This document shows, piece by piece, positions 1 to 64,000 of a stretch of 64,000 nucleotides of DNA; positions within the stretch are counted from its first letter, which is position 1; every line of letters begins with the position of its first letter. The position numbers were made by a program, and so were the translations under genes. The stretch is from Octopus vulgaris (taxonomy: Eukaryota): NCBI GenBank assembly GCA_951406725.2, contig OX597833.1, positions 59,458,001 to 59,522,000 of the forward strand. The letters are read 5' to 3'. The notes under the pieces were generated by a model. That model ran no database searches, had not been told where the DNA came from, and saw only the letters and a list, made by a program, of their open reading frames with translations.

Positions 1-232
1 TTTCTTTCAATTTTGTTTCCATTTCTTGCCAAGTGTCTTCCTGACACCTAGGGCAGAGAAACGCACTGTACACATTGGGAGGCCATTAAAATGAACACGC
101 CAAATTGTCCAATTACAAAGTCATGTGATAGAGAAAAAAGGGAAAAAAGACAGAGAAAAAAATAAAAATAGAAAGTAAACAGAGAAAATAAAGGGGAAAA
201 GGGAGATTATTTTCATCATCATCATCATTATC

Positions 233-276
<44 letters not shown>

Positions 277-399
277 TTTTTTTTTTCTTCTTTCAAATTT
301 CTTCCATTTCATTCATGATGATATGCTGATCTCCTGGCACTACTACATCGATTATTAGTTACTCTTGTTTGTTCCTAAACCAAACTCAGTAGTTCGTTC

Positions 400-753
400 A
401 TTTTTTTTTTTTTTTTTTTTTTTAAAGTTAAATTAAAATACATGAGCAGCAACAGTTCTCACATCGACAATGCTCTTCTCAATACGTGTGATGTACCAGT
501 TAAGACAATCTTTTGCACTTCTTGCAGAGATGGTAAGCCAGGGATCATTTTCATATAATTTTCGGTTCCCTTCTTGATCATTCCTAGTGCTCCTACGATC
601 ACTGGTATTGTAACCGCCTTGAGATGCCACATTTTCTCAATTTCAATGAGTAGGTCTTTATATTTTCTGAGCTTGTCAAACTCTTTTGCTGAGATATTAT
701 GATCACAGGGGATGCTCATGTCGATCAATAAGCAAACTTTATTGTTTTGGTCT
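400..753 (-). mobile_element. 5'-truncated R4/Dong-like non-LTR retrotransposon 3' end (restriction-like endonuclease domain)
   Basis: ORF 459-728: LIDMSIPCDHNISAKEFDKLRKYKDL..E..KMW...TIPVIVGALG matches the RLE C-terminal motif. It starts directly after a (TAA)n tract on the minus strand. Confidence 0.8.
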
Positions 754-940
754 TATTATTATTATTATTATTATTATCATTATTATTATTATTATTGATG
801 TCGCACAGTATGCAATATTGTGAGGTTGATGATTGAAGATATTGTATCTACTGGTGGTTTGTACTGTCTGTCAAGTCACAACAAGGACCTTTGAAACGAC
901 TGTCTAATTATTATTAATATTATTATTATTATTATTATTT

Positions 941-971
<31 letters not shown>

Positions 972-1003
972 CATTATTATCATTATTATTATTATTATTA
1001 TTA

Positions 1004-1079
<76 letters not shown>

Positions 1080-1178
1080 CATTATTATTATTATTATTAT
1101 TATTATTCTTTCATTCATGATTATATGTTGATCTCCTGGCACTACTACATCGATTATTTTACTCTTGTTTGTTCCTCC

Positions 1179-1220
<42 letters not shown>

Positions 1221-1224
1221 TAGG

Positions 1225-4020
<2,796 letters not shown>

Positions 4021-7000
4021 AGGTAAATGTTCTCAGTAAACTGTATAATAAGCATAATTTTCAGCTTCAAAATCTTAAGGTGGCAATGACTTGCTCACGC
4101 ACACATACACACACACATTAGATTCTGTGATGCTCTTTAAGCAAAACATTATGCTGTTTCTCTAACTGAAAAAATATTGTGGTGTTTTGGCAATGTAAAG
4201 AATCATTATTGTTGTTCAGACATCGTTTACACTACAAAAGGATTCCCCTAACCATAAATCCTTTACTTCAGTAATTTGTACAAATATTTAAATTTACAAA
4301 ACAGCCAACCCGTTCCACTAGAGATATCTACTTTCATATAGATATTGATGTCTTAACAAGATAGCTTTTTGGAGGGTATAAACACAGTAAATTGTGTTAA
4401 GTTCTGTGAATTACTGGTCGTGCTTGCCTCGTTGATTTTGAAGGATTCGTACAGACAGGTTATTGAGCTTTGGGGCTAACAATGATGGAACTAAGTACTG
4501 TAAAATACTTGATCTGATATTGTAATATTTCTGCCAACCCTAATGAGAAATAATATTAATAGTGTATTTTCTGAAATTATGTAGCTACAAGAATACCATT
4601 AATTTGACTCTAACTAATTATTATATCTTAATTATATAAAACATATTTGTTTAGTGTAGTAGATAGGTTGTAGACAACTCAGCCTCATTTTATTGCTCTG
4701 TCAGTATTGGAGCTTTGAAAGTCAACTATAACTGTTTGAACTCAGAAATATGAGGCATTGAACTAGATAGTGTTGCATCTGTCTACCCTTTAAATCAATT
4801 CCTTGATATATTAATATAGAGTACCTATTTCAATACTTGAGCCGAGCCCCAAATTTTATTTACTATTTGTTAGTGTCATTCTATTTCATTTTTGAGAAAA
4901 ATAAAACAACTAGCACTCAATCTCTTTTCTTTCTCCTGTCTCTTATTCTATAAATCTTGAGATCTTATACTTTGGTCAGTGTTGACTAATGAGTTATTAA
5001 TTAGTGATAAATGTAACTTTCTAATTTTAATTTAAGGGAAACACATTGCCTAAATTGTTTGTATAACATTGATTAAATAATTTGGTATGATATATTACTT
5101 TCCTTAAAGATATCTTCTATTAATTACAATTTTCAACTAAAGAGAAGTATTTGGTATTGCTGTATTTCTCTTGATGTTTAATGCTCATTTTTTTCTTTTA
5201 TAATGAACTACTTCAGTTAATGATATTGTCCACTAATTACTATATAACTTACCTTTAAAGAGATTTAGCCAACTATTTCCCATAGCTAATTATGTATAAG
5301 ATGGTTTACTCAGCTGTTTCTCTTTGGTGACCCATTAAAATAATATTTGTTTTTCTTAGCAAAATAGATTTCAAAAAGTAAACTGGTTCTGCCACTTCTG
5401 AAAAACTGATTTCAAATCCTACCAGTTCTTTATCTGTCTTATATTGATTTACTTATTTTTACAAAGATAAGGAATAAATATTTTTACCATACTTCAGTAA
5501 CCTACATAGGAGGCAAGTCACAAAAAAAGATGAAAATATCTTTACATTTTTTTCATTCTTTCAAAAACAGTTTTGCTTTTAGAATTGCATTGCTTAAAAT
5601 AAATACATCTTGAATTTGACAAAAGAAATCGGCAAAAATGAATAGAAGAAAAATATAAGTTTATTAGAAATATTTCTTTACTTTTACTCTTTAAACTATT
5701 TAGTTTTAGTCATGAATTTAAGTTTATTTATAAATATTTAATAGAATTATTTATAGAGACTTCAGATGAAATTATACAATATATTTTGTTTTTAAAACAT
5801 CTTTTAAACCAAATATTGCATTCTTAAAAGAGTGATGCAAGCTTGCTTTTAGATTCAGTGTTTACAGCAAAATGAATATTTTAACATAAACCAAACTATA
5901 AAAGCAATAAGGAAAACTCCAATTTCTACTAAAAAGAACTCTACTAACTAAAGAACAATTTTTGAGGTTTTTTCTCCATTTTCGAAATAAAGAAGAAATC
6001 TCCTAATTTACTCTATGCTAACATGGCCCAATTTAAATTAACTATATCTTATCAGAAGGCAAAAGAAAAATGTTTATATGAACAAAAATAGCATCATTTA
6101 TTAAAATGTGTTGAAACTTAGTTTACTAAAATGTTTCATTAAACCAAAATTAAAGTAACATTCATGCAGATTAAAATTTCAATGTACACCCTTATTTTTG
6201 TTTTCAAATTCAGGTAAACTATATAACTTACTTTTATATTTTGTAATTAAGTCAGCAATGTTCTGTGGTAAACAATTAATTAATGATAAACTCTCACAAG
6301 TTAGAAGGGTGAAGGTTGATTTTTTTTTTTTATGTACTCTCAGATATATTTAATTTATTTTTATTTGATTTTTATTCCATCTGATGTTCCAACTCACTGT
6401 CTTTTCATTGGCTCCTTCCTTTCTCTACTGCTTCGCTGACTCAGTTATGCGCCACCATAAAACATAAACATCCATTCAATTTAATTATGCTGGCTGTCAT
6501 TTTTCAGTTCAGTATCAATTTATTTATTTATTATTTTCTATTCTGCTACTTTTTCTGATCGCCTTTCTTTCCTTACATTAAACTAGTGAATGTGCTTTCC
6601 CTATTCAATGACTGATTGATAAATCCTTAACTGATTGGGGCCGAGTATCATTTTTTTATCATCACATCACTAGTTCGATGATATAGCATGGCAACGGCAA
6701 TATATTTCCTAATGGTAATCTTTTTATTTCTATTCATCAACTCAGTTGTTTATTTGCTATCAGCGCCTTTCTTTAGACCAGCTAGCTATTTCTTTTCTCC
6801 TTCTTTTGTATTGTGCAATGCTATACAACAACAATTCCTTGCTGCACACAAACTTGCACATGTTTAAAACATCAACTTTTCTACCTATAAATCTATATGA
6901 TTTTCTTATAATGACACATAATTGTTAGTGCATATGTGTTTGTATGGTCTGTATACATTATGTACATATAAAGAATGCATATTTTTATTCAAATATTTTT

Positions 7001-10000
7001 ACAATTTCATAGGAAACTTGTTTCATAAAAATTTACAATATTTCATGTTAGGAATATAATTTATATATTTTAAAGGTAAGCAACATTATGCACGCATGCA
7101 TACATAAACATATACATCCCAGTTTCCTTATTTCTAACATATATATATATATACGCACACATGCACACATACACACTTGCACACATACACACTTGCACAC
7201 ATACATACATATTTATGTAGAATGTATGTATGATAGAGGAGTTTCAATAGAAATATAAATTTGAGGTGTTAATATTTTTTTCAAAAGAAACTGAGTATAT
7301 AGTCTAATATAAGTACAAGAAGCAGCGAGGATCAAAACAAAGGTACACATCTTTATTTTGAGTGAATAGTATATAAGTTTATGAAAAACATTTTCTTAAA
7401 TAAAATTATTCAAGTAACGTCTTTTTTTTTTTCAATAGATACTTTTTCTTGAATTTTTACCTGCAAGACTATGACTGGATTGCGTGTAGTTTTCAATAGA
7501 TTCCAACAAATAACTAGACTTAAATTATAAAAGAAATTAATCTTGGTTTTTTTTTAAGCTGATATTTACTTGGAAATACGAATATATAATGATGCATCAT
7601 GGCTGAAACAGGAGAATAAAATTGTTTTCAACTTTTGATTCAATACATTGTCAAATAGATTTTGTTGGTATTCCTACATGCTTTTTCACTAGACTTATCC
7701 ACCCCATCATCATTAACATTTGTACATTGATGTTTTTGTGCTGGCATAAGCTCTACTAGTTTACACTATCACCACTATTAAACTCTGGGTTTCCTCTTCA
7801 CTTGATCAATCTTGTTTAAAGTTTTCTTAAACTTCATTTTTGTCTCATTTATTTTTTATCCATGGCCAACTCATGATGACACTTTTCATCAAGTTCACTT
7901 AGTCATATCGCTTGTTCTTTTCCAGCAATAATCTTAACTTGCTCTCTTAAATTCACTCAAACTCTATTTCTTAATTATTCATTACTAATGATTATGTTCA
8001 TTTATGCCTATTCTTTATTCTTCCTTCACTGACCAGTTTCTCCTGTAGTTTAATATAACATTTCTAGAATATAATTGTCTTTTTAAAGAGAATCATCTAA
8101 CTGAGTCTGCTGAAATCCTCAATTTCATCAAGTTGCTTCCAAACTACTGTTGTCTTTTGTTACCAGCTTTGTTTAAACTTTCTCTTTGCTTAATTGATCC
8201 AAACATCCAGTATGTCTGTTCTTTCAATACACTTAAGTTGAGTGTTATATTATAGCTATCTGACTTGTTTCTATGATATAGCTCATGAGGATTTCTAAGT
8301 TTTTCACAATCTCTCACATCCCACATGCATTCTTATCTCTCTGGGTGACGTATAGATATTTTCGCTCTCTACTGATGTAAGAGGGAAAACCTAAGGGAAC
8401 TGAAATAATGATTCCAAAAATGATTTTTACAATTAAAAGTAGTAAAAATACCAATATATAACTATGATTGATGGTATAAAATATTTATAGTAACAATATA
8501 AAAGGATAACACAAGCATTGCTGTTTTATGGAAATGTCTATACAAAGCAAAAAAATCCCCAACTATATATTGTTAGTATCTGCCATGATCAATTACTTTA
8601 GTGGTGGTATAAACATAGCACAGTAGTAGGTTATATCCGAAACAAATATTAGGATGCTACTAAATCAACTTAAACCTTATACAGACAGATAGGTATGTAT
8701 ATATATATATATATAACATAGTGAAAGTCTTAAACAATACAGTTCATAGAATAAAACCTGTCTGATGAAGATGACTAACTGCAAGAGAAAAACAGGTCAT
8801 GTCTATTTTTTAGAAAAACAAAGTTAATATATTCTATTTGATGTAAAAGATCTTAGTTTTAAAAAAATTAAGGCCTCTTGTAAATATAATTATAATTGGT
8901 TGACAGATTTTATAAAGTCTCATTTTAACTGCTCAGTTTAGATTGTAAATATTTTCTATGACTAAATCCTTTAGAAATAGTTGATTTTAATTGTAATTGG
9001 AGTCAATTTCCAACAGCAAAATAGTGTGTAGTTTTATAAAAGATAATCATGTCCATATACATGTGATTATGTTAACTGCTCAGAGTTCTTTTGAAAGACC
9101 AACAGAGATAGTACAGGTTCTGACAGTTCTCTGTAAGATCCTTTAGATGCCATATGATGGTGATCTAGCAATTATAAAAACCTGGAAACAGGTTTTTATA
9201 ATTGCTAGCTATCACTAAGTTATCTTAACTACTATATTGTTGTTTATAAATTAATAGAAACAATGCTTTTTTTTCCTATTTAGACAGAAGAATTGGTTTA
9301 TTTTTGCAATTGGATTACAATAAAAATTATATAAACGTCAAAATATTTGTTAGATGATGTAATTTGAATATGATTTCTAAAACAACTAAACTCTTATGTT
9401 TCAGTGAATCTATAAGTCCATTTCATAAATATTTTTTTATCTTTAATCATATTCCTATGCGTCATGCTAACTAAAGCAATACCAATTAAAAGATTAAGTT
9501 TCATTACATTTGTTGCTTTTCCATTTTCTTTGCATCAAAGATAAGATTGATAATTTTAAACTACAGCTGAATTATGGAAAATGTTAGCTCATATCATAAC
9601 AGCACAAGTTATATATGAAAGCAAACAATGCTTAACTAATACTTTAAATTCTTATATAACCTACCATAATATTTTCTGAAAAGTTCTGTTTGATGTTTTG
9701 CACTGTAGTTTTTGAAAGGTTCTAAACCCTTAGAAGACCAATCATTTAAGAAACATTTAAAGGACTGCATATTTGCACAAGCAGCTTGTCACTACTTCAT
9801 CACCTTAATCTATCTCATACAGCCTCATTTATTTAGTTTTATCCACAATAAATAGTTTTATTCTTGGTAATCAAAGAAAACACTTGTAATATGAAAATAA
9901 CTATTAAAAAAACAACATTAAATTAGAGACTAACTTAGTGACTAAATTAGAGACTATCATAATATTAGAATTAATACCTGTAGTATTTTCAATTACATAA

Positions 10001-11639
10001 AATATACTTAAAATTAACCCACTTTCCATTTCTACCTCTCCTAATCTTTCCCACATTCATTTGAAGTTGATAATTCAGTCTGTTGCTACCACAAGTTTCT
10101 TCACCCACATAAAATGATGCAGTATAGAAGTAATGTTTATATAAATGAAAGCGTGCTGAGATTATTAGATCAATGAGGTAATGGCATGTGATAAAATTGG
10201 GTGGAGGAGCGTTATATATTGATTAGCTAAAGAACATGGATAAAGGGGTTATGAGATTTGGGTGAAATGTTTTGATAGTCATAGTGATGGTAGATCAGTG
10301 TTTTCTGGAACAAATAATATAAATATTGATATCAGGAAGAATGATGACCTCTCTAAGGATTTACTCGTCTACAGAATATTTCATAAACATGAGAAAAACA
10401 ATCATTATTGATTTTGTATTTTGATTAGATGCACATCAATAAAAACAATCTTTACTGGCATTGCTTATATATCTATTTTTAAATAGATTAATATTGAAGT
10501 TGAAATCACATCCAAATTGCTAAAAAATCATTTGGGGTAGACTTTGTTAATATTTCATCAAATTGATTCTTGTCATTTTCCAATCATTTTACTAAAATTG
10601 GCAAACCCTGTTACACTTCAAAGTATACATAGCATTGTTTTAACCTAATGGTTTCTTATCAATATACTTTCCATTTAGTCTGAACAGAGACCTTAAGAAA
10701 ATATTGTGCTTAAACAAAAATCTTTTATTTATTATAAATGCCTTTTGTTTAGTCAGTTTTAAGTGGATCAATGGAAATGAAAGTACAGAGTTGGTTGTGA
10801 GACTAGTATTTCAAACACATACACACACACATATACACTCACTTTAAGCTTTCTATAGAGATAAAGAAATAACAAGTAGCAGGATGTTGTGTAATGTATG
10901 TTTATGAATATATCTTAATCTTGTCTGTTTGAAGCAATCTTTTAGTCAATGAAACCAGATTTTACTTAATAACGCACCTCCTCCACCTCTCTAACTATGT
11001 GCTAGCTTTCTATAGAACAAGCAGGCAAAGATGAAATGACATATTTTGATGAGATCTTGCAGTGGCTTACTTACAAACATTATTTTGCATTTGCTTGTCG
11101 TTTCCTTCACTAAACTCGAACATTTGTTGGAATTAAGGTCTATTGAAGTATAGGAATGCATTGTGCTGTGAGGGGATACATTAAGAGTTAATCGGAGAAT
11201 GATGAAGGGAGAAAAAGAGGCAGTTGGCAATATAAATCAGCACATTGAGTGAGTGAACTAGATAAAGTCAATGCTTATATACACCAACAATTATTAGAAC
11301 AAATAGTGCAGTATCGTCATAGAGAATATAATGGCTAAGAGAGAATGTGAATTACTTAGTGGAAAGAATACTCATTTAGTTCTTAAGCCAAATTTACGTA
11401 TCAATTATTTATATGAGAAGGGTTTAATGACGTTTAGCTATATTTCATTGCTAAAACTATATAAATGCTTTAAATTTCACATAGGAAACATATATGGAAG
11501 AGATTAATGAATGATGCTAGTATTCTATCATCATTCACACTACCACATCATAGGAGGTAATGTACCTGGGTATTAATTCAACCTTTTCTAAATAGTTATC
11601 ACATGATTGTTATTTTATGTAATACAATTGCAGCATTAC

Positions 11640-11960
11640 TATATTACTGCTATAGTACTAATTATTACTCCTATAACACTAATCATTACTCTTATAGTAC
11701 TAATCATTACTCCTATAACACTAATCATTACTACTTTAACACTAATCAATATTGCTATAATATTAATCATTACTATTACTATAATACTAATCATTATCAT
11801 TTCTATTATTACTGACATAGTATTAATCATTATTGTTACTATGTTGCTGCTGTAATTCTAATTAATACTTATCATTACTACTTTAATACTAATTATTATT
11901 ACTACTATTACTGCCAGTATAGTAAGCATTATTGTTACTTTTATAGTGAATACTATACTT
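11640..11960. repeat. Degenerate ~21-bp minisatellite (ACTAATCATTACTCCTATAAC-like)
   Basis: Repeated ACTAATCATTAC units at about 21-bp spacing. Confidence 0.75.
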
Positions 11961-14900
11961 ATTAATACCGCTGGTATTTTAAAATTCTAAATTTGTTAGT
12001 TTACCATTGCGATAGTTAAAATACCATTGAGATATATAGTTAAAATAACTAAACACAGATGCAACAACAGTTATGTTAGGATTGCTTTTGACAAAGTCTC
12101 CATGTAATGTGAATGTTGAGCATAGATCTAATTTTGAAACCATGCAAGAGAAATTAGTTTTAGTATTGTAGAGTGAATGATGATAGACAGCAGATAGTTG
12201 TGTTGTTTGATTAACTGAGCAGACAACAGATACATGTATCCTTATCATGCATCATGCTGAGAATTAGCATGATACAATGTGTGGGACAAGACCAGAACTT
12301 TAAATCACAATCCATCTGATGAGCTTCTACTATATTTCTGTCTACACAATGTTACTCATAAGGCTTGGATTGATCTAAGGCTATGCTTGGTTAAAGGACT
12401 TGTCCAAGATACTGCACAGTGGGATTAAACCCAGGACATTATCTATTCTCAGTGATAAAATAATGTTTAATATCATAATTCCTCATGTGGCTTATCAATG
12501 ACCCTCAATATCTCCTTCACTTTACCATAAAAGCCTTCTTTCTATAAGTCCTCTTCACCACCACCACCACCTCAAATAACTTGTTTAATGTACCTTGTTG
12601 TCAATATAAAGGGATCTGAGCAGCACTTCAATGCTTCACATAACGTTGACTATGTTAATTCTTCAAATAATTTATTGCTAACAGACAGTACAGAAGTAAA
12701 GAAATACTCAAAACTTTAGATTAGTTTTATGTTGTTGCCATAAAACTTATATCAACCAATTGTCATTAGTAAGTCAGAATTATTTGATTATTTTCGTGTT
12801 GGTATTATTTGCCATCATAAAAATGGTATTATGAGACATTTGCTTTGAATGTAGAAAATTAAGCTAAAAATTACATGTAGTCTTGTCTGTATTCTTTTCA
12901 AAGTAATTAAATGAGTTATTTCAATGACTAAATGAAGGTAACAGTATTTTCTTGAATGATTTATTTCAGTAAGTAAATCTGCATACGATAATAATTTTTA
13001 TATCTTCTTAAATTGGTTCAAAACCATAAGAGTGTAAAGTCAATCATCAAAAGATAGGAGAAAGGAAAATATGCAATAGAACAGGATCTGCTTAGTGAGG
13101 AGGCAGGAATCTATGGCATTCATATAGTGTAAGCATCGTTTGATTGTGGATATAATATTAAAAAAATGTCTAAATCTTGTCAAGTACTCAGCAAGCAATA
13201 AACGTAAGAGTATAATCAACATCAAAGTAGCAGATATGGACTGGTATCACAGGAAGCTTCTAAAAGTGTACACAAACATTATATGCTGTACATAGTTTCA
13301 TGTTTCTGGTAAAGAACATAAATAGAATTGGTCAGCTTTGATAAATATCATAACAAAACCAGATCATAAAAGTATTGTAGTTGTTGTTGTTGATGTCTCT
13401 TGAACGTAAAAATTTAATACAGTTTGAAACTGGATCAGGGGAAAGTGTTTGGGAGCTTAAGAACAAAAGAAAATGAAACTTATCTCTCCAACATTGCGGT
13501 ATCTCACAAAGAGAGATGTCTCTTATTTAAAGCAACCCAAGAATTTCAATATTTTGACCATTTTGAAGGTTGTTATGAAATTAGTAAAATGTTATACATC
13601 ACAGTCGATGTTTTTTGCTCTAAATTTGAAGAAAAAATTACCAAAATTGCATTAAGAGTTAAGTCAATAACTCAACAATTTTTAAATGATGATCACCTGC
13701 TTCTTGATAATTTTGACAATGTAGGTACTGGAAGATGGTTGTAGTGAAAAGAGGGGTGTAACTAGGGTAGTATAGAGATAAATGGTCAGGAAGTTGCTAA
13801 CAAATACAGAGTTTTGATGATGTGTGGTAGTAAGTGATAGGTACTAAATATAATTTGTTGGATGTTGATCAGATATGTGTTTCAAATGGCTGGCAGGAAC
13901 TAGTAGAGGTTACTTTTGACAGAAGCAAACTAGAAAATGAATGGGTTGAAGTGGGATAAGATAATATGGTAGATGATACAAGGTTGTGAACAGATTCTGC
14001 AGATTCCACATCTAACCCATGTTTTAGGCAATAATGATGATGAACATAAAATTTTTAAAAACATTGTAGCAGAGCTAGCCCAACTAGAGAGCAAAGTAAG
14101 TCAGAATCATTATATTTAAGGATCTAAAAATAATTGAACTAAAGCTGAAAGATATGTTATAACTAACATTAGCTGAGTGTATAATATAATGAAAGATATA
14201 TTGACCACTGTTGCTCTTAATTGTACTATATAATCACTTGATATACTAAAAGTTCTACAGCAAACCCTAACTTTAAATATTTTTGATAAATTATAGGCAT
14301 GAAAGATTGATTATTCGATCATGGTCTAAAAAAATTGTAAACTGTTTTCTCTATTAATAATGTCACTAATTGTTTGTATTTTCTAAAATAAATTTCAACT
14401 GGTTTAAGGGAGTGTTTAATAGTGTCAAATTTGATAGCTATATAATTGTGTAAGAGAGAATTCAGTTTGTCAGAAAAGAAAGTGCTAACATTTCTAATAA
14501 AACCATCACCAATTGACTGTATTTCATAAGTTTTGCATGTATGAACGCTGGTGGGATTAAAGGTAATCCTAACAGAATTTGAACTCAGAACATTAAGGTA
14601 TTTACTCTGGCTCTTTACCATCTTGGTCACCTCTAACTTTCATTGCTTCTACCATTAACCTTATTAATAATTTCTACTTGTGATATTCATGCTTTTCTTA
14701 AGGCATTTACTAAGTGAAACAGTCCTGAATTGAAACCTGCTCGCAGGTATAGCTTTCTGAGGATTTGTGGTACTGTGTTTGCTCTAACGATAATAGTAAT
14801 TTCTAATTAAGTCTGATGTTTCAGTTGTTTTCTCCCACATGAAATAAAAACTGAAGCTCAATGACGATTGTGCTACTTTGATATGGGTGGGTAAACATAC

Positions 14901-17797
14901 TTTCGGAACCACCTGTTTTTTCAGACTCTGAAACAGCCATAGCTAAAATGATAACGTCATGTCATTTCTATCTGTAGCTCATTGGAATGGGCTTTGAAAT
15001 GAAATAGAAAGCTTCCTATATTACTATGGAACAATGATAATATTAATAGAGACTTTATTTTAAATGACATCAATAACCATTGTGGGTGGAATATCTCAGC
15101 ATTCATATTAAAGTATATAATGAAATTATGATACAAGTGTGTATACTGATAAATATCAGAACATATTGCATATGTATGTGTGTACTTGATGTACATATAT
15201 TTTTACTTATATATTTATCTCATGGTGATATATTATCTGATTGTCCTTCCTAAATTAAGTCTTCTCTGGATTCATGTTACCATGTGGTTGTCTATCGATC
15301 ATTTATGCTTTTGTTGCTTAATCTAGCAGAATAATAGCTTTGAAAAAGATTAATACTTAATTATTAATTTTGTTGATATTTTAGAAAATATTTCCTCATG
15401 TTAAATAGATTTTTTTTATTCATTTATTATATAATATGTCAAAGATTATACTTCCTATGTCATTCAAACAGTTTATATCATTGTTAACTGAAGCATTTCT
15501 CTCCTTCCATCACCATTTCACTCTCTTCATTCTAACATGCATGACTAATTGTTGTTAATTCTCATTTTAGCAGGCTATACACCAACACCATGGGGCTTCA
15601 GGTCCCAATAGAAGAACATGCCAGATTTGTCAGGGTGCACCTTGCAGTTTCTCACTCCACCCAGTAGCTGTATGTCACTCAAACATTGACAATTGACTTG
15701 ATAGAATATCTTTTGAAAGAAAATTACACACATATATATATACATATATATGATATATATATTATATATATATATAACATGTAGCTAATTTGCATTTTAA
15801 AATTTTTAAATGCAGCCATTGATATAGTTTTTTACAAAGATATTTTATAAATTTCATGTCCCCCTCAACAGGCAGCTCGTTACATTTTGACTTTGTTATT
15901 TGGATTTTTATAGGAATTATTGAATTGCAGTATTGTATGATAGGACTATCTTCAACGACTATAGAAACAAAACTATTGGTCAGATATAAATAATGCCAAG
16001 ATGTTTCACTAATAACAGAAATATTCCAAATTTAAATAAGGGCTTATGACGACATTATTATTATTATTCCACAATTTAAACACTCCTTTGCTGCTTTCAA
16101 TATAACATATTCAGAGATTAACAAGCAGATGCATTAATATTATAAATGTCCAGCTTATAATAGCGGACCTCTAAAACACCCAACACACGAATTGCTTTGG
16201 GCACAATACCTGTTCACTTATCGACTCACCCTGCTGTGGCATATTTTCTTATCAAACAATAAAATAATTCAAATGCAATATTGAATAAACTATTTTCTTT
16301 ACTACATAACAATATTTTGATAGTACATAGTTATGGCTGACTCAATATCATTATAGTACTCACCTGAAGTGAAAACCATTGTCTGTTATTTTCTATGTAG
16401 ACTGTGTTTTAAACAAAATACAGCCTATCAACAATGACATGTAGTCTGTACTTGACTAAGTATAGTTTATACACCATAAAAACAGCATACTATTGCTTTG
16501 GTGCACCGTGGTAGCAGGCCAATAACATATATTTCAACTTACATTAGGGTCAGGTTTATGGATAGTAGCTCAAAGCAAAATTCTCTTTTGCGGATGTTTC
16601 CTGATAGTCAATTTTACAAAGCTACCAGCTTCTGAAAGACGCCACCTGTTTGGGGCAATAGGGTTGAATGGTTTTGTTGATTAGCCCCAAATTTAAACCA
16701 TTAATCCAGCACTACAATGGCACTCGAGATGACTATTTGATAAACTGGCACTGAAAGTTGCAAATCACAATTGATTTGCTTCCCTCTTCAACTCCTCACA
16801 GACAATTGTTAACAACTGGAGCTACACTCTTTCAAAACAATCAATTGTATCACCATTTTAACTCTTCTCACTTTCCTCATTATTTCCTCATTATAATCTT
16901 TATTCCCATATTAATTAGAATAATAATTTCTCCAATAGTCTTAGTTTAATCATCACAGTCTATTTTGATATAATTTTGAACGATTTCATCTTTATTATTA
17001 AACATGAGGTCTTTTTTATGCTAATTGTTACAAAGAAATCATCATTTAGTAATCAAGCACTTTATAATTCATCAGGTTTACTCATATTATACAACCATAA
17101 TTATGCCATTCTTGTCTTAAATCGCAATAAGGTCTATTGGCAATTCCAAATTAGAGTGATATAGACTTCTACAAATATCGTTTGAAGCTACATACTTTAC
17201 AAACAAAGGTATGAGTGCAGACCCATGTTATCCTAAACTATAATTATATTTCTTTAAATATCCTTTCCTACATCCAAAATTTAAATTAAAAGATGTTTTC
17301 ATTCATCTTCTGCTTATTCTAATATTTTTGCATTTTCTTTTTCACCACTTTTTCACACTCACACACACACACGCATTTTAAGAATTTCTTCACTCACAAT
17401 TTACAATAATATTTAACTGATAGTCTTATAGGAAGTAACTAGTGTGTAGCTAGACTACTTCTTTCTAATGACCAAATCTTGACAAAACATTACTCCACTC
17501 ATCATTGTTTCAGTCAAGTATATAACAAGCAATTATTAACAAAACTTAATACTAACACTTTTTACTTTATAAAAACTAACAAATCTGTATTAACTAACAT
17601 TAGTGATGCTAACTTTTTACTAACTCCATCCTCTTAACAATGCTGCTGTTTCTATGACTACTATTATTCTACAAATACTATTATTACTGCTGCTGCTGCC
17701 ACTGCTACTTAATACATTGTCTCTCCTCCTCCTCCTCCTCCTCTTCCTACTACTACTATTACTACTACTACTACCACTACTACTACTACTATTTTAG

Positions 17798-17928
17798 TCA
17801 CCAACAGCAGGCCACCCCAAGCACCAGCTGGCAATACCGACATCAACAGACCAGCATCTTTGCAAGTACAACACCACATCTTATGGCTAGTCTTCACAAT
17901 AAAGAACACTTTCAAAAACTCAAAGAAG
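17798..17928 (+). CDS. Possible additional DII-DIII linker exon (xHQQQATPSTSWQYRHQQTSIFASTTPHLMASLHNKEHFQKLKE)
   Basis: attttag acceptor and GAAG|gtagtt donor. One open frame ends in phase 1, matching the 19997 exon. Splice signals are weak. Confidence 0.3.
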
Positions 17929-19996
17929 GTAGTTTGCAATGCATGAATTTCATGGATTGGTGAAGTATATATATTCCTGTTTGATGTATATAAAAAAAAA
18001 AAAAAAAAAGAAAGACAGAAACAGGATGATTGCAAAAATATGTTTTAATTCTGCTGCTGCTACTGCTACTACTACTGCTACTGCTATTGCGCTTGCATGA
18101 ATTTTGTCTTCAGCTTTGGCTTCAAACACTCTGCATGATCTGTTTTTTGAAAATAAAACAATGTTCAAATTGCATGTATGCATCATTATTTTTTATATTA
18201 TTATTTTTTTTTTTATTATTACAACACATCAAAATAGTATTTTTCTTGAAAGTAAACTACAAAATGTCTTTCTGCTCTAGGTAGATATTTTCCAAGTGAC
18301 TTTAGGTTATAATTCTCTGATGTTCTATGTTTGGAAAGTCTTCATAAAGATAAAACTGATCTTTCTTAATTACCCATTTTCTTCACAGAACACAAAACTG
18401 AACAATTATTGATTCCTCCACCTGCTAAATGTCCACAACTGTTCAGTATTTTGGGGGTTTTTGGGGTTATTGTATTTTTTTTCCTTTTAATCTTTTTCCT
18501 TTCATAATTCCACTGTTTTCATTGGTTTAGAAATTGTGTTCAGCCAATAAAAATTCTCTTTTTCTTTTATTAATGTGTTAAATTAATATTTCTCTATTCC
18601 ACAAGCACATACATATATAAACAAACATATACACATTAATATTTCTCAGTTCTGCAAACACAACACACACACACACACACACACCAATTAATATTTCTCT
18701 GTCCCACAAACTCACACACACACACACACACACAAATCTCTTGTTATTGTAACTTCATATACAGTTGAGAATTACCGTGAGACAGTTGCTGTGTAGAGTC
18801 ATCAAAGAACTCTTTTCGCATTTAATGTTTGAACAGAGCTAAAAAACAAAGTTAATGATATTCTTAATATGAATATTGATCCTTAATTATTGGTTTCTGG
18901 AGTATTCATGATGATAAATAATCATTTAAAAATCAATCAGTCATTTCTCATTGATACCACCACCATCCTCCTTTCCCTGTGACTGTTCTGTTGTTGCAAA
19001 CATGAAATGGCTCATACTTTGTCTCAGATATTACAATTTGATGAAATTGTAATTCATATTCAGATTATTGGAATATTTCACCAAAAATTATAGATTTAAT
19101 GAAAAATAAAACCAAAACTATGTTAAATTTGCCATTTCTTAATGCTATTCTGTGCTTAGATGTTTTTGGAAGAGCTGCCATGTTCAGAACTATACATTCT
19201 GTCCAATTACAGTCTTCCCCAGGTCTTTTGTTTTGATAATGAGGTATATTGCTTTATATTACCTATATCTATTGGTTACTTAATGAAACATACTATTCCT
19301 TTCTTTGAGACACCTCTCTTTATGAAGCTAATACTGTGTGAACAGTTAAAATCATTCATGTTACTCTTTGTAGCAATATTAGATTGTTTCACCAAGTGAA
19401 TAATTTGTATAATATGGTAAAAACAACCAAGAAATCTGTTCAGATAATTTTCCTGAAACTCGGTATTTTCTAGATTAGATTTACAAAACTTACAGAATAA
19501 CTCGACACCAAATATATTTGTCCCCATAGTAATTATGCATTACCTCTACTCTTACATATTTGTAGCTGTCTACATCTCCACACAGGTTGATAGAGATTGC
19601 AACAAGAGAGCAGTCTGTTATAATCAGACATGCAGCCTTTGTATACCATTATTTGTTTCTCAGCATTTTGCATACACACACTTCTTGAAACATATAAATT
19701 TCTATTTCATTTTATATGCAGTACACACCTTTAAGATTTTCTTTATTTAATTATTTACTTTGAATTACGCAAGAACCAAACGCTGGTTTTTCTCAATTTG
19801 TTTGATACAAAAACATTATAACATTGAGTTTCCAAGATAATTAAGAAACAGTATTATAATGAATTTTGAAGTCATTTGTATGTAGTAGAGCTAAAAAAGA
19901 GTACTCTCTGAAATAGCTTGTTTGTGCGTTTACTTTAACGTTACTTGCCAACTGACTGTCAATTATCTTTCTTATATTTCCATTTTTGATCCACAG

Positions 19997-20058
19997 TTCA
20001 GCAGAACTCAGAAGAAACCAAGATAGACTTGCGGAATAATTTAAAAAAGTCTAAACTG
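19997..20058 (+). CDS. Nav2: Probable DII-DIII linker exon ([21 protein letters not shown])
   Basis: Acceptor ...ttttgatccacag and donor CTG|gtaagt. The open frame ends in phase 0, matching the next exon. No homology-recognisable motif. Confidence 0.65.
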
Positions 20059-23000
20059 GTAAGTAAACCAAACAGTGACATCGGTGAAGCCTCTTAACTA
20101 CATTAACAGGAAAAAAATCTTTCCAATAAACTCTACAACACTGCTACAGCCAATATTGCGATTATCATTTTTTTTTCATTTTTGTGATGTAAATTAATGT
20201 GTGTGTTTTTTTCCACCATTGCTACTTTAAAAACTAATCTTCCATTATTTATTTTGATTAAGATTTTTTTGTTAGTTTCTTTTTTTATATCTGTTATTAG
20301 AGGATTGATAGAAGAGTTTACTGGAAACACATCACAAAGGGAGGGGGTGCAAATATAATCAATGAATGACTACAATAATAACAGAGATCTATTAGTCAGT
20401 AGGTGTCTTTTAAGATGTTCTCCATTGTTCTGCTTATAATGGAGTTAAAGGTATAGATTGGCATTGTTTTATATGTGTCAGAGAGAGAGGATGAGAGAGA
20501 AAGAGGCAGAGGTTACCAGTAGCTTCAAGTGTAGGGGTTAAAGAAGGTAAGGTGAATAAATCAATTAATGTGAGATCCTCAGACATAGAAGTGGGTTGAA
20601 GTGACACTAGTCGTTTACGAGGTGCTGGCTGATTTAGCAGCAGCAGCCGTATTAATTGCTGTTGAGGTAATTAGAGAGAAACTGCACTAAGGTCTGAAGA
20701 TAATATAGTACAGTGTATTGAATAAGACAGGATTTAAAACAATGAATGGTGCATTTCTGACAAGCGGTACTTTACAAATAACAATCATCTTTCTTTAGTT
20801 GATCTTGAGAAAGGTATTGACATCCTGTCATGTTATATAATGTAATATATAGTAAATGGTTCCAGGACAGGGTTCTCGTAACACCTGCATTCAACAGATA
20901 ACCTCAGCCACTAGATATTAAATGAAAAAACAATTGTTTCAGAGACAAAATATGTATAAATGAAATATCAAAATAAAAAAAAAATTTTTAATTACCATAA
21001 ATTTGTGAAAAAAAATCTTAAAAGCAGATAATAGTAAGAATATGTTGTTTATTGGACTCCAGTAACCTTTGAAAAGATTTGGCTTAATATTGGATAATTG
21101 AAATGTTGTGCAGTATCTAGTTTTCTGTAATATTTAGTTTTTATTCTTAGAAAAGCCCAATTCACACAAATATGTTGTTGCAAACAGTAATAGATCTCAA
21201 ACAGCCAGTTTTGATAAATATGGATATTTGTCAAATATACTACACCATACCAGAATTCTTTCAAACTTAGCCTTCAACTGACTCTCTGAATAATTTTAAA
21301 TTTTTGTAATCCATTTACAGAAACTCTCTTGGCTTTTCTTTAACTTTGAACAGAATTTGTATGTAACAATTATCAGTGTTCTTCAAATATGGGAAATACT
21401 CAGAGGATTTAATAAGCCACAGAGATGACTGTTAATTGTGGATATCAACTATAAAATCACTAAGAATTGGAAACTAAATTTACTTTTTTCCGCAGTTGAA
21501 ATCCAGTATTGCAATTTGTAATATCATCCACCTTCAGCTTGGAAAGCACTCATTTCTTTCTCTTGCAGAGATAAACAAGATTTATACAGTTTTGTAAATA
21601 TATCAGCTAAATATGCAATTTTTGATAGCTGTATCATATTTGTTAATCTGCTGGATAATCAAAATTTATTAATTGATAAAAATATGCCATGCAAATTCAA
21701 ACAAAATATTATTTGAATTCTTTCCACAATTCAATCTTGCAATAATATTACCTCGTAGCCATCGAATTTTTATATGTCAAATTGAAATGATTATGAAGAC
21801 AAGCCATATCTTCACATAAGCCTTTAGAAAAAAAAAAGCAGTTGCAAGAGCTGAGATTCAATAAAACTGATAATTAGCACTGTTGTATCCAAAAGTCACT
21901 TTAATCTGATATCTTTTCTGTTAGTAATCCACCTGTGTGAAGGAAGTAGAGTATGATTAGAATTGTTGGCAACTTGGCTGCCAATCACTTTCCCTAAAAT
22001 ATTTCCTTTGCCCCTCTACTGCATACTGCAGTATATTTATCCAAGCATATATCATGGGTTTTCATTAAATTATTGATGCAATTAAACCTGTTATTTCCCA
22101 TGATATGTATTTTCAAATTTCACATAAAAGTAAATCTTCGATAATTTTTAATGAAATCATAGCAAGCAAAACCAAATTACCAGTCTAGTAATGTTTATGG
22201 ACTGTTCTAGTTGTATGTCACACACATGTAATTGTTGCCATCTAGTGATCTATTCTAACTGTATACCACATTCATGCAATTGTGAAATAATTTTTGTCCC
22301 CAATCATGCGGTCTTAAGTTCAGCCCCAGTGCACAGCACTTTGAGCAAATGCCTTCTACTATAGCCCTGGCCTGGCCAAAGCCTTGCGGATTTAGTAGAC
22401 AGAAACTGAAAAAAGCCTGTCGTGTGTGTGTGTGTGAACCCTTGAGTAGACATCACATAATGGTTGTAAATGAGAATCATCATTAAACAAACAAGGTTGT
22501 TTGCTTCCAGTCTTCCATGAAAATATATATCTAGCTATGGAAAAACATTATATTTCTTGGAAACGGGTGAGGCTTTTTATCCCCCTTCTGCTAGTCAAAG
22601 GCACAAAGCTCAATAGACTTTGTAAATTTCAAAGTATCCTACCTGAAGTTTTGGATATAAACATTTATAGAAATATTATTTATTAATAAGATTACGTTTT
22701 TAAAGTGTATTAAGATAAGAACTATAATGCTGATAATAGTTCAAGCACCTTTTCTGGATCTGTCCTCATTTATCATCAAAAACATTTAGGAATTAAGAAC
22801 AAGTGTATATGATTTATAAATATACAGATAATATGATTGAAAACACATGGCATCTTATACAGACAGGCTTTTTCTACTAATCTAAGAGGATAACTTATCC
22901 AGATTTGATTAATTCCCACATGTGTCAACTGAGGTTTTTGTCATCTCTAGATCAATAAGTACTGCTACACTGAGGTCAATTACTCCTCTCCTTCAAATTT

Positions 23001-26000
23001 ATATGTCTGCTTTTCTAATAAACTATTTTATTTTATTTCTTTATATATTGTTCATTCATCTTTGTCTGTAGGATGGAATCGCAAAAAGTTTGTGGTTTTA
23101 CTTTATCAATCTTGATTTATTTTTATTGACAATAATCTCCAGTTATATAGGCACCAATAATCAGAATTTTGATCCATAGAATTCATGCTTTTGTGTGTGT
23201 GTGTATGTGTGTGTGCGCACGCGTGCGTGTGTGTGTGATGAAACCAAAGTGCAAGAAATTTAGCACCTCCTCTTTACATTTACCATAATAATGGTGGTTA
23301 TTCAATTTTGTGAAGTATGTGGAACAAACGGTTATATTGTACACGTGGAGGCGCAATGGCCCAGTGGTTAGGGCAGCGGACTCGCGGTCGTAGGATCGCG
23401 GTTTCGATTCCCAGACCGGGCATTGTGAGTGTTTATTGAGCAAAAACACCTAAAGCTTCACAAGGCTCCGGCAGGGGGGGGGGGGGTGAACCCTGCTGTA
23501 CTCTTTCACCACAACTTTCTCTCACTCTTTCTTCCTGTTTCTGTTGTACCTGTATTTCAAAGGGCCAGCCTTGTCACACTCTGTGTCACGCTGAATCTCC
23601 CCGAGAACTACGTTAAGGGTGCACGTGTCTGTGGAGTGCTCAGCCATTTGCACGTTAATTCCATGAGCAAGCTGTTCCGTTGATCGTATCAGCTGGGACC
23701 CTCATCGTCGTAACCGACGGAGTGCTCCTATATTATATTGTACACACCTGTCACAGTAAGATTCACTCAACTATGACTCTGCTGAGAAGCTAAAGTTGCA
23801 CCATCACACTATATGGCCACTGTATTACAACTTTTATTTTTAGAAGATTTTCTTTCAATAAATCAACTCTTAATATTGAATATTTAATTAAAATGAACAT
23901 TCTAATTTTATCTTAGCTATTTGAGGAAAGTAAACAGTAAAGCATCTTGCTATCCTATGATGATTTATATCAGATATTTCACTCCAGTAATGAGAGGGAC
24001 AAAAATATTACTAATTTCCGTTATTATTTTTGCTCCTCCAAAGGATGATGTTATAATGGAGAACAACTGTAACAATGAAAGTCTTGGTAGCTTAGGTTCC
24101 CTGGGTAGCATCCCTGACATTATGGACAACTCAAGTGTAGAAGAAGACGTATCATCATGTCAACAGAAAGATATAACACCTTGCTTACCACTTTTTATCT
24201 CATCCAGGTGAGTATTGCTAGCATTTCAACAAAACCCTGTTACCGTCTTTTGAATTACTGTTTTAATTTAATGCTGACCTTGAGTTGAATAGCTTTACTG
24301 TAAATTGAACTAATAATCGTTTTCAAAAACTTTCATGTCAGTGTTGCTAAGTTGCTATCATGACTGTAGACAAATCAGTATTCTCAAACTGTTTATTCTA
24401 ATAAGTTTTGAGACCAAATTACTTGCTTCTTCAATCAAGAAAACAGAAATAACCAGCCAACCTATAATATCAATAATGAATACAAAATCATTTTTTTTTT
24501 CAAATCCCAGACAATGCATATTCTACATTATAGTTTATCTTCCTACTTCTCACCACATACCCCTAAAAGTCTTGCCATAATCAGTCTTCTTTGTCTTCCC
24601 TTTTCAGTAATTAATTAAGTTTCTGTTCATTTCTTACAACTAATCATACCAGTAGGACACTAATCTCCAGGAGTATCCATGAAGTAAAATGCTCTATTCT
24701 CCTCACCTAATAAATATATATGCAAACAAAATACAGTATATTGAAATATTATATCTCCCAATGACTTCCAATGATGATATTATGGTTTTAGTCTAAATAA
24801 AACTCATTACTGCATTTCTATTTTAAAGCAATTAATCATTTTATTGTTGTCAACATTTCAGGTTCAAGTGTCTTCGAGAATTCGATGACACGTCCCATGG
24901 AAAAAAGTGGAATAATTTTCGCCGTCGTTTAATGATGGTTTGTGAAAACAAATATTTCGAAACTGGTGTGCTAATAATGATTTTTGCAAGTAGTATTTTA
25001 TTGGTAAGTAATGAAACAGCCAAGTTTCTATGTTGATATTGAAAGATGTGAGAACAAAGTAAAACGTAAGAAAAATCAAGCCAAAAGACACCTCTCTGAA
25101 AAATGACACACACACATTCAGTTAGAATGTGTATGTCCTTTCCTTTTATTGAAGGAACAGGCCATCCAATAAAACTGATCTCAGCTACAATGATGGCACC
25201 AATGTGAGCATTGATGTAACTGCATATCAAAATCAAGTCACACTCAGCTATGCCACTCATGATGACAACCCTCAGTAAGTCCTTGGCTCCACAGGGCTGC
25301 CAGCCAGTTCCTTCCACCCACACCAATGATGTCTTAGACACAGCAATCCAGAAAGTTCAAATCATGCAAGTTAGGAGATCACATGATCACACAATTCTCC
25401 TAGATCTTGTTGGATATTAACTGCTCTTTCTTCATCATGTAGATTTTGTTTCTGATAGTGGACTCCATCTCCTTGAATTACTTGGCAATGGTTCTCGTTG
25501 ACCGGCTAGGGTTGTCATTAATAATGTTCTGGACCAGCTTAACAAACTGAATATGTCTGACCGTTGAGAATGTTTCTTTCCCTTGGCTACAGATGATCTG
25601 TCTCAGCCAAAAGCTTTCGACTATTTCTCACAAAGGCCCAATCACATTCAAGAAGCTGGCAAATTCAGAGTTGCTATTGTTGGTAATTTGAGTCACAAGT
25701 ACAATGTGTCTTTTTATTTCCTATGTCAGATAGGAATCTATCATGCTGATACATCTGAAAGAGGAATTAGAGAGTTAAAATTTGGCACATCCCACATAAC
25801 ACTATATTAGCTTTTGTTCACTTAGCTTATCAAAGTATGTTCACAAATATCCAATGCATGCTGTACATGTTATATCAATGTGACTGGAATAATATTCATC
25901 TATAGCAGACACATTTGAAATAGACTCTTAATATAAAGAAATGGTTGCGTGTGTACAATAGACACATTTCAATAAAGAAACAACTTTGAAATATTGATTC

Positions 26001-28968
26001 AACATATTTACATTTTAAAAATAACATATTTTCTTTCTTAGAATTACTTGAAATAGATTTTTATCTCATTTCAAAATTAGTACAATATGTGGTTATCAGT
26101 TTTGCTGTTAACATTGTTGGCTGCATGTTTCGAACACTCTCCACAATATGTGGTCCTGAATGTTTTAAAATTTTTATTTTGTGGTTAATTTAATGCCTTA
26201 AAACTCCATTACTTGATTTCATAGATTTTGTCTCATTATAAGAATTTGACACATTTCAATGACATTGGATGATGTCACACTAAAAGAGAGTATGTAAGAT
26301 ACTTCTGGATATAAAATTGTGGTATGGATTCTTCAATTCTTTGTCTTCCAGACAATCTCTGTGATTCATGGATTTCACTGAACAAATAATCCTTTTACAC
26401 TTCCTTCTTATTACCACATTGTGTTCCAGCCACATAAATGAATGCCAAATATCTATAGACAACACAATAAATAGTAAACATATTGTTTACTATTGTACAT
26501 TTACAATATGCAATTGTATATTTGTGTATTGGCAAATATTGATGGCTTTAGGATGCCTTTAGATTGGAATCTGTATCAAAACATTGAACAGTAAATATAC
26601 CTGTTGGCAGTTACTTCTGAAATTGTCAACAGCATTCATGGAATTTAATCATCAATCTAAACTAGCTATTGAAACAGTAAATAAATTAGATTAATGTTCT
26701 TCACAGATTCCTGTACTAGACCTTTAAAAGTCTGTAATTCAAATGATGTTCCACTTTTTACTACAGTCTTATTCACAAGATGAGATAGTCATTCAGAAAC
26801 CAACCTTTCAAAATTTTTATTTAAGGCACTCATGTTTACAGTGTAAATTGCTTGTGAATATGTAAGTGAAGCTTCCATAACAGCATTATCTCAATTGACT
26901 CTGCTTCAGTAGTCATAGTGGGTGTATATAGTTTGTGCATATGTAAAAATTAACATGGCCATAACAAAGAATGCTTTCATGCAAAATCTGTCAAAGCAAA
27001 CAGCCAAATTATAACAAGACTAATTATATTCCTAAGCATCTCATTCTCTGTGGGTATTTTTACGCAAATCCAGTTTTCAAGGAAATTGTGGGATCTCAAG
27101 TGTATAATAGAATTATTAACCTATTTTATGCATTGTTTAAAAACATTTGTTTTTGGCATCATTATTATTGAAAGTATCATTAGGAGCGAAATAAAACTGT
27201 TTTGTCTATTAGTACTTTTAATCTTATATTTTGTTCCTTCACTGGTAGTCAATTTCTCAATGTATTGCTTCCTTAAGTATCTTAGCCTAATACCTAATTA
27301 TATTTTATCTCTCATAATTGATCAATTTGTTAGTGTATCTCTTCTTGAGTTAACCTATTTTATAAGTCTATTTAACCCTTTAGTGTTCACATTATTATAC
27401 CAAAATTAATCCTTTTTTATCCACATTGCCTTGAACTAATCATGCATTATCTTGTAGCTGAGAGATTTTGATGAGGTAGCTGTTAATTTTTAAAACGATA
27501 TTGAAGGGTTGGTGTGAGAGACCAGATCTGGCCATTTTGAACATAAAACAGGCTGAATATTTTTGGCCGGATTTGGCCGGTTTAAATGCTAAAGGGTTAA
27601 ATCATATCTCATAATAAATCCTGACATATTCTAAAACTACTTTCTATTGGTATTCTTTAAACCTTAATAACACTATTTCTAATTATTTCTTGCAAATACT
27701 CTGACAAAACTGTTAGAGGTGTATTTCATAAGTTTCAAACACAATTTCTAATATCAAGTCATATTTTGCTCTTTCATTTTTGCAGGCATTTGAAGATATT
27801 TATTTACATGAAAAGCCTTACTTAAAACTTGCACTTTTTTACTTGGATATTACATTTTGTTTGCTGTTCTTCCTTGAAATGGTTCTAAAGCTTTTAGCGC
27901 TTGGGTTCGTCCATTACTATACGCACTTCTGGACCATACTTGATTTTACCATTGTTTGCGTAAGTAAAATATTTACATTATTCTATTTCAACTGTTAATT
28001 TCATTTTTTATTTATTCACTAATGTTTGTCATCCTGTCAATTCTTGTCATGTTTAAACAAAAGCATTTAACTTTAATGTATCATTAACAACATTATGGTT
28101 ATTATCTACAATATCAAATCATACTATATTAAACATTTAATCTGTAATAGAGACATCAGACAGCAACATTATTTTCTCACTCAGCCTTTCCAGAAATTAG
28201 GTAACATTCCCATTTAACAAAAAACTGATTCTTGGATATTTCAACTAATTGTTTGCAGGTTTATCCATTTAATGTTAACAGGAAACAGACAAATGAGAAA
28301 ATACTAAAAACTAATAAGGCAAAACCACATAAACATTTTTTTTTTTTTTGTTCCTCATGTTTTTCATATTTTGTAACTTGAACTATGAATTAAAATCATT
28401 TTGAAATAATTCTTTCTCGGATAGTGGATACAACTCTACTTAAAAGTGAACAGTAGCATTAAATATTGTAAAAGATTTGGTGAAAACATAAACGATCTAT
28501 ACTACAAATTAATTTCTTTAGCATTTCCGCTGAAATAACTTATATATATACACACTCACACATGCATATATACACATACACACACACATATATATACATA
28601 CACACACACATATATATACATACATATATATGTGTGTGTATGTGTGTGTGTATTATATATACATCTACATATATATGTATGCATATATATATATGTATGT
28701 GTCTGTATGTATATATGCATGTATGTATGTATTCATGTATGTATGTATGTACACAAGCATACATATGATTGACCATGCTCAATACATGACAATCAAACCA
28801 CTCAGGTTTTGACTCTAATGTTAATCACATTAAATTCCCACTGTTACTTGTACACACAGGTCATCCATATTCAAGGGCGGGCTATGAAGTATAACATAGA
28901 ACATGGCAATAACAAGAGAAAAGAGCATTGACTTGATACTCTTTTAGATATATATGTATATGCATGTA

Positions 28969-29014
<46 letters not shown>

Positions 29015-29504
29015 CATTTTTCAGAATGTGATAAAAATCCAAGGCTGTGAAAGATTTCAGAACATTTATGAAGAGAAGGTCTTACAGCTGTTTCCGGGCT
29101 GTTTCATATATCCCTTCATCAGAGACGGTGTGAGAAAATGGTTAAGCTATAGTTATTCTAGATAAGATATGAAACAGAGAGTGAAGTGGAGGAATTAAAA
29201 TAGATGTGAGATATGCAGGGATATTGTATCTGCAGTTCCATTATTTAGGCAGAATGGTATACATATAAGATTCTTGTACCTTGTGTGTAAGTTCCAATAG
29301 TATTTAAAATTAGTCGTATATAATTAAAATCACGATAAGGGTGAAAAAAATTGAATATTAATTAATAACATCAATTTAAAACACCAAGTGGCCTAGCGAA
29401 AAAAACTGGGATACAGTAAAAATTATTAATACAAGTAATAAGAGAGAGACCGCATGTGGTCTCTCTCTTATTACTTGTGTATATATATATATATATATAT
29501 ATAA

Positions 29505-29535
<31 letters not shown>

Positions 29536-32500
29536 GTACACACACACATGTATACATACATCATCCTTTAACGTCCATGTTACATGCTGGCATGGGTTAG
29601 ATGTGTGTGTGAGTGTATATATATATATATATATATATCATCACTTAACATACATATATATATAAATATATAATATATAAACTTTGGTTTAAAATTAACC
29701 AAATTCCTCTTACATTAGTGTCTGTTATTTGCATGAGCTTTGCTTATTTAAATGTTACTTAGAAAAATGTCAATTTTTATTAATGGAAGATGCCATGTAT
29801 GCCAAAAACAATTTTGTGAACATCTTCTAAGGCAGCTGTCAATTTATTCTGGCAAACCATTAATAGTGATCTATAGATGCCTATCACATGTTTGTATGAT
29901 AATAATAATCAATGACACAGAAAAGGATTCTTAGCAGAGAAATTTATTGGTAAAATTCACAGACACTTTCATTATTTCTACTTGGTTCTTTTTTCATTTT
30001 TATTTTTCTCTTTCTCTCATTTCATAAGATATTTCAAAGTTGATACTCATTTTGAATTATATCAATTTCTAGGAAATACTTATCAATAATTTAGAGTTCA
30101 TTGGAATTCTCTTTGAAATAATAATATTCCACAAAGATTGAATTACTTTTGATTGAAATAATCCTGTTTTCTTTAATAGCTTGTCTTTTAAAAGCCCACC
30201 CACTCATTTTTTTTTTATTGGTTCTTTTAAAGATTTATCACAAGTACATGAACCATATTAATTGCAATAGTTTTAGATACTGACTAAAAACAAACACAGT
30301 TTACATATTGTGCTTTCTTTAAACAATCAATGCATTTCAAAAGGTGATGCTACTTTTTAAAACAGATGCACTAGATCCAGTTTGAAATCATTCATTGTGC
30401 ATTATTACTTCCATAGATTTAGTAATGTGATTCTCAACATATTACATTATCACAAACATACTTTTGTTATGTTCAGAAATTTTATTGATGAGCATTATAG
30501 AAATTATTCAGTATCTTTGCATAGTTACATTCATTTATCACTATCACCATTATTCCCTTCTTTTCCACACTCCAATTCTCTTTGCAATACCATTCTGTTC
30601 AACAAATATTCATCAGAACAAAATGTTTAACCTCTCGCTATTTCACCAAAATAAATATGAAATGGTTTAATGTTTGCTTTCCTTTCATAATTTAATGTCA
30701 ACCCTCCATAACATAAAATTATCAAAATCTGCAAATTCCTTCACTTATGTTCTTTCACACGTCAACTATGTACAGTTCACTATATCATCATAAAGTGAAG
30801 CTATTTACTAGTTAAGTAATCCATGACTTGACAAACTAATAGCACTACAATTCAACCTGTACTTTCGCCAAACAACCTTCTCTTTGGTTTCTTTCTATTT
30901 GGATAATTCACTAATTTGTCTTTATTTCATTTTCTCTAGATAACAATTATAAGTCTCGCAGCATCAGGTTTAGGTATGGAACAAATCACTGCTTTTCGAT
31001 CCCTCCGAACACTTCGTGCACTGAGGCCTCTTCGTGCGGTCTCTCGGTGGCAAGGAATGAAGGTATGATTATATTATTTCTAGACTTTACCAGTAAATTC
31101 TTCACTGGGTATATTCCCAGCAATAACTTTCTGTTGTTATCCTGCTTGTAAACTTTTTCAGAGAACTTAGCTTTACGTTAGTAATAGGAGTATCTCTGAA
31201 GACAATTGTCTACATGTCACCCAACTTGACATTTCATGTTAATGACAGTTAAAATAGTTAAATCACCATTCCCATTTCAGGTACATTTTCCCATCCTCCG
31301 CTATATTCTTCTGATGTTACTTTTAGATCATTGTCTGTTTCATTTAATGAATAGCGGACTGTATGAAACTGACTTATTTTAAACCTCAACAGAGGAATTA
31401 TTTAATTCAGTGGCTGTTTTATGGTATTCTTTTGTATTTTTTCTCAAGAAAGTTTGCATTGATGTAATGAAAACCCAACATAAACGATCTGGCTGTTGTA
31501 GAGGGCTGCCATGAAGGTGGTGGTGGTGGTGATAGTGGTGGGGCAGCAATAAAATTCTAAGCGTTTTTTTTTACTTTCCCTTTTGTGTAAAATGGTCTTC
31601 GTGCTATAAATTACTAGCTATCATCACCATCACCAACATCATTACCATTACTAATGTGAGTCGGACAGCTATTGATATCAGAGCTTACAATCAAAATAGA
31701 AAGAAAACTGTCATATGCTGCTACTAAATATAACCTGACTTAATAGCAAAAATTAAAAGCAGTCTGTTTTTTTGAAAACAGTCTATCATTTTAATGCAGC
31801 AATGCTAATGGCTTGGCTTGAAAATATATTCTCAAAAGGTCACTGCTGACTGATTTTAAAACTCTTGATATGGACTGAATTTATTTCATTTCTTCAATCA
31901 ATTTTTAATCTGTTAGACTCTTCTCTTTAAGATACAGCTCCTCTGCACTCCTCTGGGACACTAAACTTTTCTTGCTTTCTAATCTTTCTTGGTAGTAATG
32001 GTTTGTAGAAATATTGAGATGTATGTTAATAATATTCTCAAATAAATGTGTTTACTTTCAGCTGAGTGCAGCCAAGTAGGTCCTTGAATTACACAAATCC
32101 TATAGATCAATTGTTCTATTATGCATTTCTTAAGGATATCAAGCACTACTTTGATCAAATATTTATAGATATTCAATGTATCTCATTTGAAAAGGATAGC
32201 ATTTGTCTCAAGGCAATTCTAGACAATCTAGGATATATACTGTCTTCTGCATTAGCAGTTCTTCAAGTCCTTTTCTAGAAATAACCAGTGGGCAGACAAG
32301 CAACTACATCTAATACTAACAGAAAATGAAGGCCAATCCACAGTTGCACCTAAGATTCATATACATTCTGGTTCTCTTTACTCTTTTACTCTTTTACTTG
32401 TTTCAGTCATTTGACTGCAGCCATGCTGGAGCACCGCCTTTAGTCGAGCAACTCGACCCCGGGACTTATTCTTTGTAAGCCCAGTACTTATTCTATCGGT

Positions 32501-33998
32501 CTCTTTTGCCGAACCGCTAAATGATGGGGACGTAAACACACCAGCATCGGTTGTCAAGCAATGCTAGGAGGACAAACACAGACACACAAACACACACGCA
32601 CACACATATGTATACATATATACGACGGGCTTCTTTCAGTTTATGTCTACCAAATCTACTCACAAGGCTTTGGTCGGCCCGAGGCTATAGTAGAAGACAC
32701 TTGCCCAAGGTGCCACACAGTGGGACTGAACCCAGAACCATGTGGTTGGTAAGCAAGCTACTTACCACACAGCCACTCCTGCGCCTATAATGGTTTTTTT
32801 TTCTACAATTTTTTTTCCAATGAAACTCATTACAGTATTCTAATTATTGCCAATCATTAAACCATTAGGTTTTACTCTAGTTTTGGTCATCTTTGACAGT
32901 GTTGGTTACAATTTCAAAATGAATCTTTCCACAATAATTACCATACCAGATTCTATTCTGATAGAAGTCATTAAGGTGCTGCAATGTGTCAGTTCTTCAG
33001 TTGCCTCCTAAATACCCATAAAATTATCAACCATCTTGCAAACAATAACTCTGAGCACCTTTTCAAACTCCACCCATCTAACACCCGTGGACATATTTAC
33101 AAAGTCAGAAAACAGCACAGACTTTAGGAAACATTTTTTCACGCTGAGAGTTGCTGAAGCATGGAACAAACTGCCAGCATCAGTTGTTAGTTGTCGGAGC
33201 ACTGCATCCTTCAAAACTTCCATGCTTTCTGAGATTCGCCAACACTACACCTGATTTTCTCCCCTCCATACACACACAAGCATGTATCTGACTCATACCC
33301 TGTTCCCTTCCCAGACATTTGTACATTACTGCATATACTCTATACGCACTTTCTGACAAGTTGTGATGTACCTGAGCACTGTATACAATAATTTCATTAT
33401 TATTATTATTATTATTATTATAAAATTATTATTATTATTATTATTGAGTGAGAGAGCAGTTCATGCCATCAAAGTGACATCATAACCATATGTGCACGAC
33501 ATGGTGATCTCATATCAAGATAAACAGCACATGACCTTGCAGGTGGGGCCCAGTTAGAATTTTCTTCAGGTCGAGTAGCCCATCCCGCTCAAAAGGTCCC
33601 TGAATAAGGATTGTTTAAGGATGTTGAATGAAACACTCATGTTTCCAGAGGTGAATTATTAAAACCCCAAAGAATCCCTCTCAACACATGGCTATGATGC
33701 TCCCCCACTACTTCTGCTCGTGATCAGAGATGCACATATCGTCAGCCACTAAGGGACATGCTCAACTGGTTAAAGTCAAACAACTGAGAAGCAAATCTGT
33801 GGTATTGAGCAGAATATTTGCTGTAGCCCATCTTTTATACCAAGACAAAACAATGTACATGATAACACTTCCAATCAGTTAAGATCAGAAGCCATGAGAG
33901 CCACTGCCTGGTACTGCATCAGGGCATAGGTACTGCATCAGGGCATGGTACTGCATCAGGGCATTTTACTGCATCAGGGCATTGGTACTGCATCAGGG

Positions 33999-34032
<34 letters not shown>

Positions 34033-36996
34033 CTCTGTGTAGTGATAGTATTGATAGATTCTTCTTTAATGATACATCTCAACTCTATTTCCTCTTTCTT
34101 TCAGATCATTGTTAACGCTTTGATGCTGTCAATTCCTTCTATTTTCAACGTCCTGTTGGTGTGCGTTGTGTTCTGGCTGATATTTGCTATCATGGGAGTG
34201 CAGTTATTTGCGGGAAAGTTCTACAAGTGTGTCAACGAGACAAATATGAGGATCTCCCCAACGGAGGTGGCCAGCAAACAAGAATGTCTTTATAAAAACT
34301 ATACTTGGGTAAATTCAAAAGTAAACTTTGACAATGTAGGAGGAGCTTTCCTTGCTTTATTTCAAGTGGTAAGTTGTTTCTTTTTTTTTTTTTTTGGTGG
34401 AGGCGCAATGGCCCAGTGGTTAGGGTAGCGGACTCGCGGTCATAGGATCACGGTTTCGATTCCCAGACCGGGCGTTGTGAATGTTTATTGAGCGAAAACA
34501 CCTAAAAAGCTCCACGAGGCTCCGGCAGGGGATGTTGATGATCCCTGCTGTACTCTTTCACCACAACTTTCTCTCACTCTTACTTCCTGTTTCTGTTGTA
34601 CCTGTATTTCAAGGGGCCGGCCTTGTCACACTCTGTGTCACGCTGAATATCCCCGAGAACTACGTTAAGGGTGCACGTGTCTGTGGAGTGCTCAGCCGCT
34701 TGCACGTTAATTTCACGAGCAAGCTGTTCCGTTGATTCGGATCAACCGGAACCCTCGTTGTCGTAACCGACGGAGTGCTTCCATCCATCCAGTTTCTTTT
34801 TAATATTCAGTGTTTACATATTTGGTTAAGTTTCAATGCTACATACTTACATTTTCACAAACAAAATATACTTAAACTATACAAAAATAGCATAAAATAA
34901 TGTCAGATTTCATATTTAACCCTTTAGCATTTAAACCAGCCATATCCGGCCAAAAGTATTCTGCCTGTTTTATGTTCAAACTGGCCATATCTGGTCTCTC
35001 ACACCAACCCTACAATATCATTTTAAAAATTAACAGTTACCTCATCAAAATCTCATAGCTACAAGATAATGCATGATTAGTTCAAAACAATACGGATAAA
35101 GAAGCATTAATTTTGGCAGAATAATGCAAACACTAAAGGGTTAAGCTTATAACTACTTCACTAAATATAACTCACAATATGATATATCCAGTGTACTAAA
35201 TTATACATAACCCTAATCCAATAACCTATAGCTCTTACTATCATGAAGCCTAAGTTTGTCTTTTTACTGTATAATAATTAGTGATGCCACTTAATTCTTT
35301 ACTCTATTGTTACTTGTACAAAGTTTAATGCTTTCATTTTACAACTTCTTGCTAAACTATGGCTATTTTTAGCCTTTTATTCTGAATCTCTCTTCCCTCT
35401 CCATCCCCAAGAGGATATAAAGAGAACTTTATATCCAGTTGTTTGGCTGAGAAAGTAGAATGATGTGCTTAATTTGTATTTTGAATCGCTGTGGATTTAA
35501 TTAATTCTGAAAGGAAAAACATTGCTTTTCATTGGAAGAGTGACAAGAAATAATTAGCAGTGCAATGGGATTGGTGTCTGCTGCATTTGTATTAGTTGTG
35601 TGGAGGAATATGAAATAGATAAAATGTATTCCGTTGTTAGAAGACTGTCAGAATAGTCATGTATTGTCTGTGTAGTATGAAGTATTGTTCTCATTTCTGT
35701 GTTTTTGTACTCATTGAAAATTCAATTAAAACTATAAACAAATTAGAAAGTTCTCAGAATTTAGCTTTTGTGACCTTTAACATTTTTGGCAATCAATCAT
35801 TAGCACAAAAAAGATAGAGAAAATTTCTTTATCTCACAATTCATTTTATTAAAATGGCTGAGATTTTATACACTAAACAATTCAATCCTCTGGAATAAAG
35901 TTAAGTAAAAGACAGAGTTATTGATTTTATATAATTCCTTAATTATTAGCTACATATTCATTTTAAAGTCCACCACTTCATATTGGCAATGCACAGTGAC
36001 CTCTTTCTAAATGAATCTCTCTTTAGTTACATCTATTTCCATTAGCTCACTTATACTTCATTTCATCTCTTGTTTAATGTATTTTTATTTTCACAATCAT
36101 TTAGCAACCAGCATCCATTCTCATGACAGGGCTCTACCAAGTTGTCTTGCCTATCGTCTGGATACCATTTCCCCGACAGTTACTCACTCAAATCCCATTA
36201 AGTTTCACATACCTTCATTCAGACTTCAATCAAATATACATATATTAAATTCCCATCTTTCCTCATTAACAGCCAACTTTCAATATCTTCTGACTTTTAT
36301 TCTTATCTGTAATGACCTGAAGTTGTTTGGTCATCTCTCGATAGATTGTTTCCCTACTCTGCCCCATATCACTCTAATGCAGAATTACCTAAGTCGTGTT
36401 CATATCTGATAAGAGTTGACAGCTTATCAGTTCTATTATATTGGATGAAGTGTTAGTATTCTGCTCCTGATACCTTTTCATCATATTTGTACATGTTTCT
36501 GTAAGCAAAGCCTTTTGAGAGATTTTGGGAGACAGAAACTGGAAGGAAGCTCATTATTATCATCATCATATTTAAACATCCATTTTCCATACTGACATAG
36601 GTTGGAAGGTTCAACAGGAACCGACAAGCCAGAGAAGTGCTCTGAGCTCAAGTGTCTGCTTTGGCATGATTTCTACAGCCAGACACCCTTCCAATCACTG
36701 TACAAAGTGTACTGGATGCTTTGACGTGGCACCAGCACAAGACCCATAAACTGAGTGATTCCAAAATGAAAAGTGTGGAATAAAATATCTTACCTGAAAG
36801 TAGGTAAAGGTTAGCTTCAAGAAGAGCATCTAGCTGTAGAATACTGTTTCATAAAGTCTCACTGAACTCATGCCAGCATGGGAAAAGCAGACGTAAAACT
36901 GACCCTGACAATGATGATGATGATAGACAAGAAAGTAGATTGATAGATAGAGAGATAAGTAGGTAGATAGATAAACAGGTGCACTCATACATACTT

Positions 36997-37038
<42 letters not shown>

Positions 37039-37268
37039 ACACACACACATACACACACACACACACATACAAGCGTACCAATACTTTAAATGTATATTTG
37101 ATTAGTTTGTAGATGTCAGTTTCATTTTTTTTTTATTGACTTTCCCTTGTATTTGTAATTCACTTACCAACTACAATTCATCTCCAATATTTTTATAGCC
37201 TTAACAGTACAATACATAGTCTCTCTCTCTCTCTCACTCTCTCTGTATATACATATCTGTGTGTGTGT

Positions 37269-37314
<46 letters not shown>

Positions 37315-40300
37315 ATCTCAGTGTGCTTCAGCTATTGATAACTGTTGACAGCAATAATTCATTGTAAAATATAAACAAGGCAACTGTTTGCTCCTCCAGC
37401 TTTTATTCTAAGGTATTTTACCCTATTTCCCAACAGGCTACATTTGAAGGATGGATGGAAATCATGGCAGATGCGGTAGATGTTACCGAAGTAAGTACCA
37501 AATTTTACTCCCCTTCACCAACAACACTAATCTACTAATTCACCTCAGAAGAAGACAAGAGAACAAAAATCAAAGAAATCAGCTTCTTTTCATCAATATA
37601 TTGATATTCAGTGCAGTGATAGAGCTGTTCTTCTATGGTGTAGACTGAATTATTCTTTTAACTATATTACACTGAAGTTATTTTATCCAAGGAGAAACCC
37701 AGAATAGTACAGCTAAGTTCTGAATATTAACAACTTTGACAAGAGAAATAGTTTCAGTGTTTTTATTTTGTCATATTGTGAGCAAACTATTGCGGCTTCC
37801 TCTCATTACTTTGCATAATTTCTCTGTGACATGCATTTCCCATACATACAGCATGCAATATTAGATGACGTTATAGTTGCTTTGCAGTTAACATCCTTCA
37901 TTTGTCTCCTATAGAAATCTGGCATTAAGAAACACTATTACTGCCAGGAATGTGGCACAAGCAAATCCAAGGACGTTCTCAAGCCACAACAATGTTAATT
38001 GTATGATGCTGAGTTCAAGTTCTGTCAACAACTATTCTTACTAACAGCTTGGGACTAGAGTTAGACACTTAATCTTTTACTCTTTTACTTGTTTCAGTCA
38101 TGTGACTGTGGCCATGCTGGAGCACTGCCTTTAGTCGATCAAATCGACCCCAGGACTTATTCTTTGTAAGCCTAGTACTTATTTTATCGGTCTCTTTTTG
38201 CCAAACCGCTAAGTTACGGGGACGTATACACACCAACATCAGTTGTCAAGCGATGTTGGGGGGACAAACACAGACACACAAATACGCACATACACATATA
38301 TATATATATATATATATACATATATACGACGGGCTTCTTTCAGTTTCCGTCTACCAAATCCACTCACAAGGCTTTGGTCGGCCCGAGGCTATAGTAGAAG
38401 ACACTTATCCAAGGTGGGACTGAACCCGGAACCATGTGGTTCGTAAGCAAGCTACTTACCACACAGCCACTCCTGTGCCTATAGAGTAATGTAGAGAAAT
38501 GACTTCATTTGTTATTGTTCTTTCATCATCTGAACAGCAACACTACATACCATATTTAATGATGTATCATCTATACAAAGCCTGTAGACTACTACACATT
38601 AACGTCACATTGTACAACTTCCAGTTGGTTTCCCTTACTATGACAAGCCTACACTAGCCTACCACTTCTCCATGAATCTTTAATTCCATCTTTCTTAAAA
38701 CCAAGCACAACCAGTTTCTATTCTTGTCTGACTTCTTTTCACTCTTCAACAATACAGGAAATGAAAATCTCTCCAACACTCACCAATGTACAATCCCTCC
38801 TCAGACTCTTCTTCAATAAAATCCTTAAATTCGTCATTGATTTATGTCTTCTAACCTGTTTCTAATTTAAAACCAGTCAGAGAGCACAAACCTCCACCAA
38901 GGCAACACCAACGTCCTCTCAACGATTAGCCAGAGATGGTTTACAAAATGAGAATATCTGAAATAAACTCAACTGCTCTCACAAAGAAGAATACTAAAAA
39001 ATGAACCTGACCACTCTCAAAAATTAAGTAAAAAAAAAAAACAAGAAAAATAATCCAGAATTCTTGTCTGGTACTAGATCGATTCCAAAATCTAATCAGT
39101 TCATGCCAGTCATGAGGCCAAACATCCTTGAAAGTTTTATCTGAATCTATCCAGCAGTTTTTGAGGTATCTTGTCCTCGGACAAACAAACAAACACAACT
39201 GAAAACAATACCTTTGCCTTCGCTAAGGCAGAGGTAATTAATACTTCCTGTTCATATCTAGGATTCCAATGCTGTTATACACAAGTATTCTCAACACTGC
39301 ACTTTTCTACTGTTGTCACTTGATGTCATCTGCACATTTTCCAGCCCCACTTGTGTGATTAAGAAGTTTACTTGGCAATCATCTGGTGCCAGGTTTGATC
39401 CCACTATTCAGCATCCTGGGTCTTGGCTAGATAAACTTTACTTGTTGCTAGTATTCCATTTCAATACTACTACCTGCTCCTGGGGTAACCTGGGTCTTGG
39501 CTAGATAAACTTTACTTGTTGCTAGTATTCCATTTCAATACTACTACCTGCTCCTGGGGTAACTTTAACAGACACCACTTCAATGCAAACTTTTGGGCCT
39601 GGTCTCTAGTCATAACAATAACCTGATATCATGATTTTCCATTTGTTACTGCAACATCCCATTAGTTGCAGGGTTCATCTTTCCATTCTTCCTCACCAAT
39701 CATAAAGATGAAGGTCTCTGCACTCCCCCACCAAACATGCAAATCCTTTGCAGGTTAGAGTCACTACCCTTTTGTACAATGAGTACTGTAGTGCTGGTGA
39801 AATACCTTAGAACTGTGAGGGGATACCATAAAACCATGACAGAGTACTGTAGAATTGTGTTGGAACAGTGTAAGACTGTAAGAGGGTGCTGTAAAACTTG
39901 GTGGGGTAACATAGAACAGGGGTAGACAGTACTTATAGAACTATGGTGGAGTACCATAGAATTGTGGTGAAGTATTGATGCACTGGGGTGAGGTACCATA
40001 GAATTATGGTGGGGTACCATACAGTTGTGGTGAGTATTGTAGAGCCTTCTTGCAGAACCAAGGACACTGTGACGAGATGCCGAAAGGCTGATGGAGTACC
40101 ATTGAAATGTGGTGGGATACATCAGCTTCTGTAGAAGTGTGGTGAGGAACACAATCTCTCATGTAGGAGAATGCATATATATGGAGACATGTAGGATAGT
40201 ATAGCAACGCTAAAAGTATAAGATGAACTAGTTGTGAAATTTGTAATTATGTTACTTACAATATGTTCTGTTATCATAGTAAACATTATTATTCCAGTGG

Positions 40301-43260
40301 TTACCACCAACTAACCTTTATTCTTACTTCCACAGGTGGATCAGCAACCTAAATTTGAAGCCAGTGTGTATTATTATTTTTATTTTGTATTGTTCATCAT
40401 TTTTGGCTCCTTTTTTGTGTTGAATCTTGTCATCGGCGTTATTATTGATAAATTTAGCTTCCTTAAGAAAAAGGTAAGTAAACTTACAGATTTCTTGAAT
40501 TTAATTCTTCCTCTTTGTATTATCTAGTTAAATTTATACCCCTAAGTACTAGAACTTTCGGATCTTTTCAGTTTGAATGGCAGTTTTTAACATAATTTCT
40601 AGGTAACTAAAAAATTTTTAACTTCTTATACTGGTAGAATGTGTTTATAAAACATCTTTTTCTCTTGGCTTTATTGAGAAAATTCTATAGTTTGTAAAAT
40701 ATTTGTGGGTTTTTTTTTTCAATTTCTGCAATTTCAACCAATCAGTGAAGTCCATTGAGGTAAACAACATTCTGTGCCGTATGAATATGTCCCCCGTTTA
40801 AGAAACAGATTGGGTTTATTTACATTTGTGAAGAAAAAAAGATACCCTTCCCCCCCACCCCTAACCCTAACCCTAAAATAGATTGAAATGCAATAGATCA
40901 TAATTATGGGTGACAATTTCATATGGCACCGCTAGAAAAAACTGCCGTTCAAACCGAAAAGATCCAAACTTTCATCATATATAGAAAAGTGGCCATTTCA
41001 GTAATTCTATAGCTAAAGAATGACATTGCTAGTAACCAGCTCACACTATAAAGTCTATGTGAGAGATTATTGCAGTTAAAAATAGAGGTTAGTGATTCTT
41101 TAAAATAGTTAGTGAACTAGAGTGATCTGTTGTTAAGTGTTTAACTGATGTGGTAGTCTCATGTAAAATGGAGTAGATAGAGAGACATAGATTCTGAAAA
41201 ACTAACTGGTTTTTATTACTATCTCTGAAAAACAAACTTCCTTTTATTTACTACCTCTGTTTTTTTCTACTTGCAGTACGATGGAACATATTTAGACATG
41301 TTTCTTACACCAACTCAGCAAAACTACTATAATACATTAAAAAAGTTGGGTACCAAAAAACCTCAAAAGACTGTCAGAAAACCAAAGGTAAGTCAAAAAA
41401 TTGTTTTCTCTTCAGTTTTCCATTTTAGAGTTGTTCCACTGATTTTGGTCGTTGTGGGTACTTACAGATGAACTATGCACTTTTATGCAGTCTGATAAAG
41501 TGTTGACACTCAAATCTTTACCACAAACAGAGTAACTCAAACAAGATTTGAATCTAACGATTCAGTTTCAATATATTTTTTTCTTGTCAAACAGTTTTCT
41601 GTTGGCCAGTTTATTCATAACATTGTTATAGCAGGGAGTTTGTTACCTTGTTTGATATTTTACTCTTTAACAAATTATCTTTCTAAAGTCAACACCTATA
41701 GCAAAGATATGAGCAGGGAAGGAAGTATAGAGATATGACATTCTGGTAATGAAAGAAGGGTTGGACATAATAGATAATAAGGAGCTTGGGGGTGTTGGAC
41801 ACAATATGGGAGTTGAGAAGGGAGACAAATGAGTTAAGAATGCCTATGTGGAGAGATAGCTTGAACCCAACAAGCTCTAAAGAGATCATTATAGTAGCAA
41901 TAAATATGAGTGAGAGAGGGGGTGGCACACCTGTAATCAAGAGGATGGACTATGTCTGTGACTTTATGCTAATCAGCCAAATGGCTTTTCTCTGGATGCA
42001 GTCAAGGATGTCTGTGTCTTCAGTAGTAGTACCATCCCAGATGTAAGACCAGAACTCCACTGTGAGCCTCACCTGATCTTTGTAGAGTCTCAATAATTGT
42101 TGGGGAATTATAAGGGCAGCAAGCTGGCTGAATCGTTAGCACGCCAGGCAAAATGCTTAGCGGTATTTCGTCTGCCATTACGTTCTGAGTTCAAATTCCA
42201 CCAAGGTCGACTTTGCCTTTCATCCTTTCGGGGTCAATTAAATAAGTACCAGTTACACACTGGAGTTGATGTAATTGACTTAAACCCTTTGCTTGTCCCT
42301 TCTATGTTTAGCCCCCTGTGGGCAATAAAGAAATAAATAATTGTTGGGGAATGAAGTATCTTTTGGTCCTGAAAATAAAGGCCTGTCTTTTGGATGCAGC
42401 CCTAAATATGTTAAGACTATACTTTCACCAGGAGAGATCTTCGAGCATAATGAGAGCTAACATTTGGAGCAATTGTTAAAGATCTAGTTGAGAGCTGCTC
42501 GTGAATAAAGAGGAGAATAATATTTAATATAATAAATTTATTTTACTTAGCAGTATTGATGTGAAGTTGCTGTCATCTGTTATTTCTCTGAGAGTCGTGA
42601 AATATAGCACCAGCAGAATTTGAATTTGACTTATAAGAAACTACTTATAACATCCTTCCAATTTAATCTGGTTCTGTACAACTCTCACAGTTTGCTTAGG
42701 GTCATAAAGTTAGCCTTATTAAATCAAATTGAATTTATACAACTCCAACATTTATTCAGCTGTAGTGAAGAGATTATAAGCATGTAATCTAATGCAAGAC
42801 AGGGCACTAATGGCCTGTGTGTGCTTTGAAATCTGTCTAATAACATAAACAAACAATATCTAACTCTTCTGATAGCCTTTCTATTATTTTCCTACACCTT
42901 GTCCTGATTTTTCCATGTTTTGTTTCATATTATTTTTTTTTCTTCTTCACACAGAACAAATGCCAGGCTGTTGTCTATGACCTTGTAATGAGTAACCAGT
43001 TTGAGATCTTTATCACTACTATTATCATTACAAATATGATATTTATGGCATTTGAGCATTATAATCAATCAGATGTAGTAACTGAAGTTTTGGCCACAGC
43101 TAATATTGCTTTTACCATTTTATATGCGTTTGAAGCAATCATCAAAATTGTAGCATTAAGGATACATTATCTTCGTAATCTGTGGAATGTATTTGACTTT
43201 CTAGTCGTAAGTTTATCTGTTGTTGGTAAGTACCTTTTTATCTAATGCTTTTCTTCTTTG

Positions 43261-43291
<31 letters not shown>

Positions 43292-43441
43292 ATGAGGGAT
43301 GGGATAAAGTTCCTAGGTTTAAGTTGTTGAAAACACTCATAAATTGTGAGAGCTGAGTAACTGGGGTTGATTGTTGTTGCCTTATTGAACAATGATAAAT
43401 TAATTGTAACACTAACAATGATTACAGGCATTCTAAATACT

Positions 43442-43480
<39 letters not shown>

Positions 43481-44610
43481 TTGTCCAATAAATTACAGTT
43501 AAATGTCTAGATAACCTTGTATACTCTCTGTTAAACTTTATTCTAATATATTCTATTTTTCTATCTCTTACAGATGCTTTCTTAAATGATGTCTTTGGTG
43601 CTGGCATGTTCATGAACCCTTCACTACTTAGAGTTGCTAGAATGTTTCGTATTGGTCGTATTATTCGTCTTATTAAATGGGCTAAAGGAATGCGAAAGCT
43701 TTTATTTGCGCTTGTGATATCGTTGCCGGCATTATTCAACATAGGAGCTCTGCTTTTTCTCGTTATGTTTATCTATACAATTATTGGAATGTCTTCCTTT
43801 GGACAAATTAAACTATCAGGTGCACTGAATGACCAAGTCAATTTTCAGACATTTGGAAAGACATTTCTACTTTTAGTTCGCTTAGCAACCTCAGCAGGCT
43901 GGAATGATATCTTGGGGCCGTTACTTATTCAGCCACCAAACTGTGATCCAAATTACACCACAACAAGCACAGGGGAAAAAATCAAATTAGTCAATGGAGA
44001 CTGTGGAATGCCCTGGCTTGCCATTTCATACATGGTGTCCTATATCATTATCGTATTCATGATTGTGTTTAATATGTATATTGCTGTTATCTTGGAAAAC
44101 TTTAACCAGGCACATGCCCAAGAGGAAGTAGGAATTACAGAAGATGATTTAGATATGTTTTATGGCGTCTGGGAACAATATGATCCCTTAGCTACACAAT
44201 TTATAAAACATGATCAGCTGTCCGATTTCATTCAAGATCTCGATCCCCCATTGAAAGTGAAAAAACCCAATAACGTTGCTATTGCGACATTTGACCTACC
44301 AATAGTTAAAGGAGGCCATATACACTGCCTCGATATTCTGTTGGCCTTAGTCAAATTTGCTCTCGGTGGTAACTTGGAAGAAACTGAAGCTTTCAAAAGG
44401 GTACGTACACAAATGGAGGCTAAATTCGATAAAATTTTCCCCACCAGAGAGAAGTCTGAAATTCGAACTAGTACTCTCCAAATGAGAAGAGAAGAAATGG
44501 CAGCAAGAATCTTACAAAGAGCATGGCGGCGCCGGAAAATCATGCAAAGTTTCCCCTCTCCAGAAATGATTAGGTATTATATTATTTCAGCTCCAGAAAC
44601 AGCGGTATGA
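19997..44610 (+). CDS. Nav2: Voltage-gated Na+/Ca2+ channel alpha subunit, Nav2 (DSC1/BSC1-like) class; 5'-partial spliced CDS join(19997-20058,24044-24207,24862-25003,27786-27959,30940-31062,34105-34368,37437-37490,40336-40473,41277-41387,42955-43225,43574-44610)
   Basis: All exons are bounded by AG/GT with compatible phases. Total 2540 nt = 2 leading nt + 846 codons ending TGA at 44610. Contains S4 motifs, P-loops TFEGW and TSAGW, a III-IV linker, and an EF-hand-like/IQ C-terminus. Confidence 0.93.
21040..22150 (-). pseudogene. hAT (Charlie/Buster-like) transposase fossil
   Basis: Minus-strand broken frames give LCEDM..H / [15 protein letters not shown] (cf. HTEVRWLSRG), [16 protein letters not shown], and [28 protein letters not shown] (hAT dimerisation domain). 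Confidence 0.75.
23346..23730 (+). mobile_element. tRNA-derived SINE, family B
   Basis: A-box TGGCCCAGTGG and B-box GTTTCGATTCC. 13-bp TSD TTATATTGTACAC at 23332-23344 and 23733-23745. Near-identical to the copies at 34397 and 55601. Confidence 0.92.
24044..24207 (+). CDS. Nav2: DII-DIII linker exon ([55 protein letters not shown])
   Basis: Acceptor ...gctcctccaaag and donor AG|gtgagt. Phase 2 end fits the next exon. The 'PCLP' precedes DIII as in Nav channels. Confidence 0.85.
24862..25003 (+). CDS. Nav2: Pre-S1 and DIII S1 exon ([47 protein letters not shown])
   Basis: tttcag acceptor and gtaagt donor. W..FR....V.EN..FE....MI..SS..L motif. Confidence 0.95.
25130..25860 (-). pseudogene. 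Tc1/mariner (maT-like) transposase fossil
   Basis: Minus strand [15 protein letters not shown] (cf. WPPNSPDLNPLDYYVW) and [18 protein letters not shown] (HTH region). Multiple stops. Confidence 0.55.
27376..27596. mobile_element. piggyBac-like MITE (221 bp)
   Basis: TTAA|CCCTTTAG...CTAAAGGG|TTAA. An inverted homologue lies at 34920-35140. Confidence 0.88.
27786..27959 (+). CDS. Nav2: DIII S2-S3 exon, 174 nt ([11 protein letters not shown]...[11 protein letters not shown])
   Basis: tgcag/gtaagt boundaries. AFEDIYL, EMVLK and W..LDF motifs. Confidence 0.97.
29079..29126 (-). ncRNA. Minimal type-I hammerhead ribozyme motif, Penelope-like pseudo-LTR type
   Basis: Minus strand GTCT-CTGATGA-A-GGG(loop)CCC-G-GAAAC-AGCT-GTA-AGAC: stem I GTCT/AGAC, intact core, palindromic stem III and GUA cleavage triplet. 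Confidence 0.7.
29431..29478. repeat. Perfect 21-bp inverted repeat with 6-nt spacer
   Basis: ACAAGTAATAAGAGAGAGACC-gcatgt-GGTCTCTCTCTTATTACTTGT. Confidence 0.95.
30940..31062 (+). CDS. Nav2: DIII S3-S4 exon, 123 nt ([41 protein letters not shown])
   Basis: tctag/gtatga boundaries. Canonical IIIS4 voltage sensor [14 protein letters not shown]. Not in the ORF track because it is short. Confidence 0.98.
32374..32785 (-). mobile_element. tRNA-head SINE, family A (other copies: 38073-38479 -, 50040-50439 -, 56658-57045 +, 60611-61005 -, 62290-62700 +; degenerate near 22305 and 12290)
   Basis: Shared head GGCGCAGGAGTGGCTGTGTGGTAAG..GGTTCAGTCCC, internal (TA)/(TG) microsatellite and tail CCAGCATGGC..GACTGAAACAAGTAAAAGAG. 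Confidence 0.92.
33011..33420 (+). mobile_element. CR1-clade LINE 3' fragment with (ATT)n tail
   Basis: [29 protein letters not shown]1 C-terminal motif. Same family as 58929-59533. Confidence 0.88.
33445..34001. mobile_element. ~550-bp non-coding interspersed element embedded in (TTA)n, ending in five tandem ~18-bp units
   Basis: (TTA)n on both sides. GGTACTGCATCAGGGCAT x5 at 33910-34001. Confidence 0.65.
34105..34368 (+). CDS. Nav2: DIII S4-5 linker, S5 and turret exon, 264 nt ([20 protein letters not shown]...[15 protein letters not shown])
   Basis: ttcag/gtaagt boundaries. [24 protein letters not shown] and NFDNV motifs. Confidence 0.98.
34397..34790 (+). mobile_element. tRNA-derived SINE, family B
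   Basis: Near-identical to the 23346 copy. Inserted in a poly-T tract about 30 nt after the exon donor. Confidence 0.92.
34920..35140. mobile_element. piggyBac-like MITE (221 bp), inverted relative to the 27376 copy
   Basis: TTAA|CCCTTTAGCATTTAAA...CACTAAAGGG|TTAA. Confidence 0.88.
37437..37490 (+). CDS. Nav2: DIII pore-loop exon, 54 nt ([18 protein letters not shown])
   Basis: caacag/gtaagt boundaries. The selectivity-filter codon at 37446-37448 is GAA (Glu). Confidence 0.98.
38870..39240 (-). mobile_element. Helentron-associated (HINE/DINE-1-like) non-autonomous element
   Basis: Minus strand starts TTACCTCTGCCTTAGCGAAGGCAAAGGT (hairpin), continues with (GTTT)n, and ends with subterminal TTGGTGGAGGT plus a short tail. 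This is the HINE architecture. Confidence 0.6.
39415..39562. repeat. Perfect 74-bp tandem duplication
   Basis: CCTGGGTCTTGGCTAGATAAAC...CTCCTGGGGTAA occurs twice (39415-39488 and 39489-39562). Confidence 0.93.
39780..40150. repeat. Degenerate ~21-bp minisatellite (GTACTGTAGAACTGTGGTGGA-like)
   Basis: Recurrent GTAC(C/T)(A/G)TAGAA(C/T)T(A/G)TGGTG units. Confidence 0.7.
40336..40473 (+). CDS. Nav2: DIII S6 exon, 138 nt ([46 protein letters not shown])
   Basis: cacag/gtaagt boundaries. [17 protein letters not shown] motif. Confidence 0.98.
40560..40965. mobile_element. MITE with ~29-bp TIRs and 8-bp TSD (Merlin-like); partial inverted copy at about 55045-55369
   Basis: GGATCTTTTCAGTTTGAATGGCAGTTTTT ... 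AAAAACTGCCGTTCAAACCGAAAAGATCC. Flanks are GAACTTTC and AAACTTTC. Internal CCCTAA repeats. Confidence 0.8.
41277..41387 (+). CDS. Nav2: III-IV linker (inactivation gate) exon, 111 nt ([37 protein letters not shown])
   Basis: ttgcag/gtaagt boundaries. MFLT..Q..YY..KKLG.KKPQK motif. Confidence 0.98.
42113..42338 (+). mobile_element. SINE family C (younger copies at 48423-48651 -, 57709-57942 -; degenerate 63160-63340 +)
   Basis: Same head, B-box and core as the 1.2-4 kb cluster. Confidence 0.88.
42955..43225 (+). CDS. Nav2: DIV S1-S3 exon, 271 nt
   Basis: acacag/gtaagt boundaries. [13 protein letters not shown] and WNVFDFLVV motifs. Phase 1 end. Confidence 0.97.
43574..44610 (+). CDS. Nav2: Terminal coding exon: DIV S4-S6, EF-hand-like domain, IQ-like motif, C-terminal ETAV
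   Basis: ttacag acceptor. [17 protein letters not shown]4, [10 protein letters not shown]-loop, [12 protein letters not shown]6, [16 protein letters not shown] and [13 protein letters not shown]. Stop TGA. Confidence 0.98.
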
Positions 44611-45009
44611 AGGAAATGTATCAGGGGTGGGAAAGCTAAAAAAAAAAACCCTATTAAGCAGACATTTCTCACTGACTGTGTTTACCTACTCCCTCTACCA
44701 TGTAAATTTACATGGCAGTACAGCTAAATGATGGTGTTTCATGGCAGAGACACGTCTCTCCTCAATGTTGACATCAATAGCTGAAGCTGAGGAAATACAA
44801 ATCTGGCTCCCGTTTGTATTCCATGTTAACACCCTTCCACCATGTTAGGAAGCAATCGGGAAAGAAGGAAGGCAAAGCAAAAAATCTTATGATGGATCTT
44901 ATTATTGTTATTATTGTTGGCCTCGTGCCTATATAACAAATGACTACTACTGTTAATTATTGTTATTGTTATTATTACTATTATTATTACAATTATTATT
45001 ATTATTACA

Positions 45010-45057
<48 letters not shown>

Positions 45058-46332
45058 TCTTCCTTCCACTTATTTCTTCCTATCTATGAATACTACCTGG
45101 AACCATACAAGGAAGATTTAACTAAGAAGTAATAATGGACATTATCCCAATTAATTCAGATTTTAAAACTTATAGAAAAATACATCATTATTATTATTAT
45201 TACTCTTACCATTATTATTATTATTATTACTCTTACCATTATTATTATTATTATTATTATTATTACTCTTACCATTATTATTATTATTATTATTATTATC
45301 AAATATTAATTGTTCTACTAATTTTAATGATATTCATTCAACATTGTTAAAAGGGAAAAAATTGTAAGATTTTTCAAATTATTTTCTTTATCATTTAATC
45401 TTTCTAAACTTACAAATTCTTCAACTTTTTCTCTGCTTGTCATTTCTGTATGACAGAGACAAGTGACTTTAAAATGCTACAAAACTACTGCCTTCCATAA
45501 GTTTTTTTTTTCTCATTACTATCAATCTTTCACTTTTCCATTTGCTACTAGCATGATAAAATTGCAACTGTCTCCATGCAAGATTTGAAATAATAGTAAC
45601 TTAAGGAAACTATTATCTAATCTTAACTCAATTTCAACATTTCAAAACCACTGGGAAATAACAAGACTCTTTCTTCACACATTACATGTTACCAGGCTGA
45701 TTTTGTAATATTGAACTTTGTTTTCAGGTAAGAGGCACCGTCAGGGAGAAAAAAAAAACTATAAAACAATGGTGAAAAGCAGGAGAGACTGAAACAGGAT
45801 CTCTTGTCTGTCTTTTCTATCTCTCTCTGCCACACAAAAACCCACACAACATGACAATGTTTTGGATATTATGCTAGAGTTTATTCTAAATGTTATCAGA
45901 ATGTCTCAAAATTCTATTTTATTCAAGGCCAGCATGACTATTTTCTTTCTAATGTTGATCAATTGCAGATCTGCTCATATCCTACCTACATCTCTCTCAC
46001 TAATACACTTAATCAACACCTCTCTTTCTCTCTTTTTCCCTCTCCTTCTCTCTTCCTCTCCTTGTCTCTCTCCCTCTCTCTTTCTCCCCTTCTCTCTCCC
46101 TCTCTCTTCTTTCCCTCTCTCTTTCTAACATATGGACAACAGCAAATTTGAAACAAAAATAGTCCACAGCAATTTCAGTGGTCCTCAGTTTTGGCCCCAA
46201 GAATTGAAGAAGTTTATGCCGAGATGAACAATTGGCTAAGGAGAGAAGCCACAGGATGTTTCCAGCCAGATTATTACTTCATATGTTGCTCGTAAGCAAT
46301 GTCTAAATATCTTCGTTATCTTTTCTCTCTCT

Positions 46333-46338
46333 AATAAA
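46333..46338 (+). promoter_or_regulatory. Candidate polyadenylation signal
   Basis: First canonical AATAAA I found downstream of the stop codon. The hexamer is common in AT-rich DNA. Confidence 0.2.
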
Positions 46339-46768
46339 CAATACAGTAATTTTTTAATATTTATCAAACATATTTTACTAATTATAACCTCTTTTCAATT
46401 TACATAAAATAGGAGTGTGTATCACATACACACACAATTATTTATTATGGACGCTAGCACTGATATAAGAGAAAGAGTTAAAGCATAACGGTGGCAGCCC
46501 GAATCACTACCACCAACTTACCTCAGCAGCTTCAGGGCTGCAATGTAGCTTACTCTCTGTTAATTTGACAATCTAGAACCTCTTTCTTCACATTATTTAT
46601 ATATAACTACTTCCAAATGTGGAACTAAGCACATTTATGAATGCACTAGTCCTGATTAAACTATATTTTATTCTTACAAATAAAACACTTAAATTACCAT
46701 TGTACCTTCTACGAGAGAACAAAAACCTCCATCAAACAACAGCATCAGACAATAGCTTACTGATTAAA

Positions 46769-48351
46769 TTGATCTCAGGTATTTGCTGATTGCTGACATC
46801 AAGCCATAACACTAATTAATAAGATGTATTGTAACTGAAATAATTATGTTACAGGATTAATTAGTTTATAACAGAGATAGACCCATTCTTTGTGGAAGAG
46901 CAGGACCTACCTCTAAAACCATCTCACCCTTTCTACAACAATCACTACATGATTTCTGATTAAATCACAACTGAAAGTAAACTGGAAGCAAACCTGGCTA
47001 GCTGAAACTCCATTTTATTGTCTATATACACCCTATATAGACCCTTTTAAACAGTGCAAAGGTTGGTGCAAGTACCACCTTGTGGGAAACTTTCCAATTT
47101 AACATCTGTTCTTGTTTGACTACTTGTATCATATTAGAAGCTATGTATAAATGTAAGCACTGTGTTACACACATACATACATGCACACACACACAGACAC
47201 ATACATACACACACACCAGCTGTGTTAGTGTCGCCCCTTGGTGCTACTGGTCTACACTATCAACCGGAATATAAGTCAACTGTGCACTCTTAATTCAGCC
47301 GTCTTCTTTCATGTTATCTTTTCTTTTCACTTCAGCAGTTTGTCACTTGTCTTAACTCACTTAGATTAATACCTAATCCATACGTATTTGTGATTAGATT
47401 AACCCTTCTTTAGCTGATTTGATGCTCCATTAACAGAACCTACCCCTCTAGCTAATTCACATTATTTACAGCTGCAAGTTACCCAATTTCAAAACTTTTT
47501 TCTTCATTCTCTGCAGCAATATTTCCAATGAATTCTTTGACCTTTTGACATGCTTTTATGTTTGTACAAACATCTCCAGCAGTGTTCTCCTGGAAATACT
47601 ACCTTTGCAATACTGTTGATATTCTTACATTATTTTTCTGCTGACATTTTATCTCAGCAGCTTTCCCTCCCACACACACACCTCTCTCTCTCTTTCTCTC
47701 TCTCCGTCTTTCTTTCTTTCTTTCTTCCTTTCTCTCTTTCTCTCGTCACTTCATTCCCTTTCACTTGTATTATCTTAGAGACCACCTCAGCAAAAACAAC
47801 AATAATAACAATAGTAATAGCACCAACAATGAAATATGAAGGAAACTATTTTGTTCCGAGTTCCGGTTATTAGTGTAACCTTTAGCAGAGGTCGTTATCT
47901 GTGACACTGACGGTTTGTGCATTATAATGCTGGTTTTCTTAATATAACATTATTACATCTGCTCAGTCTTCTTGTTTTCATTCTTTCTTTTCAGCTTCTT
48001 TTGAATTATAAAGATTATTATACATCTGGCATATAAGAAATCTTTATTGTCACATATTTGCAACTAACAACTGTTCTGCTGCCCTTACTAAACATTGGCA
48101 GTTTTTTCAATTCGTTTTTATGTGTTAAAATGATAATAATAATTGTGCCAATAACATCTTAATTCATCATTATTTTACATCCATTCTGACATGGGTTGGG
48201 TGAGTTATCATTGCTCAATCAAGTCAGTTTTTATTTGATCTCAGGTACTTGCTGATTGCTAACATTAAGCCATAACACAAATTAATACAATGTATATTGT
48301 GACTAAAATAATTAAGTTACAGGATTAATTAGTTTATAACAGAGATAGACC
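46769..48351. repeat. Diverged ~115-bp direct repeat pair (46769-46883 and 48235-48351)
   Basis: TTGATCTCAGGTA.TTGCTGATTGCT.ACAT.AAGCCATAACAC...GTTACAGGATTAATTAGTTTATAACAGAGATAGACC in both. Confidence 0.85.
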
Positions 48352-50589
48352 ATATGGACAGGTTCAAGGACCATGTCTTGCTGGTATTTTCTAATTTAGG
48401 GCTTGGTCTCTACAATTATATGTTTCTTTATTACCCACAAGGGGCTAAACATAGAGGGGACAAACAAGGACAGACAAACGAATTAAGTCGATTGCATCGA
48501 CCCCAGTGCATAACTGGTACTTAATTTATCGACCTCGAAAGGATGAAAGGCAAAGTCGACCTCGGCGGAATTTGAACCCAGAATGTAACGGCAGACGAAA
48601 TATGGCTACGTATTTCGTCCAGCGTGCTAACGTTTCTGCCAGCTCGCCGCCTTCCTTCCTAACACTGACAACTGCTCACTGCCCAGTGTTGTCATCGTTC
48701 TGGGCACCATGAAAGTGATTTCAGAAGATGAAGAAAGGGGTGTGAGGGTGAAGTTGGAAACAGACTGATTGAGATGAAAATATAGAAGCAGAGTGTAATA
48801 TGAAAGAGTGAGAGATTAATAGAAGCTACATAAGTGATAGATGGTTGTGGAAATGGCTGGAGGTAAAAGAGCGTGATGGAGATAAAAGTTGCTAGGTGAT
48901 AGGCAGCAAGACATAGAGAACTGATGAGAGAATATGGATGATGGTAAGAGAGGATAAACAGAGGATGTGTTAGATGCTAAGTGGTCTTGTGTAATCCTTC
49001 ATTACTCAGGCAGCATGATGAGAGAGAGAGAGACGAGGTAAAGAGGTACAGCTGGTAGCCAGAGTAAGGAACTTTTAATATGAATACATCTAAATTATTC
49101 CTTCATTATGGGTGATACACTGCATTGAACAAAAGAATGGCAGGTGGCAGATTAAAGGGTATCAAAGAGGTAACAAGAACATTAGACAGAGACTCATCAT
49201 CATTATCATCAATTAATATCTACTTTCCATGATGGCCTCGGTTGGACTGTTTTGACAAGATCTGACAGGTCGTACTCCAATGTCTATTTTGGTTTGGTTT
49301 CTACATCCTGATGGTCCTTCCAATTACCAACTACTTTATAGAGTGTACTGGATACTTTTTTGTCATGGTACCCAGTACTAGTGAAGTTGTCTTGCAACCT
49401 GCAAGACTAAGAAAGCTTAACAGATCCCCTATAACTGAAGAAGATTTAAAGAGAGAGAGAAAAAAGAGAATGTGATGATTATAGGCAAGGTGATGAGAGG
49501 AACAGGTTTATAATTGTGAGCAGGTAATAGAGAGTAACAGAGTAGTTACTATAGGGGAAAGGATTAATAAAGGAACAGATGATAGAGAAGGAAATAGGAT
49601 CAGTGCTTAGTGAGAAAGGATAAGATGGGTAGTTTGGCAGACAAAATTAGCAAAAGGCCCAAATGTAGATACATTTTTCCCAGCTTACATCACTATTCAA
49701 ATTTTATCATGTTTCACCTTGCTTGCACAGATAGTTGGGTGTGCCACTAATTATCGCAGATGTAACATCTTGGGGTCTGTCTGCACAAAAATATGTTTGA
49801 AAATTTCCTTCCTTTGAGAGTATATACCACTTCTTCATACAGCTGCTATCTTTCCTAATCATCATATGTCCAAAGCAGCACAGTCTTCTCTCTTTTGCAC
49901 ACTACATCTGATTACTCTCTCAAATACTCAGACATTACCAGTGAGCTGTTACACAATCGATTATGTTGCATACATATATAACTGGTATACAGTATGAATA
50001 TATATATATATATATATATACATATCTTCTTTTTTTTTATCTTTTACTTGTTTCAGTCATTTGACTGTGGCCATGCTGGAGCACCGCCTTTTAGTCGAGC
50101 AAATCGACCCCAGGACTTATTCTTTGTAAGCCTAGTACTTATCCTATCGGTCTCTTTTGCCGAACCGCTAAGTAACGGGGACGTAAGCACACCAGCATCG
50201 GTTGTCAAGCGATGTTGGGGAGATAAACACAGACACACAAACACACACACACACATATATATACACATATATATATATATATGACGGGCTTCTTTCAGTT
50301 TCCGTCTACCAAATCCACTCACAAGGCTTTGGTCGGCCCGAGGCTATAGTAGAAGACACTTGCCCAAGGTGCCACGCAACAGGACTGAACCCGGAACTGT
50401 GTGGCTGGTAAGCAAGCTACTTACCACACAGCCACTCCTACATATATATATATATAGGAAAAAAAATTTCTTTCAAAAAGGTTAATAACATCCTGATAAA
50501 GGATTTTATAACTTTTTTTAAATAATTGTTTTTTAAATCCCCTTTATACTTAAAAACTATATTAAGTAATTTTCACAAAGACTTTCAGA

Positions 50590-50597
50590 TATATGTG

Positions 50598-50629
<32 letters not shown>

Positions 50630-50745
50630 TGTATGTGTGTGTGTGTATATATGTATGTATGTATGTATGTATGCATGTATATATGTATGTGTGTATGTAT
50701 GTATGTATGTATGTATGTATATATGTATGTGTATGTATGTATGTA

Positions 50746-50776
<31 letters not shown>

Positions 50777-50865
50777 ATGTATGTATGTATGTGTGTGTAT
50801 GTATGTATGTATGTATGTATGTATGCATGTATATATGTATGTGTGTGTATGTATGTATGTATGTA

Positions 50866-50898
<33 letters not shown>

Positions 50899-50918
50899 AT
50901 GTATGTATGTATGTATGT
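50590..50918. repeat. (TATG/TG)n microsatellite; compound (TA/CATA)n at 53195-53660
   Basis: Directly visible. Source of the MYVC/HTYI ORFs. Confidence 0.97.
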
Positions 50919-50963
50919 GGTAAATGAAAGACAGAAGATGGAATATACGAGAATTTATTATTA

Positions 50964-51069
50964 ATCATGACAATTGTTTCGACATATCTAGCATCAATCC
51001 CTCATGGGGTGGACACTTAATAACTGGTTCAGGAACATCCAGCAGTGCAGATGTGTCTCATCACGTGAT
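50964..51069 (-). ncRNA. Degenerate minimal hammerhead motif (Penelope-like)
   Basis: Minus strand ATCAC-GTGATGA-GACACATCT(~55-nt loop)AGATATGTC-GAAAC-AATT-GTC-ATGAT, then AATAAA. Core C3 is mutated to G. Confidence 0.55.
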
Positions 51070-52269
51070 AAATAGACACAACTCATTAAAATAACAGTTC
51101 CGCAATATATCTTCTCATTTCGAAGGAAGAAAGCAGCAAAACGAAATAAATATCTTCATTTACATAGAAGATCAAAAATAAGATCACAGGTACAAAAATA
51201 GAAGCAAACATGCAATACAGCATGCTGGTTTGGACATGTGATGAATATGAAAGATAGCAGATGTATGAAGAAGTGGTATATACTCAAAGGAATGAATAGA
51301 GTGCGTGTATGTGTGTGTGTAGAGAGAGAGAGAGAAAACAAAATTATTTTATTCCACATGGGTAGAAATACAAGAAATATAGAAGTTGAAAATGAGAATA
51401 GTTAAAATATTTTTTATTATTATATTTAAAGATTTAATCAGTTTCACAGTTTACACTGATTTTCAAAACGGAAAATCATGGCTTATGTCACAACTGTTTT
51501 GCTTCTGACTAGTGTCTGAATCTTGTCCTATTTTTATAGGGAGTTCATGGCTCAAATTAGTATATGTTTTGAATAGGTTTTGATTGGTAGAGGATAGTCA
51601 CATGACTAGTCTTAGAAATTTTTTTTAGGCTCCCCCGCTAGTATCAAGTGACAATGTTTAGCATGGTAAGTTAAGGCTGACACAGTTGACCGAACAAGTT
51701 TAGTGGTAGTACTAAAGATTCGATACTCTGAATGTTTTCTGTCAAGTGTTTGTAGAGAATGAACATGTGATTAAGTTTTGAACCTTCTGTATAAACACCG
51801 GAGTACAAATGAACTAAGAGAAACCTACACGTGGGAGGAATCAGATGCAGTGTGAAAGAAAAGACTGAGCTGGAACAGGTATGAGGTGTATATGGGGAGG
51901 GGGGGGGAGACAGGTGTATAGAGAAGTGAAGGGTTGGTGTTAGTAAAGGTATGCAGCTGTAGAAGCCTTGCCTTGCTAAATGGAATAAATGGGTGAGGTT
52001 TGCACTTCCAACCACACATAGGCTAGCTGCATGGAACACATGTAAAATGGTGATGACAATGATGATGATGATGATGACAACATTAGGAAGGGCACCCAGC
52101 TGTAGAAAACACTGCCAGATCAGACTGGAGCCTGGTGCAGCCTCTTGGCTTCCCAGAACCCCAGCATGGAAAACGGACGTTAAACGATAATGATCAGAAA
52201 TATTAAATTTCTAAATCTCTCATAGAGATATATACGGTGGTGGGGCGATAGAATGGTTGTATACTGTCA

Positions 52270-52492
52270 ATCTAACATGAACGTGACAGTAGGGGGTTAC
52301 ACCACCACTGTTTAGCCCTAGGAAGCATCGACGCTTCCTGATGGCTTCGACACATTTTTCCTGTGTCCTTATATATTTACGAAATGTATATAAGGACACA
52401 GGAAAAATGAGTCGAAGCCATCAGGAAGCGTCGATGCTTCCTAGGGCTAAACAGTGGTGGTGTAACCCCCTACTGTCACGTTCACGTTAGAT
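52270..52492. repeat. 223-bp near-perfect palindrome (106-bp arms, 2 mismatches); foldback/MITE-like
   Basis: 52270-52375 is the reverse complement of 52387-52492. Confidence 0.95.
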
Positions 52493-53252
52493 AATGATGA
52501 TGATACAATTACAGAAATGGGTGCTGACAATTATGTCATTAAGAAGTTTGCTTCTCAGCCATGTGATTCTTGGTTCAATTTCACTGTGCATATCACCTTG
52601 GACAAACGCCTTCTACTTTGACCATGAGAGGAGCTTGGAAGCCAGAAGCTGTATGAAAGATTATTGTATGCATGCGCATTGGCAATGAAACCAGTGTCTT
52701 ACAAACGCAGTTCCTTTGCATAAATATGCCATCAGAAATGTAGTGAACTATTGATTGGCTGCTTATTGGTTACCTGTTGAAAACCTTTAACTAACTACAC
52801 CTTTGTCCATATACAATATATGTCATATACAATATATATATATATATATATGTATATATAAATCACAATATTCTACAATTTAATCTTTAATGAAAGATGT
52901 ACATAATATACACATTAGAAATGGCATGATGTGTGTGCGCGTGCATGCATCTTTGTATATTTACATGCGTGTGTGTGTGTGTATAAACTATGGATTGACT
53001 GGGCATTCAAGTTTTGCTTTCAACAGCTTATTCAATCAGGCGACTGGTTGAATAAGCTATTAAAGGTGAAACTTGAAGCCCCAGTCAATCCAATATTAAC
53101 AATAAGATTTTCTACTCAACTAAATGAATAGAATCCCACCATCAGTCAATGCTTTGTTGTCTTACAATAAATTTACCAACAATACCAAATAACACATACA
53201 CACACACACATACATATATATATATGTATATATATATATATCTATATATATT

Positions 53253-53301
<49 letters not shown>

Positions 53302-53317
53302 GTATATATATATGTGC

Positions 53318-53348
<31 letters not shown>

Positions 53349-53466
53349 CATACATATATATATATATATATACATACATACATATATATATATACATATA
53401 TATATATATACATACATACATATATATATATACATACATATATATATATATATATACATACATACA

Positions 53467-53562
<96 letters not shown>

Positions 53563-53565
53563 TAT

Positions 53566-53623
<58 letters not shown>

Positions 53624-54293
53624 CATACATACATACATACATATATATATATATATATTCAGATGTACATTGTGTGTATGTGTACATATGTAAACATATG
53701 CACTTACATACATGTGTGTGTGTGTGTGTGTATCATCATCATCATCATCATCATCCTCTAACATCCATCTGCTATGCTGGCATGGGTTCGCTGGTTCAAC
53801 ATGAACTGACAGGTCAGAAGATGCGATGTTTTCCAACGTCTCCTTTGGCATGGTTTCTATGGCTGGATGCCCTTCCTAATGCCAACCACTTTACAAACTG
53901 TACTGTGGGTATTTTTCATGGCACACACTATAAGTGAGATCCTCACGAAAAAGCCCCTCAACTGAGTGGGGGTACAGCAGAATGGGAGGTCGCTTTGTTA
54001 GAGAATGAAAGAAAGATCAAGACCAGTTTTGTTGGGTGTAGAGGGGTTTTGTGGTTGCCTTACATTGTATAAGTGTGGGTGAAGTAACTGAAGGAGATAA
54101 AGATGGTAACGGTGAGGAGTCAGAATGTGCCCTCAAGGCATAAGAAGGTGAATAGAAGAGAATGTGGGAGAGAAGATCAGGAAGGGAGAGCGGGTGAGTA
54201 AAGGTGGAAAGAGTCTGTATGGTAAGTAAAGGATGGTTAGAGAAGAATGTAGGGGTAGATGCAGTGAACGGTGAAGGAAGGGATGGAGGAATA

Positions 54294-54620
54294 TCATCAT
54301 CATCATCATCATCGTTTAGCGTCTGCTTTCCATGCTGGCATGGGTTGGACGGTTCAACTGGGATCTGGGAAGCCAGAAGGCTGCACCAGGCCCAGTCTGA
54401 TCTGGCAATGTTTCTACGGCTGGATGCCCCTCCTAACGCCAACCACTCCATGAGTGTAGTGGGTGCTTTTTACGTGCCACCGGCACAGGTGCCAGATGAG
54501 GTTGTCAGGTGCCACGATCGGATGGTGCTTTTTACATGCCACCGGCACGGAGGCTGGCAACGGCCACGATTGGATGGTGCTTTTTACATGCCGCTGGCAC
54601 GGAGGCAGTCGGGGCGATGG
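54294..54620 (-). mobile_element. Retroposon 3' tail family with (GAT)n end (related pieces at about 36560, 36870, 49195, 52085 and 53735)
   Basis: Shared CATCATCATCGTTTA.CGTC..TTTCCATGCTGGCATGGGTTGGA and CTGGATGCCC.TCCTAA.GCCAACCAC. Confidence 0.7.
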
Positions 54621-54819
54621 TAAATATGAGTTGAAGGAAGATGATAAGAATGAGGAATGGATATCAATAGAAGTGACTCAAGGGTGAGGAGGTGATGACT
54701 GGCATTAGAGAAAGGGTGAAGAGTAGCAGAATAATAATAAAACAGTAGGTAAAGGAGGAAAGATGAGAGATGGGGCTATGACTGGTAGGGATGGGTGAGT
54801 AAAGAGTACAAGAGTGGGA

Positions 54820-55003
54820 GAATGGAAGACATATACTACCCAATATTTTAGGATCTCAGCAATAATTCCTTGTGGCCCAGGGACTTTTCCTGTCTTCATA
54901 TCCTTAATTGCTTTATCTATCATAATACTGCCTCCTAGAATGGTTGATCCTTCCATCAGTTTTCCATCAAGAAGACTCTCTTTTTCCCATTCTTTGTCCA
55001 CAT
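54820..55003 (-). mobile_element. LINE ORF2 fragment (pre-RT region)
   Basis: IDKAIKDMKTGKVPGPQGIIAEILK (cf. K(A/S)PGPDGI.AE.LK). Confidence 0.65.
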
Positions 55004-55600
55004 TTAGCAGCCTTTCATAGTAGCACTTCCATGCCTCTTTCCTTCTGTTTTAGGGTTAGGGTTAGGGGTGGGGGAAGGGTATCTTTTTTTTTTCTTCACA
55101 AATGTAAATAAACCCAATCTGTTTCTTAAACGAGGGACATATTCATACGGCACAGAATGTTTTTTTACCTCAATAGACGTCATTGATTGGTTGAAATTGC
55201 AGAAATTGAAGAAAAAAAACAACAAATATCTTACAAACTATAGAATTTTCTCAATAAAGCCAAGAGAAAAAGATGTTTTATGAACACATTCTACCAGTAT
55301 ACGAAGTTTAAAATTTTTTAGTTACCTAGAAATTATTTTTAAAAACTGCTGTTCGGACCGAAAAGATCCCAAAACAATTTGAATAAATAAGCATTACATT
55401 TGGCAATAATCTGAAGCCTAACAGATTAGACTGATGTGAAACAGTCTTACCAAACATTTTCCTTTGCGAGTTCCTCATACATGGGAAATAAGTTATCTAA
55501 GGGGCGCAACTCTGGGTTTCCCCATTTCTGGTCATTTCCTCTTCGGCTTCTAAATATTGATGGATTTTGTGGTTTGGCAGTGAAGTTACTTCTCTTAGGG

Positions 55601-55969
55601 TGGAGGCGCAATGGCCCAGTGGTTAGGGCAGCGGACTCGCGTTTTCGATTCCCAGACCGGGCGTTGTGAGTGTTTATAGAGCGAAAACACCTAAAAGCTC
55701 CACGAGGCTCCGGCAGGGGATGGTCGTGATCCCTGCTGTACTCTTTCACCACAACTTTCTCTCACTCTTACTTCCTGTTTCTGTTGCACCTGTATTTCAA
55801 AGGGCCGGCCTTGTCACTCTCTGTGTCACGCTGAATATCCCCGAGAACTACGTTAAGGGTACACGTGTCTGTGGAGTGCTCAGCCACTTACACGTTAATT
55901 TCACGAGCAGGCTGTTCCGTTGATCGGATCAACCGGAACCCTCGTCGCCGTAACCGACGGAGTGCTTCC
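55601..55969 (+). mobile_element. tRNA-derived SINE, family B
   Basis: 13-bp TSD ACTTCTCTTAGGG at 55588-55600 and 55970-55982. Confidence 0.92.
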
Positions 55970-56004
55970 ACTTCTCTTAGGGAAATAGTTTAATTTTTAT
56001 ATTA

Positions 56005-56189
56005 TTGCAGCGTGGAAAGGTGTTTATAAGCCATTTAAGAAATTACACAAAAACCGTTAGATTCACTTCGACATTTAAATTTAATTTGCCAAAATATTTT
56101 CGTCGCTTTGAGGTCGCGACCTTTTTACTGACAAAATTCCGGTTTTTGTGTGTTTCTTAAATGGCTTATAAACACCTTCCATGCTGCAA
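56005..56189. repeat. ~50-bp inverted repeat pair enclosing a structured 83-nt segment
   Basis: TTGCAGCGTGGAAAGGTGTTTATAAGCCATTTAAGAAA..CACAAAAACCG (56005-56056) versus its near reverse complement at 56140-56189. Confidence 0.88.
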
Positions 56190-57049
56190 CTGTTTTGTCA
56201 CTTGCTATGATCAGGTCACTTGCTATGCAAGTACATCTCCGTAATTTTTCATTTTATTGTTATTGAATAATTTATGAAATTTGTTGGTTAAACCAGACTG
56301 TATCTCTCTCCCTTCTACAATGTTTTTCCATTGTTTGCGGTGAGTGTCTAGTTGTGCATGTCTCCCACCCCATATCTATTTGTTTCATGAGAAGAGAGAC
56401 CCTAACCCTAACTTCACCCCACTCCCCCCGATGCATCTACTTATTGCATCATGCATTATTTAAATAACATTTGATGAATGGTTGCACTCAGCACGTACGT
56501 AAAATAGGCTGATTAACTTTATAGGGGTTGTGGGTTAAATTTGTTGAAGGGAGCGTTTCTCTCCCTGAGCTTGTCAGCCGTTGCCCCACTCTGGCTCATG
56601 GAAACCATGAAGTTTTTGTTCTATGCCTCACTCAGGAGAGATAAGTTCTCACACCTAGACGTAGGAGTGGCTGTGTGGCAAGTAGCTTGCTTACCAACCA
56701 CATGGTTCCGGGTTCAGTCCCACTGCGTGGCACCTTGGGCAAGTGTCTTCTACTATAGCCCCGGGCCGACCAAAGCCTTGTGAGTGGATTTGGTAGACGG
56801 AAACTGAAAGAATCCCGTCGTATATATGTGTGTGTATATGTTTGTGTATTTGTCCCCCCAACATCGCTTGACAACCGATGCTGGTGTGTTTACGTTCCCC
56901 GTAACTTAGAAGTTCAGCAAAGGAGACTGATAGAATAAATACGAGGCTTACAAAGAATAAGTCCTGGGATCGATTTGCTCGACTAAAGGTGGTGCTCCAG
57001 CATGGCCACAGTCAAATGGCTGAAACAATTAAAAGAGTAAAAGAGACCT

Positions 57050-58700
57050 CTGCAAACAAGGCCTCGTCAGTTAAACAGTACATTTGTTGCTACTGAATAA
57101 TGTGTGTGCACAATTCCTATGATGCAAGATACTCTATGATACCAGGATCATTTCCACGGTACCATTCAGCAGACTGCACATTTCTACTGAAAGACCAGTC
57201 GACAACGGTAGAGAATTTGGGGGAAAATTTCGCTCGGGGGATTCAGAAATCCTGGAGGAATTTTGTGAAGTGTTCAACCACCACCACCTTTGCTACCATG
57301 AAAAATTTAAAAACAAGAAATCTTCTAAGCCAAACAATATTCCAACAGAGATATTGTAGGAGGGTGGTTGCCTTTGTACAAGAGTTTTATATAAGAGAAG
57401 CGGGTAACAAGGACATATTTTCTCCAGTATGGAAAACAGGCTAACATCGTAGAAGCGTAGAAAAACAAGGGAGACAAATCTGTATGGTACTTTTGTCTTT
57501 TGCTGGGACGTTACTGGTTCAATGGATATCGGAAAAAGGTTACTGTATGGCTTGTTCAGGGAGCAAGACTGTGTGCTGAATCTTTCATCATTTGATATCT
57601 TCCTAACAAGATGACAGGAGTCACTATTAACTTCCGACTTGACAGGAATCTTTTCAATATGAGAAGTGTGCATACTACAATCAAGCTCAGATCATTGACT
57701 ACTCTGCTCTTATTTCTTTACTGCCCACAAGGGGCTAAACATAGAGGGGGACAGACAAGGACAGACAAAGGGATTAAGTCGATTACATCGACCCCAGTGC
57801 GTAACTGGTACTTAATTTATCGACCCCGAAAGGATGAACGGCAAAGTCGACCTCGGCGGAATTTGAACTCAGAACATAACGGCAGACGAAATACGGCTAC
57901 GCATTTCGCCCGGTGTGCTAACGTTTCTGCCAGCTCGCCACCTTACTCCTCTGCTCTGCTCTGATAACTCACACACTAAAAGCCCATCATAGCAACAGCT
58001 ATTACAGCATATGCATAAATGGAGTTAACAGTCAATGCGCAGAAAGCTGAGGTCACATGTCAAATACACACTGCGACACACTCTCCTCACTGCTTTCTTG
58101 GTATGGCTAGCCACGTCTTTCTACTTCTAACAGAGTCTTTTCTATGAATATACACTGGATGAAGAGGTTCTGTAAAACCCCAAAAAGGCTCAGAAATTGG
58201 TTCTTTATAAACAACTATCTCATCTTCTATTCTAGAGTTTTCACCTATCGGGTAATCTGTTTTTCCATTCTCTTGTATTGATGCAAGACATGGACCACAT
58301 GCAGTCAACACAGTAAGGCCCTCGAGGTCTTTATAACATCCAGTCTCTACAGAAGATTATTTCCGATGGGGTTATATACTCCCAAATCCTCTGTCGAAGC
58401 AACACCAACCAGATTGAATTTGTGCTGTGCAGGGCACAGACATATGGTAAGCATGTCAGACTCTACATCCACCCTGTGGGACTCTCTATGGTTATCATTA
58501 GCTAGAGGCTCAAGGCCCACTTTAAAGAGGACCAAAAGCAACCCTTCAAGAGTGGAAGCCATCGTTACCCATTCCCAGCCCTCACTGTTAGAAAAACACT
58601 CAGAATTTCCAGGAAAAGATAGAAATGGGTCGAGCACATCATTACACTTGGTTACTCCAACCAACCATTTACATCTCCAATCTGGAACTGAAGCTGTACA
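57050..58700 (+). mobile_element. Highly degenerate RTE-clade LINE RT region, interrupted by a SINE at 57709
   Basis: GVTINFRLDRNLFNMRSVHTTIK (cf. RTE/BovB YRTDGKLFNLRRL.AKTK), EQDCVL (cf. KQGCVL), and AGHRHMVSMSD...LARGSR (cf. WAGHVVRM..GEL..G.R). Confidence 0.55.
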
Positions 58701-58928
58701 TTGATTACTCAAGCCCAGTGGGGAGCAACCTAGTATTGGACATAGCATACACTACAGCTGTTTGAGTGAATACATGTTGCCATAGAATGGTGACTGAAGA
58801 TCAACATCCCATGACAAAAAATGAGACTACACTCAAATCTTATAGCTTCACAAGTCATACATAGAACCAATTCATTTCAGAGCCCCACTGCGAAATTTGG
58901 AGAAAAAAACTTAAATATAAGAATTTTA

Positions 58929-59533
58929 TAATAATAATAATAATAATAATGAAATTATTGTATACAGTGCTCAGGTGCACCACAACTTGTCAAAAGTGCA
59001 TATAAAGCATATGCAGTAATGTACAAATGTCTGGAAAGTGAACAGTGTATGAGTCAGATACATGCTTGTGTGTGTATGGAGGGGAGAAAATCAGGTGTAG
59101 TGTTGGCGAATCTCAGGAAGCATGGAAGTTTTGAAGGATGCAGTGCTCCGACAACTAACAACTGATGCTGGTAGTTTGTTCCATGCTTCAGCAACTCTTA
59201 GCGTGAAAATATGTTTCCTAAAGTCATGGGAGCTGTTCTGTTTTCTAACTTTGTAAACATGTCCACAGGTGTTAGACAGGTGGAGTTTGAAAAGGTGCTC
59301 AGAGTTATTGTTTGTAAGATGGTTGATAATTTTATGGGTGTCTGCCAAGTCAGCTGCCAGACGTCTGAGTTTCAATGTATCCATGCCCAGGGAAGTAAGG
59401 CATTCAGAATATGGCAAATGCCTGATGGAGGGTATTCTCTTGATTGTACATCGCTGAATGGCTTCCAGACAATTAATATCCTGGGCAAGGTAGGGGTTCC
59501 AGACCAGTGATGCAAATTCCAGGTGAGGTCGTG
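58929..59533 (-). mobile_element. CR1-clade LINE 3' fragment
   Basis: RPHLEFASLVWNPYL..DI..LEAIQR...LPYSE.L..LG..TL..RR...DL...HK...[13 protein letters not shown], followed by a 3'UTR and (ATT)n tail. Confidence 0.9.
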
Positions 59534-61284
59534 TAAAAAAAAATATATTAAATGTATATGCTCTGTACACCTTATTTTTTTTATCTTATTTTCAAATCTG
59601 TTTAAAGTCAATTTAATCTAGAAGAGATTGTCTTCCCTGTTATGGTTAACCACCGAGGGCACATCACGTGTTCAAATTTAGAAGTTGGTCATAAAAGAAA
59701 GCCATGAGATATTAATAAAAAATTTTAATGTTTGATGATTGAGAATGATATATGAGGCGACTAGTTTAAAAATTTTATCAAAACTGGACCTGTTCACGAT
59801 CAGTAAAGAAGAAGAAGCAGAATGCAAAACAGAGAAAACAAGGGGAACACTGGATTTTGAACCCTGTTAACCCTTTGTCTACCAAATCCATTTTGTACCA
59901 TATTTCTTTTTGTGCCAACAGTTCTAATTTTGTTATAAATTATGTGCTTTTTAAATTTTTTAACCATATATTTCTTCTAGTTCACCATATAAACTACCAC
60001 ATTGATTTATAGCATGCGTATAGAACGAATATTATATTATTTGATAACCAGCTGATCTAGCAAGCAGGACCTCATATCAATAAGGCGGGGTAGCCAGTGC
60101 ACATTGATGCCGTTGAGAGGTAGGCCCCGAAACGGCGCGCATTCTCTCCCGATGACCCCATACACTTGCTGGCTTCCGGTATGTGGAGTTTTTGACTGAT
60201 AGCACTTGCATGTGCAAGTTGTTTGCAAGACATGTACAGCAGGAGTTAACCAGTGTCACACATGTTAAAAGTGTTAAAATGTTCATTATATTTGCATTTA
60301 TGGATTGTTTTTTTTGTTTTGGGAATTGTTTTTTTTTTCATTTATTATTTTTCCATTTTTTTTCAATACATTATATTTCAGATTATATTATAAGCCTTAA
60401 TGGTTTCTTTTTCAAAAAAACATTATGTTATGGAGAACAGAATTCCAATGATAGAGATGACAGTGACTTTCACCCTTCCTACCAGGTCCTATCTCAGCTT
60501 CTGTTATTTCAAATGGAAAACCATCTAAAAAAAAAAATACAACGAAACATGTGTTCTATATATTTCCTAGAATTCAGATAATGTAGTTTGAATCACCATA
60601 ATACCAGGCTTACTCTTTTACTTGTCGCAGTCATTTGACTGTGGCCATGCTGGAGCACTGCCTTTATGGTCGAGCAAATTTACCCCAGAGCTTATTCTTT
60701 GTAAGCCTAGTACTTATTCTATTTGTTTCTTTTGCCAAACCACTAAGTTACGGGGATGCAAACACACCAGCATCGGTTGTCAAGCGATGCTGGGAGTGGG
60801 GGACAAACAGACACACAAACACACACACGCATATATATATATACGACGGGCTTCTTTCAGTTTCCGTTTACTAAATCCACTCACAAGGCTTTGGTCGGCC
60901 CGAGGCAATAGTAGAAGACACTTGCCCAAGGTGCCATGCAGTGGGACTGAACCCGGGACCATGTGGTTGGGAAGCAAGCTACTTACCACACAGCCACTCC
61001 TGCGACTATGACACAGTCACTCCTGGAGTCACTGGTGACTCTCATAGTATATTATGAACATAGCGTTGGGAGTCACAGCGAGTCCCATCATAGGCAAAGT
61101 TTTAAATGACTATCACATTAAATAGATCCAGAAATCGCCGACTGAATGTCCAGATTACAACATCACACATCTCTGGCACTGCACATCTAATCCTGCTCCT
61201 CTAAATATACTAGAACTAGGAAAATATTGTCTCTGTTACCCATTATATCCAGATCAGAGACATCAAAGCTAATGTAATGTGTTA

Positions 61285-62950
61285 CGAACAAAGAGAAATC
61301 GATATTTTGAACAATGGTCCTTCATCAAGAAGTTGAAACCTGTTTTAATCGTAGACAGGAAGTAGTGGAGTGAAGGTAGATAAGACGCGGACAGTGGTAG
61401 GGTCACATTAGAAGAGACAGAAGTTGTGTAGGTTGATGCCCTGGAAATGCTGGCTGGTGGGAGGGAAGGTGAAGGGGGGGAGGAAGATGGTTGGTGATGG
61501 GGGAGACAAAAGGGTGTCAGTTGATCAATATTGAAGTTGTAACGGCAAATAGCATTGCCATTAGGTTGGGGTTAGCCATATTGTTGTAAAAAAAATAGAT
61601 TGTGTAGTGTGACTGGACATCAAAGATGGTGTTGACTGCAGGAGTGGATGTGTTGTGAGAAGGAATGGCCATTTGTGATAATTAGGTTGGAATGAAGTGA
61701 AATCAAGGTAGGAGTGGGAGTCAGGAGATTTGTAAAAGACGGAGGTGTTTATGAAACTGACAGGAGTAGCAGAGGTGTTTGGGAAGTTGGCAGAAGCGAA
61801 TTCACTGGAAAAATGAAAGAAAGGTGTTTACAGGTGACACTGAAACAGTGGTCACTTTAATGATCTTATAGCTCTGAGGTGAGTTGCTGGAGACTCTGAG
61901 GCCTTCACTTTACCATGGAGGTGCATGGCTTAATGGTTAAGGTGCTGGGTCCATGATCATAACAGTGGGATTTCAATTCCCGGACTGAGCAATGTATTGT
62001 ATTTTTTGACAAAACACTTCATATCACATCACTCTGGTCCATCCAGCTGGCAAAAATGAGTGTTTGATGGACTGACGTCCTGTCCAAGGGAAATAGAGGT
62101 GCCACAGAAACCAGCTCTATGAGTCTATACAACTCGGGACAGAGCTCTCGCTATCCTCCACTTGACCCAAATCAGATTAACTCAGTTAATGCGTATGGTC
62201 ACTCCTGTAACTCGATGGCACAAGTTGAAGGTGGAGTGGAGATGCTGAGTACAATGGAAGAATTTGAGCATTGAAAGTTAATCACCATAGGCGCAGGAGT
62301 GGCTGTGTGGTAAGTAGCTTGCTAACCAACCACATGGTTGCGCGTTCAGTCCCACTGCGTGGCATCTTGGGCAAGTGTCTTCTGCTATAGCCCCAAGCCG
62401 ACCAATGCCTTGTGAGTGGATTTGGTAGACAGAAACTGAAAGAAGCCTGTCATATATATATATATATGTATATATGTGTGTGTGTGTGTTTGTTTGTCTG
62501 TGTTTGTCCCCCTAGCATTGCTTGACAACCGATGCTGGTGTGTTTACGTTCCCGTCACTTAGTGGTTCGGCAAAAGAAACCAATAGAATAAGTACTGGGC
62601 TTACAAAAGAATAAGTCCCAGGGTCGATTTGCTCGACTAAAGGCGGTGCTCCAGCATGGCCGCAGTCAAATGACTGAAACAAGTAAAAGAGTAAAAGAGT
62701 ATACCAATGATGGCAGAACTTAACATCTATTGTGAAAAAGAGCTGTGGTGGGCCAGTGAATGGTGTGGCTGGTTTATCGGGTGTTTGATGGGAAAAGGAA
62801 TGGAAGCAAGAATAAGAACTTGGATATTTGGACCATGAATTTGATGAGGCAAAATTGGATGTGGAGATATATGTAGATGAGATTTGTTTGGTGTTGGTGG
62901 TAACAGTACATGGTGAATAGCTGACAAGCAATAGCGGAAAATTAGCAGAA
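61285..62950 (-). mobile_element. Degenerate Penelope-like retroelement (RT plus pseudo-LTR), interrupted by SINEs at about 61917-62150 and 62290-62700
   Basis: Minus strand PFTGPPQLFFTIDVK (cf. FTMDV.SLYT), HRVTGVTI (cf. Q..GVAMG), INTSVFYKSPDSHSYLDFTSFQP..K/AIP (PLE RT thumb). Eroded hammerhead TTGATGAAGGAC...GTTCAAAA near 61300-61330. Confidence 0.7.
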
Positions 62951-62993
62951 TATAATGATAAGTCTGTCTCAGTACAACATTATAGTTATTAAT

Positions 62994-63143
62994 AGTAATT
63001 AATTTGTGCAGTAATTAATGTCAGTAGAGTAATTAACAACAGTACTGTAATTACTAATAATTAATCTGCACAGTAATTAATGCTGGTAGAGTAATTAACA
63101 ACAGTACTGTAATTACTAATAATTAATCTGTACAGTAATTAAT
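62994..63143. repeat. ~61-bp tandem repeat, about 2.5 copies
   Basis: CAGTAATTAATG...GTAGAGTAATTAACAACAGTACTGTAATTACTAATAATTAATCTG repeated. Confidence 0.8.
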
Positions 63144-63476
63144 ATGTGAACAGTCCTTGAGGCAATATCGTTAGCATGCTTTTGTCCATCCTTATTATGT
63201 TCTGAGTTCAAATTCCACCAACTTTGCCTTTTATGCTTTTGGGTTTGATAAAATAAGTACCAGTTGTGTACTGGGGACGAAGTAATCAGTTAGCCCCTTC
63301 CCTCAAAAACTGCTGGCCTTGTGTCAAAATTTGAAACCAATATCTGTACGGTCCTTCACACTGGTGCAGCAATAAACAGTAATTAATACCTGTAATATAA
63401 TTAAGAGAATTTAAGTAATGATCGTGATGCCCACCACAAAGAAATCAAGCTAAGTAAGAATCTATTAAGTAACAAC

Positions 63477-64000
63477 AGATCTTTTCCTTTTGAACGGCAG
63501 ATGTCAACACAATTTCTAGGTAACTAAAAAGTTTTAAACTTTGTATATGGCGGTGCCCCAGCATGGCCACAGCTCGTGAGCTGAAACTAGATAAAATTTA
63601 AAAAATACTGGTAGAATGTGTTTATAAAGCATCATTTTCTCTTGGTTTTATTGAGAAAATTCTATAGTTTGTAAGAGATTTCGTCTGAAAATCCAAGCAT
63701 TTCGGCAATTTTAACCAATCGATTACCTCCATTCAACTAAAATCATTTGCTGCGTCTAAAACTGAGACAACATCCTGTAACTAACCCTAAACCTCCCCCC
63801 TAACCCTAACCCTAACCCTAAATTTTTTTTTCTTAATTGTTAAATTAATTTAATTCCATTGCTTTAGTTTTTTTTACACGCGTAACAATTAAATTAATTT
63901 AACAATTAAGAAAAAAACATTTAGGGTTAGGGGGGAGGTTTAGGGTTAGTTACAGGATGTTGTCTCAGTTTTAGACGCAGCAAATGATTTTAGCTCAAAA
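63477..64000. mobile_element. Long foldback element related to the 40560 MITE; palindrome centred near 63870, runs off the window end
   Basis: Starts GATCTTTTCCTTTTGAACGGCAG (same TIR type). 63737-63855 pairs with 63886-63993. Contains (CCCTAA)n/(TTAGGG)n. Confidence 0.8.

Follow-up and report, generated by a model that had tools for sequence, protein, structure and literature searches.

The final exons of a spliced octopus Nav2 gene with a D-E-E-A filter, likely a Ca2+-passing rather than a Na+-selecting channel

The gene and its selectivity filter

The window analysed here, a stretch of 64,000 nucleotides of Octopus vulgaris DNA (C20:59458001-59522000 in G000), carries on its forward strand the final part of a gene for a four-domain channel of the Nav type, the rest of which was found upstream by tblastn with four lophotrochozoan homologues. 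The exons and sites recognised within the window are as follows.

24044..24207, + strand: probably the final II-III linker exon, 5' end deduced; canonical ends, frame shared with the exon that follows, no homologue match
24862..25003, + strand: DIII S1 exon (tblastn with mollusc Nav2, gene model)
27786..27959, + strand: DIII S2-S3 exon (tblastn, gene model)
30940..31062, + strand: DIII S3-S4 voltage sensor exon (tblastn, gene model)
34105..34368, + strand: DIII S5, turret and P1 helix exon (tblastn, gene model; Pfam Ion_trans, E 1.6e-16)
37437..37490, + strand: DIII pore-loop exon, AG/GT ends, in frame; 3' joint to 40336 in 4 of 4 runs
37446..37448, + strand: DIII selectivity-filter Glu, a Lys in Nav1 (sequence and homologue alignment)
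40336..40473, + strand: DIII S6 exon (tblastn, gene model; both joints in 4 of 4 runs)
41277..41387, + strand: III-IV linker exon with the MFL inactivation motif at 41298-41306 (model; joints in 4 of 4 runs)
42955..43225, + strand: DIV S1-S3 exon (tblastn, model; joints in 4 of 4 runs)
43574..44610, + strand: last coding exon, with DIV S4-S6, the C-terminal domain, LQRAWR at 44512-44529 and the stop TGA at 44608-44610 (Pfam Ion_trans and GPHH above cut-off)
43719, + strand: A>G, codon ATA (Ile) to ATG (Met), DIV S4-S5 linker (contigs of 3 of 4 runs)
43894..43896, + strand: DIV selectivity-filter Ala (sequence)

The DIII pore-loop exon comprises 54 nt encoding 18 residues and reads from cag/GCT ACA TTT GAA GGA TGG ATG GAA ATC ATG to ACC GAA/gtaagt, the GAA at 37446-37448 being the Glu codon of the ten-residue pore part. 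Its reading frame agrees with those of the exons on either side, for DIII S5-P1 (34105-34368) and DIII S6 (40336-40473), and the motif A[TS][FY]xGW has its single match here when the three forward-strand frames of 264 kb (the window and 200 kb upstream) are scanned. Assembled contigs of four public runs from four studies, out of 24 runs listed, none of them recorded as RNA, were compared with the genome; the RNA status of the runs was guessed, whereas the intron-free joints were seen directly. Each of the four runs holds one contig in which 37490 is spliced to 40336 across a GT..AG intron, and at codon 37446-37448 only the genome letters occur in all of them. The joints 40473-41277, 41387-42955 and 43225-43574 were likewise found in all four, again across GT..AG introns, so that transcript support covers the last five exons, while joints upstream of 37437 rest on the gene model. 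Since the motif is unique in 264 kb, stands in frame between DIII exons and is spliced in contigs of every run compared, a chance match is ruled out and the DIII Glu exon is confirmed as real. The Glu at 37446 had been read from the window in an earlier note on this DNA, and exon and contigs agree with it; the TSAGW loop and filter Ala which that note gave for DIV were also recovered, as ATSAGWND in the last coding exon.

The DI and DII residues were correctly said there to lie outside the window. The DI loop is LLTQDYWED, with the filter Asp at L014:8783-8785 (C20:59326783), 131 kb upstream of the window, and the DII loop is LCGEWIE, with the filter Glu at L004:1019-1021 (C20:59419019), 39 kb upstream; these are the Asp and Glu that had been anticipated, and the complete filter is D-E-E-A. 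The outer ring, read two residues after each conserved Trp, is D-E-E-D, its DI Asp being found in 45 of 80 scorable DIII-Glu homologues.

The gene model consists of 22 exons and 1,473 residues in stop-free blocks of 334, 314 and 825, and covers DI to DIV of the 4x6TM plan in frame. All exons have GT-AG ends, which speaks against U12-type introns among them. The S4 segments are arginine-rich, with 4, 4, 6 and 9 R/K in the stretches counted, the III-IV linker bears MFL, and the C-terminus contains a GPHH domain and the IQ-like motif LQRAWR. These 22 exons do not include the N-terminal exon(s) or the whole of the I-II and II-III linkers: in the 280 kb preceding the window, tblastn gave no match for the former 5' of the first exon identified, and exon phases require at least one further exon in each of the two linkers. 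About 60 kb separate the last DII exon from the next recognised exon (L004:4248 onwards to window position 24043). An ORF at 13418-13741 was considered as a II-III linker exon; a GT donor lies close to its end, but it matched no homologue and was left out. His and Cys are frequent at the end of the I-II linker (L007:2911-3000, where the DII S1 exon begins), with a CSCCKKCCRCC run just before DII S1, for which palmitoylation or metal sites are a possible guess.

Placement among Nav1 and Nav2 channels

Compared with chosen homologues, the window protein is 48-58% identical to 20 DIII-Glu proteins and 41-47% to 14 Nav1 proteins. In a FastTree phylogeny (LG+gamma, 35 proteins, 1,326 columns, midpoint root without a Cav outgroup) the octopus model is sister to nine other mollusc Nav2 (SH 0.92) within a protostome Nav2 clade that includes insect DSC1/60E (1.0), with Nav1 apart (1.0). 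On fixed trees, placement at the base of Nav1 was worse by 150 and placement beside octopod Nav1 by 518 log-likelihood units, and both were rejected in an AU test of 2,000 replicates, a number flagged by the program as too few. Tree and test thus uphold the assignment to Nav2/DSC1 instead of Nav1/para that had been suggested from the window. A DII Lys (DKEA), which had been named together with a Nav1/para grouping as evidence against that assignment and which marks the cnidarian Na+-selective Nav2.5, is absent, the octopus DII residue being Glu. The filters of Cav1-3 and NALCN (EEEE, EEDD, EKEE, EEKE) do not match DEEA, and the last exon aligned to Nav chains in PDB at E 1e-100 and to Cav chains at E 1e-40.

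A DEKA paralogue was identified on C11, with the loops TQDYWEN, CGEWIE, ATFKGW and TSAGWD and, in its last exon, 99% identity with para of O. bimaculoides and 97% with Nav1 of Hapalochlaena; as judged from these likenesses, it is the octopus Nav1. The paralogue search was run with two exons, DIII S5 and the last (DIV) one; each of them returned this one close paralogue and one weak match among 11 and 14 candidates scored, counts that are a lower bound. The C11 gene spans G000:C11:43714000-43861400 (L021-L036), and its DIII and DIV loops, KGWID and AGWDG, equal those of O. bimaculoides without the Hapalochlaena TTX-resistance changes KGWTE and AGWHS. The weak matches (E ~3e-4), G000:C6:94352788-94352958 to DIV and G000:C21:234158-234283 to the DIII exon, probably belong, at a guess, to further four-domain channels, for example Cav or NALCN.

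On this sequence evidence the window gene can be assigned with near certainty to octopus Nav2, of the DSC1/BSC1/CaV4 family. Such a gene is already known, since a squid DEEA channel and octopod Nav1 and Nav2 are in print. In the accessible part of PMC7656900, Nav1 and Nav2 are described in Hapalochlaena maculosa, Octopus bimaculoides and Callistoctopus minor, one each per genome, and the Nav2 of H. lunulata is attributed to Geffeney 2019. The octopod Nav2 of that study keeps the Met after the DIII filter, as in GWME of the window protein, and is almost certainly its orthologue. The portion of its supplement available states the function of cephalopod Nav2 as unknown, in keeping with the earlier remark that the channel is little characterised, and reports octopod brain expression at levels like those of Nav1. 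The accessible text of PMC3809514 attributes to Sato and Matsumoto 1992 (PMID 1339273) a squid Nav-like channel with the same DEEA filter, and oyster CgNav2 is described as DEEA in what is available of PMC5295241. The earlier statement that vertebrates lost Nav2 is right in part, being too wide, as lampreys, ghostshark and coelacanth are said to keep the gene in the accessible part of PMC6259924 (citing Zakon 2017). The homologues retrieved in three ways for alignment contained no cephalopod Nav2 protein, which reflects a limit of the search and not an absence.

Bivalve and gastropod Nav2, the sister group at 53-58% identity, share with the octopus protein DEEA, AGWN in DIV, mostly MFL and mostly a DEED outer ring, whereas their DI reads T-L-D and their IIS6 is of full length and includes the Asn; in the octopus, DI reads T-Q-D and IIS6 is shorter and Asn-less. 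Their entry name 'sodium channel protein 1 brain-like' presumably derives from the squid protein. Insect DSC1, BSC1 and honeybee CaV4 have DEEA and MFL in common with octopus Nav2, which is some 53-54% identical to the insect proteins in the alignment, and have been expressed experimentally, whereas the octopus channel is known here from sequence. The DEED outer ring is shared with honeybee CaV4, in contrast to NEED in DSC1 and BSC1 (PMC10983803, Table 1, in the accessible part). Nav1/para channels, including the C11 gene, share the four-domain plan, the D-E-x-A filter, T-Q-D in DI and the DIII-DIV exon layout, but form a separate clade with DIII Lys, an MFM/IFM linker motif and Asp three residues after the DIV Ala, where octopus Nav2 has Asn.

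Departures in the pore and A>G sites

Two features of the pore depart from Nav2 relatives. The IIS6 segment of the octopus model reads G-K-T/L-F-F-L-F, as against G-N-x-x-x-L-N-L-F in relatives; it is one residue shorter, has Lys after Gly and lacks the Asn that is a hallmark of S6 in the Nav/Cav superfamily and is present in DI, DIII and DIV of the model. The segment is split over two exons upstream of the window (L004:1090-1108 and L004:4070-4110; C20:59419090-59422110), so that the short form rests on a gene model whose joint was predicted here from DNA. Another splice choice was rejected, as the upstream AG 24 nt away adds an in-frame stop and does not restore a normal helix. Among 253 homologues that contain a DII pore motif the short form does not occur, although many of these are isoforms or close kin and such counts overstate independence. 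By pattern, 227 of them have an IIS6 of standard length, with Asn in 224 and His, Tyr and Cys once each; the remaining 26 comprise, by eye, 12 of standard length and 14 cut or mis-joined gene models.

According to the accessible part of PMC8876033, the S6 asparagines are exceptionally conserved and probably arose as evolutionary insertions associated with pi-bulges one helix turn upstream, and they stabilise the open pore via inter-segment H-bonds. The missing residue maps about where the pi-bulge forms, and it is therefore a reasonable guess that the octopus IIS6 would be purely alpha-helical. A search of the open-access literature for this IIS6 change brought up a general review and nothing more specific. 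Should cDNA and other cephalopods bear out the short, Asn-less IIS6, it would provide a rare natural test of a residue regarded as key to Nav/Cav gating.

The second departure is the Gln preceding the DI Asp (L014:8780-8782), a Nav1-type residue in an otherwise Nav2-like pore loop. It was found in 103 of 104 DIII-Lys proteins and in none of the 89 DIII-Glu proteins scored. Since the residues around it are Nav2-like, the Gln fits a point change and not a patch of Nav1, and gene conversion from Nav1 was rejected as its source.

Within the coding exons compared, all three differences between contigs and genome are sense-strand A>G. The change at 43719, in three of the four runs, turns ATA into ATG and Ile into Met in the DIV S4-S5 linker; that at 43986 (one of four runs) is silent, as is that at 44349 (four of four), which lies in a TAG context. 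In an alignment with human Nav, the residue at 43719 falls on the second Met of LMMSLP, and Met also occurs naturally at the equivalent position in a few relatives, two Nav2 proteins reading 'IM'. A Met pair in DIV S4-S5 is reported to affect inactivation (PMC2229313, accessible part). The pattern of the three sites fits A-to-I editing, which is described as abundant in squid in the available text of PMC4384741; alleles would look alike. The supplement of PMC4384741 lists genes under human SCN names only, without a site for Nav2.

Predicted permeation, rival explanations and other sequence

Orthologues recorded elsewhere give some guidance on permeation, here as far as the accessible parts of the papers go. 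NvNav2.1 of Nematostella (DEEA) passes mainly Ba2+/Ca2+ current, with PK/PNa = 1 and no effect of 100 uM TTX; E-to-K made it Ca2+-impermeable, and pore residues beyond the filter ring also matter (PMC3809514). Honeybee CaV4 (DEEA/DEED) passes no Na+, and MFL-to-AAA abolishes its inactivation (PMC10983803), while expressed Nav2 channels are termed slow and non-selective in a review (PMC6259924). DEEA orthologues thus differ, being non-selective in choanoflagellate (PMC6259924) and anemone (PMC3809514) and Ca2+-selective in honeybee (PMC10983803). In the open-access literature, including the available parts of PMC10120453 and PMC12919962, no recording of a molluscan or lophotrochozoan Nav2 was found.

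By analogy, it would be a Lys in DIII that keeps Ca2+ out, and DEEA channels would let it pass; depolarisation would move the S4 segments and open the pore, three carboxylates without Lys would admit Ca2+ and possibly Na+ and K+, and MFL would close the channel slowly. Tetrodotoxin would be expected not to block octopus Nav2, to judge from the anemone channel, which has the same AGWND in DIV. It is very probable that the octopus channel would be Ca2+-permeable, and, given that, the chances of strong Ca2+ selectivity and of non-selectivity are about even; the D-E-E-D ring, as in the Na+-impermeable honeybee CaV4, would tip these odds somewhat towards Ca2+ preference. The two pore departures, the short IIS6 without Asn and the DI Gln, make such transfer of properties from orthologues less safe. 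The likely role would be a slow depolarising, Ca2+-signalling current in neurons, beside the spike-carrying Nav1. A DEEA filter is what one would expect of this known gene, and on that point little changes; a brain-expressed octopod 'sodium channel' that passes Ca2+ could, however, underlie part of the cephalopod neuronal currents now assigned to other channels.

There is a very good case, on the whole of this evidence, that the window holds the end of an octopus Nav2 gene which is intact and spliced, has a DEEA filter and encodes a channel that probably passes Ca2+ rather than selecting Na+. Just the general similarity to Nav1 (41-47% identity) would speak for the octopus Nav1/para with a Lys-to-Glu change, an assembly error or a pseudogene, a reading of negligible probability that is refuted by the true DEKA Nav1 on C11, by tree and AU test, by 22 exons without stops or frameshifts and by contigs from four studies that match the Glu codon. 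It is also very improbable that the channel selects Na+ despite its DIII Glu, whether by means of further pore residues or of an alternative exon that encodes Lys. A Nav1-type Gln does stand beside the filter Asp, and molluscs are reported to have alternative filter exons in NALCN and turret exons in Cav3 (PMC6259924, accessible part); however, DII is Glu and the filter hence not DKEA, the Glu exon is present in contigs of all four runs, and the Nav2-like surroundings of the Gln suit a point change. Neither motif scan nor tblastn detected a second copy of any pore-loop exon in 264 kb, the tblastn matches outside exons being low-complexity, and Na+ selectivity is tied to a DII or DIII Lys in every case described in the available parts of PMC6259924 and PMC10120453.

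An altered inner pore might instead make this Nav2 gate abnormally or hardly conduct; it would then be a sensor-type protein that leaks, reacts very slowly or does not conduct. The IIS6 lacks a residue and the Asn that reportedly stabilises the open pore (PMC8876033, accessible part), and the octopus branch is the longest among mollusc Nav2 (0.62 vs ~0.39-0.49 from the same node). Such a state is nonetheless unlikely, since the protein retains its filter, its S4 charges, MFL and the Asn in three of its S6 helices (DI, DIII, DIV), no reading frame is broken and the transcript undergoes splicing; the IIS6 Asn is moreover replaced by H, Y or C in 3 of 227 other homologues. A more elaborate version of the Ca2+-passing Nav2 is doubtful. 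It would have the IIS6 loss remove both pi-bulge capacity and an open-state H-bond, the DI Gln gained independently, and A-to-I editing install a Met that matches the second of two methionines tuning inactivation in the Nav1.5 DIV S4-S5 linker. If true, nature would have put the S6 Asn/pi-bulge model to the test, and the octopus would have a Ca2+ current with inactivation set by RNA editing.

The window also contains dispersed and repetitive sequence. Intronic dispersed repeats lie at 38080-38480, 40550-40970 and 42130-42340 and are covered by thousands of short contigs; that at 38080-38480 is SINE-like and recurs at ~32540-32790, 50050-50480, 56640-57010, 60590-61010 and 62280-62700. Short ORFs at 462-752, 54708-55049 and 59094-59585, all on the reverse strand, resemble what we take to be fragments of non-LTR retrotransposon proteins; Pfam assigned no family to any of the five repeat-like ORFs tested, these three included. 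In six-frame translation, two similar ATT-microsatellite-rich blocks with shared unique flanks were seen at 850-2100, a pair that represents either a local duplication or an assembly echo.
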